Virus record (IMG/VR): IMGVR_UViG_3300042914_003231 | Location: 1 to 64,000 of that record | Length of the DNA stretch: 64,000 nt | Source of the DNA: a virus | Taxonomy: Duplodnaviria > Heunggongvirae > Uroviricota > Caudoviricetes | Reading direction: 5' to 3' (one strand) | Shown here: piece by piece, positions 1-64,000 of the stretch | How positions within the stretch are numbered: position 1 is the stretch's first letter | Layout of the letters: each line of letters begins with the position of its first letter | Position numbers and translations under genes: made by a program | Notes under the pieces: generated by a model | Seen by the model: the letters and a program-made list of their open reading frames with translations, nothing else | What the model was told of the DNA's origin: nothing | The model's database searches: none

Positions 1-87
1 TTGGCAACTCCAGTATTACTTGAACATTGCTTGCAGTACCTTTTCCCATCCACATTCTTCCAGATATAGGCATCTTCCCCGCATCCA

Positions 88-318
88 TCACACTTTTTTT
101 TCTTCGGTTGTATTCCCATCTCCTTCGTTTTTACCTATATTTTTTTTACTTATTAACAATCCATTACCGAATGACTTGTTTAGGATAACAACTGTTGATC
201 TTACCTGAGTCAGATCGTTTTCTTGTTTTGCTAGAGCCTTCAGTATTTCTTCCTCCATTGGAGTCTCTGGACATATTAATAGGGATACTCCTTCGTTGCA
301 GATTGTTTCTACTCTCAT
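88..318 (-). CDS. hypothetical protein, 76 aa; overlaps the 3' end of 164..718 in another frame
   Basis: ORF track. The sequence looks natural (MRVETICNEGVSLLICPETPMEEEILKALAK). Its ATG lies inside the upstream ORF. Confidence 0.4.
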   Translation of the reverse strand: MRVETICNEGVSLLICPETPMEEEILKALAKQENDLTQVRSTVVILNKSFGNGLLISKKNIGKNEGDGNTTEEKKV

Positions 319-718
319 GTGTAATAGTATTTAACTCATAGAAAACTTTAGGTAATACTTTTGTTTCAATGAGTTTGTCAATAATTTGTTTTTTTGTGAT
401 TTTTAGCATTTTGAAGCTCATGTTATTCACATACTCCGGGTCCCCAGCAATACCATAATGTTTTATAAAACATTTTGTTATTTCCATATCTGGAAACCAG
501 TTCATAAAGAATTTATTGGCCAGTATATTAACTATCTCTTGCTTCCACAGATTAATCACCTTCTGTGCTTTTTTGTAGAGTTTTATAACTCTTTGTTTTT
601 TTTCTAATGACATCTCTTGTAATTCTTTCTCTGAGTACACACTTAGGCCATAAAGGGCTCTGTTGTACAGAAAGTTTTGATGATCATTGTAATTGTTTTT
701 TTCATAATGTTTTTGCAT
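164..718 (-). CDS. hypothetical protein, 184 aa
   Basis: ORF track. The last ~50 aa, which overlap 88..318, are low-complexity and look like out-of-frame translation. Confidence 0.5.
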   Translation of the reverse strand: MQKHYEKNNYNDHQNFLYNRALYGLSVYSEKELQEMSLEKKQRVIKLYKKAQKVINLWKQEIVNILANKFFMNWFPDMEITKCFIKHYGIAGDPEYVNNMSFKMLKITKKQIIDKLIETKVLPKVFYELNTITHESRNNLQRRSIPINMSRDSNGGRNTEGSSKTRKRSDSGKINSCYPKQVIR

Positions 719-760
719 AAGGGTTAAGAAGAGGGAATAGCATTGGTTAGAAAATAAGAA

Positions 761-788
761 AAAGGGTAAAGTATAAACCTTACCCTTT
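761..788 (-). terminator. rho-independent terminator after 800..1288
   Basis: 9-bp stem AAAGGGTAA/TTACCCTTT with a 10-nt loop. On the minus strand it is followed by TTCTTATTTT. Confidence 0.7.
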
Positions 789-799
789 TTCTTTACTTA

Positions 800-1288
800 T
801 TATAGATCAGCAGGATTGTTAGATTTGCTAGAAATACCAATAGAAATCTCATCGACCTTCTCTTTATTCTTAGCATATGCTTCTTTAATCGCGTCACCAT
901 TATTATGAGCTACTGAAATATCTTCAGAAGACATGTTAGTGGTGTAGAAAGTTTTACGATAGATAGGCTGCCCATCTTGACAGCATACTATGTTAGTCTT
1001 TCCTGCGATCTTGTAGTCGCGTTCAGGATCACTAGCATTGAATGGTTCAAGACTTTCCTTGAATATAATCTTACCAGGAAGTTCCTGATCTTTTTTCCAA
1101 CCGAAAGATTTTAGATCTTCTACTGTTCCATGCACTAAAGCACTGATTGTTTTTCTACGAGCAAAGCCATTGTCGTCAACAACAATACGATTTTGCTCTA
1201 CTCTTATGTGAGCCCATTCTGGGTTGTTCTTTGATACGATGACAACATTTCCTGCATCATCAGATGTTACTTTTACTTTTGAGTCCAT
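800..1288 (-). CDS. hypothetical protein, 162 aa
   Basis: ORF track; flanked by terminators on both sides. No family recognised. Confidence 0.7.
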   Translation of the reverse strand: MDSKVKVTSDDAGNVVIVSKNNPEWAHIRVEQNRIVVDDNGFARRKTISALVHGTVEDLKSFGWKKDQELPGKIIFKESLEPFNASDPERDYKIAGKTNIVCCQDGQPIYRKTFYTTNMSSEDISVAHNNGDAIKEAYAKNKEKVDEISIGISSKSNNPADL

Positions 1289-1352
1289 GATTTTTTGATT
1301 TTTGATTGTTAAACATTGATTTGATTGTTGAGTTAAATATAGTACAAATGCA

Positions 1353-1377
1353 AAAACCGAGTAACTCTCTCGGTTTT
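1353..1377 (-). terminator. rho-independent terminator after 1406..1717
   Basis: 9-bp stem AAAACCGAG/CTCGGTTTT with a 7-nt loop. Confidence 0.65.
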
Positions 1378-1405
1378 ACATATATGCTGTCATGGCCACT
1401 AACAG

Positions 1406-1717
1406 CTAATCTTGTTCTTCTGATTCTTGTAATTCTTCACTCTCTTCAGTGATTCCTACATCATCTACTGTTATTATTGCAATAGTAGTAGTGACTTGCA
1501 TAGGAATTTCTTCACTCTCTTCCTGATAGTCAATACTCTTATCATGAGTAACTTCAGTTTTCTTTTTGGGCTTTCTGATGGCTGATTCTTGCCAATGAGA
1601 CTCTGGATATTCACCAACATTACCTGCCATAAGATCTTGAATATCTTGATCTGTCATATCAAGATATTGCTCTGTAGATATATGTACAATTTTTCCGTTA
1701 GGTAGTTGGTAAATCAT
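1406..1717 (-). CDS. acidic hypothetical protein, 103 aa
   Basis: ORF track; Glu/Asp-rich C-terminus (EESEELQESEEQD). Confidence 0.65.
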   Translation of the reverse strand: MIYQLPNGKIVHISTEQYLDMTDQDIQDLMAGNVGEYPESHWQESAIRKPKKKTEVTHDKSIDYQEESEEIPMQVTTTIAIITVDDVGITEESEELQESEEQD

Positions 1718-1721
1718 TTTA

Positions 1722-1910
1722 TTATCTCAATAGGCTAATAAGAACAATCCCTAATGCTACACAGGCAAAAAAGATATCTCTTCTTTTAATGTTCTGCTGC
1801 AGAGTGGCAATCTGTTTCTCTAAAGCTGCTACCTTCTCTTCATATTTGTCAAGGTATACATACTTTTTCTTTTTCGGCCAACCCATTCTTCTTTCTTCTT
1901 GTTCTTGCAT
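1722..1910 (-). CDS. small protein with a C-terminal transmembrane anchor, 62 aa
   Basis: ORF track; hydrophobic tail FFACVALGIVLISLL. Confidence 0.55.
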   Translation of the reverse strand: MQEQEERRMGWPKKKKYVYLDKYEEKVAALEKQIATLQQNIKRRDIFFACVALGIVLISLLR

Positions 1911-1940
1911 AGTTATTCTTTACACAAATATACACCTTTT

Positions 1941-2453
1941 TTAAAAAGGTTGATCATCTGCTGGGATAATAGGAGTTTGTTCACTTAAGGCATCCAAAAG
2001 ATCTAAAAAGGATTCTTCTTTATATGCTATGACATACTCTAATGCCTGATAAGTCACCTGTTTTATTGCTCCACTATCCATAAATGTGAAGCTAAGCACA
2101 TAAGGAGAACTATGATAAAGATTTACGTCCTCAATCTGACAAAGTAATAATCCTTCTTTATCATAAGAGGCTCCTTCTTTCCAGTGTGGCATTTTCTTAG
2201 TTTCCCGTTTATCTACCTTCCAAGATGGTAAATGACCAAACTTAACCCAGACCATATCACCCTTCTTATACTTGACTGTAGGATATATGCCTACCAAGGC
2301 TTTCATAAGCCCCGGTAAAGCATGATCTATAGTGTTTAAATAACCCACAATAACTTCTGCCAGCTTTTCATCACTAGGATCTTTTAGCCTAGTCATCAAA
2401 GCTTCTTTCACTTGATCAGGAGAGCATTCGATCATTATTTTCTTTTCACTCAT
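1941..2453 (-). CDS. hypothetical protein, 170 aa
   Basis: ORF track; 4-nt overlap with the next gene. Confidence 0.7.
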   Translation of the reverse strand: MSEKKIMIECSPDQVKEALMTRLKDPSDEKLAEVIVGYLNTIDHALPGLMKALVGIYPTVKYKKGDMVWVKFGHLPSWKVDKRETKKMPHWKEGASYDKEGLLLCQIEDVNLYHSSPYVLSFTFMDSGAIKQVTYQALEYVIAYKEESFLDLLDALSEQTPIIPADDQPF

Positions 2454-2797
2454 TGTGTTTCCATAAACCAGGTTATGTATTCGCGATAAAGACCGTTAGG
2501 TCTTCTGTTCTTAAACCTGTTGCTACTAATAAAGTGGAACCATACTCCAAATAGGAATATGCTACTAAATAGGACCGCATCTACCTTTAAGTTAAACCCA
2601 TTGTCAAGGGCACTTACATAAGGTACTATAGCCGGTCTTGGATTTAGTATTCCAAATATGATGAAAACCAAGGTCTCCATCACTAGTACAGGTATCAAGG
2701 ATTGCATTAGTATCCTGAATGCTATCCTCACAAAGTTTGTTGTCTTCATACTTATAATATAAATTATTGGTGATAACATCCAGTAACGAGTTATCAA
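2450..2797 (-). CDS. integral membrane protein, 115 aa
   Basis: ORF track; several hydrophobic segments. Confidence 0.6.
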   Translation of the reverse strand: MITRYWMLSPIIYIISMKTTNFVRIAFRILMQSLIPVLVMETLVFIIFGILNPRPAIVPYVSALDNGFNLKVDAVLFSSIFLFGVWFHFISSNRFKNRRPNGLYREYITWFMETQ

Positions 2798-2802
2798 CAG
2801 AC

Positions 2803-3027
2803 CTATGTTGATAATTTCTCATTCACTATAGTGATTTTTACCACATCATGGTGATAATGCAACCAGGCTTTTGCCTTCTTAATGTCTTCATCCGTGTGAT
2901 GACTTTCTTTAAATAGCTGGTAAGCACATCCTCCTGGACCTGCTAGATCTTCTCGGTAGAGCATATCATTGATATCTCCACCAGTTGCCCCATTGGGTCT
3001 TAGTTCTTTTAGAGTTAGAGTACTCAT
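2803..3027 (-). CDS. hypothetical protein, 74 aa
   Basis: ORF track. Confidence 0.6.
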   Translation of the reverse strand: MSTLTLKELRPNGATGGDINDMLYREDLAGPGGCAYQLFKESHHTDEDIKKAKAWLHYHHDVVKITIVNEKLST

Positions 3028-3188
3028 TTTGTAGAATTATTATCCACAAAATAAGTATCGGCTTCTTTTCCTACTACCAATTTAAACCTGAATGTACAGG
3101 TCAATATGGCTATTAGGATCAAGAAAGCACATGCCTTAGGATGGCTTTCTATTGCTGCTAGGAATGTTTCCATGCTGAATTCCTCCAT
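3024..3188 (-). CDS. small membrane protein, 54 aa (below the track cut-off)
   Basis: Manual translation: MEEFSMETFLAAIESHPKACAFLILIAILTCTFRFKLVVGKEADTYFVDNNSTK. Start and stop overlap the neighbouring genes (ATGA-type junctions), filling an otherwise empty gap. Confidence 0.4.
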   Translation of the reverse strand: MEEFSMETFLAAIESHPKACAFLILIAILTCTFRFKLVVGKEADTYFVDNNSTK

Positions 3189-3421
3189 TATGTTCTTTTT
3201 TTAATGCCGAACGCTATACCTATTTGTGAGGTATAGATGAATCGGTCTGATTGTTCTGTATCTATGTGTGCCCATGGTGGTACTATCTCCTTAACCAGAG
3301 TATCAAAGTCTGAGGGTTCCATAATAACCAACAGTCTAAGATTCTCTGGCATCGGGGATAGTCTATACACATGATGGGCAAACAATTCGATATCAGCTTG
3401 TGTTTTTAGGTTGTTTTCCAT
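3188..3421 (-). CDS. hypothetical protein, 77 aa
   Basis: ORF track. Confidence 0.6.
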   Translation of the reverse strand: MENNLKTQADIELFAHHVYRLSPMPENLRLLVIMEPSDFDTLVKEIVPPWAHIDTEQSDRFIYTSQIGIAFGIKKRT

Positions 3422-4755
3422 TAGAATGGTAATTCTGCAAAATCTGTTACTGGAGCCTTGTCTCCTAATGCACTTCTATAATCCAGTAAGTGCTGGGTGA
3501 TCATATCTCTCAATTCCTGTGGTGGATTGTGACCTTCTCTTCCATTACGGAAGCCTTGAAGTTGGTGCATGCGTAAGCTCTTACCTACTTCCAGAGTATA
3601 CCGGATATCCTTGTATACCATAGAGAATATACCACAGTCTCCATTGTTTATTCTGCTTGCATATGTTGCTACACAATGTTCTTGTTCAATACTTTCCTGA
3701 AGCAATCGCTTCTTGCTATCAACCTCTTCTACAGGTATAGCGAAGTCCTTGAACAGACCTTTGTAATTTTTGTGCATTTTCACATGCTTCACACCCTTTA
3801 AAATTCTTTCCCTGCTAAGCTTGCTGTGTTCATCTCGCATTCTCTTGTCTGAGGTGATCTTTAAGGAGAGCTTTTTGTCCAGCTCATAGTGGTCATTCAA
3901 CCAGTCTTCTACTAACCATGACAATTCATCCTTACCAAAGCACATCTCAGAGATGAGACAACCCAGACTATACTTACTTTTAGATCCTCCTGTAAGACCG
4001 TCTAAAAAAGATATGCGAGTCTCACGAGTCTCTTCAGCTTGTTTCTTTTCTTTTTCCAGGATAAACTGACAAACTCTGTTCATCTCTCCTGGATTCTGAA
4101 GTACTTTGCAAAGAACATCTAAACCCTTTATGCTTAACTTTTCAATAAGCAGTTTAGGTATCTTTACATTGTACATCTTCTCAATGACTTCAGCCTCATT
4201 TTTAGTGTTCATAAAGTTTCTGGTAAGAACTTTATCTAATACTGGCTGGTAGTCAATGTTAAGAACTGTTTTCAAGATCTGAGGACCATATGTATGAGGA
4301 ATGCGACCACCCTTCATTATTCTCGGGCCTCTGTATCTTCTGCTGGCTATGAACACATACAATTGTTTACTGTAACAAAAGATAGGATGGTTTTTCTTAA
4401 AAGGATAGAATCGGTTCTTTTTGTAAGCATAAGCATATCCATGCTCAAACTCGGCAATACTGATGCGATCTTTTTCTTTGTTGTAGAGTATAGAAAGAAC
4501 TGTTTTAACAGGCCTAGACCTATATCCATTGACTGCTTTCATGTATATCTCTGAGTCTGGTTCATGTTTCCAACCATGCTCTTTGAAATAGTTCTTACAG
4601 TACTCAATTGCTTTTAAGTTATCAGGAGAGGTCATGTCAAAGTAATAGGAGATGAATTGCTCATTCTCTATTACCTTAACCTCCCTTTCATCAGACTGTG
4701 GACGGTATAGATCCTTTACAGTCTCTATTATCCGGTTGAATATTTCTCTTTTCAT
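3421..4755 (-). CDS. PcfJ-like protein, 444 aa
   Basis: The C-terminal segment EQEHCVATYASRINNGDCGIFSMVYKDIRYTLEV...LQGFRNG resembles the PcfJ-family signature (HCV..Y...I..G). Assigned from memory, not searched. Confidence 0.55.
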   Translation of the reverse strand: MKREIFNRIIETVKDLYRPQSDEREVKVIENEQFISYYFDMTSPDNLKAIEYCKNYFKEHGWKHEPDSEIYMKAVNGYRSRPVKTVLSILYNKEKDRISIAEFEHGYAYAYKKNRFYPFKKNHPIFCYSKQLYVFIASRRYRGPRIMKGGRIPHTYGPQILKTVLNIDYQPVLDKVLTRNFMNTKNEAEVIEKMYNVKIPKLLIEKLSIKGLDVLCKVLQNPGEMNRVCQFILEKEKKQAEETRETRISFLDGLTGGSKSKYSLGCLISEMCFGKDELSWLVEDWLNDHYELDKKLSLKITSDKRMRDEHSKLSRERILKGVKHVKMHKNYKGLFKDFAIPVEEVDSKKRLLQESIEQEHCVATYASRINNGDCGIFSMVYKDIRYTLEVGKSLRMHQLQGFRNGREGHNPPQELRDMITQHLLDYRSALGDKAPVTDFAELPF

Positions 4756-4784
4756 GTGGGTTGGTTTTTGAGTTGGTTAATTTT

Positions 4785-5084
4785 TTATTCATTTACCCAT
4801 AACTCAACAGTCATGGTAGACATACTGATAAGTTTTACTACAAGATTCTTCTTGTGTTTGGTCAACAAGTAGTTGTAAAGGTCAAAGTATGGTTGTTTAA
4901 GATCATGTGCACCAAAGCCACTGCTCTGTGATAGTTTCTCCTCATAATGCTCTCTTTCAAACTTGAAAAGGAATCTTTGCACTTTACTGCCTTTATAATT
5001 TTCTTGAGCCTGCTTTTTCAAGCTGGCCAGAGTAGGAGCAGAAGCCTTTGCTTCTGCCCTTTTCTTGGTTGTTTTTTTTGCCAT
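4785..5084 (-). CDS. small basic protein, 99 aa
   Basis: ORF track; Lys/Ala-rich N-terminus MAKKTTKKRAEAKAS. Confidence 0.6.
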   Translation of the reverse strand: MAKKTTKKRAEAKASAPTLASLKKQAQENYKGSKVQRFLFKFEREHYEEKLSQSSGFGAHDLKQPYFDLYNYLLTKHKKNLVVKLISMSTMTVELWVNE

Positions 5085-5486
5085 TTATTTATTTGCTAAT
5101 GGTTTATTTGTTAGAGGAGTCAGACTATAGCCATTTTTTGTTAGCTTTAGTACAGCATCATATTCCTTATAGAAGTCTACATCTATAGTAAATGAACCGG
5201 ATTGTGTGACATCAAGCATAAGAAACTTAACATTCTGGTTCTTATCTTGGAACCTTATTAAGTACTTTGCACCTAGATCACAAGCTATGGAATAATACTT
5301 CCTAGCCTTTGTACGGTATTCACTTACAAATGTACCTTCATGATTCATCTTGTAAACAGTGAAGTTTACATTTTTCTGATGGAGAAACTCTCCTTCAAGA
5401 ATAAGATGATACGGATCTTTTGTTTTTCCTTGTACTGATATGGTACATAACAGTACCACAATTAGTGAGTTGATTAACTTTTTCAT
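5085..5486 (-). CDS. secreted protein with signal peptide, 133 aa
   Basis: N-terminus MKKLINSLIVVLLCTISVQG is signal-peptide-like. Confidence 0.65.
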   Translation of the reverse strand: MKKLINSLIVVLLCTISVQGKTKDPYHLILEGEFLHQKNVNFTVYKMNHEGTFVSEYRTKARKYYSIACDLGAKYLIRFQDKNQNVKFLMLDVTQSGSFTIDVDFYKEYDAVLKLTKNGYSLTPLTNKPLANK

Positions 5487-5530
5487 TTTGAGTTGATATT
5501 AGATTGTTGCACCAACTGCCCGGTGCCGGC

Positions 5531-6514
5531 TTATTTCATGTTGAACATTGCTGAAGTATTCCCACCCAACATGGTGGTAGGATACTTACCATCCCAGTTA
5601 GAAGCTCTGATGTAATCGATATACTGTTGGCTTAACTGTGCTTGCTTAAGCTTCATAGCCTTAGATTCTGCATCTGCTTCTACTAACATGGCTTGTGCTC
5701 TACCTGAAGCTGTAATAACGGCTTTGGCTGAATCACCTCTAGCTAGGGCAATCTTGGTTTTGGCTTGTGCATCTGCAACAATAGCCTTTTGTATTTCCCC
5801 TTGAGCTAGCTGTACAGCCTTAGTCTTTTCTTCGATCGCGTTTCTTAATGCTTCTGGTGGAACAATATTAGTTCTAAGCTGAGATATGACAAACCATTTA
5901 CTAGTCCTCTTATTACATTCTGTAACAATCTCTGCTTCAAACTGCTCTCTCTTATTAAAGATGTCATCTACAGACCATCTATTTGCCACATCATTTACTG
6001 ATCCCACAATAGCTGTCATTAACCATCCTTGTTCTATATCCTTCACTCCGAGTCTTAGAGCTTCAAACATATCTCCGACTGCATCTGCTTTTAAGGAATA
6101 GTTGAAGGTTGGTTTAATAACTGCTGAGAATCCTCCCTTTGTTATGACACCCTGATCACCATATTCAATATGTTGCTGGTAAGTAGGAAATTCATACAGT
6201 TTTTCTACCCATGTATTATAAGCTACCCAACCGGTTTTATACTGGTAGTCACTGACCCCGCGTTCATCACCTGATAGTTTAACTTTAATACCTACATGAC
6301 CAGCATCTACCCTCTCAAGGGTGTAAGGTTGAAATATGGCAACAAGCATACCTATAATGAGGATCAATAAAGGCTTAATTAGCCATGCCGGATTAGTTTT
6401 TTCAACCAAGTCATTGTACCGATCCTTAGTTTTGATTTTTGCATTTTCGCGGGTGCTAAATAGCATACCGATTACAAATAGGAGCACTGCTCCAAAAATT
6501 ATCCATGAAATCAT
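5531..6514 (-). CDS. SPFH/band-7 (prohibitin/HflC-like) membrane protein, 327 aa
   Basis: N-terminal TM segments, then VDAGHVGIKV... and an Ala/Gln/Lys-rich coiled tail (AIEEKTKAVQLAQGEIQKAIVADAQAKTKIALARG) typical of SPFH domains. Confidence 0.75.
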   Translation of the reverse strand: MISWIIFGAVLLFVIGMLFSTRENAKIKTKDRYNDLVEKTNPAWLIKPLLILIIGMLVAIFQPYTLERVDAGHVGIKVKLSGDERGVSDYQYKTGWVAYNTWVEKLYEFPTYQQHIEYGDQGVITKGGFSAVIKPTFNYSLKADAVGDMFEALRLGVKDIEQGWLMTAIVGSVNDVANRWSVDDIFNKREQFEAEIVTECNKRTSKWFVISQLRTNIVPPEALRNAIEEKTKAVQLAQGEIQKAIVADAQAKTKIALARGDSAKAVITASGRAQAMLVEADAESKAMKLKQAQLSQQYIDYIRASNWDGKYPTTMLGGNTSAMFNMK

Positions 6515-6729
6515 TTTTCTTCTTCTTTTTTAGGGTTATTAATGTTTAAAATTTTCTGTAGCAATCTTACTATATACCATACATAGGCTACAACCATGAT
6601 GATATAAATTACAGTAGCCATTGAAAATAGTGGTATTGGGAAAAGAGGCCTTGAGATAAGCTCAAAGTAACTATCACTTGCTCCTATTACTACCATAGTA
6701 ACAAACAGGAATATGATCAGATTCTTCAT
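6511..6729 (-). CDS. small membrane protein, 72 aa, translationally coupled to the SPFH gene
   Basis: Two to three hydrophobic segments; 4-nt overlaps on both sides. Confidence 0.6.
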   Translation of the reverse strand: MKNLIIFLFVTMVVIGASDSYFELISRPLFPIPLFSMATVIYIIMVVAYVWYIVRLLQKILNINNPKKEEEK

Positions 6730-7112
6730 TCTTTAGGTCCTCCCATTCCACCACCTCCTAGTATTCTTACTATTGGGTGGTTCATTTGAGATCTCATGTC
6801 AGAAATCACATACATTACATAAGCTAACTCATTTGCGTGCTTGCAGAATGTAGATGCTTCTACCATTGCTGCGGTCAGTTTATCAGTTGCTATGAATGCT
6901 TTTCTTGCATAAGACTCAAGTTCGATAAGCCTTTCTTCAGTGATACCTAGAGCCTCAAATATTTTCTCTGAGTCAGGATTGATACATTTAACATGAAGAT
7001 GTTCGGCCTTATCTACTGTACTTACATCCATCAATGTGATAGATACTTTTGTTCTTTTTACAGGAGCTTTTTTCTTTGCCGGAGCTTTTTTCTTTGTAGG
7101 TGTTTTTGCCAT
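6726..7112 (-). CDS. protein with a histone-H1-like basic N-terminus, 128 aa
   Basis: MAKTPTKKKAPAKKKAPVKRTK...; ends ILGGGGMGGPKE. Confidence 0.65.
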   Translation of the reverse strand: MAKTPTKKKAPAKKKAPVKRTKVSITLMDVSTVDKAEHLHVKCINPDSEKIFEALGITEERLIELESYARKAFIATDKLTAAMVEASTFCKHANELAYVMYVISDMRSQMNHPIVRILGGGGMGGPKE

Positions 7113-7122
7113 ACTAATGGAT

Positions 7123-7153
7123 TGTTTAAATGTTTAATGTTTAAATGTTTAAA
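7123..7153. repeat. tandem TGTTTAA(A) x4, 11-41 nt upstream of the 7112 start codon
   Basis: Read directly: tgtttaaa tgtttaa tgtttaaa tgtttaaa. Confidence 0.9.
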
Positions 7154-7225
7154 TAATAAAGTCACCCAGTAAAAGAACTGATATAGACTATGGTACTGTT
7201 AAAATTAAGGTCAAAGACCTTCCCT

Positions 7226-7671
7226 TGTTATAAAGGCAAAGGTGAAAACCAAGTCTTGTTTATACTATCACAAGGGCCAAGCCTCTACTCTCATAGGGCA
7301 AACAAAGGTCCTCTTAATGTGATAGAGTGATCCAATTATCTCCTTTCGGAGTAACCTGTTCACTGGTTGATACTTTTTATGAAAGCTCAAAAACAATAGG
7401 GGGTTTCACAAGGGAAGCGGTTGATGGGCACACCAGGTACCCGTTTAATTTAACATGATCCAAATTCATGTCTCCATTAGCAGTGGAGTGCTATTTTTCA
7501 GATAGCGAATAATAGTTTATATGTATAGTTCTTTTACCAAGCATAAAGATCTGCAGATATCAGCTTCTGCTTCTTCTACAGATCACCTTTAGGGGAGCTC
7601 TCCCAGCGTCACCTTCCTCACAGGACCGTATGCTTAACACTTAAGTTGGTAGGACTGGTAACAGGAGAGCA
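7226..7671. ncRNA. candidate structured RNA or long leader (ORF-free, GC-enriched)
   Basis: No ORF of 60 aa or more in six frames. Contains a UUUC-looped hairpin CTCC-TTTC-GGAG, long-range pairs ACTATCAC/GTGATAG and GCTCTCC/GGAGAGC, and the palindrome ATCTGCAGAT. No family recognised. Confidence 0.3.
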
Positions 7672-7718
7672 TAATAAAATGTGGGAGGGGCCGGGTCTTC
7701 GAAGCCCCTTTATCCCAC
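7672..7718 (-). terminator. terminator after 7728..8648
   Basis: Two-tier hairpin GTGGGA-GGGGC...GCCCC-TTTA-TCCCAC, followed on the minus strand by ATTTTATTA. Confidence 0.7.
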
Positions 7719-7727
7719 TAGAGTGTA

Positions 7728-8648
7728 TTAGACCTCAGGTTCTAGTCCTTTTAAGAACTGATCAATAGTTGCCTGAAATCTAGGATCGATCTGAATACGC
7801 ATTGCTGCAGTAGTCTTGATTTGCTCCTGGCGGTCAGCTTCGAATGACTCCTTCTCTACCTTAATGGCATCAGAGTATTCATCCATAGCTTTATTCCACT
7901 CATTACGCAACTTCTCATTGCGATTGTTCACCTCAGCTTGCTTTACAGCATTCTCTTTAGCAATGCGAGCATTCTCCTCAGTCACAAGGTTCTTAACCTT
8001 GGCTTTGTAGTAGTTCACGCGTTGCTCATACTTGCGGTGAAGAGTGGCTAAAGTCTCATGATGAGCTAATAACTCTTCAGATGTGTGATGTACTTCTACC
8101 TTAATAGGTGTGCGCTCTCCATCCTTGATAGTTATCCAATCAAGAGCTTTTACCTTAGGTAATTCTTTTCTCAAGCCATCCAATATGGAGTCCTTGTGAA
8201 TGAACTGACCGATGTGAGCAGCATATGCCTCTGCTTCTATATACTCTGCATATTCTGCAGAAGTAAGTTTGTCCCAGCCCCAGTCCTCACCAATAGCTTT
8301 TGCAGCAACAAACTTTTCATAGCTTGGTTGCTCTGGAGCATCTTTTGGTGCTACATAAGACTTCATTCTCAGTTCAATAAGAAGATGGTCTTTAGCCTTA
8401 ATGTTTACCATTAAGAAAGCCTGGGTTGCATGAAGTTTTGCTTTCTCTTGCAACAAGTCAGCAACATCCTTTGGCATAGGTTTACCTACCTCTTGAGTAT
8501 AGGTATCTCCACCAATTTTGAATGTCTTAGTAGCATTATTGATACCACTTAACTTGTTGTTGATCTCTAATGCGCGCTGGTAGCACAAGTTAGAAATACT
8601 TTGAGCCTGAGAAAGGCTTAATCCGGTTTTAGACAAATGATGTCTCAT
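7728..8648 (-). CDS. hypothetical protein with a coiled-coil C-terminus, 306 aa
   Basis: ORF track; family not recognised. Confidence 0.7.
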   Translation of the reverse strand: MRHHLSKTGLSLSQAQSISNLCYQRALEINNKLSGINNATKTFKIGGDTYTQEVGKPMPKDVADLLQEKAKLHATQAFLMVNIKAKDHLLIELRMKSYVAPKDAPEQPSYEKFVAAKAIGEDWGWDKLTSAEYAEYIEAEAYAAHIGQFIHKDSILDGLRKELPKVKALDWITIKDGERTPIKVEVHHTSEELLAHHETLATLHRKYEQRVNYYKAKVKNLVTEENARIAKENAVKQAEVNNRNEKLRNEWNKAMDEYSDAIKVEKESFEADRQEQIKTTAAMRIQIDPRFQATIDQFLKGLEPEV

Positions 8649-8680
8649 GATCTTTATGGTTTCCTATACACCATTAGGTT

Positions 8681-9718
8681 TTAAGTTGTTTTATTTTCTT
8701 TCCATTGAATTCCTGGACAGTAGTTCTCTTTAACAGTCATAATATACTGCCAAAAGAATTTGAAGAACTGACCTAAGCCAGATCCTATAACTATAAAGAA
8801 TTTAGCAAATGCTACAGCTGCTTTACCAAAGGTTCTTCCAAACCATGAGTTGCATATACATACAGCACATTTAGTAAATATTCTAGCAAACATCCATACT
8901 ATAAGCACTATAATTCCTACAAATACTAAAATAATTCCAGCATTTCTTAAGAATCTCCAAAGCTTATCTGGATAAAAGTGGGCCCAAGCATAGTCAATAA
9001 CTAACCATACACCGTATGCTATAATTATTAAGAGAGCTATTGCAATAATATAACCTATCCATTTAGTATACTTTACTATATTAGTAAACATCTGTTGTGT
9101 TCTTTTCTTAGCAACTTCTCTAGCTTCCCATTCTTGTTTTTCTTTAAGAGCTAACTCTTCTTGTAGTTTTTTTCTATCTTCAGCAGCTTTTAACCAGCTA
9201 TCTTTTATTTTTTGTCTCATCTCTTTAAGCTTAAGTTCCCAATCAGGATTATCTTGCTTCCAAAGATCAAACTTCTTTCTCATAGCTTTTTTCTTATACT
9301 CTTTTGTACCATAGATAGGATCTTTACCATCTTTATCTAAGAAGTATTCATCTCTCATGAAATGATAATATTCCCAGTCAGCTTCTGAATTACTTCCACG
9401 AGTCCATTCATGATTATAGTTAACTACCCATGCTTTCATAATATCATCCTCTCCCATAATTCTAGCAGCTTGTCTAACTAAAGGTTCACAGATCTTCTGA
9501 TCAAACCAGTCTGTAGACTTCTCTATAAACCAGACAAATCCCTTAACTATTAATAGAATAAGCTTTACTAATGGTACAATAGGTATGATAAAAGTTACTA
9601 GTATACAAAAATTTGTAAGCCAGAAGTAAGGACAGAAGTTGTTGAATCTAGGCGGGTTATTAAAGACAAACCTCTGTAGTCTTCTATGCCATCCATTAGA
9701 ATTTAATGTTATTTCCAT
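8681..9718 (-). CDS. multi-pass membrane protein with a central coiled coil, 345 aa
   Basis: Hydrophobic N- and C-terminal blocks flank the Lys/Glu-rich KLKEMRQKIKDSWLKAAEDRKKLQEELALKEKQEWEAREVAKK. Confidence 0.7.
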   Translation of the reverse strand: MEITLNSNGWHRRLQRFVFNNPPRFNNFCPYFWLTNFCILVTFIIPIVPLVKLILLIVKGFVWFIEKSTDWFDQKICEPLVRQAARIMGEDDIMKAWVVNYNHEWTRGSNSEADWEYYHFMRDEYFLDKDGKDPIYGTKEYKKKAMRKKFDLWKQDNPDWELKLKEMRQKIKDSWLKAAEDRKKLQEELALKEKQEWEAREVAKKRTQQMFTNIVKYTKWIGYIIAIALLIIIAYGVWLVIDYAWAHFYPDKLWRFLRNAGIILVFVGIIVLIVWMFARIFTKCAVCICNSWFGRTFGKAAVAFAKFFIVIGSGLGQFFKFFWQYIMTVKENYCPGIQWKENKTT

Positions 9719-9730
9719 ATTTGTTTTTAA

Positions 9731-9759
9731 TTTTAAAGTTTAAATATTTTAAAGTTTAA
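9731..9759. repeat. direct repeat TTTTAAAGTTTAA x2 (16-nt period) upstream of the 9718 start
   Basis: Read directly at 9731-9743 and 9747-9759. Confidence 0.85.
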
Positions 9760-9884
9760 CTATCAGCAGTCCTTGTACTGTATCTGCTGTTTTATAAGGA
9801 AATAGTTAATAGGTATTGACTGTCTAGTAAGGGCTCCATATAAAGCACTCTCGAGAACTCTGTTACGTATGCACCAAGAGACAG

Positions 9885-9916
9885 TCAAAAAGATGGGCTA
9901 GGAGATTGCTCTCCTA
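9885..9916 (-). terminator. terminator-like hairpin after 9949..10404
   Basis: 7-bp stem TAGGAGA/TCTCCTA with a GCAA tetraloop (minus strand); T-run 6 nt downstream. Confidence 0.5.
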
Positions 9917-9948
9917 TTGGCTGGTATGAGACAGCTCAATGCCCAATG

Positions 9949-10404
9949 TTATTTGTGTAAATAGTATCTCCATTCACTGGATCCTCCAGCTTCAGAGAAT
10001 ACAAACTTTGTACTGGTCAGTTGAATAATAGGAAAAGTGGAAGTGCTAAGTTCAAAATACCCGGCATTAGGTGCTTTCCAAGAATACTTTTTTAAGTTAC
10101 ACCATATATGTCCATCATCTACATTGTAAAAACCGGTTGAGTTGTTTATATAATCAGTATCATAAAACTGCATCCTACAAGAGGTTGTATTACTTGATAC
10201 AGATACACTCTGCCTTATGTTATTGTCATACCTTACAACAGAGTCCAATAACCATAAACCTAATAAGCTTTGTTCTTGAGCTGTTAGATTGTTATTACTG
10301 TTGTTCTGATTGGTAGAAGGTGATGGATTAGTAGTCGGTGCTGGTGAGTTCTTATTGCAGGCCATCATTACAATCAGGCTTAGCAAGCAAAATAGTTTTT
10401 TCAT
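9949..10404 (-). CDS. lipoprotein, 151 aa
   Basis: MKKLFCLLSLIVMMAC has a lipobox-like motif (MAC), followed by an Asn/Ser/Thr/Pro linker. Confidence 0.7.
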   Translation of the reverse strand: MKKLFCLLSLIVMMACNKNSPAPTTNPSPSTNQNNSNNNLTAQEQSLLGLWLLDSVVRYDNNIRQSVSVSSNTTSCRMQFYDTDYINNSTGFYNVDDGHIWCNLKKYSWKAPNAGYFELSTSTFPIIQLTSTKFVFSEAGGSSEWRYYLHK

Positions 10405-10424
10405 TTGAGTTGTTGTTTAATTGG

Positions 10425-10643
10425 TTAATAAATTACTCCACATTTCTTACACTTAGTATGTCCGTGATTGGATTCACCCCATTCATGTACACATGTAGAA
10501 GGAGCTGGTGTATCTTGTTTAAGTTCATAGTTCTCATTTATTAGACTGATAATTACATCAGCTGAGGCTTCTGGAGTTCTGTCTCCATTCTCCACGGCTC
10601 TTAATAGCTTGCGAAGATAGTCTCTTTGAATATGTGTTGCCAT
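10425..10643 (-). CDS. small protein with a C-terminal zinc-ribbon-like motif, 72 aa
   Basis: C-terminus CVHEWGESNHGHTKCKKCG. Confidence 0.6.
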   Translation of the reverse strand: MATHIQRDYLRKLLRAVENGDRTPEASADVIISLINENYELKQDTPAPSTCVHEWGESNHGHTKCKKCGVIY

Positions 10644-10667
10644 AGTTTGAGTTGATTTTAGAGTTGA

Positions 10668-10704
10668 TTAATAAAATGAGAGGGCTTTCTTTCGGTACCC
10701 TCTC
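10668..10704 (-). terminator. terminator-like hairpin 25-60 nt upstream of the 10643 start codon
   Basis: 7-bp stem GAGAGGG/CCCTCTC, followed on the minus strand by ATTTTATTAA. Confidence 0.5.
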
Positions 10705-11021
10705 TGACTTTACCTGCTTGCTAAGACTTTACTGTTGGCTCTCACATCCCAAAGCTATAAGGGAAAGGCACATGTTGTGTGTTTTCATACCTGGTCTTAA
10801 CCTGTTGATAGTACAACAGTGGTAGGCCCCAGTACACGCCTACTCTAATTCCGGTTATTGTATCAGCCGGTAGATTGTTAATAGATAGGTTCCCCATAAA
10901 GGGTTGGAAGTCAAAACGCTACACTTCCCGCCAGGGTGCGACCCTGTGTTTTCATCGAATGCCATGCTAAAGACCTAGAGGCGACCACCGTTACTAGATC
11001 TAGAGTTGATGCTAGAGTATA
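10705..11021. ncRNA. candidate structured RNA or long leader (ORF-free, GC-enriched)
   Basis: No ORF in the track. Hairpins CAGGGT-gcg-ACCCTG and CCGG...CCGG. A possible TAGCTTTG -7 box on the minus strand at 10753-10760. Confidence 0.3.
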
Positions 11022-11576
11022 TTAGAGTTCAAGTAATTTGTTGATATACAATACCATCTCCTTGTAAGTGATCAAGTGATTACCCAAGTATCTTTTGATC
11101 TTAGGCCACTCAGCCTTATACTTCTCATACATAGAGGAATTCTCTAGTAATGAGTACTTTATGTTTGCGATGATATCGCAGAGCTTAACAAACACAGCTA
11201 GTTCATTCTCGACTAGTGTCCGGTAGAACTCTTCATTCTTTCTTTCGGCCCTGTTCCTACCCCTCATCTCAGTACATAAGAAAATGATCTCGGCTAATTC
11301 TTCAGCCTCCTGTTGTGCCATTCCCTTCTTCCTACCTATCTCTATGATATCATTGTATGTAACCCGAGCATCTTCGATCATATCATGACCATAGCAAGCT
11401 GCCTTGACTAAGAACAGTTTATCTCCCGGTATTAGATGACTGAACTTTTTAGCTTGTGCATGCACATAGTGCAAGTGTTGGGAATAAGGTAGAACCTTAG
11501 CATACTTCTGGTTACATACCTCATCATGCCGGCTCATACACCAGTCCCTAAAGTATTCAAATGTTATAATATCCAT
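11022..11576 (-). CDS. HD-domain phosphohydrolase, RelA/SpoT-hydrolase-like (HD_4-like), 184 aa
   Basis: His...His-Asp...Asp pattern: PYSQHLHYVH, AACYGHDMIEDARVTYNDI, VKLCDIIANIKY. Confidence 0.65.
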   Translation of the reverse strand: MDIITFEYFRDWCMSRHDEVCNQKYAKVLPYSQHLHYVHAQAKKFSHLIPGDKLFLVKAACYGHDMIEDARVTYNDIIEIGRKKGMAQQEAEELAEIIFLCTEMRGRNRAERKNEEFYRTLVENELAVFVKLCDIIANIKYSLLENSSMYEKYKAEWPKIKRYLGNHLITYKEMVLYINKLLEL

Positions 11577-11642
11577 GACTAATGGTTTTAGTAGTTAAAC
11601 AATGGGATGATATGGTATAGGCTCTATGAGAGCTCGTGTTAG

Positions 11643-11858
11643 TTAGTAATTATCAGCCATAGAAGCTAGTATAAGTATTGCACCAATGACTATTAGTATG
11701 ATGGCCAGTGGGAAACATAAGTTCCACCAGCTTAATACAGCTATGGTGACTAGCATAACTCTTGGTTTGATTTCGGTGGCGGTCTCTATATCATATAGAA
11801 TACCTGCTATTATACCTATAAGAGATAGAATAGCAATTGTTAAAATGATCTTGTCCAT
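11643..11858 (-). CDS. small two-TM membrane protein, 71 aa
   Basis: ORF track; almost entirely hydrophobic. Confidence 0.6.
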   Translation of the reverse strand: MDKIILTIAILSLIGIIAGILYDIETATEIKPRVMLVTIAVLSWWNLCFPLAIILIVIGAILILASMADNY

Positions 11859-12171
11859 GGTTTATAGGTTTAAATGGTTATACAATAAGAGCTGAGTCAG
11901 CCTCGGTTAATATCTTTAAAGCTGTGGTGATCCTTTCCTACCTATATAAGGATATAGTAATAGGTATAGATATAGAGATAGTAGTATATAGGGTAATATC
12001 TTTAAGCAAGTAAACCTATTAGGTTTATTAGCTATATGGTGCACGCTCGCCTAAAGGGTGATTGAGGGCTTATTGATCATGGTATCAAAGTGTTGTAGGG
12101 AGTTCACCCCACCTCATGCACACTCTTTTCTTACACATTATCAACTAGTTAGCTGGTTTTTTGTTTGCTTT

Positions 12172-12420
12172 AGACCTGATGAGATCTATTCAACCGGTGT
12201 TATTCTCCCTATATATAGAGATAAGATAACCACCAAGTACTAAACCTGACACAACTATGCGAAGAAATATTCAAAGTGTTTGTCCTATATATAGGGAAAC
12301 ATCTACCAACTATACCATAGACCTGATAAGACTATGCGAAGACTATTTAAAAACACAGTAGATACCAAGAAAAGAAAAAGAAAAGGAACATAGGGATATT
12401 ACTCCCTATATTCCTCTGTC
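12172..12420. repeat. three degenerate tandem modules of about 70-77 bp (starts 12172, 12242, 12319), each with A(G/A)ACCTGA and a CCTATATATAG(G) core
   Basis: Exact 12-mer ACTATGCGAAGA at 12254 and 12331. CCTATATATAG at 12208 and 12284. TAGGGA/TCCCTA hairpin at 12391-12409. Confidence 0.8.
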
Positions 12421-12433
12421 CCCTCTTTATCTC

Positions 12434-12883
12434 CTACATTTTGTCAACACCGCCTTTAACAGCCGCATTCTTTGCTTGCAACTTGGCAATGTTAGCTGAG
12501 CGATTGCTAGCCAATGTGCCTGCAAAACGCTTTAGTTCAGCAAGCTTATCTTGTGCATAAGCTGCTTTGGTAGCCTCATCAGCACCGCTGATTAAGTCGG
12601 CCAATTGCTTCTCTACTGAGTTATCAGTAAACCAGATGATTTCTCCTGAAGCACTTACTGTACGCTCCAATGTTGCCGAAGTACCATACTTAACAGCGGC
12701 TTTTGCTGTGAAGTGGATTAATGGGTTGCCCTCATCGTCCTGACTGTCAATACCTTTAGCCAATTGGTCTTGGCGGTATTGTTCTGCACCCTCGCCAGTT
12801 ACCTTGTAACTAACCATTGGTGTTCCTGTTTCCTTAGCTTTGTAAGGATTTGGGTTGCTGATTGTGATTGTTTTCTTTTCCAT
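12434..12883 (-). CDS. hypothetical protein, 149 aa, GC-richer codon usage
   Basis: ORF track. Codon usage is visibly richer in G/C-ending codons than in neighbouring genes. Confidence 0.7.
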   Translation of the reverse strand: MEKKTITISNPNPYKAKETGTPMVSYKVTGEGAEQYRQDQLAKGIDSQDDEGNPLIHFTAKAAVKYGTSATLERTVSASGEIIWFTDNSVEKQLADLISGADEATKAAYAQDKLAELKRFAGTLASNRSANIAKLQAKNAAVKGGVDKM

Positions 12884-12931
12884 TTTGAGTTGGTTTTTAA
12901 GTTATGACATTATTGTCAAGGTAGTTAATGG

Positions 12932-12963
12932 GATACAAGAGAAAGAAGATACAAGAGAAAGAA
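12932..12963. repeat. tandem 16-mer GATACAAGAGAAAGAA x2, followed by degenerate copies
   Basis: Read directly. Confidence 0.9.
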
Positions 12964-13213
12964 TACACACAGAAGAATGCACACAGGTAGCCATTGCTAT
13001 CCCATGTGCATGTCCATGACAACAAAGAACGATCACCTCAAGTCGAGGCAAATAGACCCATTGATCTTAACCACTGATTTCTTCAGTGATCTGGCCAGTG
13101 TGGTGGCTGAGTCTAATGATGGATATTGTGCTATATATTGTAGCACATGTTTGCTACTAGCCTTATCCCACACTTGTTTAAATACCTGATACATAAGCCT
13201 TTATTTAAGTTAG

Positions 13214-13348
13214 TTAATGTGATACTACAGCCATAACTATGGCCGAGTCAATAACAGCAAGCCAAAGCATTGCTATTATTTTTTTGATTACTGTCCAGTC
13301 CTTTGCATCAGATAATGCAACACCTAGACCTAATGATAGTGTTATCAT
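13214..13348 (-). CDS. small membrane peptide, 44 aa (below the track cut-off)
   Basis: Manual translation: MITLSLGLGVALSDAKDWTVIKKIIAMLWLAVIDSAIVMAVVSH. Confidence 0.35.
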   Translation of the reverse strand: MITLSLGLGVALSDAKDWTVIKKIIAMLWLAVIDSAIVMAVVSH

Positions 13349-13375
13349 AGCTTTAAGTTTTTGAATAACAGTGGA

Positions 13376-13579
13376 TTATTCTCCACTGTTATTTGAGTTA
13401 TCTTTATCCCAAGCATTGTGTCCTGCAATGCTGTTAGAGATGGTGCCGTCTATATTTCTATAGAATGACTGTTTACCTGTGTATCCTTCTTTAGGAGTGA
13501 ATGCTGGTCTTTGCTTTACAGGAGACTTGGTCTCTACTGATGGCACTTGCATGAAGCCGATTACTGGTACATTTCTCAT
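13376..13579 (-). CDS. hypothetical protein, 67 aa
   Basis: ORF track; first gene of the leftward block. Confidence 0.5.
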   Translation of the reverse strand: MRNVPVIGFMQVPSVETKSPVKQRPAFTPKEGYTGKQSFYRNIDGTISNSIAGHNAWDKDNSNNSGE

Positions 13580-13606
13580 ATGATGTTGGTTTGTGTTAAA
13601 ATAATG

Positions 13607-13742
13607 ATCAAGTGCTACAGGGTGTACATTCCCTGCTCACTATTCTAGGACTCCCTCTCGTAGGTGTATTAAGTAGTAGCCACGACTGGCCTTACTCCCC
13701 CGAATAGTCTCTCAGGATTTCTCCTGTCTTGAGCACTTGATC
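13607..13742. other. structured module A: 11-bp perfect inverted repeat closing about 114 nt
   Basis: GATCAAGTGCT (13607-13617) pairs with AGCACTTGATC (13732-13742). Confidence 0.6.
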
Positions 13743-13937
13743 AATCAAGTTGATGGGATAAAGAAGAAAGAATAGAGTAAGGTGATGAGTGGATCTCTCC
13801 ACTCGCGGCCTTATATAGTTTGTCGTTGCCCTACACATGCAACTATTAAGTATGCAGGGATCGTCCTTGGTTGGCTACATGCTCAAGGATGCATGGATGA
13901 CATGATACCATCTCATCAATCAAGTTCATGGGATAAA
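13741..13937. repeat. 22-mer direct repeat TCAATCAAGTT(G/C)ATGGGATAAA, one copy after each structured module
   Basis: 13741-13762 and 13916-13937 differ by one mismatch and are 175 bp apart. Confidence 0.85.
13783..13918. other. structured module B: inverted repeat TGATGAG(T)GG / CC(AT)CTCATCA
   Basis: 13783-13792 pairs with 13908-13918. An internal hairpin GAGTGGA-tctc-TCCACTC lies at 13787-13804. Confidence 0.5.
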
Positions 13938-14012
13938 AAAAGACAGAACTTTTTCTCCAAGGAAAAAAGTTTCTTACCAGGCTGAATTAGGAAAATGTTT
14001 TTTTCAGACCCT

Positions 14013-14058
14013 GGGGGTAGGGGGTACTATGAAACACGGGGGGAGGTTGTTGGGGAGG
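14013..14058 (+). other. G-run cluster (possible G-quadruplex)
   Basis: GGGGG ta GGGGG ... GGGGGG a GG ... GGGG a GG, within an otherwise AT-rich genome. Confidence 0.4.
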
Positions 14059-14146
14059 ACCCAATCCACAAACACTATTATGTAAAATACCCACCCCGGG
14101 ATATTATATTCTATTGATCAGGTATTGCTTATCTTAGAATTTGAGT

Positions 14147-14154
14147 TATATTTG
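14147..14154 (+). promoter_or_regulatory. Bacteroidota-type -7 box TATATTTG, 4 nt before ATG 14159
   Basis: Matches the TAnnTTTG consensus. Confidence 0.5.
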
Positions 14155-14158
14155 TCCT

Positions 14159-14902
14159 ATGAAAAAAAGTACAATATGGGTTATTGTGGGACTGATAGGA
14201 GTCTTGCTTATTACCCTGGCTTGGATTATGATTTATTCTAAGCCTAAACCTATTCCGGATATAAAAAATGGAGTAACCTATCATAAGATTTATAATCATA
14301 CTAAGGATTCGGTATTGGTATGGGTTACTTTGGGGGCAACCCCGGGGTGTCTGCAGGATGTGACTAAGATACCTTTTGTTACTTCTGGATCAGGGTTAGT
14401 AGGATCCTTCTACCTAGCAGCTGGTGATTCTACTATTTGGTATGCACCGGACTCAGTTGGATTCAATGGAGTATTTAGCTTTAATTATCAGCCAGATAAC
14501 TGCCCAGCTCCTACGTATCCTAACGGTATTAACCAGTATGAGTTTATAGTGAACAATGCATTCCAAGCAGGACAACCTCAAGAGAGTATCAATATCTCAT
14601 GTGTTCATGGGGTGAACTGTGTTATTCGTGTAGATATAATTACTAGTAATCCATTTAATGCCGGCTCTAAAGTTCCTGTTGTGGAAAGCTTTGCTAATAC
14701 ACTTGATCGGAATCAACTTGGTATCCCTGGTGTATACCCGTATGCGTGCACACATTGTACAGACTACATAGGAGCCCCCGGCTGTATCTCTACTCCTCAG
14801 CCTGTTTCTAAAGAACAAATCTGCCAGGTACAAAGACCAGCTAACCAATCAGGAGGAATGATAAAAGTTATATATTTAGGAAATGAAGAACCTGCAAAAT
14901 AA
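14159..14902 (+). CDS. membrane-anchored or secreted Cys-containing protein, possibly thaumatin-like fold, 247 aa
   Basis: N-terminal TM segment. The segment NQYEFIVNN...ESINISCVHGVNCVIRV resembles the thaumatin T.AEF.L...D.YDVSLVDGFN.P pattern. The ATG at 14159 is preferred over the track's TTG at 14141. Confidence 0.6.
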   Translation: MKKSTIWVIVGLIGVLLITLAWIMIYSKPKPIPDIKNGVTYHKIYNHTKDSVLVWVTLGATPGCLQDVTKIPFVTSGSGLVGSFYLAAGDSTIWYAPDSVGFNGVFSFNYQPDNCPAPTYPNGINQYEFIVNNAFQAGQPQESINISCVHGVNCVIRVDIITSNPFNAGSKVPVVESFANTLDRNQLGIPGVYPYACTHCTDYIGAPGCISTPQPVSKEQICQVQRPANQSGGMIKVIYLGNEEPAK

Positions 14903-14903
14903 A

Positions 14904-14935
14904 TTTGCATAATTAAAAAAACTATATTATATTTG
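14904..14935 (+). promoter_or_regulatory. promoter: TTTG (-33) N20 TATATTTG (-7)
   Basis: TTTG at 14904-14907 and TATATTTG at 14928-14935. Same spacing as the promoter at 16511-16542. Confidence 0.6.
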
Positions 14936-14939
14936 TAAC

Positions 14940-15011
14940 ATGAAACTGTTTTTCTTATCGTTTAGTTGTTTATGGTATCTCTCACAAGGAGGCAGCCCGG
15001 GCATTTCATGA
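14940..15011 (+). CDS. leader ORF 1, 23 codons: MKLFFLSFSCLWYLSQGGSPGIS
   Basis: ATG lies 4 nt after the -7 box. Residues 3-15 use only F, L, S, C, W and Y, the amino acids of the next 8 tRNAs. A terminator follows 36 nt after the stop. Confidence 0.5.
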   Translation: MKLFFLSFSCLWYLSQGGSPGIS

Positions 15012-15047
15012 TAGGTTTTTCATAGTTAAACATGATTAATTGACAAA

Positions 15048-15079
15048 ATCCCTGGGCTGATTACCCGGGGATTTTTTTT
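15048..15079 (+). terminator. intrinsic terminator immediately before tRNA-Phe
   Basis: 9-bp stem ATCCCTGGG/CCCGGGGAT with a 7-nt loop and T8. Confidence 0.8.
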
Positions 15080-15151
15080 GGACTCATAGCTCAGTAGGTA
15101 GAGCGCAGGACTGAAAATCCTGCCGCACTGGTTCGATTCCAGTTGAGTCCA
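15080..15151 (+). tRNA. tRNA-Phe (GAA)
   Basis: Acceptor GGACTCA/TGAGTCC; D GCTC/GAGC; anticodon arm CAGGA-CTGAAAA-TCCTG; T arm ACTGG-TTCGATT-CCAGT. Confidence 0.92.
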
Positions 15152-15156
15152 CACAA

Positions 15157-15239
15157 GCCGACACTGTAGAGTGGGAGATCTACACCAGACTGTAAATCTG
15201 GAGTCTTAGACTTTGGGAGTTCGAATCTCTCTGGCGGCA
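15157..15239 (+). tRNA. tRNA-Tyr (GTA), long variable arm
   Basis: Acceptor GCCGACA/TGGCGGC (one mismatch); arm CCAGA-CTGTAAA-TCTGG; T arm GGGAG-TTCGAAT-CTCTC. Confidence 0.85.
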
Positions 15240-15244
15240 CAAAA

Positions 15245-15330
15245 GGAAGGTTGGCAGAGCCTGGCCGATTGCACCAGTCTTGAAAACTGGAGGTCCCTTG
15301 GATCCGTGAGTTCGAATCTCACACCTTCCT
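15245..15330 (+). tRNA. tRNA-Ser (TGA)
   Basis: Acceptor GGAAGGT/ACCTTCC; arm CCAGT-CTTGAAA-ACTGG; long variable arm; T arm GTGAG-TTCGAAT-CTCAC. Confidence 0.9.
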
Positions 15331-15390
15331 CAACATGCATAGAAAAATGCACTTTTCTATACATGTTTTTTGAAAGTGCATAAAAACTAT

Positions 15391-15431
15391 ACATCTCTAG
15401 CTCAACTGGCGGAGCAGCGGTCTCCAAAACC
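15391..15431 (+). pseudogene. truncated tRNA-Trp-like 5' portion (acceptor 5' strand to anticodon loop only)
   Basis: D arm GCTC-AACTGGCG-GAGC and loop CTCCAAA. Shares the 13-mer GGTCTCCAAAACC with the intact tRNA-Trp (15419-15431 versus 15834-15846). No T arm and no 3' acceptor complement. Confidence 0.6.
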
Positions 15432-15464
15432 ATAAAGCAGTTTGGATACTGAAGTAAAAACATG

Positions 15465-15472
15465 TATATTTG
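15465..15472 (+). promoter_or_regulatory. -7 box TATATTTG, 3 nt before ATG 15476
   Basis: Matches TAnnTTTG. Confidence 0.45.
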
Positions 15473-15475
15473 TAC

Positions 15476-15817
15476 ATGCCTTCAAAAAATAAAGAAATAC
15501 TAAAAAAGCATAGAGATGCTTGGTATAAAAAGAATAAAAAAAAACAGATTACTAACCAGCTTGAAAAAAGACAGGAATTAAAGAAATGGTTTCAGGAATA
15601 TAAGAGATCATTATCTTGTAAAGAGTGTGGATTTAGCTTTGAATTATTTCCAGAATGTTGTGATTTCCATCACAGAGATGGAGATACAAAGAAAGATGTA
15701 GTAAGCAGATTGCTACCAATGGGAATAAAAGCACTAAAGAAAGAGATTGAAAAATGTGATCCTCTTTGTGCTAATTGTCATAGAAAGCTCCATGCAAAAT
15801 TAGAATATACAGGTTAG
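15476..15817 (+). CDS. HNH homing endonuclease (free-standing, inside the tRNA array)
   Basis: CKECG...CCDFHHRDGDTKKD...CDPLCANCHRKLH is an HNH/zinc-finger motif. The stop codon lies inside the tRNA-Trp 5' end. Confidence 0.8.
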   Translation: MPSKNKEILKKHRDAWYKKNKKKQITNQLEKRQELKKWFQEYKRSLSCKECGFSFELFPECCDFHHRDGDTKKDVVSRLLPMGIKALKKEIEKCDPLCANCHRKLHAKLEYTG

Positions 15818-15880
15818 CTTATTGGAAGCACCAGGTCTCCAAAACCTCGGATGGAAGGAGTTCGATTCTCTTAACCTGTG
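15809..15880 (+). tRNA. tRNA-Trp (CCA)
   Basis: Acceptor ACAGGTT/AACCTGT; D GCTT/AAGC; loop CTCCAAA; T arm AGGAG-TTCGATT-CTCTT. Confidence 0.85.
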
Positions 15881-15885
15881 CACAA

Positions 15886-15957
15886 GGTACCGTGGGTGAG
15901 GGGTTTAGCCTCAGGTCTGCAAAACCTGCTACGTCTGTTCGAATCAGACCGGTACCT
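15886..15957 (+). tRNA. tRNA-Cys (GCA)
   Basis: Acceptor GGTACCG/CGGTACC; arm CAGGT-CTGCAAA-ACCTG; T arm GTCTG-TTCGAAT-CAGAC. Confidence 0.92.
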
Positions 15958-15958
15958 C

Positions 15959-16174
15959 ATGAAAGAGATAGATGAAGAGTTCAACTTACTTCAGTTGTAC
16001 ATCTATGATTGCATCAACCGGATGTGTTTGAATGCATACATAGATAAGACTAAGTGTTCTCATCACCCTTTGTATACTTTTGAAGAATACAAAACGGCAA
16101 TATGGGATCCTTGGACTGGAGAGACTGTAGCAAGTAGAACAAGATGGGCTTTAAATATTAAGCCTTTATTTTAG
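15959..16174 (+). CDS. hypothetical protein, 71 aa, flush between tRNA-Cys and tRNA-Ser
   Basis: The ATG lies 2 nt after the tRNA-Cys discriminator. The stop TAG (16172-16174) overlaps the tRNA-Ser start (16173). The track ORF 15878.. was trimmed to the first ATG outside the tRNA. Confidence 0.5.
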   Translation: MKEIDEEFNLLQLYIYDCINRMCLNAYIDKTKCSHHPLYTFEEYKTAIWDPWTGETVASRTRWALNIKPLF

Positions 16175-16257
16175 AGAAGTGGCTGAGTGGCTTAAGGCAC
16201 CGCACTGCTAACGCGGAGGATGTAACAGTTCCACCGGTTCGAATCCGGTCTTCTCTG
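16173..16257 (+). tRNA. tRNA-Ser (GCT)
   Basis: Acceptor AGAGAAG/CTTCTCT; loop CTGCTAA; long variable arm; T arm ACCGG-TTCGAAT-CCGGT. Confidence 0.88.
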
Positions 16258-16262
16258 CAAAT

Positions 16263-16343
16263 GCCCATATGGTGGAATGGTAGACGCGCTGGTCTTAGGA
16301 ACCAGTACCGTAAGGTATGTAGGTTCGAGTCCTACTATGGGTA
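16263..16343 (+). tRNA. tRNA-Leu (TAG)
   Basis: Acceptor GCCCATA/TATGGGT; arm CTGGT-CTTAGGA-ACCAG; long variable arm; T arm GTAGG-TTCGAGT-CCTAC. Confidence 0.9.
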
Positions 16344-16348
16344 CATAT

Positions 16349-16431
16349 ACTCCTGTGGTGTAATTGGTAGCCGCGCTAGGCTTAAGACTCAGTGGACTTA
16401 GTCCGTGCCGGTTCGAGTCCGGCCAGGAGTA
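16349..16431 (+). tRNA. tRNA-Leu (TAA)
   Basis: Acceptor ACTCCTG/CAGGAGT; loop CTTAAGA (weak anticodon stem); variable stem GGACT/AGTCC; T arm GCCGG-TTCGAGT-CCGGC. Confidence 0.8.
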
Positions 16432-16474
16432 CTTTGCTCACCTGATTAATAAAGTGACCAAAAATTATTACACT

Positions 16475-16520
16475 GTCTACCAATCAGTTAGACCTTCTGA
16501 AGAAAATATTTTTGGTAGAC
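16475..16520 (+). other. 9-bp stem-loop at the end of tRNA block 1
   Basis: GTCTACCAA (16475-16483) pairs with TTGGTAGAC (16512-16520). The 3' arm overlaps the -33 TTTG of the next promoter. Confidence 0.5.
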
Positions 16521-16542
16521 TCAAACAAACCTATTATATTTG
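16511..16542 (+). promoter_or_regulatory. promoter: TTTG (-33) N20 TATATTTG (-7)
   Basis: TTTG at 16511-16514 and TATATTTG at 16535-16542. Confidence 0.6.
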
Positions 16543-16550
16543 TCTTGCAA

Positions 16551-16652
16551 ATGAAACGCATACAACATATCCAGATGGCCAATACAGGCAGAAATACGGT
16601 GGAGATTAAAGATCCGACCGTGTCCATGGGTGTTGCATGTAGTTTTAGATAA
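16551..16652 (+). CDS. leader ORF 2, 33 codons: MKRIQHIQMANTGRNTVEIKDPTVSMGVACSFR
   Basis: ATG lies 8 nt after the -7 box. Residues 2-24 use only the 14 amino acids served by the 16 downstream tRNAs, and all 14 occur. A terminator follows 28 nt after the stop. Confidence 0.5.
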   Translation: MKRIQHIQMANTGRNTVEIKDPTVSMGVACSFR

Positions 16653-16680
16653 GACATTTTTAGTTAGCTAAACCGCATTA

Positions 16681-16710
16681 AACCCCTGGACAAGTTCTAG
16701 GGGTTTTTTG
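16681..16710 (+). terminator. intrinsic terminator immediately before tRNA-Pro
   Basis: Stem (AA)CCCCTGG/CTAGGGG(TT) with a 7-nt loop and T6. Confidence 0.8.
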
Positions 16711-16718
16711 TTTTACCC

Positions 16719-16791
16719 CGGGATGTAGATCAGTTGGTAGATTGCGTGCTTTGGGAGCATGAGGTCGCAGGTTCGAGCCCTGTCATCCCGA
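16719..16791 (+). tRNA. tRNA-Pro (TGG)
   Basis: Acceptor CGGGATG/CATCCCG; arm CGTGC-TTTGGGA-GCATG; T arm GCAGG-TTCGAGC-CCTGT. Confidence 0.9.
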
Positions 16792-16847
16792 CTAGCAGAA
16801 GTGGTACTCCAGTGCCCGTACTGAAAACCAAACAAAACTGGAGACAT

Positions 16848-16920
16848 GGGGTTCAAGCACAAGCGGACGTGCATTAGCTTTGCAAGCTAGAGGATCTCGG
16901 TTCGAGGCCGAGGAGCTCCA
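16848..16920 (+). tRNA. tRNA-Ala (TGC)
   Basis: Acceptor GGGGTTC/GAGCTCC with a G3:U70 pair; D GCAC/GTGC; arm TTAGC-TTTGCAA-GCTAG; T arm CTCGG-TTCGAGG-CCGAG. Confidence 0.88.
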
Positions 16921-16921
16921 C

Positions 16922-17083
16922 ATGAATGAAGAACTATATAATTGGCTGGAGAAGATGTTTATGTTCTCCAATATCCCTAAGTACAGGAAGTACTTTAAGG
17001 AATGGGTGGACAACATAACTGAAGATCAGATCACCGGTTTTCAGAGAATGATGGGAGCCAACTATAAGATTAAGCAGGAATAG
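16922..17083 (+). CDS. hypothetical protein, 53 aa, flush between tRNA-Ala and tRNA-Gly
   Basis: The ATG lies 2 nt after the tRNA-Ala discriminator. The stop TAG (17081-17083) lies inside tRNA-Gly, which starts at 17074. Confidence 0.5.
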   Translation: MNEELYNWLEKMFMFSNIPKYRKYFKEWVDNITEDQITGFQRMMGANYKIKQE

Positions 17084-17148
17084 CTCATCCTTGGTAGAGC
17101 TCCAGTCTTCCAAACTGGAGGTGGCGAGTTCGAGCCTCGCTTCCTGCT
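17074..17148 (+). tRNA. tRNA-Gly (TCC)
   Basis: Acceptor GCAGGAA/TTCCTGC; arm CCAGT-CTTCCAA-ACTGG; T arm GCGAG-TTCGAGC-CTCGC. Confidence 0.92.
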
Positions 17149-17331
17149 CACAACTGCAGTGCCCATGTACAGTGGGGGTACAATCACTGCAGGTAGAAGA
17201 GTGCTAAGAAATCCGGTGTTGGGTTAGCTCTGGACACTAAGGTAAGGAGTGGGTAAGGACCACAGTCCCCGTCTAACAGGGACAAAGTTTTGCAAAAGCC
17301 TTCCCTGGGATGGAGCACTCTTCATGATATT
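17149..17331 (+). ncRNA. structured non-tRNA spacer RNA (unknown family)
   Basis: 8-bp hairpin CTGCAGTG/CACTGCAG (17154-17192). 10-bp long-range helix GAAGAGTGCT (17196-17205) with AGCACTCTTC (17314-17323). Inner hairpin GTCCC...GGGAC. GC-enriched; no cloverleaf. Confidence 0.4.
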
Positions 17332-17407
17332 GGTCTGTTAGGGGAGTCCGGCCGTCCCTACCTCACTGTCTATGAGGGGATCACGGGTTCGAATCCCGTA
17401 CAGACCG
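17332..17407 (+). tRNA. tRNA-Asp (GTC)
   Basis: Acceptor GGTCTGT/ACAGACC; arm CCTCA-CTGTCTA-TGAGG; T arm ACGGG-TTCGAAT-CCCGT. Position 37 is an unusual T. Confidence 0.78.
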
Positions 17408-17518
17408 CTGGGCGGTAGTCTAATGAGCAGGGTTAGTAGCGTGCTGACTAACTAGTCTTAGGACGATCATCTTATGGGATGATAGATATCAGTAACCATT
17501 CTGATCTGCCCCACCAAT
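17408..17518 (+). ncRNA. second structured non-tRNA spacer (unknown)
   Basis: Hairpins ATCATC-ttatgg-GATGAT and ATCAG-taaccatt-CTGAT; ends ...CTGCCCCACCA; repeated TAGTCT(A/T)A. Confidence 0.3.
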
Positions 17519-17590
17519 TGCCCCTTAGCTCAGCGGTAGAGCAAAACCCTGTTAAGGTTGAGGTCCTAGGTTCAATCCCTAGAGGGGCAG
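17519..17590 (+). tRNA. tRNA-Asn (GTT)
   Basis: Acceptor TGCCCCT/AGGGGCA; loop CTGTTAA; T arm CTAGG-TTCAATC-CCTAG. Confidence 0.9.
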
Positions 17591-17595
17591 CAAAT

Positions 17596-17670
17596 AGACG
17601 AGTAGCTCAGCCTGGTTAGAGCGCCCGCCTGATACGCGGAGGGTCACAGGTTCAAATCCTGTCTTGTCTA
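17596..17670 (+). tRNA. tRNA-Ile (GAT)
   Basis: Acceptor AGACGAG/CTTGTCT; loop CTGATAC; T arm ACAGG-TTCAAAT-CCTGT. Confidence 0.88.
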
Positions 17671-17727
17671 CTTTGGGACCGTTTGGTAGTGACATAGTCT
17701 TGAACTAGATCATAGAAACTATCACAT

Positions 17728-17800
17728 AGGAGTATAGCTCAGTTGGGAGAGCATCCGGTTTACATCCGGACGGTCCAAGGTTCGAGTCCTTGTATTCCTA
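17728..17800 (+). tRNA. tRNA-Val (TAC)
   Basis: Acceptor AGGAGTA/TATTCCT; arm TCCGG-TTTACAT-CCGGA; T arm CAAGG-TTCGAGT-CCTTG. Confidence 0.9.
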
Positions 17801-17884
17801 CAAACTTTAAAGATTTAAACTTATAATGTTTACACTATTAAAATATAAGGTTATAAAGAGAAGGATAAAACCTTAACTCATTAT

Positions 17885-17956
17885 TCCCTCATAGCTTAGT
17901 GGTAAAGCAGTATACTTTTAATATACGGAGCGGCAGTTCGATTCTGCCTGGGGGAA
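17885..17956 (+). tRNA. tRNA-Lys (TTT)
   Basis: Acceptor TCCCTCA/TGGGGGA; arm GTATA-CTTTTAA-TATAC; T arm GGCAG-TTCGATT-CTGCC. Confidence 0.9.
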
Positions 17957-17962
17957 CTTTAA

Positions 17963-18034
17963 ACCCCCGTAGCTCAATGGAAGAGTAAGAGACTTCTAAG
18001 CTCAAGGTTACCAGTTCGAGTCTGGTCGGGGGTT
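17963..18034 (+). tRNA. tRNA-Arg (TCT)
   Basis: Acceptor ACCCCCG/CGGGGGT; loop CTTCTAA (short GAG/CTC stem); T arm ACCAG-TTCGAGT-CTGGT. Confidence 0.82.
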
Positions 18035-18040
18035 CTGAAT

Positions 18041-18114
18041 AGGCCCTTAGCTCAGTTGGTTAGAGCAGTACTCTTATAAGGTAAAGGTCACCGGTTCAAA
18101 CCCGGTAGGGCCTA
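18041..18114 (+). tRNA. tRNA-Ile (TAT), reads ATA
   Basis: Acceptor AGGCCCT/AGGGCCT; loop CTTATAA; T arm ACCGG-TTCAAAC-CCGGT. Confidence 0.85.
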
Positions 18115-18124
18115 CATAATATTT

Positions 18125-18199
18125 AGCGGGGTGACTGGAGTTGGTTCCAGCACAGCCTCATAAACTGTACAGACGCGGGTTCGAGTCCCGCCCCCGCTA
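18125..18199 (+). tRNA. tRNA-Met (CAT), elongator-like
   Basis: Acceptor AGCGGGG/CCCCGCT; loop CTCATAA; T arm GCGGG-TTCGAGT-CCCGC. No 3xG:C initiator signature in the anticodon stem. Confidence 0.85.
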
Positions 18200-18265
18200 C
18201 AATGAGTGCTAATGACACCTGATAAAGGAGGGGATATATTACCAGGTCCCCCGACACTCAGTAAC

Positions 18266-18337
18266 GCTCCCATCATCTAGGGGTCAGGATATCAGGTTTT
18301 CGACCTGAGCACCAGGGTTCGAATCCCTGTGGGAGTA
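18266..18337 (+). tRNA. tRNA-Glu (TTC)
   Basis: Acceptor GCTCCCA/TGGGAGT; arm TCAGG-TTTTCGA-CCTGA; T arm CAGGG-TTCGAAT-CCCTG. Confidence 0.9.
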
Positions 18338-18342
18338 CTTAA

Positions 18343-18415
18343 GCTTGAGTAGCACAATTGGTAGTGCACCTCCCTTGTAAGGAGAAGGTTGTCAGTTCGA
18401 GTCTGACCTCAAGCT
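18343..18415 (+). tRNA. tRNA-Thr (TGT)
   Basis: Acceptor GCTTGAG/CTCAAGC; D GCAC/GTGC; loop CTTGTAA; T arm GTCAG-TTCGAGT-CTGAC. Confidence 0.9.
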
Positions 18416-18417
18416 CT

Positions 18418-18491
18418 GTGTCTGTAGAGGAATTGGTAGACTCCCCGGAATGTGGATCCGGTGCTTGTGGGTTCAAGTCCCATCAGACACC
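18418..18491 (+). tRNA. tRNA-His (GTG)
   Basis: Acceptor GTGTCTG/CAGACAC; arm CCGGA-ATGTGGA-TCCGG; T arm GTGGG-TTCAAGT-CCCAT. The only tRNA followed by an encoded CCA. Base -1 is T, not G. Confidence 0.88.
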
Positions 18492-18497
18492 CCATTA

Positions 18498-18571
18498 GTT
18501 CTCATAGCTCAATTGGATAGAGTCCTTGACTACGGATCAAGAGGTTGAAGGTTCGACTCCTTCTGAGAACA
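18498..18571 (+). tRNA. tRNA-Arg (ACG)
   Basis: Acceptor GTTCTCA/TGAGAAC; arm CTTGA-CTACGGA-TCAAG; T arm GAAGG-TTCGACT-CCTTC. Confidence 0.92.
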
Positions 18572-18576
18572 CATAA

Positions 18577-18647
18577 TGCCCTTTCGTCTAACGGCAGGAC
18601 CTGTGGTTTTGGGCCACATGATCGAGGTTCGAATCCTTGAGGGGCAA
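18577..18647 (+). tRNA. tRNA-Gln (TTG)
   Basis: Acceptor TGCCCTT/AGGGGCA; arm TGTGG-TTTTGGG-CCACA; T arm CGAGG-TTCGAAT-CCTTG. Followed by a T-run. Confidence 0.9.
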
Positions 18648-18680
18648 CTAGTTTTTTATTGTTTGCACATCCAAAGTTTT

Positions 18681-18692
18681 TTTGTATATTAG
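18681..18692 (+). promoter_or_regulatory. candidate late-promoter box TTTGTATATTAG
   Basis: An identical 13-mer TTTTGTATATTAG recurs at 44670-44682, upstream of another structural gene. Confidence 0.4.
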
Positions 18693-18716
18693 CAATAATT
18701 TTCATATATTATTAAT

Positions 18717-19607
18717 ATGGATGTAGTAAACTTTGATGCTCTCAAAGCACAGGGCAAAATTATAAAAATATCAGATGTGAATCCTGATGAGGATTACTTC
18801 ATCATTGGTCATTATGATCCGCGAAGAAGAGAATTTAAAGCTACTGATTACCCTATCTATGCTATAAAAGCACGTGATGTTTTAAATTCTTCAAATGCTT
18901 TTAATAATCCTTTTGATTTCTATTTAGATGGTAATGCTCCTGCAGGAGGGGATGGCTCAGCAAGTAATCCTTTTAATTTATTTTCTCAAGCCGTTGCCTA
19001 TATTAATACACTTCCTTCAGCAACATATACTCTATATGTATTGCCGTACAGTTATACAGAATCATCCCCGGTTATTAATCTACCAAACAATTCTGCTCTA
19101 AATATAATAGGAGTAGTAGCTAATTCTTGTAGCTTTAATTTTAATGTACAATTTACCGCAATACCAGCTTCCTCATATGCTGTATGGTATGAAAATATTG
19201 CTTTTAGTAATTTTGAACTAGATCTTTCTTTAGCATCTTTTGCTTCTATATCCTTTACAGGTTCTAAGGTAGATCTTATAAGAACAGATTCTAATCCTTC
19301 TACTATAGTGACATTACAAGGTGCAATGTTTGCCTCTACCCTTTCCGGTAGAGTTTTATGGTTAAATGGTGTAATGTTTGGTGATATTAATGTTCAAACA
19401 AATGGTGAGTTGTTTTGTAATACGGTATTACAACTACAAGGACAATTTAAGTTAACAGGATCTGCTAAGTTAAAAACTTTAAGTATGCCAAACCCTACAC
19501 CTAATGGTGTAGATGGTATTCCTGTAGGTTTGAATATACCGGTTTGGAGAACTGATGCTGCAAGTGATGAAACTTTTACAGGAACTCTTACAAAAATAAT
19601 ATATTAA
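18717..19607 (+). CDS. tail fibre or receptor-binding protein, 296 aa
   Basis: The N-terminal ~55 aa are paralogous to 19610..20287 (ALKAQGKIIKISD...DYFIIGHY versus LIAQGKILKASE...DYLIIGKY). First gene after the tRNA array. Confidence 0.55.
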   Translation: MDVVNFDALKAQGKIIKISDVNPDEDYFIIGHYDPRRREFKATDYPIYAIKARDVLNSSNAFNNPFDFYLDGNAPAGGDGSASNPFNLFSQAVAYINTLPSATYTLYVLPYSYTESSPVINLPNNSALNIIGVVANSCSFNFNVQFTAIPASSYAVWYENIAFSNFELDLSLASFASISFTGSKVDLIRTDSNPSTIVTLQGAMFASTLSGRVLWLNGVMFGDINVQTNGELFCNTVLQLQGQFKLTGSAKLKTLSMPNPTPNGVDGIPVGLNIPVWRTDAASDETFTGTLTKIIY

Positions 19608-19609
19608 TT

Positions 19610-20287
19610 ATGGAAATTTTAAACATAGAATCTTTAATAGCTCAAGGGAAAATTTTGAAAGCATCAGAATTAGATTCTCAAAATGACTATTTGATAATAG
19701 GAAAGTATCAAACTGGTAACAGAAAAAAGGCTGGTGATTTTAATGCTTATCCTGCTTATGTTATTAAAGCAGGGGATTTTAGCACACCTAAGATTTTTGC
19801 AGAATTTTCTGATAAATTAACACAATCCACTCCTAATGCTAATGAAGCATCGGCTATTGAACTTAACAGTTCTGCATCTTTTAATAGTCCTGAGATTACT
19901 ACTATTTTAGATACAAATAATAAATTAACTATTATAAATTTTAGCAAGCCCGGTATTTATAATGTTGAGTTCAACATTCAGATCGCTAGAGTTTCTACAG
20001 GATTAAGTAATGATAATGTTAGATTATGGATTAGGCAAAATGGTATAAATATATCAAGAACTCTTAGAGTAATTAACATACAAAGAAATGTAGATGAATC
20101 TGAAATTATACTTTCTGGTAATTATTTTATAGAAATACAAAATATTAACGATACTGTTCAGTTAATGTGGAATACTACAGATAGAAATGTTGTATTACAA
20201 CCTATACCTGGAGCATTTGCTCAACCTGATGTTAGAGCTTATCCAGACGGATATTCAGTATTAGTAACTATTAATAAAGTTAATTAA
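19610..20287 (+). CDS. tail fibre protein with a C1q/TNF-like (BclA-C-like) C-terminal domain, 225 aa
   Basis: Shared N-terminus with the previous gene. C-terminus KPGIYNVEFNIQIA...VRLWIRQNGINI...GNYFIEIQNINDTVQLMW fits a jelly-roll C1q-like pattern (from memory). Confidence 0.5.
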   Translation: MEILNIESLIAQGKILKASELDSQNDYLIIGKYQTGNRKKAGDFNAYPAYVIKAGDFSTPKIFAEFSDKLTQSTPNANEASAIELNSSASFNSPEITTILDTNNKLTIINFSKPGIYNVEFNIQIARVSTGLSNDNVRLWIRQNGINISRTLRVINIQRNVDESEIILSGNYFIEIQNINDTVQLMWNTTDRNVVLQPIPGAFAQPDVRAYPDGYSVLVTINKVN

Positions 20288-20622
20288 TGTCAATAGGTAA
20301 TTTAAAAACTAACGGAAATAAGGGGAACAATTTTCCTTATCAACTAGCAGTATTAGAGTTGCTAAGACAAATAGCTTCTGGTACAGGAGGATCTGGTGTT
20401 GCAAGAGCTTCATCTATGATCAGAAGTTCTTCTGCAGGTTCTATTTCTGCAGGTGCAAAATCTGTTTCTTTTTACAATTCAGGAACTGTAAATGCTACAG
20501 TTTTAGGAAGTGCTCTTAAACCAGGTGAACAAGTAACTTTTAGTGTAGAAAATCCAGACACACTTCAAACTATTCCTTATTCAGGTGTAGGAACTGATTT
20601 ATTAATAACTACAATAGTATAA
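20287..20622 (+). CDS. fibre-associated protein, 111 aa; paralogue of 23007..23510
   Basis: N-terminus MSIGNLKTNGNKGNNFPYQLAVLELL is nearly identical to that of 23007..23510. Confidence 0.6.
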   Translation: MSIGNLKTNGNKGNNFPYQLAVLELLRQIASGTGGSGVARASSMIRSSSAGSISAGAKSVSFYNSGTVNATVLGSALKPGEQVTFSVENPDTLQTIPYSGVGTDLLITTIV

Positions 20623-20623
20623 G

Positions 20624-21361
20624 ATGCCAAAAACAGACATAAGACAATTTTGTATACCACCTTATGCAGCTCCGGCATTTACTGGTTTTTCCATACAGGG
20701 ACAGCCTAGTATTATTGAAGTAGGTGTTCCTTTATCAGGTGTAAAAACTTTTTTATGGTCTACAAGTAATAGTAGTAATGTACAACCAAATACTAATGTT
20801 ATTAGGGATGTAACAAACAATATTATACTAGCTTCTGGTTTACCTAATACCGGATCTTCTATTCAGAATATAGGTACTATAGTTAATACTGCTCCTATGA
20901 GTCACTCTTGGAGAGGTGAGGCTGTAGATACACAATCTACTTTATTTATATCATCAAACTTTACAATATCTAGTATCTATCCTTATTTTTGGGGAAAGGT
21001 TTCTAGTGGTGGAGCAGCTCCAGGAGTTAATAGACCTGTTTCTAATCAAGCACTAATTAATAGTGGAAACAAGGTTGTTGCCAGTTCGGCAGGAACAATA
21101 ACTATAAACTTTAATACCACTTCTGATGATTATTTTTGGTTTGCTGTACCGGCTAGCATGCCTATAAAAACAAATTGGTATGTTAATGTGATTAACAACG
21201 GTAGTATTGGTGGTCCTGTTTCTTTGGGGGGTAATTTGTTTCCGGCACCTGATTCTGTAATTATAAATAGTCCTTCCGCTTTATGGAACAATATATTATA
21301 CAACATATATGTAACAAACTATCAAAGTGCAATAACTGTTCCTATGAATCTTAACAATTAG
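20624..21361 (+). CDS. virion or fibre protein, 245 aa
   Basis: ORF track; Ser/Asn/Thr-rich; tight gene packing. Confidence 0.55.
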   Translation: MPKTDIRQFCIPPYAAPAFTGFSIQGQPSIIEVGVPLSGVKTFLWSTSNSSNVQPNTNVIRDVTNNIILASGLPNTGSSIQNIGTIVNTAPMSHSWRGEAVDTQSTLFISSNFTISSIYPYFWGKVSSGGAAPGVNRPVSNQALINSGNKVVASSAGTITINFNTTSDDYFWFAVPASMPIKTNWYVNVINNGSIGGPVSLGGNLFPAPDSVIINSPSALWNNILYNIYVTNYQSAITVPMNLNN

Positions 21362-21364
21362 ACA

Positions 21365-22756
21365 ATGGCAATATTATTAAGTGATAATTTACAAAACAAT
21401 AGTCCAAAACCTTTAGATGCAAAATATCTAAATGGAGTTACTCCTTGGGCATCTGTTGCTGCAGCTAATGCCGGTATAGCTCTTACTGAAAGATCTATAG
21501 GTTTAACAGTTAATATAAACAATGTAGAATATTGGTATGCTGCAGGAATCACTAATAGTGATCTTGTTATTAAATCAGGAGGTTCTGGATCACTACCAAT
21601 TGTAAGATATGTATATCTAGTACAAGATGCTTCTGATGCAACTAAAATGGGTGGTACTTTAAACAACGTGTATACTACATTTCAATCAGCTTATAATGCT
21701 GCAAATGTTTTACAAGTGTCGTTGGGAGGCTCTAATATTGTTGTTGTTCAAGTAGGAAATATTACAGCAGCTGCTGCTGGAGATTTAACATTAACCAGTA
21801 ATTATAATAGATTTGTGCAGTTTTCTGGAATAAGTATTGTTTCTTCTGTATTAGGAAATATAATTGCAACAAATTCTTCTGGAAATGGGTATACTGTAGG
21901 TAACGGTACCTTACAACCAGTTTTTTTTACTAATATAAGAATAGGAAACATAAATACAAACGCTACCGGCATTAGTGGTAATTCTGGAAATGTTTCTTTA
22001 AGAGTTAATAGTGTTCAGGTTGGAAACATAGATACTTCAATAACAAACGTAACTAACACAACAGGAAATGGAGGTTCTTTCACTTATAATGTAAATACAA
22101 ATAATTTTGCTGTTTTCGGAAATATAACTACATCAAGTCAAGGTTCTCTTAGTAGTGCTGGAAGTGTAAGCATATCATCTTCTAATTTTGTTTTTTCTAA
22201 CATAACTACTAGCAACGGAAATCAAGGTGGAGTAATCTCAATAGATGCTTCTTCTGGAAGATTTTTAGGAACTTCAATAACTATAAATACTACAAGTACA
22301 GTAAGTGCTAATATATTGACTTTGAGAAATGGAAATGTTAATAATATAAATGTAACAAGTGATAAAAATATAAACATTACAAATTGCACTTTAATATCAG
22401 CAACTTTCTCTAATTCAATAATTCAAAATACTTTAAATATAGTCAGTTCAATTATTAGTGGAGTTTTAACAACTAATCCTTTAACAAAATCAATAATTAA
22501 ATTATCTTCTTTGTCTAATATTATTAATTTAGGAGATGATTCTTTTATTGTAAATACTGTAGTTGATTTTCAAAATACAGTTACACCTGCTATAAACGGA
22601 ATAGGTTCAAACTGTACAATAGTAAATTCATCTATATTAGGTGGTAGTTTAAGTATAGATAATAGCACTCCTCAAATAGTTCAAATAAGCGGAGTATCTT
22701 CAACTCCATTAATTTATATTCAAAACACAATAGGAGTAAATATAACCTTAGCTTAA
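21365..22756 (+). CDS. beta-helix-like tail fibre or spike, 463 aa
   Basis: Long run of degenerate Asn/Ile/Thr/Ser/Gly repeats (GNINTNATGISGNSGNVSL, VGNIDTSITNVTNTTGNGG, FGNITTSSQGS...). Confidence 0.55.
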   Translation: MAILLSDNLQNNSPKPLDAKYLNGVTPWASVAAANAGIALTERSIGLTVNINNVEYWYAAGITNSDLVIKSGGSGSLPIVRYVYLVQDASDATKMGGTLNNVYTTFQSAYNAANVLQVSLGGSNIVVVQVGNITAAAAGDLTLTSNYNRFVQFSGISIVSSVLGNIIATNSSGNGYTVGNGTLQPVFFTNIRIGNINTNATGISGNSGNVSLRVNSVQVGNIDTSITNVTNTTGNGGSFTYNVNTNNFAVFGNITTSSQGSLSSAGSVSISSSNFVFSNITTSNGNQGGVISIDASSGRFLGTSITINTTSTVSANILTLRNGNVNNINVTSDKNINITNCTLISATFSNSIIQNTLNIVSSIISGVLTTNPLTKSIIKLSSLSNIINLGDDSFIVNTVVDFQNTVTPAINGIGSNCTIVNSSILGGSLSIDNSTPQIVQISGVSSTPLIYIQNTIGVNITLA

Positions 22757-22767
22757 AAACAAAGTTT

Positions 22768-23010
22768 ATGAAAATAACATTTAACATAAAAACAATAAAA
22801 ATAAAACCAGCTACTGAAGCAGAAATTGCTGAAGTTTCTGAAGCTGAATTAATTTCAATATCTGACATGCCAACTGAAAAAAAAATAGTAGCTTTAGTAA
22901 ATGTGCTAGGAATAGATAGAGTTATTACGTTATGGGAAGATGAAGCTTATGATAAAGTAGGAGATTGGAGTCAAGAACAAGCAAACCAAAAAATAATAGA
23001 ATTATTATGA
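22768..23010 (+). CDS. hypothetical protein, 80 aa
   Basis: ORF track; ATGA overlap with the next gene. Confidence 0.5.
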   Translation: MKITFNIKTIKIKPATEAEIAEVSEAELISISDMPTEKKIVALVNVLGIDRVITLWEDEAYDKVGDWSQEQANQKIIELL

Positions 23011-23510
23011 GTATAGGAAACTTAAAAAATAATGGTAATAAAGGTAACAATTTTCCTTATCAATTAGCGGTCTTAGAATTGCTTAATAGTATAGCAAATT
23101 CTGGATCAAATCCTTGTTGCCCTACTGCTGCCACAGAAGCTACACTTTTAACTAGATTAAGTAAAGCAGACTTTGAAGCAAGGATTAATACTCTTGGTCA
23201 AAAGACTATGAATGAATCTACTCCAGTAACTTTAGCTATTGATCAATCTTCTATTCCGGTTACCCTACCTGCAGGTGTATCTCTTACTCCAAGTCTTGTA
23301 CTTGTTCCTGCTAATACAGCACTTACAAATACAGTAGCTGGTAAGAAGCAGGTGAGTATGCGCGCTAGTGGAGGAAATGTAACAATAGGGGGTGTAGCTG
23401 TACCTAACGGAACTACTCTTACTTATACAGCTGAAGGAAATAATACTATAGGATCTATATCTTATCAAACTGGTGCAGGCTCAACAATATTAATCTCTTA
23501 TTTGACATAA
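23007..23510 (+). CDS. fibre-associated protein, 167 aa; paralogue of 20287..20622
   Basis: MSIGNLKNNGNKGNNFPYQLAVLELL. Start moved to ATG 23007, in frame with the track ORF 22965... Confidence 0.6.
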   Translation: MSIGNLKNNGNKGNNFPYQLAVLELLNSIANSGSNPCCPTAATEATLLTRLSKADFEARINTLGQKTMNESTPVTLAIDQSSIPVTLPAGVSLTPSLVLVPANTALTNTVAGKKQVSMRASGGNVTIGGVAVPNGTTLTYTAEGNNTIGSISYQTGAGSTILISYLT

Positions 23511-23511
23511 C

Positions 23512-24375
23512 ATGGTAGGAATAGAACAACAACTTGACGGTAATATTGTAGATGGATTATATGCAGCTAATACGCCATCTACAAGTAATCCTGTAGCAAC
23601 AATGGCTGATGTTGGACAAGGTATACCTCCTTTTGCAGATCAAAGACAATATGTTCAAGTTACAAATTTTGATACTGGTAGTTTACCAGTTGGATGGACA
23701 GGTAGTGTTACTGGAACAGGTGCTTCAATAGTATATACTCAAGTAAGCGACTCAGGAGTATCACCAGGTTTAGCTTTAGCCACTCTAGGTACAGCAGTAA
23801 ATGCAAGAGTATCTATTCTAACTGGTTCTGGTTTTCAGTACATGAGAACCTTTACAGATGGTCCTGAGTCAACTTGTTTTATTCAAATGAGGTGGAGTGG
23901 TGTGCCAAGCCCTACTAATTGCGCCCAAATTCTTGGGTGGATAAATTCAAATAGTTTTTCGCCATTACCTACAATGGGAAATGCACTTGCCATTATGTAC
24001 GACCCATCAAACGCAAGTACATTTAATCCAGGGCTTATAACTAATTTATTCCTTATTGCAAGATCAAATTATAATGGTCCAACAGCAAATACTATTGTTG
24101 ATTTAGGTTTTACTTTCGATGCTTCTAATTGGCATTCTTACAAAATCACATATAACACTGTTTTAAATCAAGTAGAAGTTTATAGAGATAATATTCTAAT
24201 AACAACATTAACAAATTTGAATAATGTTCCAGGTGGATCTATAAGAGGTGTAATTCCTACAGGAGCTACTAACGGTTTACAAGCTGGTTTTTATATAGGA
24301 AATGGAGCCGTTGCCCCTGCAACAGGAACAGCAATAAGAGTGTCAAAGATTAGCGTATTTAAAAGATATTCATAA
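23512..24375 (+). CDS. fibre-tip protein, possibly a concanavalin/LamG-like jelly roll, 287 aa
   Basis: C-terminal half FTFDASNWHSYKITYNTVLNQVEVYRDNILITTL resembles a LamG-type pattern. Weak assignment. Confidence 0.45.
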   Translation: MVGIEQQLDGNIVDGLYAANTPSTSNPVATMADVGQGIPPFADQRQYVQVTNFDTGSLPVGWTGSVTGTGASIVYTQVSDSGVSPGLALATLGTAVNARVSILTGSGFQYMRTFTDGPESTCFIQMRWSGVPSPTNCAQILGWINSNSFSPLPTMGNALAIMYDPSNASTFNPGLITNLFLIARSNYNGPTANTIVDLGFTFDASNWHSYKITYNTVLNQVEVYRDNILITTLTNLNNVPGGSIRGVIPTGATNGLQAGFYIGNGAVAPATGTAIRVSKISVFKRYS

Positions 24376-24920
24376 TGGACTTAAAGATATTTCAGATAAA
24401 CTCAGTAATGAATAGTGGTATAGCCACTGTCCAACTTATTAACTATAGACACATTGGCTTGTTTAAAAAGACAATCCAGGATAAAGGACTTGATGTAAAA
24501 ACTGAGTTCTATCAGTACTATGACAACAATGTCTACAGCAATCTTATTGTTGAAGAAGTCTATACCTACATAGAGCAAAATCCTTTGTATTTAGGAATCA
24601 CTACGCAGGTTAACTGGTATGATCTTATTGACACTATAGGAGAAACACAGTCTTTTACTTACATGTTCTTACCAAATGAGATCATTGAGTTTGGTATCAA
24701 GAAGAGAGGAAATATGCTTTCTAATGCTAAGTTGTACGCGTTCCAGCAACTTGGAGTTAATGCTTATACCTTGTTGGATAACTGTGCTGTGGAGATGTCG
24801 ATCTATGTACAAGGTAATACCGCACCTCTTGTAGCTAAGGTAAATACTCAAGTAGGTGTTATACCCGGATTTACTCAACAATTAGCAAATAACATTAATA
24901 ACATATTAACAAATTTATGA
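24375..24920 (+). CDS. hypothetical protein (fibre assembly?), 181 aa
   Basis: ORF track; call is by position only. Confidence 0.5.
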   Translation: MDLKIFQINSVMNSGIATVQLINYRHIGLFKKTIQDKGLDVKTEFYQYYDNNVYSNLIVEEVYTYIEQNPLYLGITTQVNWYDLIDTIGETQSFTYMFLPNEIIEFGIKKRGNMLSNAKLYAFQQLGVNAYTLLDNCAVEMSIYVQGNTAPLVAKVNTQVGVIPGFTQQLANNINNILTNL

Positions 24921-25384
24921 AAGAATTAGCAATAGGTATATGGAGCCTTTTATGGGCAATAATAGTAAGTATTCTGATGTTTAGTATTGGTACATTATAT
25001 TCTTTAATGTATTCTATTTACATGTCTATAACATTTAAAAACAAATGGATGTTTTTTAAATTTTGGTGGAGATTAATTGATGGTTTTGCAGCGGCTATCG
25101 GACATGCTCTTTATGAAATAGCTTATGCTTTGGACCTAGGGTGGAATGTAAATGGAGAAATTTTAGAAGATATGATTACTGCCAAGGAGAATACAAATTT
25201 CTCACATAAAAATATTTCTGTATCAGCAACTACTGGAAAGTTGGAAATTGATGAAGATCTTAATACCTTTGGTAAAGGATTTAGCAAAGCATTGAACTTT
25301 TTCTTTGGTCAAAAACAACATGCTAAAGATGCTTGGTTGTATACTAAAGCCAAAAAAGAATTAAAAGAAGAGTATTTTAAATAA
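24917..25384 (+). CDS. membrane protein, 155 aa
   Basis: Two N-terminal TM segments; immediately upstream of the holin. Confidence 0.55.
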   Translation: MKELAIGIWSLLWAIIVSILMFSIGTLYSLMYSIYMSITFKNKWMFFKFWWRLIDGFAAAIGHALYEIAYALDLGWNVNGEILEDMITAKENTNFSHKNISVSATTGKLEIDEDLNTFGKGFSKALNFFFGQKQHAKDAWLYTKAKKELKEEYFK

Positions 25385-25388
25385 AATT

Positions 25389-25796
25389 ATGAATACATCA
25401 ATATTAGGACAAAAATCAAATATGGAAATACTTAAATTTTATTTATTTACTTTTTTTTACTGGTTATTAATATACTTTCAACCTACTCTCGAGTTTGTAT
25501 TATTAGTAGGATTTTTTGTAGTTATGGATACTATTACTGGAATAGCTGGTGCAATAAAAACTGAACAAGCTATTACATCAAAAAAATTTAGAGCCATATT
25601 CCCTAAATTTATAGTATATGGAGCAGCCGTACTTACAGCTCATGTTTTACAAAAGCAATTTTTTCCTGATTTTCCGGCTATGAAAATAGTAGCCGGATTT
25701 GTTGCTTATAGTGAACTCATGTCTATAGATGAGAACATTCAAAAGATTACCGGTTTCAGTGTATTTAAATTCTTTATCAAAAAACTTAAAAAATAA
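25389..25796 (+). CDS. holin (phage_holin_4-like), 135 aa
   Basis: Three to four TM segments; motif VMDTITGIAGAIK...ITSKKF; directly precedes the endolysin. Confidence 0.65.
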   Translation: MNTSILGQKSNMEILKFYLFTFFYWLLIYFQPTLEFVLLVGFFVVMDTITGIAGAIKTEQAITSKKFRAIFPKFIVYGAAVLTAHVLQKQFFPDFPAMKIVAGFVAYSELMSIDENIQKITGFSVFKFFIKKLKK

Positions 25797-26287
25797 TGGA
25801 TAAAATAACTTTAGATAGAATAGCTTTATTACATCCTCAACTGAGAGATGAAGCTTTAGAAATGTACAAAGAGATATGTGACAGATTAGGTAAAAATGTA
25901 ATCTGCAGATTTTCTCATACTTTAAGAACTTTTAAAGAGCAAAATGATCTTTATGCTCAAGGAAGAAGTAAACCTGGAAAAATTGTAACCTTTGCTAAAG
26001 GAGGTCAAAGTTACCATAACTATGGTCTTGCTATTGATATTGTATTTCTTATAGATAAAGATGGCAATGGATCTTATGAAACAGCTTCTTGGGATATATC
26101 AACAGATTGGGATAAAGATGGTACTACTGATTGGAAAGAAGTAGATTTTGTTTTCAACATGTATGGATGGAAAGGTTTGTATAAAGATGGTAAAAGATGG
26201 GACTTCCCGCATTTTCAAAAAGACTTTGGTCTAAATATTGTTAAATTACAAAAACTACCTTTAGTAGGTGGTTATCCTAAACTATAA
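25796..26287 (+). CDS. endolysin, peptidase M15 (L-alanyl-D-glutamate peptidase/VanY-like), 163 aa
   Basis: RTFKEQNDLYAQGR...GQSYHNYGLAIDIV...WDFPHFQ, i.e. the SxHxxGxAxD plus distal His zinc-ligand pattern. Confidence 0.85.
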   Translation: MDKITLDRIALLHPQLRDEALEMYKEICDRLGKNVICRFSHTLRTFKEQNDLYAQGRSKPGKIVTFAKGGQSYHNYGLAIDIVFLIDKDGNGSYETASWDISTDWDKDGTTDWKEVDFVFNMYGWKGLYKDGKRWDFPHFQKDFGLNIVKLQKLPLVGGYPKL

Positions 26288-26298
26288 AAACACAGATT

Positions 26299-26547
26299 AT
26301 GAAATTACTGAAACAGTATTATTTACCTACTCCTGCTAAATGGAGAAGAATCGGAGATGCATTATTAGCTTCTGCTGGTGTAGTAGGTGGTGGTGGATTA
26401 TTAGCTTTTGATGAGTTAAAAGAAATCTTTGATGCTCATGAACTCAAATTAATTATTGGTGGAGTACTTATCTTAGGTATTAGCGGTAAATTTATTACAA
26501 ACTTCTTTGGCCCAGAGAAAAAAGAAGATCAGACACCAAATGCCTAA
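26299..26547 (+). CDS. small two-TM protein (second holin or antiholin?), 82 aa
   Basis: Hydrophobic and Gly-rich segments; located in the lysis cassette. Confidence 0.5.
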   Translation: MKLLKQYYLPTPAKWRRIGDALLASAGVVGGGGLLAFDELKEIFDAHELKLIIGGVLILGISGKFITNFFGPEKKEDQTPNA

Positions 26548-26884
26548 GAAAGTTAGTAATATGACCTGGGCATTTCTAGGTGCAATGGGTGTTATTCTGA
26601 TCCTTGTCCTTATTCTGATATTTAGGAATCCGGAGGTAATTATGCAAGGGCCTGACCGAACTAAAGCACTTCGAGACAGTATCAATTTATTGACCGAACA
26701 GATTAAGGATGAGAAAAGCTACACAGAAAGATATAAGTACATGGCCGATAGTGTTATGAACTTGCCTCCAAAAGTAAAAGTATTCTACTATGAAAAAAAA
26801 CAGTTTGTTACTCGTGCTACTATTAGCCAATTGGACAGTATTATTCGGACAGGTTCCAAACTTCCAATACGGACCACCTATTAA
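26540..26884 (+). CDS. type-II membrane protein, i-spanin-like, 114 aa
   Basis: N-terminal TM segment WAFLGAMGVILILVLILIF followed by a soluble coiled region. Start set at ATG 26540. Confidence 0.45.
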   Translation: MPKKVSNMTWAFLGAMGVILILVLILIFRNPEVIMQGPDRTKALRDSINLLTEQIKDEKSYTERYKYMADSVMNLPPKVKVFYYEKKQFVTRATISQLDSIIRTGSKLPIRTTY

Positions 26885-27209
26885 AGATAGTCTAACTTGT
26901 TATACTCCTACAGAACTTCGAGCTGTAGCTTTAACTATTGTTAATGGCCAAGAGTGTGATACCTTATTAAAAATTGCTCACCAGGCTATCTCATATAAAG
27001 ACACTATTATAAGTTCCCAAGGAAGAACTATTGAAAAACAAGAAGTTAAACAGTTTACTACCCAATTGTTAGCTGACCAGTACAAATTCCAAAAGGAAGC
27101 AGCTGAAAGTGCACTAAAAGATGAAAAGACAAAAAAGAAGTGGCTCTTAGCCGGTTGGGGAGGAACTACAGTTTTTCTTACTGTCATAACTATTTTAGCA
27201 CTTTTATAA
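26790..27209 (+). CDS. spanin-like protein with N-terminal signal and C-terminal TM, 139 aa
   Basis: MKKNSLLLVLLLANWTVLFG...; C-terminal LLAGWGGTTVFLTVITILALL. Overlaps the previous ORF by 95 nt in another frame. Confidence 0.45.
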   Translation: MKKNSLLLVLLLANWTVLFGQVPNFQYGPPIKDSLTCYTPTELRAVALTIVNGQECDTLLKIAHQAISYKDTIISSQGRTIEKQEVKQFTTQLLADQYKFQKEAAESALKDEKTKKKWLLAGWGGTTVFLTVITILALL

Positions 27210-27226
27210 ATAAATTTGGTAAGTTT

Positions 27227-27294
27227 AAACTATACACCTTTTAAATACTACTAGTCTGCAAAATAAATATTTAACATTTAAACTTGTATAGTTT
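27227..27294. repeat. 10-bp inverted repeat AAACTATACA / TGTATAGTTT with four (G/A)TTTAAAC copies nearby
   Basis: 27227-27236 pairs with 27285-27294. TTTAAAC occurs at about 27224, 27277, 27315 and 27322. Confidence 0.75.
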
Positions 27295-27306
27295 ATAGAA
27301 AAACAT

Positions 27307-27314
27307 TATATTTG
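27307..27314 (+). promoter_or_regulatory. -7 box TATATTTG upstream of 27330
   Basis: Matches TAnnTTTG. Confidence 0.5.
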
Positions 27315-27329
27315 TTTAAACTTTAAACT

Positions 27330-27614
27330 ATGTCAGAAGAAACCAACACTGAAGAACAAGGTAAAAAACTTACCTCAGAGGAATTAGCTGAGAGACGCAA
27401 AAACCTCATCACTTTCTACAAGAGCCAAGTAGAACTTCTTAAGCACCAAGAATCTTACGAAAAACTAGTAGCTGATATTGAAGAGCACAAGCTTCGCGGT
27501 CTAGTTGCTATGGTCCGTCAGGGTCAGATCATGAGCCCTCCAGATAAAACCGATAACCCGGATACACATGCTGAAAATGAAGAGAAAAAAGAAAGAACCT
27601 TAAAAAAATCATAA
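27330..27614 (+). CDS. hypothetical coiled-coil protein, 94 aa
   Basis: ORF track. Confidence 0.6.
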   Translation: MSEETNTEEQGKKLTSEELAERRKNLITFYKSQVELLKHQESYEKLVADIEEHKLRGLVAMVRQGQIMSPPDKTDNPDTHAENEEKKERTLKKS

Positions 27615-27631
27615 GCCAAAAATAAACCAAC

Positions 27632-28054
27632 ATGGCTCAGTTTAAAATAGTAGATAAAAAAGTGCAAATGTCACAGGAACAGATTATCAAGTTCCAACTA
27701 ATTACATATTGCTATCTTAACAAGATCAGCATCAGTGAATCTGATCTTGCTTGCCTTACTCTTCTTGCTCTTAATGAGAAAGCAGAATTATCTGACTTTT
27801 GCAATGCTTGTTGCTTATCTGAGTTTCGCGATAAAGACACAAGTCTTACTTATACAAAAGTTATTTTTAAAACTCCACAGACTGTAAGAAACTGTCTTAC
27901 TAAGATGGTCAATTACAACATTATTACTAAAGAAGGTCTTGGTCATGGAAAGCTTATTGAACTTAATCCGGAGATAAAGCTTCAGGCTAAAGGTAATGTA
28001 TTGTTAAACTATAAAATGTTCAGCATTGGTACCGAAGAAAGCCAAGGAGTTTAA
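27632..28054 (+). CDS. hypothetical protein, possible winged-helix DNA binder, 140 aa
   Basis: TVRNCLTKMVNYNIITKEGLGHG is wHTH-like. Weak assignment. Confidence 0.5.
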   Translation: MAQFKIVDKKVQMSQEQIIKFQLITYCYLNKISISESDLACLTLLALNEKAELSDFCNACCLSEFRDKDTSLTYTKVIFKTPQTVRNCLTKMVNYNIITKEGLGHGKLIELNPEIKLQAKGNVLLNYKMFSIGTEESQGV

Positions 28055-28448
28055 GAAAGAAGTCGCTGAAGAACTAGGCCTTTCCGAAGAAATGGTCAGT
28101 CATGTAATAGACTTCTACTGGGAAACATTAAGAAAAAAAATGTCCAGTTTATCAGAACCTGCAATAGAGATCCCAAATTTTGGTATCTTTAGGATCAAGC
28201 ACTGGGGAATTGATGGGGAGATAGAAAAGCTTAAGAGAATTATTGCAAGCTATGAAGGAAACTTTAAACACTACGCTCGCAGAAAAGATCTTGAAGATAA
28301 GATATCAGCTTTAGAAAAGATTAAGGCTTTAGTAACAGAAGAGAAAACAAAATTTAAAGAAATAAGAGAAAAAAGATATGTTAAATATAAAAACGATTTG
28401 GAACAACAGAAAGCTAATCTGGGAGGGTCTGAAGAACAAGATCTTTAG
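28026..28448 (+). CDS. HU/IHF-like DNA-binding protein (TTG start), 140 aa
   Basis: KEFKKEVAEELGLSEEMVSHVIDFYWETLRKKM...EIPNFGIFRIK resembles the HU-fold N-terminus and arm. Confidence 0.45.
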   Translation: MVPKKAKEFKKEVAEELGLSEEMVSHVIDFYWETLRKKMSSLSEPAIEIPNFGIFRIKHWGIDGEIEKLKRIIASYEGNFKHYARRKDLEDKISALEKIKALVTEEKTKFKEIREKRYVKYKNDLEQQKANLGGSEEQDL

Positions 28449-28662
28449 AACCGACATGGTAGAGGATGTATATCAAATGCGGATGAAGATCTGCAAGAAA
28501 TGCCCGAGCATTGATCCTGAAGGAAGCAAATGTATGGTAGCTGGAACTAAACCATGCTGTGGAGTTTGTGGTTGTAGCCTTTCTTTAAAACTCCGCTCTA
28601 TGGATTCATCATGTCCACATCCAGATGGTCCTAAGTGGAAGGAGGTACAAATTGAGCAATGA
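28378..28662 (+). CDS. Cys-rich metal-binding protein, 94 aa
   Basis: CKKCPSIDPEGSKCMVAGTKPCCGVCGCSLSLKLRSMDSSCP. Confidence 0.6.
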   Translation: MLNIKTIWNNRKLIWEGLKNKIFRTDMVEDVYQMRMKICKKCPSIDPEGSKCMVAGTKPCCGVCGCSLSLKLRSMDSSCPHPDGPKWKEVQIEQ

Positions 28663-28870
28663 TGTAACACTAGTATCAGGGATTATCCTACCTAGTTATC
28701 CAAACAAGGAACAAATGGTCCTAGCTCAAGTAGTAAATTATTATGTTGATCAAAAGACTATAGAATCAGAAGAAGGAGATAAGCTCATAAATATGATTAA
28801 GTCTCCAGATGAAGAAAATGTAGAACTGGCAAAAGTCATATTACAAACTAAATACCAGGTATTGAAATGA
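28625..28870 (+). CDS. small protein, member 1 of a triplicated family
   Basis: Motif LINMIKSPDEENVELAKVIL. Exact start uncertain. Confidence 0.5.
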   Translation: MVLSGRRYKLSNDVTLVSGIILPSYPNKEQMVLAQVVNYYVDQKTIESEEGDKLINMIKSPDEENVELAKVILQTKYQVLK

Positions 28871-29175
28871 GTGAATTGATGGATGAAATAGAAAGCAAAG
28901 GTCTTTCAGTAGGTTATGTGAAATTAACTACTTATAGTATTAGAGAACTTATGGTAAATGTTGCTAAAAATACACACATGCAAGGAAGAGAGTTTGTGTT
29001 ACTGTCCGGAGGAGAGCTTACTGACTCTATAGAAAAAGAAGCTTTCTCGATGATGCTTGAAACATCTAGGACTAAATATTCTATTGAAGAATATGTAAGA
29101 CTTAAAGGTATGATTGAATCCCCAGACCGGGAAAACTTTGAGATTGCCAAACTTATAATAAAGAATAAGAAATGA
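28867..29175 (+). CDS. small protein, member 2 of a triplicated family
   Basis: Motif LKGMIESPDRENFEIAKLII. Confidence 0.55.
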   Translation: MSELMDEIESKGLSVGYVKLTTYSIRELMVNVAKNTHMQGREFVLLSGGELTDSIEKEAFSMMLETSRTKYSIEEYVRLKGMIESPDRENFEIAKLIIKNKK

Positions 29176-29366
29176 ATTCAGAGTTTGAGTTATATAAGAG
29201 AAACTGCATAGATCTTCTTGAGTTCTTAGAAGCTAAAGGAGAAGTATCAGAAAATGAGAAAGCTACTGCACTAACAATGCTTAACTCATCAGATGATGAA
29301 AATGTGTACTTAGGTATTACAATTGTAAATGAGATACAGAAAAAGTTTAAGATCCGGAGAGTGTAG
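29172..29366 (+). CDS. small protein, member 3 of a triplicated family
   Basis: Motif LTMLNSSDDENVYLGITIV. Confidence 0.55.
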   Translation: MNSEFELYKRNCIDLLEFLEAKGEVSENEKATALTMLNSSDDENVYLGITIVNEIQKKFKIRRV

Positions 29367-29419
29367 TATTAGCTCAAGAGATCATAAAAGTAAAACTACA
29401 GGAAGTAAAATTATAAAAC

Positions 29420-30238
29420 ATGTCAGTAATATTTAAAGCAGAGAACCACAAGTATGAAAGCCTAGATCCTAATGATAGGATAGACTGGGTGAGTGTAACA
29501 AAATTTGTAAGCCAATTCAAACAACCATTTGATCCAGTAAAGCAGTCTATTAAGTCTTCAAAAAATCCTAGATCAAAATGGTATGGTATGAAGCCTGAGG
29601 ATATACAAGCTCAATGGGTTAAAGAAGCAGACCGTGCTGTAACAGCTGGTTCCTTCTACCATGATCAAAGAGAGTCTGATCTTACAAGCATTGAGACTAT
29701 TCAAAGATCCGGAGTAAATATCCCTATTATTAAACCTATATGGGAAGGTGGAGTAAAACATGCTCCTGATCAAAAGCTTACTGAAGGAATCTATCCTGAG
29801 CACTTTGTCTTCCTTAAGTCTGCAGGTATCTGTGGACAATCCGATCGGGTGGAAGTAATAAAAGACACTGTGGATATTATTGACTACAAAACCAATAAGG
29901 AGATTAAGATAGCCGGCTTTACAAACTGGGAAGGTAAGGTTACAAAAATGCTGGGACCATGTGAGCACCTAGATGATTGTAACTTTAATCACTATGCTCT
30001 ACAGCTTAGTACATATATGTACATTATTTTAAAACACAACCCAAGATACCGTGCAGGAAAAATGTGGTTACATCACATCATCTTCGAAAAAGAAGGAGAA
30101 GATAAGTTTGGTAATCCAATTAACAAGAAAGATGCTAGAGGAGAACCTATAGTTAAAACTGTGGTACCATATGAAGTACCTTATCTGAAGTCTGAAGTTA
30201 TTGCAATGATTGATTATACTAAAACTAATAAAAAATGA
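29420..30238 (+). CDS. PD-(D/E)XK nuclease (RecB/Cas4/exonuclease-like), 272 aa
   Basis: GQSDRVEV...VDIIDYKTNK (D...D-x-K) and HYALQLSTYMYI (QxxxY). Confidence 0.7.
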   Translation: MSVIFKAENHKYESLDPNDRIDWVSVTKFVSQFKQPFDPVKQSIKSSKNPRSKWYGMKPEDIQAQWVKEADRAVTAGSFYHDQRESDLTSIETIQRSGVNIPIIKPIWEGGVKHAPDQKLTEGIYPEHFVFLKSAGICGQSDRVEVIKDTVDIIDYKTNKEIKIAGFTNWEGKVTKMLGPCEHLDDCNFNHYALQLSTYMYIILKHNPRYRAGKMWLHHIIFEKEGEDKFGNPINKKDARGEPIVKTVVPYEVPYLKSEVIAMIDYTKTNKK

Positions 30239-30552
30239 GTCATCCAAAATTAAAAGGTATAAGATGGTTAGATGATGAGTTACCTGACTTAATAGCCATT
30301 AAAATAACCTTAGTAAACAAAAGCATTCAAGATTTAGATATTCCAGGAATGGAAATTCCAGAAACCTATGCTGAAATGAAAGTAGATCTTTCTAAGCTAG
30401 CTGCTGTAAGTCCTTGGTATCCTAAAGGTTCGGATGACCCCGCTGAAAATGCGTGTTTAGTAGACATTGAAGGTGTAGCAAATTTTGTAGCTGATACAAG
30501 TGAAAAAGATATTATTCAAGCTTGGATTTATTATAAAAGATGTAAGAAATGA
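30235..30552 (+). CDS. hypothetical protein, 105 aa
   Basis: ORF track. Confidence 0.6.
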   Translation: MSHPKLKGIRWLDDELPDLIAIKITLVNKSIQDLDIPGMEIPETYAEMKVDLSKLAAVSPWYPKGSDDPAENACLVDIEGVANFVADTSEKDIIQAWIYYKRCKK

Positions 30553-30743
30553 GTAGTACTGATGTATACCAACAGAAACACTTCTTTGAAGAAGATCCTT
30601 TTCCCGCTCGGTGTGTGCAAAGAGATGAACAAGGAAACTGTTTAATGAGCATGAAATGGGTGATTATTGATTTTAGTGAGCCTTTTTGTAAACAAGTAAA
30701 AGATAAGAAAAATGATAAAGCTATTAGACCTGCAGAACGGTAA
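30549..30743 (+). CDS. hypothetical protein, 64 aa
   Basis: ORF track. Confidence 0.5.
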   Translation: MSSTDVYQQKHFFEEDPFPARCVQRDEQGNCLMSMKWVIIDFSEPFCKQVKDKKNDKAIRPAER

Positions 30744-31227
30744 GGTTGTTCCTACAGAACACTGTCACACCTTAGCATTCCTTAAAGATATCATGGATGC
30801 TTACCCGGAGAATCATATTCCTATCTATGGATACTTGTTCTATATGACATGTCCTAATGATGAGCTTAACCCATTCTTCAACATGCCGGCCGATGATAAG
30901 GAAGAGATGATCTTGAAAGAACTGAATGCTGACTTCAGCACAGAAGATGATCTCATACATAGAGCTCTTGAAATGTGTGAGAAGCTTTATGAAACTCCTA
31001 CAGTAAGAGCTTATCGAGGTATTAGTAACATGTTAGATAGATTAGGTATTTACATGGAGAAAACTCCAATTTCTCATGGTAGAGATGGTAACATCAACTC
31101 TCTGGTGTCTGCTGCTAAAAACTTTGAAGGTATTAGAAACTCCTTCAAGGGTGTATACAAAGATCTTAAAGAAGAACAAAATGCTAGAACCCGCGGTGGT
31201 GGAGAGCTAGCTTATGACCAAAAATAA
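30712..31227 (+). CDS. hypothetical protein, 171 aa; small terminase subunit candidate by position only
   Basis: Lies two genes upstream of the large terminase. No motif recognised. Confidence 0.35.
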   Translation: MIKLLDLQNGKVVPTEHCHTLAFLKDIMDAYPENHIPIYGYLFYMTCPNDELNPFFNMPADDKEEMILKELNADFSTEDDLIHRALEMCEKLYETPTVRAYRGISNMLDRLGIYMEKTPISHGRDGNINSLVSAAKNFEGIRNSFKGVYKDLKEEQNARTRGGGELAYDQK

Positions 31228-31232
31228 AAACT

Positions 31233-31442
31233 ATGGATGCATTATATGACTGGTTGTTTCATTACAACCCACACACAAAATCATGGGCAGCTTTTAGAAG
31301 AGAGCACATGCAAAATTACTTTAATGGTGATCATGAGAATGTAGTAAAAAGCAAGTCTCAAAAAACTTTAGAAGAGCTTATCATTTCTAATGAGGGAGAT
31401 CTTGAAAGAATTCATAAATTTGTAAGTAAGCTAAAAAGCTAA
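31233..31442 (+). CDS. hypothetical protein, 69 aa
   Basis: ORF track. Confidence 0.55.
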   Translation: MDALYDWLFHYNPHTKSWAAFRREHMQNYFNGDHENVVKSKSQKTLEELIISNEGDLERIHKFVSKLKS

Positions 31443-33649
31443 TGAATTCTTTTTTCTATACTGACATACCTACCTGGGATAATGGTGAATGGAAAACCAC
31501 CAGCTTTGGCAGCCATGAAGATTTTCGGGTCTTCATAAAAAGTGTGTTCAAAGAACCCGGTAAGTATGAGTTTGATGAGACTTCAAAACTATTTAATGCT
31601 GAGGCCACTAAGTGGAATCAACAAAAGTTTTATTGTGCTGCCCCTAGGAATACTAAGGACTACATTCTTTATTGGGATGATCAAAAAGCTAAGTGTAGAA
31701 AAGGAGTTATTTTCACCCAGAAAGGAAAGACTTGGTTTCTCCCGCGCGAGTACTACATGTGGTTGAATTTCCTACCTATCAACAACAAAGAGAAAAGATT
31801 ATTTTCTTTCCCGGATATAAGAGATGCTCAGTATCACATGGCCTTGTATAATCTATTGGCTGAGTTATTCTACAAGCATTCTGCTATCCTTAAAAAACGT
31901 CAGATAGCCTCTTCTTACTATCATGCCGCCAAACTAATCAACTACTTATGGTTTGAAGAAACTCCTATCTTAAAAATGGGAGCTTCTCTAAAAGCTTATG
32001 TATTGGATACCTGGAGATTTGTAGTAGAGTACAAGAACTTTTTGGATGAACACACAGCATGGTACCGTGATATGAATCCTAAAAAACCTTTGGATTGGCA
32101 GCAACAAGTTGAGACTGAGATTCCAGGTACCACCAGAAAGATCTTAAAAGGTTTAAAGGGAGTTCTTAAAGGAACTTCTTTTGAACAAGAACCTACGGCA
32201 GGTGTAGGTGGACCTTGTACCTACTTCTTCCATGAAGAAGCTGGTGTAGCTCCTGATATGATGGAGACTTTTGGTTACATGAAACCCGCCTTAAAATCAG
32301 GTATGATCACAACTGGTACATTTATTGCTGCAGGATCTGTAGGTGACTTAGATCAGTGTGAGCCATTACGCGAGATGATCATGAGACCCGATGCCAATGA
32401 TATTTATCCTGTAACCACTAATCTTCTTGATGATAGAGGTACAGTTGGTGAATCAGGTCTTTTTATTCCTGAGCAATGGTCGATGCCTCCTTGTATAGAT
32501 GAGTTTGGAAACTCACTTGTAGAGGATGCATTAAAAATGCTGGATGATTACTTTGCCGATCTTAAGAAAAAGCTTTCTCCAGAATCATACCAGTTAGAAG
32601 TATCTCAGCATCCGCGTAACATTGAAGAAGCTTTTGCAGCCAGAACTGTTTCAATATTCCCTACTCACTTGGTTGCTTCTCAAAAGAGAAGAATCTTGGA
32701 TAAAGAATATAGCATAGAGTATGTAGATCTTGCAAGAGGAGTTGATGGTAAATGGTTGGTGGATAAATCTAAGAAAATACCTATTTCAGAGTTCCCTGTT
32801 AGCAAAGCCACAGAAGATAAAACAGGAGTAATTTGTGTATATGAAAGACCTGATCCTAAAGCTGAGTGGGGTACATACTATGCTTCTATTGACCCGGTCG
32901 CTCAAGGTAAGACAAATACTTCAGAATCTCTATGCTCTATTTATGTTTACAAAATTCCTATTGAAGTAACAAGAATCGATGGTGAAGAAGTGAAAACTTA
33001 CATAGAAGAGGATAAGATTGTTTGTTCTTGGACTGGCCGATTTGATGATATAAACAAAACCTACAAGAGACTAGAAGATATCATTGAGTGGTACAATGCA
33101 TGGACTTTAATAGAAAACAACGTACCTGGTTTCATCACCTACATGATCAGTAAGAGAAAACAAAAGTATCTGGTACCAAAAAGTCAGGTAACCTTCCGTA
33201 AAGATGTGGAGTATGTGCAACATGGTCCAGAAGAATATGGTTGGAGAAACACCGGTACTCTTTTCAAGACTTACATCCTACCTTACCTGGTAGACTATTG
33301 TAAAGAAGAAATAGATGTTATCAAAAAACAGGACAGCGAAGATATTGTAAAGATCAAGTATGGTATTGAGAGGATTCCGGATATCATGGCCATGAAAGAA
33401 ATGGAGATGTATAGAGAAGGGTTGAACGTTGACCGCTTGACAGCTCTGGGAGCTTTAATTGCTTTTGCTAAAGTGCAGGAAGCTAACAGAGGTATACGAA
33501 AAAGGATAGACCGGACAACAGATAAGAAACAGTTGCAAAAGTCAGAAAAAATCAGTACATTTACTAATAGTCCCTTTAGACATATTGGAATGAATAACGG
33601 GTCATCAGGAAAAAGACCTCCTAGAAACCCTTTTAAAAATATACGATGA
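31442..33649 (+). CDS. terL: terminase large subunit, 735 aa
   Basis: Walker-B-like TYFFHEEAG; NIEEAFAAR; nuclease motifs YYASIDPVAQGK and TLIENNVPG; precedes the portal gene. The classical GxxxxGK[ST] P-loop is not obvious (candidates KKRQIASS and QKGKT). Confidence 0.82.
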   Translation: MNSFFYTDIPTWDNGEWKTTSFGSHEDFRVFIKSVFKEPGKYEFDETSKLFNAEATKWNQQKFYCAAPRNTKDYILYWDDQKAKCRKGVIFTQKGKTWFLPREYYMWLNFLPINNKEKRLFSFPDIRDAQYHMALYNLLAELFYKHSAILKKRQIASSYYHAAKLINYLWFEETPILKMGASLKAYVLDTWRFVVEYKNFLDEHTAWYRDMNPKKPLDWQQQVETEIPGTTRKILKGLKGVLKGTSFEQEPTAGVGGPCTYFFHEEAGVAPDMMETFGYMKPALKSGMITTGTFIAAGSVGDLDQCEPLREMIMRPDANDIYPVTTNLLDDRGTVGESGLFIPEQWSMPPCIDEFGNSLVEDALKMLDDYFADLKKKLSPESYQLEVSQHPRNIEEAFAARTVSIFPTHLVASQKRRILDKEYSIEYVDLARGVDGKWLVDKSKKIPISEFPVSKATEDKTGVICVYERPDPKAEWGTYYASIDPVAQGKTNTSESLCSIYVYKIPIEVTRIDGEEVKTYIEEDKIVCSWTGRFDDINKTYKRLEDIIEWYNAWTLIENNVPGFITYMISKRKQKYLVPKSQVTFRKDVEYVQHGPEEYGWRNTGTLFKTYILPYLVDYCKEEIDVIKKQDSEDIVKIKYGIERIPDIMAMKEMEMYREGLNVDRLTALGALIAFAKVQEANRGIRKRIDRTTDKKQLQKSEKISTFTNSPFRHIGMNNGSSGKRPPRNPFKNIR

Positions 33650-34278
33650 GTAATAACTATGTATACAGACATATTCGGCTAGATAAGAATGAGCCTTTTT
33701 ACATAGGTATAGGTTCTGGAGATTCCTATAAGAGAGCACATTCTAAAAGAGGTAGAAGTAGGTTTTGGACAGCTATTTCTAAAAAAGGATATGTTGTGCA
33801 GATCTTAGCTGAAAATCTAATTAGAGAAGAAGCTTCTATAAAGGAAAAAGAGTTTATAGAGCTATATGGAAGATTGGATTTAAAAACCGGAAGCTTGTGC
33901 AACTTTACAACAGGTGGTGATAATAATTATTCTCTATCTTGTTTGACAAAGGAAAAAATGAGAAAAGCTCACACCGGTCTTAAGCAATCTACAGGCTGTG
34001 TAGAAAAAAGAGTGGAAAAATTAAAAGGTAAGAAAAGAACACCAGAGTTTTGTGAAAGAATAAGGCTTATAAAGTTAGGATCTAAACTTCCTTCTTTAAG
34101 GAGAAAAAGACCTGAGATAAGTATAGCAAAGCAACAAAAAGTTATGAATACAGATACTCATGAAATATATGAATCTGTTAATGATATGGCTAAAGCTCTT
34201 CATATTCATCCTTTAACTGCTACTAGATGGTTGAAAAATCCAGACAAGCCTTTCATAAAAGTTAAAAATATAAGATAA
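33646..34278 (+). CDS. GIY-YIG homing endonuclease (free-standing), 210 aa
   Basis: YVYRHIRLDKNEPFYIGIG...R...EKEFIELYG...N, plus NUMOD-like C-terminal repeats. ATGA overlap with the terL stop. Confidence 0.85.
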   Translation: MSNNYVYRHIRLDKNEPFYIGIGSGDSYKRAHSKRGRSRFWTAISKKGYVVQILAENLIREEASIKEKEFIELYGRLDLKTGSLCNFTTGGDNNYSLSCLTKEKMRKAHTGLKQSTGCVEKRVEKLKGKKRTPEFCERIRLIKLGSKLPSLRRKRPEISIAKQQKVMNTDTHEIYESVNDMAKALHIHPLTATRWLKNPDKPFIKVKNIR

Positions 34279-34279
34279 T

Positions 34280-37048
34280 ATGCAAGTATTAAATGCCTTA
34301 CAACTAAAAGGTGGAAAAAAAGCAGAATATAATAGGATGGGATCGATCACCCAACCTCTGCAATTTCTTCCCAGAAAAGATAAAGATCCTGAGTGGAGAG
34401 CTTGGAATATTGACTGGTTAGAATGGAATGGTCTTAAGCAAATCCGTAGAAATGCAAGAAGACTTAGTAAAAACTACAAGCTTGCTAAAGGCGTAATTGA
34501 TAAAACCGACTATATTGTTGAGGATGACAATGAGATGAGAGATCTTGTTGACACTCTTATGAAAGAAGATGTAAGTGCATTGGAACTAAAATTTTACCCT
34601 ATTATACCGAATGTAATCAATGTATTGGTTTCTGAATTTGCAAAAAGAAATAGCAAGATCACTTTCCAGGCAAAAGATGAATACTCCTACAATGAAATGC
34701 TGGAGCAAAAGCGTTCTCAAATAGAGCAAGTGCTTTATTCGCGTGCTGAACAAAAACTCTTAGCAAAGATGTTAGAACAGGGTTTGGACCCTAATGATCC
34801 AGAAGTACAGGAACAGATGCAACAGCAGACTTCTCCGGAAGCTATGAAAACTCTTCCTGAAATCCAGGAATTCTTTGATAAGAGTTATAGAAGTTTAGCT
34901 GAGCAATGGGCTACTCACCAGTTTAAGATCGATGAAGAAAGATTTAGAATGGATGAGCTTGAAGAAAGAGCCTTCCGAGACATGCTTATCACCGATCGCG
35001 AGTTCTGGCACTTTAAGATGAATGATGATGACTATGATATTGAGCTTTGGAATCCAATGCTTACTTTCTACCACAAGTCTCCTGATGCGCGTTATATCTC
35101 TCAGGGTAACTGGGTAGGTAAGATCGATATGATGACTGTGGCCGATGTTGTGGATAAGTACGGCTACATGATGACTGAAGAACAATTGGCATCTCTTGAA
35201 GCTATTTATCCGGTAAGATCTGCAGGTTATCCGTTAGCTGGTTATCAGAATGATGGTTCTTACTATGATGCTACTAAGTCTCATGAGTGGAATACCAATA
35301 TGCCAGGCTTAGCCTACAGACAGTTTGTTTCCATGTATGATAACTTCATCTACAATGGTGGAGATATTATTAACTGGATCATGGCTGAAGGTGAAGACTA
35401 TGCTCCTATGGGGTCTGCTTTTTTACTTCGTGTAACAACAGCTTACTGGAAGTCTCAAAGAAAAGTTGGGCACCTAACAAAAGTAAATGAAAGTGGAGAT
35501 GTAGAAACTGATATTGTAAGTGAAGAATACAAAGTAACTGACAAGCCTATCTATGACACTACTCTTATCAAGAATAAAACTAAGGACACTCTAGTATTTG
35601 GAGAGCACATTGACTGGATCTGGATCAACCAGGTTTGGGGTGGTGTAAAGATTGGCCCTAACCATCCTTCCTTCTGGGGTATGAACAATCCGGGTGGTAT
35701 TAATCCTATGTATTTAGGTATTGATCAGAATCAGATCGGTCCTCTTAAGTTCCAGTTCAAAGGTGACAATACTCTCTATGGATGCAAACTTCCTGTAGAA
35801 GGTGCTGTATTCAATGACAGAAATACAAGATCTACTGCGATGGTAGACTTAATGAAACCTTTTCAAATTGGCTATAATATTGTAAATAACCAAATAGCAG
35901 ATATCTTGGTAGATGAACTCGGTACCGTGATTATGCTTGATCAAAATGCTCTTCCTAAACATTCATTGGGAGAAGACTGGGGTAAGAACAACTTCCAAAA
36001 GGCTTATGTAGCCATGAAGAATTTCCAGATGCTTCCTTTAGATACTACTATTACCAACACTGAGAATGCATTAAACTTCCAGCACTTCCAGGTAATGAAC
36101 CTTGAGCAAACACAAAGAATGCTATCAAGGGTTCAATTGGCCAACTTCTTTAAGCAGCAATGTTTTGAAGTGATCGGTATCACTCCTCAAAGACTTGGTC
36201 AACAGATTGGACAAACTGATACTGCAAAAGGTATTGAGCAGGCTATAATTGGATCATATGCTCAGACTGAGACATACTTTATCCAGCACTCTGATTACTT
36301 AATGCCTCGCGTACATCAGATGAGAACTGACTTAGCTCAGTACTACTGTTCTAAAAAGCCGTCACTAAGACTTCAGTACATGCTTTCCACAGATGAAAAA
36401 GTTAACTTTGAGATGAATGGTACAGAACTTCTTTTAAGAGACATTAATGTATATGCTACAACAAAAGCTAACCAGCGCGCTATTCTAGAGCAAATGAAAC
36501 AACTTGCTGTAGGTAACAATACAACCGGTGCCACTATCTATGATCTTGGTGAGGTTATGCAATCCGAATCTCTTGGTGAACTTACCAACAAGCTTAAAGG
36601 TCTTGATAAGAAAGCACAAGCTCTTCGTCAAGAACAAATGCAGCATGAGCAACAACTTCAAAAGCAAGCTGATGACAGCCGTCTTAAGGAGAAACAACTT
36701 GAGCTTGACTACAAAGCACAAGAAGCTGAGAAAGATCGTAGAAAAGATATCCTTATTGCTGAGATCAAGTCTGCCGGCTATGGAGCTATGCAAGATATTA
36801 ACCAGAACCAACAGTCTGATTACTTGGATGCTTTAGCACAAATAAAGTCTTCTGAAGAGTTTCAGGAGTCTATGAATCTGCAGAACACTAAAGAGAACAA
36901 CCGTATGGCTGCAGACCGTGATAAAGCTCAGATAGAGCGCGAGAAAATGCAAGCTGCCATGAGAATGAAAGAAATGGATGTGGCAATAGCCAGAGAAAAT
37001 AAGAATAAATATGATGCAAAGAAAAAAGATGAGAAAAAGAAAAAGTAG
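34280..37048 (+). CDS. portal protein, 922 aa
   Basis: Position between terminase and scaffold/capsid, and size. Gln/Glu/Lys-rich coiled C-terminal tail. Confidence 0.7.
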   Translation: MQVLNALQLKGGKKAEYNRMGSITQPLQFLPRKDKDPEWRAWNIDWLEWNGLKQIRRNARRLSKNYKLAKGVIDKTDYIVEDDNEMRDLVDTLMKEDVSALELKFYPIIPNVINVLVSEFAKRNSKITFQAKDEYSYNEMLEQKRSQIEQVLYSRAEQKLLAKMLEQGLDPNDPEVQEQMQQQTSPEAMKTLPEIQEFFDKSYRSLAEQWATHQFKIDEERFRMDELEERAFRDMLITDREFWHFKMNDDDYDIELWNPMLTFYHKSPDARYISQGNWVGKIDMMTVADVVDKYGYMMTEEQLASLEAIYPVRSAGYPLAGYQNDGSYYDATKSHEWNTNMPGLAYRQFVSMYDNFIYNGGDIINWIMAEGEDYAPMGSAFLLRVTTAYWKSQRKVGHLTKVNESGDVETDIVSEEYKVTDKPIYDTTLIKNKTKDTLVFGEHIDWIWINQVWGGVKIGPNHPSFWGMNNPGGINPMYLGIDQNQIGPLKFQFKGDNTLYGCKLPVEGAVFNDRNTRSTAMVDLMKPFQIGYNIVNNQIADILVDELGTVIMLDQNALPKHSLGEDWGKNNFQKAYVAMKNFQMLPLDTTITNTENALNFQHFQVMNLEQTQRMLSRVQLANFFKQQCFEVIGITPQRLGQQIGQTDTAKGIEQAIIGSYAQTETYFIQHSDYLMPRVHQMRTDLAQYYCSKKPSLRLQYMLSTDEKVNFEMNGTELLLRDINVYATTKANQRAILEQMKQLAVGNNTTGATIYDLGEVMQSESLGELTNKLKGLDKKAQALRQEQMQHEQQLQKQADDSRLKEKQLELDYKAQEAEKDRRKDILIAEIKSAGYGAMQDINQNQQSDYLDALAQIKSSEEFQESMNLQNTKENNRMAADRDKAQIEREKMQAAMRMKEMDVAIARENKNKYDAKKKDEKKKK

Positions 37049-37166
37049 CCTGTAGCCATATATTGCCAAATATTTTTATAGGCCCCTTACAAAGTTTCAA
37101 ATCTATTAAGTTTATTTCATTATTTTTGTTATATTATAATAAGTCAGTCAATAAACCAACCAACAT

Positions 37167-38468
37167 ATGAGTGATACAAAAGATACCACAGTAATTCAAA
37201 CAGCAGACATAGATCTGAATGAACTACTTGGAACACCAGGAGGAGACAATGTAATGCTTCCTGAAGGCCAACAGGCAAAACCTAGTTTATTTACTAGAAA
37301 ACCTGAAGACCTATCGTTCCTTGACAAACCTGAAAAAAATGATACAGCAGCTGCTCAAGCTAAGCCAGCTGAAGAAACTGATCCTGCTAAAAAAGAGAAA
37401 AGTAATAATCCGAACCCAGAAGGTACCCCCAATCCAGAAGGAAAGAAAGATGACATCCTTGATGAAATCATTCAAAACACTCCTGAAGGTGGTGCTAAAC
37501 AAGATGCAGATGATGGTAAAAAAAGTGGTCGTCCTACAGGTCTTGTAGAGCTTGGAACTAAACTTATTGAAAAAGGCATCATTACTCCTTTCGAAGGAGA
37601 AGAAGATGTTAGTAAATACACCCTTAAAGACTGGGAAGAACTTTTTGAAGCTAATGAAAAAGAGAAAGCTAAGAAACTTGAAGAACAAGTATCTGCCGGT
37701 TTTTTTGAATCATTGCCTGAAGAACTTCAGGTTGCTGCCCAATATGTAGCAAATGGCGGACAAGATCTTAAGTCTTTATTTCAGTCATTAGCTGCGGTAG
37801 AAGAAATTCGCCAGTTGGACACTAAGACTGAAGAAGGTCAGGAACAAATTGTAAGAAGCTATCTTCATGCAACTCGTTTTGGTACTCCAGAAGAAATCGA
37901 AGCAGAGTTAGAAGATTGGAAAGATCGTGATCAACTAGAAGCTAAAGCTAACCAGTTTAAGCCAAAACTTGATGCTATGCAAGAACAGATTGTTCAAAGA
38001 AAACTTCAAGAACAAGAAAAGATGCGTGCTGCTCAGCAAAAGCAAGCTAAAGTATACACTGATAATATCTACAAAACCCTTGAGCCAGGTGAATTAAATG
38101 GTCTTAAGTTAGACAAAAAAACCCAGAACATGTTGTTTGCTGGTTTAACTCAAGGTAACTATCCATCAATATCAGGGCGTTCTACCAATTTACTAGGTCA
38201 CTTATTAGAAAAGTACCAGTATCAAGAACCGAATCATGCATTAATAACTGAAGCTCTTTGGTTATTAGCTGATCCAGAAGGATACCGTGCTAAAGTAAAA
38301 GAAGGCGGAAAGAAAGAAGTTGTAGCAAATACAGTGCGTACATTAAAACAGGAACAAAGTAACAGAATTGCATCAGGATCTCAAGAGGACGATGATGATT
38401 CATCAAGAGGTGGTAAGAAGACCAGTGGTATTCCTAGACCTAGTGGTGGAAATTTCTTTAAAAGATAA
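37167..38468 (+). CDS. scaffolding protein, 433 aa
   Basis: Acidic, Lys/Glu-rich and coiled-coil-like; lies between the portal and capsid genes. Confidence 0.6.
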   Translation: MSDTKDTTVIQTADIDLNELLGTPGGDNVMLPEGQQAKPSLFTRKPEDLSFLDKPEKNDTAAAQAKPAEETDPAKKEKSNNPNPEGTPNPEGKKDDILDEIIQNTPEGGAKQDADDGKKSGRPTGLVELGTKLIEKGIITPFEGEEDVSKYTLKDWEELFEANEKEKAKKLEEQVSAGFFESLPEELQVAAQYVANGGQDLKSLFQSLAAVEEIRQLDTKTEEGQEQIVRSYLHATRFGTPEEIEAELEDWKDRDQLEAKANQFKPKLDAMQEQIVQRKLQEQEKMRAAQQKQAKVYTDNIYKTLEPGELNGLKLDKKTQNMLFAGLTQGNYPSISGRSTNLLGHLLEKYQYQEPNHALITEALWLLADPEGYRAKVKEGGKKEVVANTVRTLKQEQSNRIASGSQEDDDDSSRGGKKTSGIPRPSGGNFFKR

Positions 38469-38507
38469 TAACATTAACAATTATAAACTAAAAACAAAAA
38501 ACAAAAA

Positions 38508-40133
38508 ATGGCAACTCCAGTATTAAACAATGGTATATTCTTGCGCGACACGAATTACCATGCTACATCACATGTAGACAGTTATCACCTTCAGAACATG
38601 TTAAAAGATGCTGAACCAATGGATATGGGACCGGTAGATATTTGGGCAATGACTCAAAAGGTAGAAATGCCTCTTTACCAGTTATCATCTTTTGGTGGTA
38701 AAAATATCATCATGGTTGATAATGTCCGTGGTGAATATAAATGGCAAACTCCTGTATCACAGGATTTACCTTACATTATTGAGGACATCGAGCCTACAAA
38801 CTTAGCTAAAGGTCAGGATGGCACAACCTTCCGTATCAAGATTAACAAGCGTGAGTTTGGTCATGGTGATATCATCACTTATGACAAATACAATGGTGTC
38901 GAGTTATACATTACTGCTGATGATATCTTACCTATGGGTGACGGTTTCATCTACACTGTGCAGTTGGTAAACAATGACAACTACAAATTCTTAGACAACA
39001 AGTATTTAGTTCCTCAAACCAAATTATTCCGTAAAGGTTCTGCCCGCGGTGAGTATGGAGAAAGATTCTCTGACATCCAAACTCGCTCTGGCTTCCGTGA
39101 GTTCTACAACTTCGTAGGAGGAGCAGAAGCACATGTTCACTACTCTATCAGCTCTCGTGCTGACTTACAAATCAAGGGTGGTATGAATGCAGATGGTACA
39201 GTTCCTGTAACTGAGATCTGGAGAAACTTTGATAAACAATTAGACCCTTCAATCAGTAAGATCGAAGACATCGCTTCAAAGATGGGTAAAGACTACTTGA
39301 AGCGTGCAGTGGGTAATGGTACCTTAACCCGTACCTTCTTAACCTCTATGGAGGCTGCTCACTTAACTAAGATTTCTACTGACATTGAGACCTATTTAAT
39401 GTGGGGTCATGGTGGACGCGTTAAGCAAGATGGACCAGATGACATCCGTATGTCAGTGGGTCTATGGAAACAGCTTGACAACTCTTACAAGCGCGTATAC
39501 AACAAGTCAAGCTTTAGCTTAGAATTGTTCCGTGCTGAGTTATACAACTTCTATGCAGGTCGTGTTGAGTTCCAAGGTCCGGATCCAAAACGCTCATTGA
39601 TTGTACAAACAGGTATGGGTGGTATGCGCTTAGTAAATGAGGCTATCAAGCGTGAAGCTGTAAACTCAGGTTTAGTTATCCAAGCTGCTAGCAACAATGG
39701 TATTGGTGCTATCACAGGTCAAGGTATGGACTTAAACTATGGCTTTGCATTCACAAGCTATGTAATTCCATTCTTAGCAAATGTTAAGTTTGTGTTAAAC
39801 CCTGCGTTTGACAACTTACATACTAATGACATTGAGAACCCAATCATTGATGGTAACCCATTATCATCATACAGCTTTGTGATCTTCGACATCACAGACA
39901 CTGGTAACGACAACATCTACATGTTGAAGTTATCTTGGGATAACCAATTAAAATGGTGGTACCAGAATGGTACAATGGACTACATGGGACGTACCCAAGG
40001 CTTCCAGTCTTCTGGACAGTTTAACGGTTACCGTGTATACATGAGCCAAACTATGCCAGCTATCTGGGTGAAAGACCCTACCAAAGTGTTGAAGATTGTT
40101 ATGCGCAATCCGATCACTGGTGGTTCTTTCTAA
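38508..40133 (+). CDS. major capsid protein, 541 aa
   Basis: Position after the scaffold gene; codon usage shifts to CGT, G/C-ending codons; a GC-rich stem-loop follows. Confidence 0.65.
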   Translation: MATPVLNNGIFLRDTNYHATSHVDSYHLQNMLKDAEPMDMGPVDIWAMTQKVEMPLYQLSSFGGKNIIMVDNVRGEYKWQTPVSQDLPYIIEDIEPTNLAKGQDGTTFRIKINKREFGHGDIITYDKYNGVELYITADDILPMGDGFIYTVQLVNNDNYKFLDNKYLVPQTKLFRKGSARGEYGERFSDIQTRSGFREFYNFVGGAEAHVHYSISSRADLQIKGGMNADGTVPVTEIWRNFDKQLDPSISKIEDIASKMGKDYLKRAVGNGTLTRTFLTSMEAAHLTKISTDIETYLMWGHGGRVKQDGPDDIRMSVGLWKQLDNSYKRVYNKSSFSLELFRAELYNFYAGRVEFQGPDPKRSLIVQTGMGGMRLVNEAIKREAVNSGLVIQAASNNGIGAITGQGMDLNYGFAFTSYVIPFLANVKFVLNPAFDNLHTNDIENPIIDGNPLSSYSFVIFDITDTGNDNIYMLKLSWDNQLKWWYQNGTMDYMGRTQGFQSSGQFNGYRVYMSQTMPAIWVKDPTKVLKIVMRNPITGGSF

Positions 40134-40141
40134 GAACTCGT

Positions 40142-40230
40142 GCTCTAGAGGGAGTCTTCCATGCTCCCTCTTACATGAGCACCTTGCCCGGGGATGCGTT
40201 CACCACAGAGCTCGCAACTCTGCCCGGGAA
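40142..40230 (+). other. GC-rich structured spacer after the capsid gene
   Basis: 8-bp stem AGAGGGAG/CTCCCTCT (40147-40171) extended by GCTC/GAGC, then direct repeat TGCCCGGG at 40185 and 40221. No T-run. Confidence 0.5.
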
Positions 40231-40261
40231 CAAAACTTTACAACTTTTAAAAACTAAAACA

Positions 40262-41053
40262 ATGAAACTATTCACTAATCAGATTGCCAATACATTTTCT
40301 ACTGTAAAACAATTTGTAACATTTGTCGGTGGAAACCGTGCATATGCAACTGTAGCACAGCTTAATGAAATTATCACTAAGCTTTCTCCTATGTATAAAG
40401 TCACAACTTATCCTAATAACATTGTTGCTAAAGATTTTTCTTTAAACAATCCAGTTCTTTCAAGTAGAGAAAAATTTGTTTATAATACAGTTTTTAAACC
40501 TTCTGTTTTTACAGCTTTAAATCCTGGTTTTAAATTGAATATTATTGACATAGAAAATCAATCAGAGTTAACATCTGTTGAAAGACTTGAAGTTGTAATA
40601 GGATATGAAGGCTTAAATAATTGGGATGGTGGAGATTTTCAACTTTGGTTAGGAAATTCTCTTGTTGCAACTATTCCTTCAGCTACTATGACTAATACTA
40701 GTGGAACACCTAATTATTCAAAATCATTACTTGTACCTATTACAAATGTTATAGAACTAGCTACTGGTACTTATACAGCAGGAGTTTCTGGAAGAGGTAT
40801 TCAATTTAACAATCCTAAAACAATGTTTAACATCAGATTAACTTCTAAAACTACTAGTTTTATAGGAGCTGTAGGATTAAATATGATTGTTGCAAAACAA
40901 AATAATGCGGGATGTGGTACATGGTGTGAAACAACTTGTAATTTTAATGATCCTGCTAGTACTGTTTATTGTAGTATTATAGCAGGTAATAAATGTAGCT
41001 ATTGCAAAATTCCAAATGGAGCTTGGGATTCAGGTGATGTAAATCCTGTATAA
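40262..41053 (+). CDS. virion protein with a Cys-rich C-terminus, 263 aa
   Basis: Start moved to ATG 40262, after the structured spacer. C-terminus GCGTWCETTCNF...YCSIIAGNKCSYCKIP. Confidence 0.6.
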   Translation: MKLFTNQIANTFSTVKQFVTFVGGNRAYATVAQLNEIITKLSPMYKVTTYPNNIVAKDFSLNNPVLSSREKFVYNTVFKPSVFTALNPGFKLNIIDIENQSELTSVERLEVVIGYEGLNNWDGGDFQLWLGNSLVATIPSATMTNTSGTPNYSKSLLVPITNVIELATGTYTAGVSGRGIQFNNPKTMFNIRLTSKTTSFIGAVGLNMIVAKQNNAGCGTWCETTCNFNDPASTVYCSIIAGNKCSYCKIPNGAWDSGDVNPV

Positions 41054-41081
41054 CCTTATAAACCAACAATAAACCAACAAT

Positions 41082-42101
41082 ATGAGTACAGTAACAATCG
41101 TCTCTACTGCAGAGACAGCAAAATCAGGTGGTATATCCATCAAACCGTTCTTTGATCCAAACAAACAAAATATGGGCCTTGAAAAATACGGCCTTGCTTT
41201 GTTTGATGGCATTTTTCATGAAGAGCAATTAGCTTGCCTTGAAAGAAATGGTCAAAAAAGATACTTAACCGGACTTAATGAGTTTTCTCCAGATGTAAAA
41301 AACATCCCTAATCCTGAAGACAGGGAAGCAAAGATCAAAGAGATTCGTACTGTAGTAGCTCAACTTGAGAGAGAATTGGCTTCTAATGTTATTGATCCTA
41401 AAGATCCCGAGTTCTGGAACAAGGTTCAGTTACTTAGACCAGATAATGATGATTTGTGGTCTAAGATCACAATTCGTTGTGGTAATGAACCAGTAATTCT
41501 TGATCCTTCTAGAGAACCGTATGATCTTATCAAAATCTATGCTATTGAAGCCGGTGGATTTTCTCTTGTAGCTAAAAGCTATGAGGATGCGCGTAGCAGA
41601 GCTGTATCACCAAAATTCTTTTTGGATAAATACACAGAAACTGTATCTACCAAAACAGAAGTTACCAAGATCCGTAACAAAGCCTTGGCTGAGCTTATCA
41701 AGTTATTTGATAAGAACCAGAACAAGTTATTCTTAGTTGCAAAAGTTGTGGATGGTAATAGTGTTCAGTACAAGAAGTCTACTCCTAATGATATTGTTTA
41801 TGATAACATGGACCGCTTCATTACAGGACAAGGTGTTGAGAAAAACATGAAGCGTGCTGCTCAGAGCTTTATCGATGCTTGTGCTATGAGCATGGAAGAA
41901 TTAAAGATCAAAGCCTTGATCAAAGATTCTACCTACTACAAGTTTATTCAGTTAAAAGCTGATGGCTTTATCTACCACACAGACACTTCTACTCTAATGG
42001 GTAAGAATGTATCAGACTGTTTTGAGTTCTTGAAGAATCCTTTACACGATGCAGTGTTACTGGATCTTACTCAAAAGGTAGAAAAGTACTGGAATGTGTA
42101 A
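41082..42101 (+). CDS. hypothetical structural-module protein, 339 aa
   Basis: ORF track. Confidence 0.65.
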   Translation: MSTVTIVSTAETAKSGGISIKPFFDPNKQNMGLEKYGLALFDGIFHEEQLACLERNGQKRYLTGLNEFSPDVKNIPNPEDREAKIKEIRTVVAQLERELASNVIDPKDPEFWNKVQLLRPDNDDLWSKITIRCGNEPVILDPSREPYDLIKIYAIEAGGFSLVAKSYEDARSRAVSPKFFLDKYTETVSTKTEVTKIRNKALAELIKLFDKNQNKLFLVAKVVDGNSVQYKKSTPNDIVYDNMDRFITGQGVEKNMKRAAQSFIDACAMSMEELKIKALIKDSTYYKFIQLKADGFIYHTDTSTLMGKNVSDCFEFLKNPLHDAVLLDLTQKVEKYWNV

Positions 42102-42119
42102 TAAGAAAAACAACATACA

Positions 42120-42338
42120 ATGGCAACAAAAAAAATGAAAACTGGTGGGATGACAAATCCTAATAAAGCAGTAACAGTGAGCAAGACTCCTACTAAGTAT
42201 ACTGGCGGAAAGAATGCTTCGGCTTCGGTACAAAAAGTTACTCCTAAAGCAAGTGTAACTAAAGGCTCTAATGCTTCGGCAAAAGTGTCTCCATCTAAGA
42301 AGATGGGTGGTTCTACAAAAAGTAAGAAAAGTTGTTAA
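42120..42338 (+). CDS. tiny Lys-rich protein, 72 aa, ends KKMGGSTKSKKSC
   Basis: ORF track; C-terminus paralogous to that of 42753..42980. Confidence 0.6.
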   Translation: MATKKMKTGGMTNPNKAVTVSKTPTKYTGGKNASASVQKVTPKASVTKGSNASAKVSPSKKMGGSTKSKKSC

Positions 42339-42387
42339 ACCAGAAATGGCCCCAGAGAAATCTGGGGTCTTTCTATAAACCAAACAC

Positions 42388-42591
42388 ATGGCAAAAATAA
42401 CAAATAAAGTAGATAAAGAGTACCAAGCTAAATGGGATCTTGATACGCTAAGACAAGCTAAAGAAATTCAAAGCAATACTGCTAGAATGAAAGCTGCTCA
42501 AAACTATGCTAAAGAACAAGTAAAAATGTTAGGTGGTATTGTATCTGACAAAGGTAAAGCACCCGCAAGAAAATCTTCTAGGAAGAAATAA
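42388..42591 (+). CDS. tiny basic protein, 67 aa
   Basis: ORF track. Confidence 0.6.
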   Translation: MAKITNKVDKEYQAKWDLDTLRQAKEIQSNTARMKAAQNYAKEQVKMLGGIVSDKGKAPARKSSRKK

Positions 42592-42592
42592 T

Positions 42593-42751
42593 ATGTCTGA
42601 TAAAAAATGGATCCAAAAAGCCACAGCTTCCATCAAACGTAGAGGAACTGAAGGCAAATGTACTCCTATTACAAAACCAGGATGTACAGGTAAAGCAAAA
42701 GCTTTAGCAAAAACTTTTAAAAAAATGGCAGCAGCCAGAAAAGGAAAATAA
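42593..42751 (+). CDS. tiny basic protein, 52 aa
   Basis: MSDKKWIQKATASIKRRGTEGKCTPITKPGCTGKAKALAKTFKKMAAARKGK. Start set at ATG 42593, in frame with the track ORF. Confidence 0.55.
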   Translation: MSDKKWIQKATASIKRRGTEGKCTPITKPGCTGKAKALAKTFKKMAAARKGK

Positions 42752-42752
42752 C

Positions 42753-42980
42753 ATGGCAAAGAAATTAATAAAAAAACAAACTGGTGGAGTAAGTTCCGGA
42801 CAAAGAGCTCAACAAAAAATGGATTCCTTGTACAATGCTAATAAAGCAAGAACAAAGGCTATGTATGATTCTATGATGAAAAGCGTACCTAAAGCACAAG
42901 CTCCGAAAGCTAAAGATAGTACAAAAGTCACAATAACCAAGAAAAAAATGGGTGGTTCAAGTAAATCTAAAAAATGTTAG
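42753..42980 (+). CDS. tiny Lys-rich protein, 75 aa, ends KKMGGSSKSKKC
   Basis: ORF track. Confidence 0.6.
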   Translation: MAKKLIKKQTGGVSSGQRAQQKMDSLYNANKARTKAMYDSMMKSVPKAQAPKAKDSTKVTITKKKMGGSSKSKKC

Positions 42981-42981
42981 C

Positions 42982-43266
42982 ATGGCAAAAAAAACACCAG
43001 CATGGACAAGAAAAGAAGGTAAGAATCCTTCTGGAGGCTTGAATAAAAAAGGAGTAGCTTCATACAGAAAAGAAAATCCAGGTAGTAAATTGCAAACTGC
43101 AGTAACTACTAAACCTTCAAAATTAGATCCTGATAGTAAGGATGCTAAAAGAAGAAGCTCTTTTTGTTCTAGAATGGAAGGTATGAAGAAAAAACTTACT
43201 TCATCTAAAACAGCAAAAGATCCTAACTCAAGAATTAACAAGTCATTAAGAAAATGGAATTGTTAA
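42982..43266 (+). CDS. small basic protein, 94 aa
   Basis: MAKKTPAWTRKEGKNPSGGLNKKG...SFCSRMEGMKKK...RINKSLRKWNC. Start set at ATG 42982. Confidence 0.6.
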   Translation: MAKKTPAWTRKEGKNPSGGLNKKGVASYRKENPGSKLQTAVTTKPSKLDPDSKDAKRRSSFCSRMEGMKKKLTSSKTAKDPNSRINKSLRKWNC

Positions 43267-43340
43267 ATTTAAGATTTATGAATACACTTTATTAAAGGTG
43301 GTAAAAACAAGTAGTAAAATAAAATTTAAAAAGAAATAAC

Positions 43341-43520
43341 ATGTCCGGATTAAAAAAAGGCTCTAAGAGCACAGGTGGTATAGATGCTACAAACCTTAAA
43401 GTGATCAAGCACTATAATGATACATTTGAGGACAATAACAAAAAAAGAAATCAACCTCGAGTAGAGGTGATGCAAGAATTCTTTCCTAATGGGAAAGCTC
43501 CTAAAGCTAAAAGAAAATAA
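43341..43520 (+). CDS. tiny basic protein, 59 aa (below the track cut-off)
   Basis: Manual translation: MSGLKKGSKSTGGIDATNLKVIKHYNDTFEDNNKKRNQPRVEVMQEFFPNGKAPKAKRK. Its stop overlaps the next ATG. Confidence 0.5.
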   Translation: MSGLKKGSKSTGGIDATNLKVIKHYNDTFEDNNKKRNQPRVEVMQEFFPNGKAPKAKRK

Positions 43521-44224
43521 TGCAAAATTCCGCTATACTCATAAAGGTTCAGGAAAGGTTGAACAAGATCTCTAGCAGTGACTATGATAACATAGAACCG
43601 TGGCAGATTATTGAAGCCTTCTGTAAGGCCCAAGTCGATTGGTGCCGTAGAAATCTTCATGGTTTGAACATTAAAAAAGAAGGTGATGAACAGTCAACTA
43701 GAAGAATAGATGACCTTCAGAAATTGTTGATTGCATCTCCTATAATAATGAATAACAAGCAAACCTATTATGAGAGTGTAACCTTTCCTGCTGATTACTT
43801 ACAATGGAAAAGAGTATCTTGTCAAGCAACAAGTGAATGCTGCTCTAGTCCTAAACCTATGGTTGTTTATTTAGCTGAAGTAGCTAATGAAGATGAACTT
43901 TTAAGAGATCTTAATAAACAACCTAGTTTTGAGTGGGGAGAAACATTTGCTACTCTATTAAATAATACTTTAAGAATCTACACTAATGGTTTATTTACTC
44001 CGGTTCAGGTAGAGTTTTACTATTACCGTCAACCAAGAAGAATTCAAATAGCCGGTGTTGTAGATCCTTACACAGGAAATACATCTGCTACAGATGTTAT
44101 ATCAGAATTCAAAGATGACCTAGTAGAGGTTATGATCGATGAAGCTGTTAAGATCTTAGCTGGTGATATAGAGTCAATGACTCAATACCAAAGAGCAAGT
44201 CAATCTGTAGAAAACAATAATTAA
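43520..44224 (+). CDS. head-completion or head-tail adaptor candidate, 234 aa
   Basis: Call is by position; C-terminus DEAVKILAGDIES is adaptor-like. Weak assignment. Confidence 0.4.
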   Translation: MQNSAILIKVQERLNKISSSDYDNIEPWQIIEAFCKAQVDWCRRNLHGLNIKKEGDEQSTRRIDDLQKLLIASPIIMNNKQTYYESVTFPADYLQWKRVSCQATSECCSSPKPMVVYLAEVANEDELLRDLNKQPSFEWGETFATLLNNTLRIYTNGLFTPVQVEFYYYRQPRRIQIAGVVDPYTGNTSATDVISEFKDDLVEVMIDEAVKILAGDIESMTQYQRASQSVENNN

Positions 44225-44226
44225 CA

Positions 44227-44649
44227 ATGACAATAACTAGACCATTAAAAGGAACAAACAATAAGGAATCTCTTGAAGGTTCTGTTGCAAATTGTGTAAC
44301 TGAGCTAATGAATGCAGCTACAACATTTCATAAATTGCATCTTAAAGTAAGAGGTACTGGAGCATATGCTGCTCACAAAGCTCTTAATGAACTTTATACC
44401 GCATTACCCGAGCATGCAGATGCATTAGCTGAAGGATTCCAAGGAGCTTGTGAAAAGCTATTAGAGTGTTCAGATATGATCCCAAGAAAGGTTGAATCAG
44501 TAGATGAGGCAATAACTTACATAAGAGATCTTACTACTATGGTGAATAATCTTCAGAGTAAAATGCCATATTCAGAAATAGTGAATGAACTTGACACAGT
44601 TAAGGATACTTTTAACTCTGCCAAGTACAAATTATTATTTTTAAAATAA
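44227..44649 (+). CDS. Dps/ferritin-like four-helix-bundle protein, 140 aa
   Basis: FHKLHLKVRGTGAYAAHKALNELYTALPEHADALAEGF resembles the Dps H..vkG..F..lH..l.e.y......D.iAE pattern. Confidence 0.5.
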   Translation: MTITRPLKGTNNKESLEGSVANCVTELMNAATTFHKLHLKVRGTGAYAAHKALNELYTALPEHADALAEGFQGACEKLLECSDMIPRKVESVDEAITYIRDLTTMVNNLQSKMPYSEIVNELDTVKDTFNSAKYKLLFLK

Positions 44650-44670
44650 ATTTGCACAAAAGATAAAGAT

Positions 44671-44682
44671 TTTGTATATTAG
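44671..44682 (+). promoter_or_regulatory. candidate late-promoter box TTTGTATATTAG
   Basis: Same 13-mer as at 18680-18692. Confidence 0.4.
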
Positions 44683-44719
44683 TATTATTATTTATTTATA
44701 AACCTAAAAAAGAAAAAAA

Positions 44720-46114
44720 ATGAGTTATTTTAACCATGCCTTCTCCAAGCAATTTCTTGGAACCGGCCCAACCCGCAACCTGGTTAGTACTGGCGCAGCT
44801 GCTTCAGTAACCAACCCTTTTTCAAACGGTGGTTTCATCTTGACCCCTGGTACAAGCACAACCACTTTATCAAATCTTCCAGCAGGTACTACTAACTTGC
44901 CTAAATCAGGTTACTTTGGATTTTTTGATCCAAACACTTACCTGTCTATTGATCCAACATTGACGACTTACAACTGTTGTCCTTTAGTGTTAGCTTCGGC
45001 TTCATTATTGACTAATGACAAGATTGGTCCTTTTCACGGTGGTTACCGCGAGACTAACAAATCTAAGGTAATTAATCCTAAGTATGTACAAAAAGCATAC
45101 AAGGTTACTACTTGCGTTCCTCAACAAACTGTAGTTTCTGTAGGTAGCACTCCTCAAACTCTTTTACCAACTGTTCCTGAAAAATTCCAAGGTGGTACAA
45201 CTTCTGCAACATGTTGTTTTACTTTCCTTTGTGGTGAAACATACTACTTACGCGTAGATATTAAAGGTTCTCCTGCACTTCGTGCTTTGAATCACAATGC
45301 TTACCAAACAGTAGATGCTTATACAGGTTGCTGTGCAGGACCTACTCCAACACCGGTTGACTCTACTTTAGTGTTCATTCAGTGGGCTGAGCAAATCATT
45401 CAAAATAACTACTTAAAGCCTTTTGTGCTTCCAGTAGTATTTGATCAAACTGGTGCTGCATGGTATGCTCCTGGTACTACAGTAGATCCTATTACTTTAG
45501 CTCCAGTATTACCAGCTCAGTGGTGGACTGCTTATGTGTCTCCAGGATATACTACAGGTGCTTGTGGTGGTATGCGTTTATTCGGTGCCTTTGTTGAGAC
45601 AAAGTTTGGTAACTGTACTTTCCAAGTAACTGATTTCTTCGAGAAAGAGCCAATTAAGATTTATGCCTCTATGGTTGACTACACTGGTGATCCTTGTGTA
45701 TTCGAAGGAATTTGTGTGTATAACGACTGCCTTGGCTTACAAGGTATGGGCTTTGGTGAACAAGTTGTTCGTGACTTGATCCTTTCTGAATCATACTTAC
45801 AAAACTTCTTTGCAAGTAATGACTTCCGTGTGAGAGAGATCACTCAAGGTTATGACATCTTGAACTCTGTAAACCGTAATGCATTGTACACTCGTTACTT
45901 CTTGTTACATAGTGTGCCTCGTTTCAACAACCCTACTGGTGTGTTTGATAATGATCGTTACATGCTTGAGATTATTGTTCCTGAGGTTAACCCTCTTGTG
46001 CCGGTAGGAAATCCAGCATTGGATACCTTCTTGACCAACTGGTTAGCAAGTTGTGCAAACTGTGTACCTTTTGAAACACAATCTTGTACATACTGTACTC
46101 CAGAAAACAACTAA
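44720..46114 (+). CDS. abundant structural protein (major tail protein or second shell protein?), 464 aa
   Basis: Own promoter-like box and a strong terminator; capsid-like codon usage; several Cys pairs (NCC, CCF, GCCAG). Confidence 0.7.
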   Translation: MSYFNHAFSKQFLGTGPTRNLVSTGAAASVTNPFSNGGFILTPGTSTTTLSNLPAGTTNLPKSGYFGFFDPNTYLSIDPTLTTYNCCPLVLASASLLTNDKIGPFHGGYRETNKSKVINPKYVQKAYKVTTCVPQQTVVSVGSTPQTLLPTVPEKFQGGTTSATCCFTFLCGETYYLRVDIKGSPALRALNHNAYQTVDAYTGCCAGPTPTPVDSTLVFIQWAEQIIQNNYLKPFVLPVVFDQTGAAWYAPGTTVDPITLAPVLPAQWWTAYVSPGYTTGACGGMRLFGAFVETKFGNCTFQVTDFFEKEPIKIYASMVDYTGDPCVFEGICVYNDCLGLQGMGFGEQVVRDLILSESYLQNFFASNDFRVREITQGYDILNSVNRNALYTRYFLLHSVPRFNNPTGVFDNDRYMLEIIVPEVNPLVPVGNPALDTFLTNWLASCANCVPFETQSCTYCTPENN

Positions 46115-46134
46115 AATTATAAGCCTAGAAAGAA

Positions 46135-46161
46135 GGGGAGGGGGGAACTCCTCCCTTTTTT
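46135..46161 (+). terminator. strong intrinsic terminator
   Basis: 8-bp stem GGGAGGGG/CTCCTCCC with a GGAA loop and T6. Confidence 0.8.
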
Positions 46162-46167
46162 GTTAAT

Positions 46168-46488
46168 ATGCAGTCTATTCTTAGATGTAAAAAGCCGAGT
46201 TGCTCAAATAGTTTCGAGCAAACTAGAAAAGACAGAGTCTATTGTTCTAGACACTGTAAGACTACGCATAAGACTAACAAAAGCAAGAAGAAAAAGCAAA
46301 AGCCCTATACAATTTTTAAAAAAGATATTTGTGAAAATTGTAAATTTGTACCTATCCATTCTTGCCAGTTAGATGTAGATCATATTGATGGTGATAATAA
46401 TAACAATCAGCCATACAATCTGAGAACCTTATGTGCAAACTGTCATAGGCTAAAAACATTTATGAGTGAGGATTGGAAAAAAGTTTAA
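46168..46488 (+). CDS. HNH homing endonuclease, 106 aa
   Basis: CQLDVDHIDGDNNNNQPYNLRTLCANCHRLKT. Begins 7 nt after the terminator. Confidence 0.8.
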   Translation: MQSILRCKKPSCSNSFEQTRKDRVYCSRHCKTTHKTNKSKKKKQKPYTIFKKDICENCKFVPIHSCQLDVDHIDGDNNNNQPYNLRTLCANCHRLKTFMSEDWKKV

Positions 46489-46499
46489 TAAATTTCATC

Positions 46500-47063
46500 A
46501 TGTCAAGACACGTTTTAAGTCTGGAAATACCAGACACACTCAATAAGTGTATTCTAAGGGTAGTTGACACTAGTGTCTATGACCCAAACATAGCTGTTAC
46601 TTGTCCTCTGTTACAAGTAACTACACCTGGTTTTATACATCCTGTTAATTTTTCTGAGCCTCAAATTTTTCCCGGATTCATGGCGAACTTAACAGCTTGT
46701 GATCTAGGCCTTCAAACAGCAGATTGTAATACTGTGTTCTTTGATATTCCTGATGGGATTTATATCATAAAGTATAGTGTTGAACCAAAAAAGTTTGTGT
46801 ATGTTGAATACAATCACTTAAGAACAACTTGTGCTTTAAATCGAATCAATAAGATTCGATGCTCTCTAAACCTTGGAGCTTGTGAACCTCCTACAGATGT
46901 TTTACAAAAGCTTCAACAAATTGGTCTAATTGAACAATACATTAAAGCTGCTAAAGCCTATGTAGAAGATTGTCATGATCCTAAAAAAGGTATGGAAATC
47001 TTTAAGTATGCTGTAAAGCTAATTGATAAGTTATCTTGTTCAACTGGATGTGAAACTTGCTAA
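46500..47063 (+). CDS. Cys-containing virion protein, 187 aa
   Basis: Start set at ATG 46500. Ends CSTGCETC. Confidence 0.6.
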   Translation: MSRHVLSLEIPDTLNKCILRVVDTSVYDPNIAVTCPLLQVTTPGFIHPVNFSEPQIFPGFMANLTACDLGLQTADCNTVFFDIPDGIYIIKYSVEPKKFVYVEYNHLRTTCALNRINKIRCSLNLGACEPPTDVLQKLQQIGLIEQYIKAAKAYVEDCHDPKKGMEIFKYAVKLIDKLSCSTGCETC

Positions 47064-47085
47064 ATAATTTTTAAAACCAACAAAT

Positions 47086-47277
47086 ATGAATTGTACAAAC
47101 TGTGGAGCTAAATTAGGATGTGGTTGTCAAAAAAGAATTGCTAGTGATGGCAGATCTTGTTGTGCTAACTGCATTTCAGCATACGAAGCCGGTCTTAAAA
47201 AAACCAATTTAAGTATGCCAGGAACTAAACCTTCTAATGTAAGTGTGTTTTACACAGCTCCAAAAAAGACAAACTAA
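47086..47277 (+). CDS. small Cys-rich protein, 63 aa
   Basis: MNCTNCGAKLGCGCQKRIASDGRSCCANC. Confidence 0.6.
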   Translation: MNCTNCGAKLGCGCQKRIASDGRSCCANCISAYEAGLKKTNLSMPGTKPSNVSVFYTAPKKTN

Positions 47278-47280
47278 CAA

Positions 47281-50200
47281 ATGGCATGTTACGAAATACA
47301 AAATTGTCAGACTAATACTACTAGTATAATTAGTTATGCAGGACCTAGTTTAACACTTGGGGATATTATTAAACCTACACCTTCTATCGATCCGCCAAAT
47401 GTTAGTGCTGATTGCTGGACGGTTATTGGGGGTCCTATCCCTTGTGACAGTTTGCCTTTTGTAACAGTTACCAGTGTTGTTATTTATAATAGTTGCTCAC
47501 CTTGTATTGCAACACAACTTCCTACTTGTTATGAACTTACTGATTGTTCAGGAACTGTTGTATACTATACTAATGATAATCTATCATCTTTTGTAGGTAA
47601 CTATGTTTCTAGCCCTCTTTATCCGGGATATTGCTTTTATGTAGCAGTATCTCAAACTTGTACTAATCCTGTAGCTTTTAGTAATCCTGTTGCTTGTACT
47701 TGTACTTGTTATACTTTAACTGATTGTGAAGGAATTATTCCCCCATTTAATACATTCTCTAACTTAGCAGCTTATTTTGGTCAGGTAATTCAAATTAATG
47801 AAAATGGTGGATGTGCTGGACCATGTTTCTTTGTTAGTGTTAACACTGGAACATGTGGTGAACCTCGTGCTGCTACTGTTACACTTAATTGTCAACCGTG
47901 TCCTCCTTGTAATGATTGTTATGTACTACTTGACTGTACTACAAGACAACCGTTTCTCACTCTTTCAAACCCTACAGCAAATGGTATTGACTTATCTACT
48001 CTTATTGGTCAAGTTATTGGTCAAGTTTGTCTTGGCCCTAATAATACGCAATGTACAAATGGTTGTTGGGAAATTCAACAAGCTTCATCATGTGCTGGAT
48101 CAGTAAATGCTTATGTATATAACATATTCCAAGATTGTGTATCATGTAATGCAGTATGTTATAAGTTTACAAATTGTCAAACCTTACAAGAGATACTTGT
48201 TACTTACACTGTTCCGAATATTACTCTACCGAATCCATCAACTCTTTTAGGTAATACATTAGGTTCTTTATGTTTTAAACCTCCTACAAATTGTTTATCT
48301 GGGTGCTGGAATGTATCACTTAATGATACTGCAGATTGTTCAGGAGCTATTGATTGGACCGCTGCTCTTAGTTACACAGAGTTTGCAAATTGTACTCAGT
48401 GTCAGCCTGCGTGTTACCTTCTTACTGAATGTGCTCCGGCAATTACTCCTCCTTTTATTGTGAGTAATGACTTGAGTCTTTATGTAGGAAATGTTGTTAA
48501 AATATGTGACTCTCAAGGTAATTGTAATTGCTATAATGTAGAACTTGCACAAACTTGTGATGGATCTATTGTTATAGATAATGCTAATGCAAGCTTTACT
48601 ACTTGTGAAGAATGTAATTCTTGTGATTGTCCTCCAGGTTATACTAAGATTGATGACTATTGTCAAAAAATTACTAGTGTTCCTGCTATCTTAAATCCTT
48701 CTATTTATAACTCAGCTCCAGGAAGTATTAATGATAACTACGGTAGTCTTGGTACAAGATTCTATCCGAATGTTACAAGTCTTCCTTATCCTTTAACAGC
48801 TGTTACTGGACCAGATAGATTTGTTGATTTTGCTAATGTTAATGTTTCTTATACATCAAGTGTAGTAGGTATATGGGGTGGTCCTGTCGGATCAAGATTA
48901 AGTACGGTTGGTATATGGACATCTGTTGCTCCTAATCCTATAAACGAATGGATCGGTTTTGCACAGTGTATTAATATTCCTACAACCGGAACTTATTGTG
49001 TAGGTATTGGTGGTGATGATTGTGTAAGAGTAAAACTTGACGGAGTTATTATTGCAGAGGCTTGTATAGGATTTTTTGATTTTAGATACTGGCATGTATT
49101 TGAGTTAAATCTTACAGCAGGAACTCATGTGATTGTTGTTGAAGGAAATAGTGGAGGTGGACCTGCAGCCTTTGGTGCTGAAATTTATCAAACTAACATT
49201 GTTGCTTTACAAGCAATAACTACTGTCCCAGCTTTACAAGCTATTACTGTGTTTAGTACTTTCCCAATGAGAAGTACTCCAACACCATTCCAAACCGGTC
49301 AAACATCTGGTTACTCTTGTCCTCCAGGTTCAACACTTAATTTGTGTGGAACACCTAGTTGTACAATTATTGAAACTATTCCTTTTGTTTCTTGTGCTCC
49401 AACATTCAGAGTAACTGATTGTGCAGGTATTATGGAACCTTTTATTACTAATACAGATCTTTCTTCTTACCTAACAGGTATTCATAAAACTTGTATTACA
49501 ACTGCTAATTATAGTACTACTTGTTACTTATTAAGAGACTGTAACCGATTAGTAGATGAAGTTATTACAACAAGTAATATGGAGTCTTATCTATGGACTT
49601 CTGTTTCTCTTAATGAATATCCGGGATCATGCTTTTTAGTATTACCTTTACCTTCAAATACCACATGTGTAACTAATCCTGTAACATTAAGTTCTAATCC
49701 TTGTGTTTGCCCTAATGCTCAACAGCCTTGGCCAAATGGTTGCTATTGTGTTACAGTAGAAGAAATACTTATACCAGAAGTAGCTCCAGATTTTCTTGGA
49801 GTATTCCAAAATCAACTTTATAACTGCTGTGAGGACTGTCTTCGCGTGTGCTATTTACTTACAGATTGTCAAGGAGCCCTTGACCCAGTAGTAGTATGTA
49901 ATGATCTAGAACTATATATAGGAAAAATAATTCAGATTGAAGGTTGTGGTGATACTTGTTGGCAAGTTGCAACATCAAACAATTGTAATAGCAATACAAT
50001 CTTTGCTGGAGCTATTACCAGTTTCGAAACATGTGAAGATTGTCTTCCGCCAATTCCTCCAGCTCCACTTTTAGAGTTGCACCCAAGAAGAATTAAACCA
50101 GGGTACTTCAGCCCTAACTGTAAGATTCCTTTAGAATATATTGAAAAAGTAAACTGTACTTTTGCTAGACAAGTTTATGACAGTATGCTTATATTAAGAT

Positions 50201-51525
50201 ATGGTATAACAGTTTGTTGTGATCATGACTTACCTCTTTGGGCCAATCGAAAAGCAATTCTTGATTATGAGATGTTAATCGATCCTAGCTTATGTAAGTC
50301 TACATTATGTTATTGTCCAAAACCTTGTCTCATCAGTGTGGAAATTGTATTACTTCCTACATGTGTTGCTCCTGTAATAGTAAATACTTTGATAGATTTT
50401 GTATGTCCTGCTCCAGTAGTTATTGATGCAGTAATTGAATACAATCCAGTTACGGCTGATTGTAATTGCTATACAATAACTCCTCTGGAACAACCTATAG
50501 AAATGTTGTATTTGGATTGCTGTTGTGCTTTACAAAGAATAATAATTGATAATTTAGAACCAATAAATATTTGTGCTAGTACAACTCCTGCTATTTATCC
50601 ACAATCAGGTAGTGCTACTGTAGTACTTAATGGTGATTGTAACGATCTTGGTCCATGTAATCCTCCAATATGTTATTGTTGGAAGGTAACTAATACTAAT
50701 TCTCCAGGTTCACCTGATGGTGAAGCTTCATTTGATGCATGCTCTACAGGGCCATCCCAAACAAGTGTGTCTGCTTTTGTATCTGCTGGAAGCTTTATTT
50801 CTAATTGTGCATTTAACCCACCTACAGTTAGTTCAGGATTAGTTGTTGAAAACATGGGGCCGTGTGTTAATGGTCGTTGTGTACCTCCTCCATGTCAGTG
50901 TTATGAAGTAACATCTATGGTATCATGCCTATACAATTATACAAACTGTGATGGACAACCTGCTACTATACTAACAACTCCTGGTATTTCATACATCTGT
51001 TCTCAGACTTTACCATTTCCAGATGCTATTTGTTCAAACGAAAGTTCAGTAATTCTTACATCTTACCCTTGTGATCCACTACTTGGTACTTGTGGTCCAC
51101 CTCCTCCATGTGTTTGTTATATTGTAACAATTCAAACTCCGGGTGGTCAAGGTTGTAGTATAGATTATACTCCGTGTGGAGAATCACCTAGATCACAAAT
51201 ATTCCCTGATGGCCTAAACTATATCTGTTCACAAACTCCTCCTGTGCAAAGCGTTGGATCAACTTGCACAGTAACTATTCAGTCTACATCACTGAATTGT
51301 GGTTTAGGAGAATGTAATGATTTTGTATTACCTTGTAATTGTTATACATTTACAGTTCAAGGTAGTAATTTTGCATTCCAAAGTATAATAGACTGTTCAG
51401 GAAATCCTGGTGAAATAGGAGGTGCACCTGGAACAGTAGGTGTTGCTTGTGTACAAAATTTTGGGCCACCTAACCCTAATATTATTATATCCGCTACACC
51501 AGGAGCTTGTGGATCAACCTGCTAA
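47281..51525 (+). CDS. giant Cys-rich repeat protein with a central PA14-like domain (adhesin/receptor-binding candidate), 1414 aa
   Basis: At least 9 copies of a ~60-85-aa CY.LTDC module, about 5 C-terminal C.CY..T modules, and a PA14-like segment TGTYCVGIGGDDCVRVKLDGVII...LTAGTHVIVVEGNSGGGPAAFGAEIY (about nt 48706-49191). Confidence 0.75.
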   Translation: MACYEIQNCQTNTTSIISYAGPSLTLGDIIKPTPSIDPPNVSADCWTVIGGPIPCDSLPFVTVTSVVIYNSCSPCIATQLPTCYELTDCSGTVVYYTNDNLSSFVGNYVSSPLYPGYCFYVAVSQTCTNPVAFSNPVACTCTCYTLTDCEGIIPPFNTFSNLAAYFGQVIQINENGGCAGPCFFVSVNTGTCGEPRAATVTLNCQPCPPCNDCYVLLDCTTRQPFLTLSNPTANGIDLSTLIGQVIGQVCLGPNNTQCTNGCWEIQQASSCAGSVNAYVYNIFQDCVSCNAVCYKFTNCQTLQEILVTYTVPNITLPNPSTLLGNTLGSLCFKPPTNCLSGCWNVSLNDTADCSGAIDWTAALSYTEFANCTQCQPACYLLTECAPAITPPFIVSNDLSLYVGNVVKICDSQGNCNCYNVELAQTCDGSIVIDNANASFTTCEECNSCDCPPGYTKIDDYCQKITSVPAILNPSIYNSAPGSINDNYGSLGTRFYPNVTSLPYPLTAVTGPDRFVDFANVNVSYTSSVVGIWGGPVGSRLSTVGIWTSVAPNPINEWIGFAQCINIPTTGTYCVGIGGDDCVRVKLDGVIIAEACIGFFDFRYWHVFELNLTAGTHVIVVEGNSGGGPAAFGAEIYQTNIVALQAITTVPALQAITVFSTFPMRSTPTPFQTGQTSGYSCPPGSTLNLCGTPSCTIIETIPFVSCAPTFRVTDCAGIMEPFITNTDLSSYLTGIHKTCITTANYSTTCYLLRDCNRLVDEVITTSNMESYLWTSVSLNEYPGSCFLVLPLPSNTTCVTNPVTLSSNPCVCPNAQQPWPNGCYCVTVEEILIPEVAPDFLGVFQNQLYNCCEDCLRVCYLLTDCQGALDPVVVCNDLELYIGKIIQIEGCGDTCWQVATSNNCNSNTIFAGAITSFETCEDCLPPIPPAPLLELHPRRIKPGYFSPNCKIPLEYIEKVNCTFARQVYDSMLILRYGITVCCDHDLPLWANRKAILDYEMLIDPSLCKSTLCYCPKPCLISVEIVLLPTCVAPVIVNTLIDFVCPAPVVIDAVIEYNPVTADCNCYTITPLEQPIEMLYLDCCCALQRIIIDNLEPINICASTTPAIYPQSGSATVVLNGDCNDLGPCNPPICYCWKVTNTNSPGSPDGEASFDACSTGPSQTSVSAFVSAGSFISNCAFNPPTVSSGLVVENMGPCVNGRCVPPPCQCYEVTSMVSCLYNYTNCDGQPATILTTPGISYICSQTLPFPDAICSNESSVILTSYPCDPLLGTCGPPPPCVCYIVTIQTPGGQGCSIDYTPCGESPRSQIFPDGLNYICSQTPPVQSVGSTCTVTIQSTSLNCGLGECNDFVLPCNCYTFTVQGSNFAFQSIIDCSGNPGEIGGAPGTVGVACVQNFGPPNPNIIISATPGACGSTC

Positions 51526-51575
51526 TAAGATTTGCTAAATTGATAAAAAATAAGTATATTTAATAAACAAGAATA

Positions 51576-53045
51576 ATGAAGCCACTTAACATAGACAAAA
51601 CCGGTTGCAGTAATATATCATCTAATTGTGTTACATGGCAAGGTCCTGATATTGAGTGTATTAATTTATGTAAGGGTGACTCCGTTACTGAAGTAGTATA
51701 TAAATTAGCCCTTGAATTATGTAATCTTATGGACACTTTTGATCTTAAGAATTATGATCTTAAGTGCTTTTCTACCGGAGTGTGCCAACCTAAAGATTTT
51801 AAAGACTTCTTAAACATTTTAATCACCAAAGTATGTGCACTACAAGATTGCACTGGTTGCGGTGATAATTGTAATCCTTGCCCTACACCAACTATTCCTT
51901 CAACTAATGGGACAAATGGTGATCCTAATCCAGTAATGAAAGTGGCTCCTGCTTTTTACTATACTAATCAGTATGGTGATCAGGTTACTACCATGTCAAT
52001 GCAGGATTATGTAACTACTATTGGCAATCGTGTTTCTACACAAGTAAGCCAGATTCAGAATATTCAGGCTACTTTACTGCAGCAAAATGAGCGTATTACA
52101 AATCTTGAAAATAAACCAGATCCTAGTTTTAGTATGCCTCAAATTGTACAAGATGGGAATTTAGTTAATCTGGATGTTGTTTTACAAACATTAAGCAGTG
52201 AGTTTTCTCAGCTTGAAAATGCAACGGGTGATCCTAATTCCATCTACACAAACATGCAAAAAGTAGATGCTAATTTGTCCAACACGCCTAGTTTAGCTAC
52301 CCCTGGTGCTACTATGGGATCTTTACCAGGATGGACAGTAAATCCTTCTAACCAAGCTGAAAGCTTTGGTAACATGTGGAAAACTATCTTAGATATAAGA
52401 AATGCTGTTCAAAACTTAATCAATAATTATGTTCCAAATATCTGCTCTAGTATCTCTATTAGCTTAGTTGCTACTTATGACTCTAATGTTAACCAAGTAA
52501 CTCTTTACTTTACTGGTGCTATTCCTACAGATTTTGTTAACACAATCCCTGGAGGAACAACTTTTACAATAGCTGACGTATATAATAATACTACAACAGT
52601 ATTGATTGATATTCAAAGTGTAATTAATAATGTAGCTGGTTATGTTGTTCCTCTTGGAGGAACTCGTTTAAATACAGCAGGTAACTTGATTATATCAGCT
52701 AGTCCTTCTTATAATAGCAGATCAACAGGTTCTCAGTGTGTATCTACTCTAAACTTTACTATTGTAAATACAGGAGCCTGCCCTTCTGCAACTTACACTC
52801 CTACTAACAACTCTATTGAGTATTCATTTACTACAGAGTCAGGAACAAGAACATATACTGTTGAATTATCAAATAGTGGCGGTGGCCTACCTCCTACTAT
52901 ACAAACATTCACAACTACTAGTGTACAAAACATTACAAGTGTGTTTGCAGGATTAACTTCATTGACTAATTACACAGTAAGAATAACAGTAACTGTAAAT
53001 GGTGTATCAACAGCTTGTCCAATTACAGCAGTAACAACATTATAA
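51576..53045 (+). CDS. virion protein, 489 aa, with an N-terminal Cys module shared with 53057..54271
   Basis: SSNCVTWQGPDIECINLCKGDSVTEVVYKL aligns with DSKCVIYTGEDLPCIGVEQGNSIEQVILAL in the next gene. Confidence 0.65.
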   Translation: MKPLNIDKTGCSNISSNCVTWQGPDIECINLCKGDSVTEVVYKLALELCNLMDTFDLKNYDLKCFSTGVCQPKDFKDFLNILITKVCALQDCTGCGDNCNPCPTPTIPSTNGTNGDPNPVMKVAPAFYYTNQYGDQVTTMSMQDYVTTIGNRVSTQVSQIQNIQATLLQQNERITNLENKPDPSFSMPQIVQDGNLVNLDVVLQTLSSEFSQLENATGDPNSIYTNMQKVDANLSNTPSLATPGATMGSLPGWTVNPSNQAESFGNMWKTILDIRNAVQNLINNYVPNICSSISISLVATYDSNVNQVTLYFTGAIPTDFVNTIPGGTTFTIADVYNNTTTVLIDIQSVINNVAGYVVPLGGTRLNTAGNLIISASPSYNSRSTGSQCVSTLNFTIVNTGACPSATYTPTNNSIEYSFTTESGTRTYTVELSNSGGGLPPTIQTFTTTSVQNITSVFAGLTSLTNYTVRITVTVNGVSTACPITAVTTL

Positions 53046-53056
53046 AATAAACTAAA

Positions 53057-54271
53057 ATGAGCGATTGTACAAAATGTGGAAAATGTCAAGAAGACTGCGG
53101 GTGCATTCCTAGAGGTATGACAACTCCTAACTATTGCCCTGGAGATCTTCCGCCTTGTCCTGAGCCTTCACCATGTAATGAAACATTTGATAGCAAGTGT
53201 GTTATCTATACAGGAGAAGATCTTCCTTGTATTGGAGTAGAACAGGGTAATTCGATAGAGCAAGTTATTCTTGCTTTAAATGAAAAACTGTCTCCTCTGT
53301 TTTGTTTAGAGTGTCCTAGTTTAAATATCCCGGCTAATAATGCTGTGAATATCCCTTATGATCAAACTCTAAACTGGAATGCTGTTCCAGGAGCTACATC
53401 TTATGATGTGTACTTTGGAACAACTGCTGTTAATCCTCCTCTTGTATCAGCTGGTCAAATTTCAACAGCATATACTTATCCGTATCCGTTGCTTCCAGGA
53501 ACTGATTATTACTGGAAAGTAGTACCTAAGAATGCTACAAGTGCTGCACAAAATTGTGCTACTTACCAATTCAAGACTAAAGAAGTTACTTGTGTAAATC
53601 CTTTATCTTACATGCTTGAGTATGTAATGAGTGAGCAACCTTTAAACAGTGTGTTTAATCCTGGAACTTTAGTTGACTCTATAGTTGATTTTTTGAATAA
53701 TGGTGAGTTAATCACTAACTGTAATTTTTGTTGTCCTGATTGTAAAGATACTAACAGATATGTATTAGCTTCTGCTCCTTTGTACGCGTTACACTATAGC
53801 CAATTCTATAGTCTTCCTAATTGTCCTCCAATATGCTGTACAGAAGTAGATGCTTCTTTAACAGCTATGATTGCTACATTCAATAATGCTTCTCCATCTT
53901 TATCTGAAGCCTTTAAAGATATTCCTCCTGTGACAAACTGTTGTGGAACAAACTTCAGCGAATGTGCTGATTCTTTAAAAGTTTCTTTAGGTACATCACG
54001 GGATGCTATTTTCAAATTATTAGGTGTAGTAGAAGAATCTACAATTAGTAATACAACGCAGCTTTGTGTACTATCTACATTCTTAAACTCATTACCGCCA
54101 GCAGTTACTGATGCTCAAAAAGCTTCAATTATTGCTGCAATTCTTAACAATGGATTTGTTGTAGATTGCCGTCCAGAGGGTACTATTATTTCAGGAATTC
54201 AGAAATACAAACAATACATAACAGCTGTTCAAGATGGCTGCTTATGTTATAAACCATGTATAACACCATAA
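53057..54271 (+). CDS. Cys-rich virion protein with an FN3/Ig-like segment, 404 aa
   Basis: LNWNAVPGATSYDVYFGTT...GTDYYWKVVPKN is FN3-like. Many CxxC/CC pairs. Confidence 0.65.
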   Translation: MSDCTKCGKCQEDCGCIPRGMTTPNYCPGDLPPCPEPSPCNETFDSKCVIYTGEDLPCIGVEQGNSIEQVILALNEKLSPLFCLECPSLNIPANNAVNIPYDQTLNWNAVPGATSYDVYFGTTAVNPPLVSAGQISTAYTYPYPLLPGTDYYWKVVPKNATSAAQNCATYQFKTKEVTCVNPLSYMLEYVMSEQPLNSVFNPGTLVDSIVDFLNNGELITNCNFCCPDCKDTNRYVLASAPLYALHYSQFYSLPNCPPICCTEVDASLTAMIATFNNASPSLSEAFKDIPPVTNCCGTNFSECADSLKVSLGTSRDAIFKLLGVVEESTISNTTQLCVLSTFLNSLPPAVTDAQKASIIAAILNNGFVVDCRPEGTIISGIQKYKQYITAVQDGCLCYKPCITP

Positions 54272-54282
54272 ACCAATAAAAC

Positions 54283-55014
54283 ATGCTAACACCAGCAACA
54301 TTAACAGTAACATTCACAGCTAACTATGCAGGACCACACAGAATCTGTTGGAGAATCCAAGGATCTACAGGACCATATGTGTGCACTAATATAGTAAACT
54401 GCGCGGGAGGGGGAAACGTCTGCCAAGCAGTGGTATCCATAATGGTGGATCCTGAAAGTTGTGATCCAGTTACCTACGAAGGATATATTCAAGCAACTTG
54501 TAATCCGGAAGGATCTCCTGTAGATCAAGTACCTTGGGTGGCTACTTTTACACCTAATCCAGTATGTAAAATGTATAGTATTAGATCTACACCTAATGTG
54601 CTTTGTACAACTCCTCCACAATTGCTTCCGTTAATTCCTGCTACCACAATGGGTCTGAACTGTAATGGTACAGCTAGACCAGCTGTTCAGCTTTTTTGTG
54701 CTAAACCTGTTTATTTGTGTGCAGTAGGTATCATCCCTAATTTACCTCCAGAGTATGTTATGACATTATTTGATGGTTGCTGTTATGATTGTACTGAATA
54801 TGATGTTACTATTTCACCAGCTTGTCCTGGTTGTGTACTTAATGGATCAAGCATATATTACATAGATTGCAATACAAAAGAATTAATAAGACAAGACTTT
54901 ACTGGTAATACTGCTGTAACAATTTCCGGTATTTGTGCTGTTACTGGTTCTGTATCTTTACAAACGACTGAGGAAGCTAATGGTGTAATTACACCAATCG
55001 GACCTTGTTCATAA
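54283..55014 (+). CDS. Cys-rich virion protein, 243 aa
   Basis: ORF track; Cys residues throughout. Confidence 0.65.
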   Translation: MLTPATLTVTFTANYAGPHRICWRIQGSTGPYVCTNIVNCAGGGNVCQAVVSIMVDPESCDPVTYEGYIQATCNPEGSPVDQVPWVATFTPNPVCKMYSIRSTPNVLCTTPPQLLPLIPATTMGLNCNGTARPAVQLFCAKPVYLCAVGIIPNLPPEYVMTLFDGCCYDCTEYDVTISPACPGCVLNGSSIYYIDCNTKELIRQDFTGNTAVTISGICAVTGSVSLQTTEEANGVITPIGPCS

Positions 55015-55059
55015 TATTATGATGTCACGGTTTGTTGGTTTCAACGTGGCTGACAAGCA

Positions 55060-55097
55060 AAGTCCCTGGTTAAATTATACTGGGGACTTTTGCATTT
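55060..55097 (+). terminator. terminator after the Cys-rich block
   Basis: 7-8-bp stem AAGTCCC(T)/(G)GGGACTT followed by TTGCATTT. Confidence 0.5.
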
Positions 55098-55161
55098 AAA
55101 GAATTGTACTTTACACTATAAAAGTTTATTTTTAAACTTTCAAAAAAATGTGTATATTTAT

Positions 55162-55764
55162 ATGGGAGATATGATGTTAAAAAAATTTAGAAAACCTGAC
55201 GTTAAGGCTCCTAGATGTAGACCTGGAGCAAGTAGACTAGTTAACAAAACTTTTCTAGATGAGCTTGCTAGTTGCCATCCTGAAACAAAAGACTTAGGAA
55301 TAGCCGATGTAAATAAAATATTACAAACAATGCATGGTAAAATGTGGGACCATGCTGCTAACTATCGAGATGGAATAGAGCTTTTTGAACAGCTTGGTTT
55401 TGTATTTGTTGGTACCTGCAATTCTCCAAAGAAGTACAATGTGGATTATGGTAACTCTATTAAGAATGGATCTACTCTAAGACACAGAAATTTTGAGTCT
55501 GATAATTATTTAGCTAAGATCTTCTATACAAACTTTGCTTCTAAGTATAAGTTTAAAAATAGAGATATGTGGATGTTTGAACCAACGCGTGCATTTCAAA
55601 GAACTGTATCTAAGATATATCCTGAGAAGTGGAAGATTTTTGTTCAAGTAGAGAACAACAGAAATATCTCAAGATACATAGAAAAAGCTATGAAATCTTC
55701 TTTTATAAAAAAGAGATCTATGCTGCCAGTAGATGATAACTATGATGAATTCAATTTGGACTAA
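55162..55764 (+). CDS. hypothetical protein, 200 aa
   Basis: Start set at ATG 55162, just after the TATATTTA box at 55153-55160. Confidence 0.6.
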   Translation: MGDMMLKKFRKPDVKAPRCRPGASRLVNKTFLDELASCHPETKDLGIADVNKILQTMHGKMWDHAANYRDGIELFEQLGFVFVGTCNSPKKYNVDYGNSIKNGSTLRHRNFESDNYLAKIFYTNFASKYKFKNRDMWMFEPTRAFQRTVSKIYPEKWKIFVQVENNRNISRYIEKAMKSSFIKKRSMLPVDDNYDEFNLD

Positions 55765-56435
55765 TGACAACAATAGGTGATTCAATATCAAGGGTTAGAA
55801 ACCTAGTTAAAGGTGTTAAGGAAGATGCTTTCCTTACTGACCGACTTATCTTTTCTCTAATCGAGAAGTATGGTAAGCTTCTTATTAAAAGACAAGATGA
55901 TCAGAACAAGATCATGAAGTTTCAGTCTTTGTTTGAGAAACTACCTTGTGTAGAACTTATTGAAGTAGATAAAATAGAAGCTTGTTGTGCTGGCATAAAA
56001 TCCGGTTGTACAATTCGAAGAACTAAAGAAAAATTACCTACAGTCCTTGAAGGAGCATATGGTCCATTGTTTAGAACAATATCATCTATTGATGGCTCTA
56101 TTGAGTTTTTTAAAACTTATCCTACTACTTATGTAGCAATGACACATAGTACTAATTTTAAGTACAATAAAAATAAGTATTATTGGTATTTAGGTGGGCA
56201 TCTTTATTTTCCAAATATCGATTGGGATTCTGTTTCTGTAGAAGGCTTATGGGATGGAAGTATTCAAAGATATATTTGTGGTGGAGATGTTTGCTTGCCA
56301 AGACAACAACAAAAAATTCCTCTTCCGGAATACATGTTTGCTGACATAGAAAATATGGTTATTAAAGATCTTCTTACTACTATACAGTTACCGGTTGAAA
56401 ATAATGATGATAATCAAAACATCTTAAGAACATAA
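55764..56435 (+). CDS. hypothetical structural protein, 223 aa
   Basis: ORF track; ATGA-type junction. Confidence 0.6.
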   Translation: MTTIGDSISRVRNLVKGVKEDAFLTDRLIFSLIEKYGKLLIKRQDDQNKIMKFQSLFEKLPCVELIEVDKIEACCAGIKSGCTIRRTKEKLPTVLEGAYGPLFRTISSIDGSIEFFKTYPTTYVAMTHSTNFKYNKNKYYWYLGGHLYFPNIDWDSVSVEGLWDGSIQRYICGGDVCLPRQQQKIPLPEYMFADIENMVIKDLLTTIQLPVENNDDNQNILRT

Positions 56436-56439
56436 TATC

Positions 56440-57462
56440 ATGAGTTACAACTATACCCTGAAATATAAGACATTCAACCAGTTGCTAGAAGAAATACATG
56501 TGGATTTTCAGAATTACAACTTAGAATCTTTTATCGAACCTCAACAATTAATTAAGGTTGCTAAGCGTGTTAGTTATGAACTCGGCTTAAGAGTTCTTAT
56601 GACAAAAGAAGCTCTAGTAGAAATTCATAATGGAAAAGTAAGACTACCTGATGATTTTTATGTTCTTAACTACGCTTTGGTGTGTGATCATCTTACTATT
56701 AATGAGCCGGTGATTCAAGGAACTAATATGCAAGAAATTCCTTTAGCTCCTCCTCGTTATGAAACTTCTGCTATTATTGATCCTTGTACAGATGCTATTC
56801 CAAATTGCCAAACTTGTGGGGTACCTACATATCCATGCGCATGTCCTAGTCCGTCTAATTGCCTACCTCCGCCTCCTAATGAAGTAAATTGCACTAAGCC
56901 TAGAATAGTACTTACTTGTAAAGGTAATAATTATGAGCTAGTTCAAGTTGTGAAGACTCAAACTAGAACTTTTAGAAGATTATGGGCTTTACAATTTCTT
57001 GCTAATGATCAGACTATTGCTTGCAACTGTCCAAATCTTTATGTGAAGAGTCCTAACCATGCTTGGATACGAGATGGTTTTTTGTTTACTAATTTAGAAA
57101 ATGCTAATATATACATTAGTTATCAAGGAATGTTAGAAGATGATGAAGGAAACCTTTTAGTTCCGGACCATGATCTTATCAATGAATACTATGAGTATGC
57201 TCTTAAAAAAAGAATTCTTGAAAATCTTATCATGAATGATGAGAATGTTTCTCAGGCAAAGATTCAACTTATTGAAAATGGTTATAGAACATCTAGAAAT
57301 TTAGCTATGAGTGTTGTAAATACTCCTAACTTTGCTGAAATGAAAGAAATGTGGTGGCAAAATAGAAAAGCTCAGTATGGTAAATATTATGATATGTTTT
57401 CTAGCTATCCATGGAATCAAGCTTTCAATATTAATGTTCAAGGACAAATGAACCAATACTAA
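56440..57462 (+). CDS. structural protein with a Cys/Pro-rich insert, 340 aa
   Basis: CQTCGVPTYPCACPSPSNCLPPPPNEVNC. Confidence 0.6.
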   Translation: MSYNYTLKYKTFNQLLEEIHVDFQNYNLESFIEPQQLIKVAKRVSYELGLRVLMTKEALVEIHNGKVRLPDDFYVLNYALVCDHLTINEPVIQGTNMQEIPLAPPRYETSAIIDPCTDAIPNCQTCGVPTYPCACPSPSNCLPPPPNEVNCTKPRIVLTCKGNNYELVQVVKTQTRTFRRLWALQFLANDQTIACNCPNLYVKSPNHAWIRDGFLFTNLENANIYISYQGMLEDDEGNLLVPDHDLINEYYEYALKKRILENLIMNDENVSQAKIQLIENGYRTSRNLAMSVVNTPNFAEMKEMWWQNRKAQYGKYYDMFSSYPWNQAFNINVQGQMNQY

Positions 57463-60400
57463 TGGCACAAGAACAGAATACAAGCAATAATCAAGTAAGA
57501 ACTTTTGATAAGTCTCTTAATGAAGATGTTAATGACTTTCATTTGCCATCCAATGAATGGACTCATGGTAGAAATGTGATCAATAACTCTGTAACTGGTG
57601 ACTTAGGTAAACTTGGAAACGAGCCTGCAAACATTCTTTGTGTTCAAGCACCTTATCCTATTATCGGGTTTATTCATATTATTGAAGATCGATGGGCAGT
57701 TTTCTCTACTGATGGAACTAACTCCGAGATTGGTCTGTTTATAGAAGGTAATTGTGGTACTTTGGAGCCAGCATATTATACTATTGTAAATGCTCCGTGC
57801 TTAAAGTTCAATATAGAAAAGCTAATCATTGGTGTTTCCCGTCCTACAAGTACTTGTACTTACAAGTTATATTGGGATGATGGTATCAATCCTTCACGCG
57901 TTCTTGAGATAGACATAGATAATCCTAGCAGAAACTGGTATACTGATCCTAATAGTACTCTTCCTTGGGTACAGAATTGTGTAGATAGTAATGGTCCTTC
58001 TCCTGGTGGATGTATCATTTGTACTAATACTCCGGTGTTAGACTGTGATAAGATCAGACTAGCATTATTTATCAATCCTATTTGTCCTCGCGTAGAGAAT
58101 GGGACACAAGGTGGAAACCTTCTTAATGGTTCTTACATGGTTGCTATGGCCTATGCAATAAAGGGTCAGAAGATATCTGATTGGTATGTTTCCAATGTAC
58201 AGTCATTATGGACTCATCAGAATTCATCAGGCTCTATTGATGTGTTCATCGATAGTATTGATCCTGATTTTGATGAAGTAATTGTTACTGTGATCTCTGT
58301 TACTAACCAGCAAACTGTTGCAAGACAAGCTGGAGTATACAGCACGCGTCAAACTCGCTTAGGCTTTGATATTATATCAGACACATGGCCGGCTGTCCCT
58401 ATTGAACAGCTTCCTCTAATGACTCCTATTATTGATAAGTCAGATGCTATGTACAATGTTGGTGACTATCTTATTCGTGTAGGACCAACATCAAAAGAAG
58501 ATTTCAATTATCAGCCTCTGGCAAATCAGATTGTTTCTAAGTGGCAATCTGTAGAATACCCAGCTGACTACTATTATAAAGGAAACAATAAGACCGGTTA
58601 CATGAGAGATGAGGTTTATCCTTTTTTCATTGTGTGGGAATATGATACAGGTGATGAATCTGCAGCATATCACATTCCTGGCCGTCCTGCTTTTTCTTCA
58701 GATCTTACACCTCCTGCAGGTAATGTGATTGCTGGAGAAACACAAACTTGGCAAGTATACAATACAGCAACTCAAACTGCTACTCCTGGTACTGTATTAC
58801 CGGATGGTGGTGTAGTTATTGCTGAAGGCTTAATGGGCTACTGGCAATCAACAGAATACTATCCTGATAAAAAGCCTCAAGTATGGAATGCAAGCGCACA
58901 TTGTTGGTCATCTCTGAACCCGGGCTCGATCCCAGGATGCTTAGAACCAACTCCACCTATACCGTATACAGGTACTGCTTCAGGCCTAGCATCATTCGAT
59001 TTATGTGGTACTCCAATACGACATCATAAGTTTCCTGAAGATAGTCTTACAACTCAAACAAACCGTTTTAATGCTGGTGTAGGAAACAAGATTAGAATTA
59101 TGGGTGTGAAGTTTGAAAACATCAGAGCTCCTAGAAGAAGTGATGGAAGTCTTATTCCTGGTATTATAGGATACAAGATCATGCGTGGTACTCGTAATGG
59201 TAACAAAACTGTTATTGCTAAGGGTATGATCAATAACACACATGAGTATGATATTCCTGGAGCACCGGGCACTAAAGGCTATTATCCTAACTACCCATTT
59301 AATGATCTTAGAGATGATCCATTTTTAAGTACTACTCAGACAAGTACAGCATCTATTTTAAATCCTGCTTTACCAGGAGGAGATATAAAAAATTACAATG
59401 CTATGCCTGGAGGATTTGGTACAGGTAGATTCAGTCCTAATCTAGTAACATTTCATTCACCAGAAACTAACTTCAACAATCCTTATTTAGCTACAAAAGA
59501 GCTAAGGATCTATCAAGGTATTAATGGTAATGTGAAAGGCAAGTTTGAAATATCAGAACAGCATCCTAAAGAAAAACTTATTACTGATATGGCTTTTATC
59601 ATAGCTTCTATTGGAGGTTTAGGTGTTGCTGCTTTGGCTACAAATGGTAATAGAAGAGTTCATAGAGAATATCCTAACTATCAAGGTTTCTCACAAGAGC
59701 CTAATTACTTTACTAAGAATACTTATAACTTAAATGAGAATGGTTCAATAAATGGTACTGACACTTCTACTCAAGCTCCTTATCCAGAAGCAGGTACTGA
59801 AACCGGTGGTCCTTTACCTACACCTGTTGCAACAGCCAATCTGATAACACCTACTCCGATCATTACTACTTTAAATGAAACAACTACTAATAATGTAAAT
59901 GGGACTACTGATTTGAGTGTTCCTCAGAAAACTAATATAATATCTCAGCCAGCACCAACTCATTTACCTATTATGAGTCCTGCTTTAGTTGCAGTGTTTT
60001 CAGCTTTTACAGGATATGATGCAGTTAAAAATTCAGGAGCCTCTTTAGCTTTAACTATTGTTCCAGGAACTACAGATGATGTAGCTCAAGAAGCCGGAAT
60101 GAATACAGCAAATACAGCAGCTACAAGTTCACTTACAGGTGTATCAAGTGCTCAGATAACTATTGAAAATGAAGATGGTGATTACCAAGGTATCCCGCAA
60201 CCATTTAGAACAATAAGTTCTTTTCCATTATTCTTAAACTACTATAGTGATGGTACAGACAGTTTGATAAGACTTATCCGTGCTATCATCCGTTACAAGG
60301 ATTATGTAGTAAGATATCATTCACATGGTTTCTACAACAGAACAGAAAACAGACCTGTTACTTTTAGAACAGCTTTATCTGATCAGCAATATATTGATCC

Positions 60401-62831
60401 TGAGATTGTGGATTATAGTTCTTCTATACGAATCAATAACTTATATAGACAAAGAACTGTTGCCTTAGCTACTATTACTCCGTTTGGATCAGGTATAGGT
60501 TTACCGACAGTAGCTGATAAAACTCGTTATGATTATGCAGGATTGGCTCCTAGCTTCTGGCCTACAGGTATTTTAGGTTCTAATTGGACTCACACAGCAG
60601 AAGCTCTTTGTTCAAAATGGATCGATGGATCTAGCACTGTAGATGGGGCTAACAATGGCCAAGTTGCTTCTTCATGGTATGGTGCTCTTAAAGTAAGAAT
60701 TGACAATCAGTATGGACAATTAAACAATATTGTTCAGGTACCAATCAGTCATTGCTTTACACCAGTGACTATTAATAGAGTAACTAAACAGATTACTAGT
60801 GGATCTTCTACTGGACCATTATTTGGTGGAGACATTTATGTAAACAGATATACTGAGAAGAATACTTTCTTGTTTTTCTATGACTGGCTTTATGGTCAGC
60901 TAGATGGAGCTCAGTTAGATTATCTACAACATCAGATGATTCCTTATCCTAAGTACTGGTGTAACTTCAATCAATTCCAGACTAATGATTTTACTTCTAC
61001 TATCTTCCAAAACTTAATAACTTGGAACTGGCCTTCAGGTACTGTTTTTACTCCAAGTAGTTATTATGCTGTAGACGGTCCAGGTAATGTACCATTAGCA
61101 GGATGGAATATTTTAGCAAACATTGCTAATGCTTTCTTCTTAGATAAAAAAGGCTGGATGTATCTATCTAACTGTGGAGTGAGAGACTTCTTTGTAGAGA
61201 GTGAGATAAACTTAGCTCAACGCGATTATGGTGATATACCTGAGCAAAAATTTTACAATCCATATAATGGAGGAAGTACTAAAGACTTATTCAGCACTGG
61301 TATTATCAAGTCTGGTAATTACTACAAGTATGATCAGTCTTTAAGTATCTCTAAGTTGTTCATCAATTATGCATCTTGGTCTTCTACTCAGTCTCCAAGT
61401 TATGATCCTTATATTGCAGAGACATGTTTTGTGTATCGACCTACAAGAGTAATATATTCTTTACCAGCGCAGTTTGAAGGGCTTAGAGATGGTTGGATGG
61501 TATTTTTACCTAATAACTATTATGACTTTATTAATTTGGTCACATGCATTAAACCCGTGAATAAAAACGGTGCTATGATATTCTTTAATGCTGCTAGTCC
61601 AGTTCAATTCCAAGGATTAGATCAGCTTCAGACAGATCTTGGTACCAAGCTTACTATTGGAGATGGTGGCTTATTCTCACAGCCTTTACAACAAATTATA
61701 AATGTAGATGCTTCTCATGAGTATGCTTCTTGTCAAAATAGAATGAGTGTGATCAATACTCCAGCCGGCTTATATTGGATAAGTCAGAACCAGGGTAAGA
61801 TTTTTAATTATGCAGGAGGTCTTAAAGAGATTTCTAACATTGATCTTAAGTGGTGGTTTGCTCAATACTTACCTTATACTCTTACAAAAGATTTCCCATC
61901 TTTTGAACTAGTAGATAATCCGGTTATGGGTATAGGATGTCAGTCAGTATATGATAATGAAAACAGTTTAGTATATTTCTCTAAGAGAGATTTCAGACTT
62001 AAGCTAGAATATACTCCTGATCAATTTGAGTATTTAGGCGGCTATCAATTCAGATATCTTGTAACAGGTCTTTTAATTGACCTTGGTGACCCTGATTTTT
62101 TTGATGATACATCTTGGACAGCTAGTTTTGATCCTAAAACTAATGCTTGGTTAGGATGGCATGATTGGCATCAAACATTAAATATGCCAGGTAAAAATAC
62201 TTTCATGACTGTAAATCCGATAGACAAAAGAGGTATCTGGATTCATAATGAAAGATGTGATCTTTATTGCAACTACTATGGAGTAGATTATCCTTTTGAA
62301 GTAGAATTCAAAGTTAATACAGGAGGTACTGTAAATACTTTAAGAAGTATTGAGTATATCATGGAAGTGTACAAGTATGCATTAAATTGCTATGATCGAT
62401 TCCATGTATTAGACTTCAACTTCGATGAGGCTATTGTTTATAATACAGAGCAAGTATCTGGATTATTGAGATTGAACCTTAAGCCTAAACAAGATCCAAG
62501 TCAGATCTTGCAATACCCTATTGTCAATCTTACAAACATTGATATTATCTTTTCTAAGGAAGAGAACAAGTATAGATTCAACCAGTTCTGGGATATTACT
62601 GCAGATCGCGGTGAGTACAATCCGGCTGCACAAAGAGTGATTTGGGATACTGCTCCTAATGGTTATGCTGCAGTACTCAATCCATTCAACTTAGATTATG
62701 CTAAACCTCCTATGCAAAGAAAGAAATTCAGACATTATACGGTCACAATCCGTCTGAGAAGAAATGTATCTGGAGATAGAAAGATGTTAGTAATGCTAGC
62801 TGATATTAAAAATCTTTATTCACCAAGATAA
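57462..62831 (+). CDS. giant virion protein, 1789 aa, function unknown
   Basis: Uninterrupted ORF. No coiled-coil tape-measure character; no motif recognised. Confidence 0.7.
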   Translation: MAQEQNTSNNQVRTFDKSLNEDVNDFHLPSNEWTHGRNVINNSVTGDLGKLGNEPANILCVQAPYPIIGFIHIIEDRWAVFSTDGTNSEIGLFIEGNCGTLEPAYYTIVNAPCLKFNIEKLIIGVSRPTSTCTYKLYWDDGINPSRVLEIDIDNPSRNWYTDPNSTLPWVQNCVDSNGPSPGGCIICTNTPVLDCDKIRLALFINPICPRVENGTQGGNLLNGSYMVAMAYAIKGQKISDWYVSNVQSLWTHQNSSGSIDVFIDSIDPDFDEVIVTVISVTNQQTVARQAGVYSTRQTRLGFDIISDTWPAVPIEQLPLMTPIIDKSDAMYNVGDYLIRVGPTSKEDFNYQPLANQIVSKWQSVEYPADYYYKGNNKTGYMRDEVYPFFIVWEYDTGDESAAYHIPGRPAFSSDLTPPAGNVIAGETQTWQVYNTATQTATPGTVLPDGGVVIAEGLMGYWQSTEYYPDKKPQVWNASAHCWSSLNPGSIPGCLEPTPPIPYTGTASGLASFDLCGTPIRHHKFPEDSLTTQTNRFNAGVGNKIRIMGVKFENIRAPRRSDGSLIPGIIGYKIMRGTRNGNKTVIAKGMINNTHEYDIPGAPGTKGYYPNYPFNDLRDDPFLSTTQTSTASILNPALPGGDIKNYNAMPGGFGTGRFSPNLVTFHSPETNFNNPYLATKELRIYQGINGNVKGKFEISEQHPKEKLITDMAFIIASIGGLGVAALATNGNRRVHREYPNYQGFSQEPNYFTKNTYNLNENGSINGTDTSTQAPYPEAGTETGGPLPTPVATANLITPTPIITTLNETTTNNVNGTTDLSVPQKTNIISQPAPTHLPIMSPALVAVFSAFTGYDAVKNSGASLALTIVPGTTDDVAQEAGMNTANTAATSSLTGVSSAQITIENEDGDYQGIPQPFRTISSFPLFLNYYSDGTDSLIRLIRAIIRYKDYVVRYHSHGFYNRTENRPVTFRTALSDQQYIDPEIVDYSSSIRINNLYRQRTVALATITPFGSGIGLPTVADKTRYDYAGLAPSFWPTGILGSNWTHTAEALCSKWIDGSSTVDGANNGQVASSWYGALKVRIDNQYGQLNNIVQVPISHCFTPVTINRVTKQITSGSSTGPLFGGDIYVNRYTEKNTFLFFYDWLYGQLDGAQLDYLQHQMIPYPKYWCNFNQFQTNDFTSTIFQNLITWNWPSGTVFTPSSYYAVDGPGNVPLAGWNILANIANAFFLDKKGWMYLSNCGVRDFFVESEINLAQRDYGDIPEQKFYNPYNGGSTKDLFSTGIIKSGNYYKYDQSLSISKLFINYASWSSTQSPSYDPYIAETCFVYRPTRVIYSLPAQFEGLRDGWMVFLPNNYYDFINLVTCIKPVNKNGAMIFFNAASPVQFQGLDQLQTDLGTKLTIGDGGLFSQPLQQIINVDASHEYASCQNRMSVINTPAGLYWISQNQGKIFNYAGGLKEISNIDLKWWFAQYLPYTLTKDFPSFELVDNPVMGIGCQSVYDNENSLVYFSKRDFRLKLEYTPDQFEYLGGYQFRYLVTGLLIDLGDPDFFDDTSWTASFDPKTNAWLGWHDWHQTLNMPGKNTFMTVNPIDKRGIWIHNERCDLYCNYYGVDYPFEVEFKVNTGGTVNTLRSIEYIMEVYKYALNCYDRFHVLDFNFDEAIVYNTEQVSGLLRLNLKPKQDPSQILQYPIVNLTNIDIIFSKEENKYRFNQFWDITADRGEYNPAAQRVIWDTAPNGYAAVLNPFNLDYAKPPMQRKKFRHYTVTIRLRRNVSGDRKMLVMLADIKNLYSPR

Positions 62832-63370
62832 TGAGTAAGAATGGTCAAGATATAAGACGAGCAATGCAGGATGCAAAGCTTGAGCCTGAAAAGAAAAATC
62901 CTTTCAGAAAGGATGTTATTGTTGATCCTATGGGTCAGTGGAAGTACCCTGGTCAAGTGACTAAGATACCTTCTAACCAGATCACAATGCAAGGAGTTCC
63001 TTATCCGGTCCTTGGAGTGGATGACTTAGGTAACCAACAGATGATGTTTCCTGGTATGGAATATCAGTTTGCCGGTCAGCATGTGACTGAGTATCCTATG
63101 CCTTTTGGCGGCCAGAATTCTAAGACGGGTACCCATTTTGAAGGAGGTGGTTGGCTAGATGAGTTTGAAGAAGAGTTTAAAAGAGGTGGTATGACAAATC
63201 CTTTAATGAGATCTCGAAGTAAAAGAGCTACAACTAAGAAAAATATACAGTCCTCTATAAACAAGATATTCTTAAGAAATAAAGATATATTTGGTCCAGG
63301 AGGAAAAAATGTATATGACCCTAAATCAAAGTACCAAATGGGTGGTGGTTGGCTTGATAATCTCGAGTAA
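62831..63370 (+). CDS. hypothetical protein, 179 aa, with two GGGWLD motifs
   Basis: HFEGGGWLDEFEEEF and YQMGGGWLDNLE. KRGGMTNP resembles KTGGMTNP in 42120..42338. Confidence 0.6.
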   Translation: MSKNGQDIRRAMQDAKLEPEKKNPFRKDVIVDPMGQWKYPGQVTKIPSNQITMQGVPYPVLGVDDLGNQQMMFPGMEYQFAGQHVTEYPMPFGGQNSKTGTHFEGGGWLDEFEEEFKRGGMTNPLMRSRSKRATTKKNIQSSINKIFLRNKDIFGPGGKNVYDPKSKYQMGGGWLDNLE

Positions 63371-63376
63371 TTTTAG

Positions 63377-63384
63377 TATATTTG
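63377..63384 (+). promoter_or_regulatory. -7 box TATATTTG, 4 nt before ATG 63389
   Basis: Matches TAnnTTTG. Confidence 0.45.
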
Positions 63385-63388
63385 TAAT

Positions 63389-64000
63389 ATGACCAAAGAA
63401 GATATCTTAAACGGCATGTCAGAAGATGAGTTCTACCAACTCTATCCGACAAAGGAAGCCTGGGAGCAAGCTACTCAAATGAAGCTTGGAGGCCTGAGTG
63501 GTGCGCCTCATAATGGTCAGCCTACTGCTGATCAATTCTTTAACTATGGCTCACATGCCTTAGATAAGTTCAATATTCCTTTTGGTCATTTTGCTTATGG
63601 CGGTGGTCCTATTTATCCGGCTAAGCTTGGAGGTCTTCCCTGTCATGAATGTGGAGGAATGCACAAAGCTCAGTATGGATTCAACAGTGGAGTGAACTAT
63701 GGTTCATTTACGGTACCTATGCAGGTAGGAGGAGATCCTACATCTGTATGGTTAGCTGGAGAACAAATGGCTCTTCAGAAAAAAACTAAGGCTGCTATTC
63801 CTTCTGATGTAAAACCTACAGGTACAAATCCTTTATACTATAATCCTTTTTTAAAAGGAAGTGATATTGCTAAACCAGATTCAATGCATACAAGTCCTTA
63901 TGATCCTAACATTGCTGCTTATTTTAAAGGTGATAAGGTAATTGCGGGACCGGCTACAGATACTGGTAAAGCTAAGCAAGCTGCGATGAAGCTTAATAAA
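63389..64000 (+). CDS. hypothetical Gly-rich protein, partial (runs off the window)
   Basis: Manual translation: MTKEDILNGMSEDEFYQLYPTKEAWEQATQMKLGGLSGAPHNGQ... Open to the last base; absent from the track because it is incomplete. Confidence 0.6.
   Translation, partial: MTKEDILNGMSEDEFYQLYPTKEAWEQATQMKLGGLSGAPHNGQPTADQFFNYGSHALDKFNIPFGHFAYGGGPIYPAKLGGLPCHECGGMHKAQYGFNSGVNYGSFTVPMQVGGDPTSVWLAGEQMALQKKTKAAIPSDVKPTGTNPLYYNPFLKGSDIAKPDSMHTSPYDPNIAAYFKGDKVIAGPATDTGKAKQAAMKLNK

Follow-up and report, generated by a model that had tools for sequence, protein, structure and literature searches.

A complete, near-minimal tRNA gene array interspersed with structured RNAs in a distantly crAss-like phage

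Positions 15080–18648 of the 64-kb phage sequence analyzed here (the window) hold 24 tRNA genes, all on the + strand, that together cover all 20 amino acids, Ser, Leu, Arg, and Ile being represented by a pair of isoacceptors each. We consider it probable that the interval serves a distantly crAss-like phage as a functional RNA operon, furnishing a minimal, complete, and non-redundant set of elongator-type decoders that replaces the host pool. The window is identified as phage by its TerL, portal, and major capsid protein genes, which are distantly crAss-like; the array lies on the same strand as these virion genes, at the head of the rightward block that contains them. A preliminary description had folded the same 24 cloverleafs by hand, assigned them to 20 amino acids with the same isoacceptor pairs, and read 13 of the anticodons as starting with T. 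ARAGORN and the Rfam covariance model RF00005 returned exactly these genes and anticodons, rejecting no hand-called cloverleaf and reassigning no anticodon. The genes found by both programs are listed with their Rfam bit scores.

15080–15152, +, tRNA-Phe (GAA), 74.3 bits
15157–15240, +, tRNA-Tyr (GTA), long variable arm, 41.2 bits
15245–15331, +, tRNA-Ser (TGA), 52 bits
15809–15881, +, replacement tRNA-Trp (CCA), 30.8 bits (marginal)
15886–15958, +, tRNA-Cys (GCA), 51.9 bits
16173–16258, +, tRNA-Ser (GCT), 52.3 bits
16263–16344, +, tRNA-Leu (TAG), 56.2 bits
16349–16432, +, tRNA-Leu (TAA), 43.4 bits
16719–16792, +, tRNA-Pro (TGG), 63.2 bits
16848–16921, +, tRNA-Ala (TGC), 46.6 bits
17074–17149, +, tRNA-Gly (TCC), 59.8 bits
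17332–17408, +, tRNA-Asp (GTC), 49.7 bits
17519–17591, +, tRNA-Asn (GTT), 64.2 bits
17596–17671, +, tRNA-Ile (GAT), 64.3 bits
17728–17801, +, tRNA-Val (TAC), 67.3 bits
17885–17957, +, tRNA-Lys (TTT), 66.5 bits
17963–18035, +, tRNA-Arg (TCT), 58.2 bits
18041–18115, +, tRNA-Ile (TAT), slot 18, 67.1 bits
18125–18200, +, tRNA-Met (CAT), slot 19, 43.2 bits
18266–18338, +, tRNA-Glu (TTC), 56.8 bits
18343–18416, +, tRNA-Thr (TGT), 67.9 bits
18418–18494, +, tRNA-His (GTG), 52.1 bits
18498–18572, +, tRNA-Arg (ACG), 64.8 bits
18577–18648, +, tRNA-Gln (TTG), 50.7 bits

All 24 scores (30.8 to 74.3 bits; E-values 2e-14 to 0.02) are at or above the RF00005 gathering score, only that of the Trp gene at 15809 being marginal. 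The intron mode of ARAGORN added no tRNAs, and neither ARAGORN nor Rfam found any in the other 60 kb of the window. The E-values, the density (24 in 3.6 kb versus zero in the remaining 60 kb), and the orthologous arrays of related phages, whose cloverleafs are kept at ∼70–79% identity, exclude a chance origin of the calls. CCA is encoded by the tRNA-His gene and by none of the other 23. The tRNA-Ala sequence reads as having a G3:U70 pair, and tRNA-Tyr is identical to its copy in L039 (related loci are given L numbers) at 76 of 84 positions.

tRNA-Asn is conserved more strongly than any other gene of the array, and the three arrays compared first share an unvarying 24-nt block in it; exact matches to this gene recovered the other arrays. 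This 24-mer occurs in no bacterial or archaeal genome, which argues against recent capture of the array. At least nine diverged lineages carry this array with its gene order unchanged, at 69–79% identity; the cloverleafs show pervasive compensatory stem changes and score highly with the covariance model in every lineage. The comparison shows purifying selection on the tRNA structures as well as synteny across diverged phages. Other relatives lack the array at the syntenic site (with both flanks conserved in L048), these being partial contigs whose genomes may carry tRNAs elsewhere. The distribution is accessory and patchy, the array being present or absent. Several tRNAs have been lost in L059 and L065, and the Ala gene of L039 is degenerate; completeness is therefore not strictly maintained across the relatives.

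In terms of the standard code, the set supplies exactly one anticodon per codon box or half-box: U34 tRNAs serve seven four-codon boxes and the NNR pairs, G34 tRNAs serve the NNY pairs, CGN is left to ACG (read as inosine), and Ile-GAU, an AUA reader, and one Met complete the coverage. None of the 24 is a suppressor tRNA and stop codon use is standard, so a role for the array in recoding was rejected. Among 14,796 phage codons, 76.7% are readable by strict pairing, 97.2% by three-way U34 wobble, and 99.9% by four-way wobble, which also takes in 60 of the 61 sense codons (all but CGG) and which depends on U34 modification, a state not readable from DNA. The preliminary description held the 13 T34 anticodons to be suited to A/U-ending codons. 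Third codon positions are indeed 74% A+T, but in six of the seven family boxes read by U34, NNT is used most often, rather than NNA, the Watson–Crick partner of U34; U34 therefore gives breadth, not a match to preferred codons. The dedicated ATA reader that it pointed out (TAT) is confirmed; ATA accounts for 32% of Ile codons. Its view of the set as approaching a minimal self-sufficient decoding kit stands as to completeness and near-minimality but not as to self-sufficiency, given the single gene with CCA: synthetases, modification enzymes, and RNases P and Z must be supplied from elsewhere.

Several members have unusual features, most of them already picked out by eye. The tRNA-Asp anticodon loop, C-T-GTC-T-A, does have T37, together with A38, and is the only non-canonical one among the 24. 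Of the 14 arrays, 7 share this loop (CTGTCTA), and no other loop in the about 24 slots of the 14 has a pyrimidine at position 37. The variant occurs with two different Asp backbones, and its carriers do not form a single clade on the array tree, a distribution that suggests selection or exchange. tRNA-His likewise lacks an encoded G-1 (T at −1, G1–C72, C73, followed by the encoded CCA), as it does in three lineages. Slot 18 has anticodon TAT in the window, L056, L061, and L063, and a CAT orthologue in eight other loci; its body matches the E. coli CAT-type tRNA-Ile at 76% and elongator Met at 71%. Asp T37, His without G-1, and the anticodon TAT are lineage-level states common to other arrays, not one-off defects. 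The single tRNA-Met was said to have no initiator signature, and the window gene, which is degenerate (A1–U72, C31.A39, odd D arm), does lack the G:C run in the anticodon stem; by orthology, however, the slot is initiator-derived, because the Met genes of L039 and L054 are 75–77% identical to E. coli tRNA-fMet versus 55–64% to elongator Met, and orthologues have its acceptor stem GCGGGG/CCCCGC and A73. The missing member of the array is probably elongator Met.

Half of the 3.6-kb interval is not tRNA. It and the upstream region contain these further features.

14904–14933, +, promoter-like motif TTTGCA-N18-TATATT(TG) upstream of the array (motif scan)
15047–15079, +, GC-rich hairpin and T8 run, abutting tRNA-Phe
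15391–15432, +, truncated ancestral tRNA-Trp, 5′ two-thirds (comparison with L039, L052, and L062)
15470–15817, +, HNH homing-endonuclease gene, 115 aa (phrog_3106, E=1e-21; phrog_2255, E=3e-21)
15959–16174, +, 71-aa ORF in the Cys-to-Ser gap, window only
16512–16716, +, Leu-to-Pro internal unit (motif scan and comparison)
16512–16540, +, promoter-like motif in that unit
16551–16652, +, small ORF MKRIQHIQ... in that unit
16680–16716, +, terminator-like hairpin and T-run in that unit
16793–16847, +, Pro-to-Ala spacer hairpin CTCCAGT...ACTGGAG
16922–17083, +, 53-aa protein gene between tRNA-Ala and tRNA-Gly
17196–17323, +, 128-nt structured RNA with six helices
17409–17518, +, tRNA-shaped element in the Asp-to-Asn slot (fold and comparison with L056)
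17802–17884, +, AT-rich Val-to-Lys spacer, TTTAAACTTrTAATGTTTACACTA...
18203–18260, +, 58-nt H-type pseudoknot RNA

The HNH endonuclease gene displaced an older tRNA-Trp. The truncated gene keeps the acceptor 5′ strand, D arm, and anticodon arm, and has lost the T arm and acceptor 3′ strand; it is nearly identical to positions 1–42 of the Trp genes of L039, L052, and L062 and diverges afterwards. The 477-nt Ser-to-Trp insertion is found in the window and in no other array. The HNH gene comes with a promoter-like motif, TATATTTG, of its own (about 15458), and its stop codon falls within the replacement tRNA-Trp, a divergent cloverleaf with G73 and a short D arm similar to that of the L066 Trp. 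The 71-aa ORF has no family match and occupies a gap that is only 4–8 nt in arrays with a called Ser-GCT adjoining Cys. The 53-aa protein, also without a family match, is encoded in L052 and L058/L061 as well; its stop codon falls within tRNA-Gly, and 13–14 of its 54 codons differ synonymously versus 6–10 non-synonymously.

Several undescribed structured RNAs sit among the tRNAs. The 128-nt RNA, preceded by a variable hairpin (17153–17192), has 99% of cells paired in its alignment (A5), 24 of 36 pairs in which both sides have changed, and a covariation score of 0.64 versus 0.27 for shuffles; RNAalifold recovered four of its helices from a plain MAFFT alignment, and its covariance model (R1) hits once in each array and nowhere else. 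A loop–loop pseudoknot, for which the kissing loops were tested, is probable in addition to the six helices. The 58-nt pseudoknot (P1 TGAGTG/CACTCA, P2 CCTG/CAGG, P3 AGGGGA/TCCCC) has 95% of cells paired (alignment A6), 12 of 16 pairs with changes in both partners, and covariation of 0.70 versus 0.22 for shuffles. The tRNA-shaped element, called by neither ARAGORN nor Rfam, forms a four-way junction with an acceptor-like helix (TGGGCGG/CTGCCCC) followed by A-CCA, a D stem interrupted by an insert of 39 nt, and a T-side loop that is atypical; the same slot in L039, L054, and L062 holds a circularly permuted tRNA-like element. None of these three RNAs matches an Rfam family. The Pro-to-Ala hairpin is kept in five other lineages, with compensatory TTCCGGC/GCCGGAA in L062.

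The TATTATATTTG motif upstream of the array is kept in L039 and L052 and fits the Bacteroidota promoter type (−33 TTTG / −7 TAnnTTTG). The hairpin abutting tRNA-Phe, which has an equivalent with a T-run in the same two loci, probably terminates transcription of the upstream gene, or else acts as an attenuator. The Leu-to-Pro spacer is 221–286 nt, with the same layout, in every array spanning that region, its small ORF starting MK(R/H/Q)(I/V/N)...; the Val-to-Lys spacer, 76–99 nt long in every array and conserved in its core, is possibly an internal promoter.

Under the reading that we favor, a few polycistronic precursors would be transcribed from promoters of this type and, because the spacers between tRNAs are typically only ∼4 nt, would be cut by RNase P and 3′ processing enzymes; CCA addition and charging would fall to host or phage enzymes. 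The pool could then translate nearly all phage codons whatever the amount or integrity of host tRNA late in infection, and would substitute for the host's own supply instead of supplementing it at a few rare codons. Selection for such a pool may come from the phage shutting off its host or from host defenses that target tRNA. Some members may work poorly, since 23 genes lack CCA, tRNA-His lacks the main HisRS identity element, and Met and Trp are degenerate (43 and 31 bits).

Classical codon-usage compensation, in which the tRNAs serve A/U-ending codons (ATA, AGA, NNA) poorly decoded by the host and completeness is incidental, is rather unlikely. It would account for the 13 U34 anticodons beside the A+T-rich third positions, and for Watson–Crick cognates of ATA, of AGA (60% of Arg codons), and of TTA (the top Leu codon). 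Yet the set includes tRNAs for the single-codon amino acids Trp and Met, which codon bias cannot explain; the G34 tRNAs for NNY pairs have the rarer NNC codons as cognates; NNT is preferred in most U34 boxes; one gene per box leaves no redundancy or dosage skew to particular codons; and GC3 is 0.27–0.28 in relatives array-less at this locus versus 0.31–0.34 in carriers. A decaying or selfish tRNA island, captured once, propagated or maintained through homing endonucleases and recombination, and rich in non-functional pseudo-tRNAs, is very improbable. The Trp truncated by the HNH gene, the degenerate or lost slots in L039, L059, and L065, the low Trp and Met scores in the window, and tRNA-derived relics in the Asp-to-Asn slot speak for decay; gene order and cloverleafs maintained through compensatory change, replacement of the truncated Trp by an intact copy, and the Asn 24-mer's absence from cellular genomes speak against it.

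A more specific form of the favored explanation, which we entertain tentatively, is that the pool out-supplies or resists host tRNA-targeting nucleases (candidates are PrrC, VapC, colicin E5/D-like enzymes, PARIS AriB, retron PtuAB, and Septu or Schlafen-type effectors), with the U37/A38 Asp, the G-1-less His, and the tRNA-like elements as conceivable resistant substitutes or decoys. The singular, recurrent Asp loop is consistent with this, as are the patchy distribution and the HNH gene inside the array; tRNA-Asp is one of the four tRNAs (Tyr, His, Asn, and Asp) that colicin E5 cleaves, and phage copies of three of these four are reported to have anticodon-loop mutations (PMC10264068). In two reports (PMC11555353, PMC12409363), phage tRNAs rescue infection from tRNA-cleaving systems. 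Against it, just one of 24 anticodon loops is non-canonical, and U37 could equally be neutral or deleterious drift, tolerated because C36 pairs strongly.

Complete phage tRNA sets are already known, and the array is a phage tRNA cluster of this known kind, in an unusually minimal and non-redundant variant. A homing endonuclease in a tRNA cluster has been linked to amplification of tRNA loci against the defense system Septu (PMC13096335); the window array likewise contains an HNH gene.

The window carries 24 tRNA genes at 15080-18648, all on the plus strand, as called by ARAGORN across the full 64 kb; it calls zero tRNA genes in the remaining 60 kb, and allowing introns leaves the call set for the array unchanged. 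A covariance scan with Rfam RF00005 finds the same 24 genes, each at or above the gathering score (30.8-74.3 bits), the Trp gene at 15809 being the one marginal case. The preliminary description had folded 24 cloverleafs by hand; every anticodon it listed agrees with ARAGORN and RF00005, the covariance scan rejects none of those cloverleafs and reassigns no anticodon, and the called genes match its tally: every amino acid is represented, Ser, Leu, Arg, and Ile by two isoacceptors apiece, and T starts 13 of the anticodons. None of the 20 amino acids is thus without a tRNA gene of corresponding anticodon, and the arrays of two related contigs (L056 and L066) likewise yield 24 calls each. Clustered on one strand of a phage genome with short spacers, these genes are a phage-encoded tRNA gene cluster, and they form a complete, non-redundant, and structurally sound set that occupies 1,808 nt of the 3,568-nt interval. 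Full CCA is encoded only in tRNA-His, and position 74, directly after the discriminator base, is C in 24 of 24 genes; this combination may reflect a 3′-end processing or CCA-completion rule in the phage-host system. The features of the window discussed here are as follows.

3421-4755, minus strand: PcfJ-like protein gene
5531-6514, minus strand: SPFH/Band 7 protein gene
14904-14933, 15443-15470, 16512-16540, and 18662-18690: TTTG(C/G)A-N16-18-TATATT(TG) motif
15391-15432: 5′ two-thirds of the ancestral tRNA-Trp
15470-15817: HNH endonuclease gene
15959-16174: 71-aa ORF
16922-17083: 53-aa ORF
17153-17192: variable hairpin
17196-17323: 128-nt RNA
17409-17518: 110-nt tRNA-shaped element
18041-18115, plus strand: tRNA-Ile (TAT), slot 18
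18125-18200, plus strand: tRNA-Met (CAT), slot 19
18203-18260: 58-nt H-type pseudoknot
18717-19607: ORF downstream of the array
25796-26287, plus strand: M15/VanY-type peptidase gene, probably an endolysin

Under the standard code, every box or half-box has exactly one anticodon in the set, and none is duplicated (eight family boxes and 13 two-codon sets, plus one each of Ile GAT, Ile TAT, and Met, for a total of 24). Against a theoretical minimum of 25, the array is short solely of a second Met tRNA, the window having one CAT tRNA rather than separate initiator and elongator tRNA-Met.

Table. Composition of the decoding set
Four-codon boxes with a U34 tRNA: seven
CGN box: read by ACG
NNY pairs with a G34 tRNA: seven
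NNR pairs with a U34 tRNA: five
Remaining tRNAs: Trp, Ile-GAT, Ile-TAT, one Met

Table. Codons read by the set, counted over 14,796 codons in 40 ORFs of at least 150 aa
U34 reads A and G only: 76.7%
Family-box U34 reads U too: 97.2%
Four-way U34 reading assumed: 99.9%, with CGG alone (14 codons) left out

One anticodon per box, together with these coverage figures, bears out the earlier proposal of a near-minimal decoding kit. The further proposal that the kit is self-sufficient fails, given that CCA is encoded in tRNA-His only and that no tRNA-related enzyme (processing, modifying, or metabolic) was detected in the window. The set had also been described as suited to A/U-ending codons, and this holds in part: third codon positions are AT-biased (43% T, 31% A), but NNT, rather than the Watson-Crick cognate NNA, is the commonest codon in six of the seven U34 family boxes (e.g. 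GCT 490 versus GCA 280; GGT 505 versus GGA 341). It is U34 that allows an entire box to be served by a single tRNA. AT-richness is not by itself a predictor of array carriage, since the TerL GC3 of array-less relatives (0.27-0.28) is equal to or lower than that of carriers (0.31-0.34). Stop-codon recoding with suppressor tRNAs, as in other crAss-like phages, was considered and rejected: TAA ends 35 of the 40 window ORFs under the standard code, no suppressor tRNA is among the calls, and long ORFs are uninterrupted. A tmRNA was likewise rejected, as ARAGORN calls none and a weak Rfam tmRNA match (25.8 bits, versus a gathering score of 47) merely overlaps tRNA-Met.

An Ile-TAT gene is indeed called in slot 18, in agreement with the dedicated ATA reader proposed earlier. 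This TAT tRNA is orthologous to a CAT tRNA at eight other loci, while TAT also occurs at L056, L061, and L063. In the window, L039, L052, and L062, the body of the slot 18 tRNA is 76-82% identical to the E. coli CAT-type Ile tRNA and 68-71% to elongator Met; L054 shows the opposite, being closer to elongator Met. Across all copies the identities to the E. coli genes range over 68-82% for CAT-type Ile and 68-78% for elongator Met, and the lineages disagree on the nearest annotated E. coli tRNA, which is Ile for L052 and the window and Met for L054; the amino-acid identity of this slot, Ile or Met, is doubtful. The most economical reading of slot 18 would be that a lysidine-dependent CAU reader of AUA became a UAU reader.

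For slot 19, BLAST against E. coli proved too insensitive, and the genes were therefore aligned directly to metZ, metT, and the Ile genes. The earlier statement that this Met tRNA has no initiator signature is right for two elements of tRNA-fMet. Where the C1xA72 non-pair would stand, the window has A1-U72, and relatives have mostly U1-A72, or G1.U72 in L039, all weak pairs with no mismatch; the run of three G:C pairs is also missing from the anticodon stem, which in the window reads ACAGC/ACTGT with a C31.A39 mismatch, while L054 keeps GGC/GCC. The statement does not extend to descent. The acceptor stem is of the initiator type (G2:C71, C3:G70, and G4:C69, with A73), and xGCGGGG/CCCCGCx with A73 is found in slot 19 of all arrays. 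Identity to metZ is 77% for the L054 copy and 75% for that of L039, as compared to 55-64% to metT, and the window copy, at 65% and 66%, is ambiguous. Judged from stem and alignment, slot 19 is by descent an initiator-type tRNA, and the array is probably without an elongator Met rather than without an initiator.

The two other peculiarities in the preliminary description are present as it gave them. The tRNA-Asp anticodon loop reads CTGTCTA, that is, U37 and A38, and tRNA-His has T at −1 with G1-C72, C73, and an encoded CCA. The Asp loop CTGTCTA occurs in 7 of 14 arrays, the other 7 having the canonical CTGTCAC, and it is the only pyrimidine-37 loop across all slots and arrays. It sits on two Asp backbones, one with the GGGGAG...GGCCGTCCC D arm (window, L066) and one with the GTTCAGGGGTTAGAAT D arm (L056 group); in L065 the canonical loop is combined with the second of these backbones. 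Because its carriers are scattered on the array tree rather than forming one group, the variant arose more than once or was exchanged, and is maintained. tRNA-Asp is among the four targets of colicin E5-type nucleases, and phage tRNAs with anticodon-loop changes have been described for three of the four (PMC10264068), a connection that we regard as a lead.

The encoded G-1 pairing with C73 that marks canonical bacterial tRNA-His is absent from the window, and the amino-acid identity of a tRNA-His of this kind is doubtful. Two types occur among the arrays with the same spacing: type A with G-1:C73 and a U1.C72 mismatch (L052, L056/L061, L062, L066), and type B with U-1, a G1-C72 pair, and C73 (window, L039, L054/L057). 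The loss of G-1 looks derived, since the divergent L059 also has G-1:C73. Bacterial G-1 is as a rule encoded in the genome and is the chief identity element for HisRS. Thg1-like proteins of bacteria and archaea are able to add G-1 opposite C73 (PMC3061083, PMC3245924).

Arrays were gathered through an upstream-gene anchor, a follow-up pattern, and an invariant 24-mer of tRNA-Asn, which placed the same array on two IMG/VR and 12 metagenome contigs, one of the latter being the twin of an IMG/VR contig. Gene order is constant: Phe, Tyr, Ser, Trp, Cys, Ser, Leu, Leu, Pro, Ala, Gly, Asp, and then Asn, Ile, Val, Lys, Arg, slot 18, Met, Glu, Thr, His, Arg, Gln. Spacers are mostly 0-9 nt, aside from four.

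Table. Long spacers of the array
Leu to Pro: 221-286 nt, long in every array
Gly to Asp: 161-182 nt, long in every array
Val to Lys: 76-99 nt, long in every array
Met to Glu: 53-72 nt, missing from L065 only

Concatenated tRNA identity is 69-79% for most lineage pairs, and 77-79% between the window and its nearest relative. Despite this deep divergence, the arrays retain high covariance-model scores and compensatory stem changes throughout, a hallmark of purifying selection on function. The array is nonetheless accessory: eight IMG/VR relatives (TerL 64-78% identical to that of the window) have no tRNA in the 3-7 kb of available contig upstream of the gene for a conserved 463-aa protein, and L048 keeps both flanking genes with 3.4 kb of small ORFs in place of the array. 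Small ORFs occupy the locus in relatives without the array; those of L048 lie at 1112-4506 and include a GroES-like co-chaperonin (4092-4358), and in L052 a GroES-like gene (1-205) ends directly upstream of the array. Loci anchored on TerL or on the 463-aa protein contain no tRNAs, the downstream ORF used as an anchor recovered no loci, and spacer-specific patterns searched against IMG/VR found the L039 contig again and nothing else. The Asn 24-mer has 0 matches in 185,579 bacterial and archaeal species genomes, and the array tRNAs are therefore not a recent capture.

Three metagenome contigs (L055, L064, and L067; Ga0172372_10218530, Ga0194134_10015203, and Ga0194129_10015918) hold unrelated, very dense tRNA arrays on both strands and were recovered only because one of their tRNAs (tRNA-Phe in L055 and L064) shares the Asn 24-mer. 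They have 34-45 tRNAs in 5-7 kb (L064, L067) or 11 in 1.4 kb (L055), with many A34 anticodons (AGC, AAC, AGT, AGG, AGA, AAG), a eukaryote-style set.

The virion genes of the window encode TerL (phrog_6681, 5e-58), a portal protein of 922 aa (phrog_6547, 1.5e-91), and a major head protein of 541 aa (phrog_11589). Across 83-88% of its length, TerL matches crAss-like phages as well as those of Flavobacterium, Cellulophaga, and Azobacteroides at 23-25% identity, by which the phage may be a distant relative of Crassvirales. Megablast finds no close DNA relative among GenBank phages, only single-tRNA matches at ∼90%, and 38 IMG/VR contigs encode a TerL 59-79% identical to that of the window. Window GC is 36.7%, and the genome is estimated from relatives at ∼120-130 kb. 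The array lies at the divergence point of the leftward and rightward gene blocks, heading the virion-gene block and co-oriented with it. The TTTG(C/G)A-N16-18-TATATT(TG) motif stands before the array, before the HNH gene, within the array, and before the first gene of the virion block. Such repeated TTTG...TAnnTTTG-like motifs resemble Bacteroidota promoters of the -33/-7 type, and this compatibility hints at the host phylum.

The HNH gene (phrog_3106, E=1e-21) lies in a 477-nt insertion unique to the window. Upstream of it is the 5′ two-thirds of an ancestral tRNA-Trp, near-identical to the Trp of L039, L052, and L062; directly downstream is a divergent, complete replacement tRNA-Trp that ends at 15881 and contains the HNH stop codon. 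It looks as though a homing-endonuclease cassette disrupted the resident Trp gene and carried in a replacement; its placement within the tRNA cluster is comparable to that of SegB in T4 (PMC2330249). The 53-aa ORF fits the Ala-to-Gly gap and is common to L052 and L058/L061; its synonymous codon differences (13-14) outnumber the non-synonymous ones (6-10), which marks it as a real gene. The 71-aa ORF is found in the window only. Both ORFs fill their gaps, starting right after the upstream tRNA and ending at a TAG that falls within, or overlaps, the start of the downstream tRNA, and neither has a family match. The Leu-to-Pro spacer contains a unit of promoter-like motif, small ORF, and terminator-like hairpin, and the Pro-to-Ala spacer a conserved hairpin.

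In three lineages the Ser-GCT slot, in the Cys-to-Leu(TAG) gap (L052 762-850, L057, L062), has a non-canonical cloverleaf with covarying stems that ARAGORN does not call (loop CTGCTAA, D stem of 5-6 bp with a 3-4 nt loop, and T-side loop ATCAGGG), and the L057 Ser-TGA is similarly odd. L039 has two tRNA-like genes ∼10 kb upstream of its array (246-367 and 613-729 (−); Rfam 48.6 and 47 bits) with inserts of 48 and 30 nt in the anticodon region, read by ARAGORN in intron mode as Leu-taa and Trp-cca, and with no counterpart in the window.

Structured RNAs other than tRNAs occupy fixed positions in the array. The 128-nt RNA lies in the Gly-to-Asp spacer of every array; in the window the variable hairpin precedes it. 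On an unfitted MAFFT alignment, RNAalifold predicts four helices with 14 of 24 pairs compensatory. Plain MAFFT misplaces helix strands of these spacer RNAs over indels, and we therefore used hand-segmented, N-padded alignments, whose counts lean towards the proposed folds because they were fitted to them; for the 128-nt RNA, nine distinct sequences then give six helices, with 99% of cells paired and 24 of 36 pairs changed on both sides. The bias of the fitted alignments is partly offset by the unfitted RNAalifold result, by slide controls (slid partners pair 38-48% of cells), and by the match of a truncated L065 copy outside the seed. Covariation is 0.64 as compared to 0.27 in shuffled alignments, 0 of 500 reaching the observed value. 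The conserved loops GTTAG and CTAAC are complementary, and L059 and L066 show joint changes in both, making a loop-loop (kissing-loop) pseudoknot probable. A covariance model of the RNA recovers a single copy from each array, in the Gly-to-Asp position throughout and including the L065 copy, and none elsewhere in the 749 kb searched; a motif pattern had 0 matches in the 185,579 species genomes.

The 58-nt pseudoknot, between Met and Glu, occurs in eight distinct lineages and is absent in L065. It has 95% of cells paired and 12 of 16 pairs changed on both sides, with covariation of 0.70 versus 0.22 shuffled, and conserved single-stranded segments AATGAAC, ATAAAG, and TATATTAC. Even at permissive E-values, neither RNA has an Rfam 15 match in the window region or in L052, L056, and L066, and the 128-nt RNA is a candidate new RNA class. 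We also considered whether it could be a reduced RNase P RNA, its P5 strands being faintly like CR-I and CR-V, and rejected this since no RNase P model matches even at E<=5 and a P4-type long-range architecture is absent.

The Asp-to-Asn slot contains elements derived from tRNA. The 110-nt element of the window, also found in the L056 group, is tRNA-shaped: A-CCA follows an acceptor-like helix, the arms meet in a four-way junction, and the arm on the D side is enlarged. The Asp-to-Asn slots of L039 (12408-12486), L054 (82 nt), and L062 (87 nt) instead present a canonical T arm first and a D arm last, closed by the would-be anticodon stem; when their ends are joined, ARAGORN at a relaxed threshold finds a cloverleaf in three of three. 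On these predicted folds, they are circularly permuted tRNA-like elements with the break in the anticodon loop. We know of no earlier report of circularly permuted tRNA-like RNAs in bacterial viruses.

The array would be transcribed in a few units, with RNase P cutting each 5′ end and 3′ end-processing enzymes trimming the short trailers; the same processing would set the structured RNAs between the tRNAs free as separate molecules. Once CCA had been added and host enzymes had charged the tRNAs, the resulting pool could read practically all phage codons, regardless of the condition of the host tRNAs. We lean towards such replacement of the host pool over pure codon-usage compensation, because every box is covered once, single-codon amino acids included, because U34 serves breadth and not a match to preferred codons, and because AT-richness does not predict carriage; these same features make compensation for codon usage an unlikely sole explanation. 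Within pool replacement, the pressure could be phage-induced host shut-off. It might alternatively be a host tRNA-targeting defence, to which the repeated occurrence of the Asp loop variant, the patchiness of the array among relatives, and the presence of an endonuclease lend some weight; we consider this narrower version possible, though on balance not probable.

A broader and somewhat more doubtful reading than the defence version would take the array as a single integrated RNA operon for ‘translation and counter-defence’, conserved within the lineage and combining three parts. In the first, a minimal complete decoder set would have been re-engineered to cut host dependencies and sensitivities: the CAU to UAU change would free AUA reading from the lysidine enzyme TilS, Asp U37/A38 would alter a nuclease or modification target, and His would be reshaped at −1/+1. 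The second would comprise compact, structured RNAs of two or more new classes, released by processing of the flanking tRNAs, with the 128-nt and 58-nt RNAs acting as ligand- or protein-binding effectors or decoys. The tRNA-shaped and circularly permuted tRNA-like RNAs would make up the third.

Phage tRNA clusters have long been known, as in T4, T5, and the tRNA blocks of crAss-like phages, and so are complete ones such as that of XacN1; the headline claim of a complete set is therefore ordinary when taken alone. What is unusual here is the exact one-per-box economy, an order conserved over deep divergence, paired variants at identity-critical positions, and structured RNAs at fixed positions. 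The family provides a clean, natural, non-redundant one-per-box viral set, conserved in order yet dispensable in sister lineages, and is therefore a good system for separating codon compensation from host-pool replacement. It also offers natural tRNA-identity experiments with sister states (CAU/UAU at the AUA reader, recurrent pyrimidine-37 in Asp, and His with or without G-1), each pair directly testable in vitro. The structured RNAs of the array are candidate new RNA classes, and strongly covarying RNAs without an Rfam family at fixed inter-tRNA positions bring the 50-year-old puzzle of T4 ‘species 1 and 2’ to a further phage lineage.

Phage T4, an AT-rich phage, has eight tRNAs with a mostly U34 anticodon set and two stable RNAs, species 1 and 2 (rnaC and rnaD), its cluster being processed from polycistronic precursors. 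The window shares with it a packed same-strand cluster, mostly U34 anticodons, a homing endonuclease inside the cluster, and non-tRNA RNAs embedded among the tRNAs. SegB is a free-standing homing endonuclease gene within the T4 cluster (PMC2330249). The T4 tRNAs are no full set, and its endonuclease is of the GIY-YIG type, as compared to HNH here. Phage T5 reportedly has endonuclease genes and small ORFs between its tRNA genes (Akulenko et al., 2004), and it resembles the window in this and in tRNA number; it belongs, however, to another lineage with another host (Demerecviridae on Enterobacteria) and has no sequence similarity to the array. Xanthomonas phage XacN1 has 56 tRNAs for all 20 amino acids (PMC5852040), the genes lying in the 66-kb terminal repeats of a 385-kb genome, as compared to 24 non-redundant genes in 3.6 kb here. 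Among crAss-like phages, whose virion-module proteins are related to those of the window (TerL ∼24% identical), members of the zeta group carry 6-26 tRNAs; suppressor tRNAs and enzymes of tRNA metabolism often accompany these, and, as in the window, the tRNA block adjoins a major gene block (PMC12386605). The window differs from these phages in having no suppressor tRNA, stop-codon recoding, or detected tRNA-metabolism enzymes, and its relatives are environmental.

The minimal sets of Mollicutes and organelles have one U34 tRNA per family box, and Mycoplasma mobile reads AUA with a tRNA-Ile UAU. The window likewise has exactly one tRNA per four-codon box and two-codon set without redundancy, with U34 in seven of eight family boxes, which would read all four codons if unmodified or equivalent, and its sublineage would also read AUA by a UAU anticodon rather than a lysidine-needing CAU tRNA. 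Those sets are cellular or organellar, with co-evolved synthetases and loss of modification, whereas the present one is viral and must use foreign enzymes. Permuted tRNA genes occur in Cyanidioschyzon merolae, other algae, and Thermofilum pendens. The Asp-to-Asn elements of L039, L054, and L062 share with these and with two-piece tmRNA the order of 3′ half then 5′ half; they differ from the algal and archaeal genes in having the break in the anticodon loop and the acceptor end closed by a loop, and in the same slot the window carries the non-permuted, tRNA-shaped element instead.

Follow-up and report, generated by a model that had tools for sequence, protein, structure and literature searches.

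The tRNA array of this phage raises the question of why a C should follow the discriminator base in every gene when the complete CCA end is templated in only one. In the window (the whole 64,000-nucleotide stretch of DNA analysed), ARAGORN identified 24 tRNA genes, all on the + strand, between positions 15080 and 18648. With acceptor-stem ends derived from the ARAGORN bracket strings, and again with Rfam RF00005, the nucleotide immediately after the discriminator was found to be C (C74) in 24/24 genes. Position 75 is A in 14 genes and T in 9, and C75-A76 is not templated in 23/24 genes, the exception being tRNA-His. These figures reproduce the counts of the original prediction.

The array is preceded by a promoter-like site of the Bacteroides type, TTTG-N20-TATATTTG (14904–14935, + strand), about 145 nt 5' of the first tRNA gene. 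The boundaries of all 24 genes are ARAGORN calls checked against RF00005. tRNA-Phe(GAA) (15080–15152; A73 at 15151, C74 at 15152) is followed by ACAA and then by tRNA-Tyr(GTA) (15157–15240; A73, C74 at 15240), AAAA and tRNA-Ser(TGA) (15245–15331; T73, C74 at 15331, A75). A second TTTG-N20-TATATTTG site (15441–15472, + strand) lies directly 5' of an HNH endonuclease ORF and of the pair formed by tRNA-Trp(CCA) (15809–15881; G73, C74 at 15881) and, after ACAA, tRNA-Cys(GCA) (15886–15958; T73, C74 at 15958, A75). tRNA-Ser(GCT) (16173–16258; G73, C74 at 16258) is joined by AAAT to tRNA-Leu(TAG) (16263–16344; A73, C74 at 16344), which is joined by ATAT to tRNA-Leu(TAA) (16349–16432; A73, C74 at 16432, T75); a third such site (16511–16542, + strand) separates this gene from tRNA-Pro(TGG) (16719–16792; A73, C74 at 16792, T75). 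Next come tRNA-Ala(TGC) (16848–16921; G3:T70, A73, C74 at 16921, A75), tRNA-Gly(TCC) (17074–17149; T73, C74 at 17149, A75), tRNA-Asp(GTC) (17332–17408; G73, C74 at 17408, T75), tRNA-Asn(GTT) (17519–17591; G73, C74 at 17591, then AAAT) and tRNA-Ile(GAT) (17596–17671; A73, C74 at 17671, T75), followed by tRNA-Val(TAC) (17728–17801; A73, C74 at 17801, A75), tRNA-Lys(TTT) (17885–17957; A73, C74 at 17957, then TTTAA), tRNA-Arg(TCT) (17963–18035; T73, C74 at 18035, then TGAAT), tRNA-Ile(TAT) (18041–18115; A73, C74 at 18115, A75) and tRNA-Met(CAT) (18125–18200; A73, C74 at 18200, A75), the last with an initiator-like acceptor stem (AGCGGGG/CCCCGCT). The array ends with tRNA-Glu(TTC) (18266–18338; A73, C74 at 18338, then TTAA), tRNA-Thr(TGT) (18343–18416; T73, C74 at 18416, T75 at 18417), tRNA-His(GTG) (18418–18494; C73 at 18491, templated CCA at 18492–18494), tRNA-Arg(ACG) (18498–18572; A73, C74 at 18572, then ATAA) and tRNA-Gln(TTG) (18577–18648; A73, C74 at 18648, T75). 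The spacer between tRNA-Thr and tRNA-His consists of C-T only, and the base at −1 of tRNA-His is T, so G−1 is not templated. Many of the spacers in the array are just 4–5 nt long. The discriminator is a pyrimidine in 6/24 genes, and C73 is unique to tRNA-His.

The conserved C had been proposed to validate the tRNA boundaries, and the covariance model agrees with this view in all 24 genes. RF00005 ends at the discriminator, and its matches (30.8–74.3 bits, threshold 29, model positions 1–71/71) stop one base before the conserved C in every case, with the same boundaries as those of ARAGORN; the boundary shift that would have made this C a discriminator or a stem nucleotide is not seen. G was looked for at position −2 across the array genes and was never present, which places C74 outside any extended stem formed with the 5' leader. 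With a C frequency of 0.169 (non-tRNA part of 15000–18700) or 0.177 (whole window), the probability of C at position 74 in 24/24 genes is about 3e-19 to 1e-18, in keeping with the earlier claim that the pattern is far from chance. Position 75 is also biased: the probability of A or T in all 23 genes is about 3e-5, and that of C75 being absent from these genes about 0.01. C75 is thus depleted in the window (0/23), as it is in pooled C-only arrays from IMG/VR (4/139 genes, versus about 13% C at positions 77–81). Constraint was also looked for at positions 76–81 of the array genes, and none was seen.

A related phage (L001) has a syntenic tRNA array, with 22 orthologous pairs whose tRNA bodies are 74% identical. 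Identity between the two phages is 50–86% along the acceptor 3' strand, 91% at position 73 and 100% at position 74 (22 pairs, using the Rfam register for Ser-TGA), the highest value at the 3' end, before falling to 64% at position 75 and 27–36% at positions 76–81. C74 is therefore invariant where positions 76–81 have been randomised between relatives, which indicates purifying selection, and conservation ends with nucleotide 74, the behaviour predicted for the last nucleotide to stay on the tRNA. The 3'-maturation rule suggested by the original prediction is supported by this profile. The L001 orthologs of tRNA-Gly, tRNA-Asp and tRNA-Arg(TCT) have a full CCA, indicating that the CCA and C-only states interconvert. 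C74 without CCA is a real feature of this array and is under selection.

The feature is also widespread. In bacterial and viral samples that were retrieved using one D-arm pattern and are small for some phyla, C74 was present in 73% of the CCA-less genes from 115 random IMG/VR tRNA loci, and 16/54 arrays were "C74-only"; among the bacteria, C74 was found in 27/27 tRNA genes of Bacteroidota (CCA in 2; ARAGORN) and in 34/34 genes of Bacteroidota, Ignavibacteriota and Chlorobiota pooled (CCA in 3; Rfam boundaries), the CCA was templated in 78/82 genes of Pseudomonadota, CCA-less genes of the sampled Bacillota genomes often had T74, and 11/13 genes of Streptomyces and Corynebacterium were C74-only. 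In Bacteroidota, Ignavibacteriota and Chlorobiota, A and T predominate at position 75, and the tmRNA gene of a member of the Chlorobiota likewise ends in A-C-T. Ardell and Hou (2016, PMC5143459) described these three phyla as mostly lacking a templated CCA, without treating the case of a templated C74 alone. Their genes resemble those of the window in having C74 but are cellular, and mostly dispersed or in short clusters.

The survey of other phages suggested with the original prediction showed that the rule recurs, but not everywhere. It is obeyed by Microbacterium phage Zooman (C74 34/34, CCA in 4) and by Bacteroides phage crAss001 (MH675552; 23 tRNAs; host B. intestinalis), with C74 in 20/22 genes by Rfam boundaries, the 23rd, tRNA-Ala, being ambiguous. 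T5-like, Bacillus and Synechococcus phages differ: Proteus phage 2 (T5-like) templates the CCA in 23/23 genes, Bacillus phage BCU4 has 8 genes with CCA, 9 non-C genes (T74) and 2 C-only genes, and Synechococcus phage S-CAM1 is mixed. The array studied here falls outside both the fully CCA-templating class (E. coli/T5-type), with 1/24 genes against 23/23 in Proteus phage 2, and the U74 class of Bacillota, with T74 in 0/24 genes against the 9 of BCU4. Nearly all the genes of T4-like and T5-like arrays, unlike those in the window, have a full CCA, matching their proteobacterial hosts. Phages of known host therefore mirror the 3'-end layout of that host.

The phage itself is crAss-like (Crassvirales). 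It encodes a crass-type major capsid protein (Crass_capsid, PF23898, E 6.7e-32), tail ring proteins 1 and 2 and a muzzle protein (PF25702, PF24228 and PF25731), with a terminase and a portal also matching PHROGs (scan of 16 of the 40 ORFs of at least 150 aa and of five shorter ORFs). The host lineage is probably Bacteroidota, but this assignment is indirect, and the isolate with the most similar capsid protein infects a cyanobacterium (Leptolyngbya phage, 28% identity), matches to gut crAss phages being at about 22% identity. Expression signals of this host type, namely promoters with TTTG at −33 and TAnnTTTG at −7 and a lack of Shine-Dalgarno sites, were sought: Shine-Dalgarno-like sites precede 3/40 genes of the window, and the three promoter-like sites of the tRNA region are all on the tRNA strand, with an estimated number of about 0.1 expected there, although the window-wide number (5 observed versus 3.4 expected) is not above chance. 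An analogous site lies just 5' of the first tRNA of crAss001, and L001 has one at 11651, in a position homologous to 16511–16542. These observations are consistent with a Bacteroidota host, without proving it. crAss001 resembles this phage in being crAss-like, with a large tRNA array on one strand behind a promoter-like site of the Bacteroides type, an HNH endonuclease ORF inside the array, and a tRNA-His with a full CCA, a T at −1 and a C-T spacer to the upstream tRNA. It differs in being a distant relative with another tRNA order, with a full CCA in one Leu gene besides tRNA-His and with T74 in tRNA-Phe, showing that the C74 rule is not absolute.

The observed pattern, its conservation and its match with the host phylum are best accounted for, with a probability of roughly 0.55, by an array whose 3' ends conform to the convention of the host lineage, in which nucleotide 74 is retained during processing and only C75-A76 is added. 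C74 would be templated because the host 3' processing leaves this nucleotide on the tRNA. The trailer would be taken off from position 75 onward by one of two routes, an endonuclease cutting after C74 or, where tRNAs lie 4–5 nt apart, trimming of the short trailer left by the RNase P cut of the next tRNA, and the host CCA-adding enzyme would supply C75 and A76 only. C75 is avoided except where the CCA is templated in full, plausibly because a CC beside the discriminator stops the nuclease that removes the trailer; the entire CCA is templated in tRNA-His, the sole C73 gene. A Pfam scan of each of the 40 ORFs of at least 150 aa, with a PHROGs scan of 16 of them and of five shorter ORFs, gave no match to a tRNA-processing enzyme family, which implies the use of host enzymes.

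A cut after C74 in Bacteroidota and crAss-like phages is extrapolated from chloroplasts and Actinobacteria, in which there are precedents for the earlier suggestion that such ends may be partial substrates for the CCA-adding enzyme. Many chloroplast tRNA genes encode C74, and tRNase Z of the chloroplast/T. maritima type cleaves 3' of C74 irrespective of the flanking sequence, after which nucleotidyltransferase adds CA (PMC3161902). This system belongs to a different lineage and involves a different enzyme, the same specificity in Bacteroidota RNase Z being putative. As the first C of the CCA has been reported to be the strongest inhibitor of canonical tRNase Z (PMC3161902), the model requires either a nuclease of non-canonical specificity or an exonuclease route. 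In Propionibacterium acnes, which lacks RNase Z (PMC3848588), and Streptomyces coelicolor, dRNA-seq placed the cleavage "always between the Cs", and repair by the CCA enzyme was proposed (PMC3848588, PMC4681348); a mycobacterial tRNA-Cys gene has been noted as short of "CA" only (PMC4524478). Actinobacterial genes and phages resemble the window in being C74-only but belong to high-GC genomes and hence frequently have G at position 75. The tRNA genes of the B. subtilis type are also CCA-less and require trailer removal and CCA addition, but RNase Z cuts after nucleotide 73 and the native CCA-less precursor has U74-A75 (PMC1874595). Among T4-type phages, the tRNA-Gln of RB51 (G73-C74, with tRNA-Leu immediately next) templates only C74, as in the window, and its 3' end is made by RNase P cleavage of the neighbouring tRNA-Leu. 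For T4 itself, a dependence of some tRNAs on tRNA nucleotidyltransferase and RNase BN of the host was reportedly established by Deutscher, Foulds and McClain in 1974 and by Seidman et al. in 1975.

Taken alone, the pattern is just as compatible with a model that makes C74 a recognition element instead of a retained nucleotide. It would pair with a conserved G in the L15 loop of RNase P RNA (the C74 contact of the "RCCA" interaction), so that 5' cleavage of CCA-less precursors remains efficient; the trailer would be removed later, after nucleotide 73, and a complete CCA added. L15 of both type A and type B RNase P RNA does contain two G residues that pair with C74 and C75, cleavage is slower when the precursor lacks the CCA, and restoring the pair at C74 restores full activity (PMC1874595); a retained contact would be useful where the RNase P cut separates neighbours 4–5 nt apart. 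This explanation is nevertheless considered unlikely, because C75 should then help, whereas it is absent here and depleted in all C-only arrays. Furthermore, Bacillota share the L15 contact (PMC1874595), yet T74 is frequent in the CCA-less genes of this phylum and in its phages, and actinobacterial cleavage between C74 and C75 would be left unexplained (PMC3848588, PMC4681348). Recognition by RNase P and retention of nucleotide 74 are not mutually exclusive.

Less likely still is the idea that C74 provides a safety margin for imprecise exonuclease trimming, which would stop at 73 or 74, both ends being substrates for the CCA-adding enzyme, with the templated C also sparing a first C addition that is slow for pyrimidine discriminators. 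Many 4–5 nt spacers would be natural exonuclease substrates after RNase P cleavage, partial ends are completed by CCA-adding enzymes (PMC3848588, PMC4681348), and these enzymes act less rapidly when the substrate has U73 or C73 (PMC4477674), like the six pyrimidine discriminators of the array; the same logic, however, would favour templating of C75, which is avoided. This model is hard to separate from retention by a host convention, since both keep C74 and add CA and only the type of nuclease differs. It is highly improbable that the C has no function and is a decaying CCA remnant, a compositional effect or a mislabelled discriminator. The full CCA of three L001 orthologs could be read as pointing to decay, but decay without selection should not have spared C74 in all genes of several phyla and at the same time eliminated C75; composition is countered by a chance probability of about 1e-18, and an artefact of boundaries by the agreement of the covariance model in 24/24 genes. 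The invariance of C74 beside randomised downstream positions also argues against this reading; together, the profile of conservation and the agreement on gene boundaries refute it.

The original interpretation is, thus, partly supported: a maturation rule is indicated, but it is not special to this phage, C74 without CCA being common in phage arrays and near-universal in Bacteroidota and their sister phyla. In hosts of the Bacteroidota type and in their phages, tRNA genes normally have this layout, and the phage probably copies the convention of its host.

The 24 tRNA genes of the window lie on the + strand, between positions 15080 and 18648, as called with ARAGORN. These calls run past the discriminator (position 73) only while the sequence matches CCA, so that their end coordinates already hint at a pattern in the 3' tails; for independence from these CCA-dependent ends, the end of each acceptor stem was taken from the ARAGORN bracket strings and the genome was read onward from there. 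The base directly after the discriminator is C (C74) in 24/24 genes, position 75 is A in 14 genes and T in nine, and only tRNA-His (18418-18494) carries a full CCA (18492-18494), which reproduces exactly the counts of the original prediction. The Rfam tRNA covariance model, which ends at the discriminator, matches all 24 genes over its full length (1-71/71), and each match stops one base short of the conserved C. The predicted tRNA boundaries are upheld: a shift that would make the C the discriminator itself had been set out beforehand as the test, and the Rfam ends leave the C outside the discriminator in 24/24 genes, so that a boundary artefact is rejected. The C content is 16.9% in non-tRNA sequence of the array region and 17.7% over the whole window, and against these backgrounds the probability of 24/24 C at position 74 is about 1e-18, in agreement with the prediction that this conservation lies far beyond chance. 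The probability of A or T at position 75 in 23/23 genes is about 3e-5, and positions 76-81 resemble the background composition. With G at position -2 in 0/24 genes, C74 has no pairing partner in the 5' leader. In an Rfam scan of the window, tRNA was the sole family present.

Conservation of the tails was assessed against L001, a 128.5 kb IMG/VR contig from a related phage, in which the protein flanking the array upstream is 55% identical to that of the window. L001 was the one relative found with the upstream protein as the query; the downstream protein (18717-19607) had no IMG/VR relatives. A metagenome scan returned the window phage again and four short contigs without tRNAs beside the homolog; it thus added no further array, and the clade comparison consists of L001 and Bacteroides phage crAss001. 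The L001 array is syntenic with that of the window and contains 23 tRNAs, all with C74 once the boundaries are taken from Rfam, ARAGORN having placed Ser(TGA) 1 nt out of register, and four with a full CCA (Gly, Asp, Arg-TCT and His). The tRNA bodies share 74% identity over 22 orthologous pairs, and the acceptor 3' strand 50-86%; identity is 91% at position 73, 100% at position 74 and 64% at position 75, a two-state A/T site, before falling to 27-36%, about the random level, at positions 76-81. C74 is therefore the best-conserved, and the last conserved, base of the 3' end. Chance is rejected as its source on the basis of this conservation and the probability of about 1e-18, and an ancestral CCA relic is rejected because position 74 is completely kept between the two phages while positions 76-81 are near random. 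L001 also contains two Rfam tRNA matches not called by ARAGORN, at 247-367 (-) and 614-729 (-) (121 and 116 nt; 48.6 and 47 bits), both ending A73-C74-A75; these may represent tRNAs interrupted by an intron or insert, and no counterpart of either was found in the window.

The original prediction had proposed looking for the same rule in other phage arrays. In 115 tRNA-containing IMG/VR loci, drawn with one common D-arm pattern and without recorded hosts, CCA is templated in 327/589 tRNAs; of the 262 CCA-less tRNAs, 190 (73%) have C at position 74, 59 have T, 11 have A and two have G. Among arrays of at least four tRNAs, 27 are fully CCA, 16 have C74 only, six have T or A at position 74 and five are mixed; the C74-only arrays include 24/24 and 20/20 examples. 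Pooled, the C-only arrays contain 149 genes, 147 of them with C74, and position 75 is A in 70, T in 44, G in 21 and C in only four, so CC outside CCA is avoided. Phages with known hosts give these classes their meaning. By Rfam boundaries, crAss001 has C74 in 20/22 genes (a 23rd, tRNA-Ala, is ambiguous) and a full CCA only in His and one Leu; Zooman (Microbacterium) has C74 in 34/34, four of them CCA; Proteus phage 2 (T5-like) has CCA in 23/23; BCU4 (Bacillus) has eight CCA, nine non-C (T74) and two C-only genes; and S-CAM1 (Synechococcus) is mixed. RB51 (T4-like) has CCA in 8/9 genes, the exception being a tRNA-Gln with C74 only that abuts tRNA-Leu, a lone case within an otherwise CCA-templating cluster; at this site (1166-1240 of the retrieved locus), tRNA-Gln ends G73-C74 and tRNA-Leu begins at the very next base. 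The C74-only tail is not, then, a rule special to the window phage, being shared by the 16 IMG/VR arrays, crAss001 and Zooman.

Bacterial tRNA genes were surveyed with the same single D-arm pattern in 116 tRNA-containing loci from species-representative genomes, giving few genes in some phyla; in both surveys, a few ARAGORN calls are out of register by 1 nt. CCA is templated in 78/82 genes of Pseudomonadota and in all genes of Acidobacteriota and Campylobacterota. C74 is found in 27/27 genes of Bacteroidota (two of them CCA), 8/8 of Ignavibacteriota/Chlorobiota (one CCA), 7/8 of Planctomycetota (one CCA) and 14/17 of Actinomycetota (three CCA), and the CCA-less genes of Bacillota are about evenly divided between C74 and T74. 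When boundaries come from Rfam, C74 is present in 34/34 genes of the combined Bacteroidota, Ignavibacteriota and Chlorobiota loci, and CCA in three. Bacteroidota is the phylum infected by crAss-like phages, and the pattern of the window is ordinary for its tRNA genes, given the 27/27 with only two CCA; C74 is genuine and under selection, and normal for the host lineage. In a Chlorobiota metagenome-assembled genome (locus L171), the tmRNA gene (5817-6214) ends ...GGCTCC-A-C-T-A, and the C74-without-CCA convention therefore extends to tmRNA in this host group. Bacteroidetes/Chlorobi have been described as mostly lacking templated CCA, with no discussion of partial templating (Ardell and Hou, PMC5143459).

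The window encodes a Crass-type major capsid protein (38508-40133), tail ring proteins 1 and 2, a muzzle protein, a terminase and a portal, and its gene content identifies it as a crAss-like phage. No close relative was found among GenBank phages, and a near-identity DNA search with the array gave single-tRNA matches only. The closest isolate by capsid protein, Leptolyngbya phage Lbo-JY46, carries a single tRNA within its first 50 kb; it ends A-C-T, but one gene is too few for information on the tail pattern. A Shine-Dalgarno-like site, even a weak 4-mer, precedes only 3/40 genes (ORFs of at least 150 aa), and gene leaders are A-rich, such as AAAAACAAAAAACAAAAA ahead of the capsid gene. Few Shine-Dalgarno sites and A-rich leaders are typical of Bacteroidota-style translation initiation. 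Over the window as a whole, the Bacteroides promoter consensus TTTG-N17-23-TAnnTTTG shows no enrichment (five observed, 3.4 expected), but three of the five sites fall within the tRNA region and share the strand of the tRNAs (14904-14935, 15441-15472 and 16511-16542, all +), with the identical geometry TTTG-N20-TATATTTG; about 0.1 such sites would be expected in this stretch, as estimated from the window-wide mean. L001 has such a site at the homologous position (11651, in the Leu(TAA)-Pro interval), and in crAss001 one immediately precedes the first tRNA (position 1625 of the retrieved locus). The motifs suggest that the array may be transcribed by host RNA polymerase in several units. The scarcity of Shine-Dalgarno sites, the promoter sites of the tRNA region and the matching sites in L001 and crAss001 make a Bacteroidota host likely.

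Other features of the array also vary between the two phages. A 115-aa HNH endonuclease ORF (15470-15817, +; phrog_3106, E 1e-21) occupies the 477-nt gap between tRNA-Ser(TGA) and tRNA-Trp; since these tRNAs are only 4 nt apart in L001, its presence here resembles the insertion of a mobile endonuclease. An endonuclease within the tRNA array is a likeness of the window to crAss001 and T4-like clusters. tRNA-Ile (18041-18115) has the anticodon TAT, and the syntenic L001 gene (12962-13037), called Met, has CAT and is probably a lysidine-type Ile2, the predicted difference being an anticodon switch for reading AUA. tRNA-Met(CAT) (18125-18200) has an initiator-like acceptor stem (AGCGGGG/CCCCGCT), with an A1:T72 pair in the window and G1:T72 in the L001 ortholog; bacterial initiator tRNAs have a C1xA72 mismatch.

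On the simplest reading of the conservation profile, nucleotide 74 would stay in the mature tRNA and only CA would be added. Two published systems are direct precedents for a templated C74 that is kept. In chloroplasts, many tRNA genes encode C74, a 3' nuclease cuts after it whatever the flank and nucleotidyltransferase supplies the remainder, whereas canonical tRNase Z is inhibited most strongly by the first C of CCA (PMC3161902). In Propionibacterium acnes, which lacks RNase Z, and Streptomyces coelicolor, dRNA-seq placed cleavage 'always between the Cs', and the CCA enzyme was proposed to complete the ends (PMC3848588, PMC4681348), and a mycobacterial tRNA-Cys gene has been noted as missing only 'CA' (PMC4524478). 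In dense parts of the array, 5-6 nt run from the discriminator to the +1 of the next tRNA, and the Thr and His tRNAs are separated by C-T only; RNase P, in cutting the downstream tRNA, would leave a trailer of 1-5 nt, then removed back to C74. No nucleotidyltransferase, RNase Z or other tRNA-processing family was found in the 40/40 ORFs of at least 150 aa scanned with Pfam (16 of them, and five shorter ORFs, also with PHROGs), so maturation must depend on host enzymes or on genes beyond the window. tblastn with the RNase Z of B. subtilis and E. coli gave no matches in any of the loci retrieved. Retention of C74 with addition of CA, for which we infer the cut site and the enzyme, is given a probability of about 0.55.

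C74 could instead serve as a contact to L15 of RNase P (PMC1874595), but this is unlikely, as it explains neither the avoidance of C75 nor the T74 genes of Bacillota, a phylum that also uses this contact (PMC1874595). Slightly less probable still is a buffer against imprecise exonucleolytic trimming and slow addition of the first C on pyrimidine discriminators (PMC4477674), an explanation that differs from retention of C74 in nuclease type only. A non-functional relic or artefact is excluded, the Rfam boundaries, the L001 conservation profile and the chance calculation all being contrary to it.

tRNA-His has a full CCA in the window, L001, crAss001 and one IMG/VR C-only array; in C-only arrays, CCA is present in 4/10 His genes versus 15/243 other genes (Fisher p = 0.004, the three crAss-like phages not being independent). 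It is the only tRNA of the window with a C73 discriminator. Since CCA was added inefficiently and with errors to one tested tRNA bearing C73 (PMC4477674), hampered addition is a plausible reason for templating the whole end. The His genes of the window (18417-18494), L001 (13337-13412) and crAss001 (3816-3893 of its locus) all have C73 and T at position -1; a G-1:C73 pair that would lengthen the stem or shift the cut by one nucleotide is thus rejected, for the window phage, as the reason why tRNA-His templates CCA. G-1 is usual in bacterial tRNA-His, and with T at -1 it is not templated in these three genes. In all three phages, the spacing from the upstream tRNA to His consists of the upstream C74 and one T.

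The result for the window is mostly reassuring. C74-only templating across Bacteroidota and their phages points to retention of nucleotide 74, biochemically shown only in chloroplasts, and the compact 24-tRNA array, with its 4-5 nt spacers, would be a convenient natural substrate set for this step. An incomplete search of the literature found C74 templating described only for chloroplasts and in one mycobacterial anecdote, and nothing for crAss-like phages or Bacteroidota. It is proposed, tentatively and at somewhat less than even odds, that Bacteroidota, probably Actinomycetota and Planctomycetota, and their phages use a pathway, as yet uncharacterised in these phyla, that keeps the templated C74, in which a nuclease with a specificity unlike that of canonical RNase Z would remove the trailer from position 75, CC would block and only CA would be added. 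If so, a constraint imposed by this pathway would account for the peculiarities of tRNA-His (a C73 discriminator, a full CCA and G-1 not templated), and the 3'-tail class of a phage array would be a usable marker of host phylum. The three tail classes (full CCA, C74 only, and T or other at position 74) track bacterial phylum and are mirrored by the phages of that phylum, and could thus aid host prediction for uncultivated phages.
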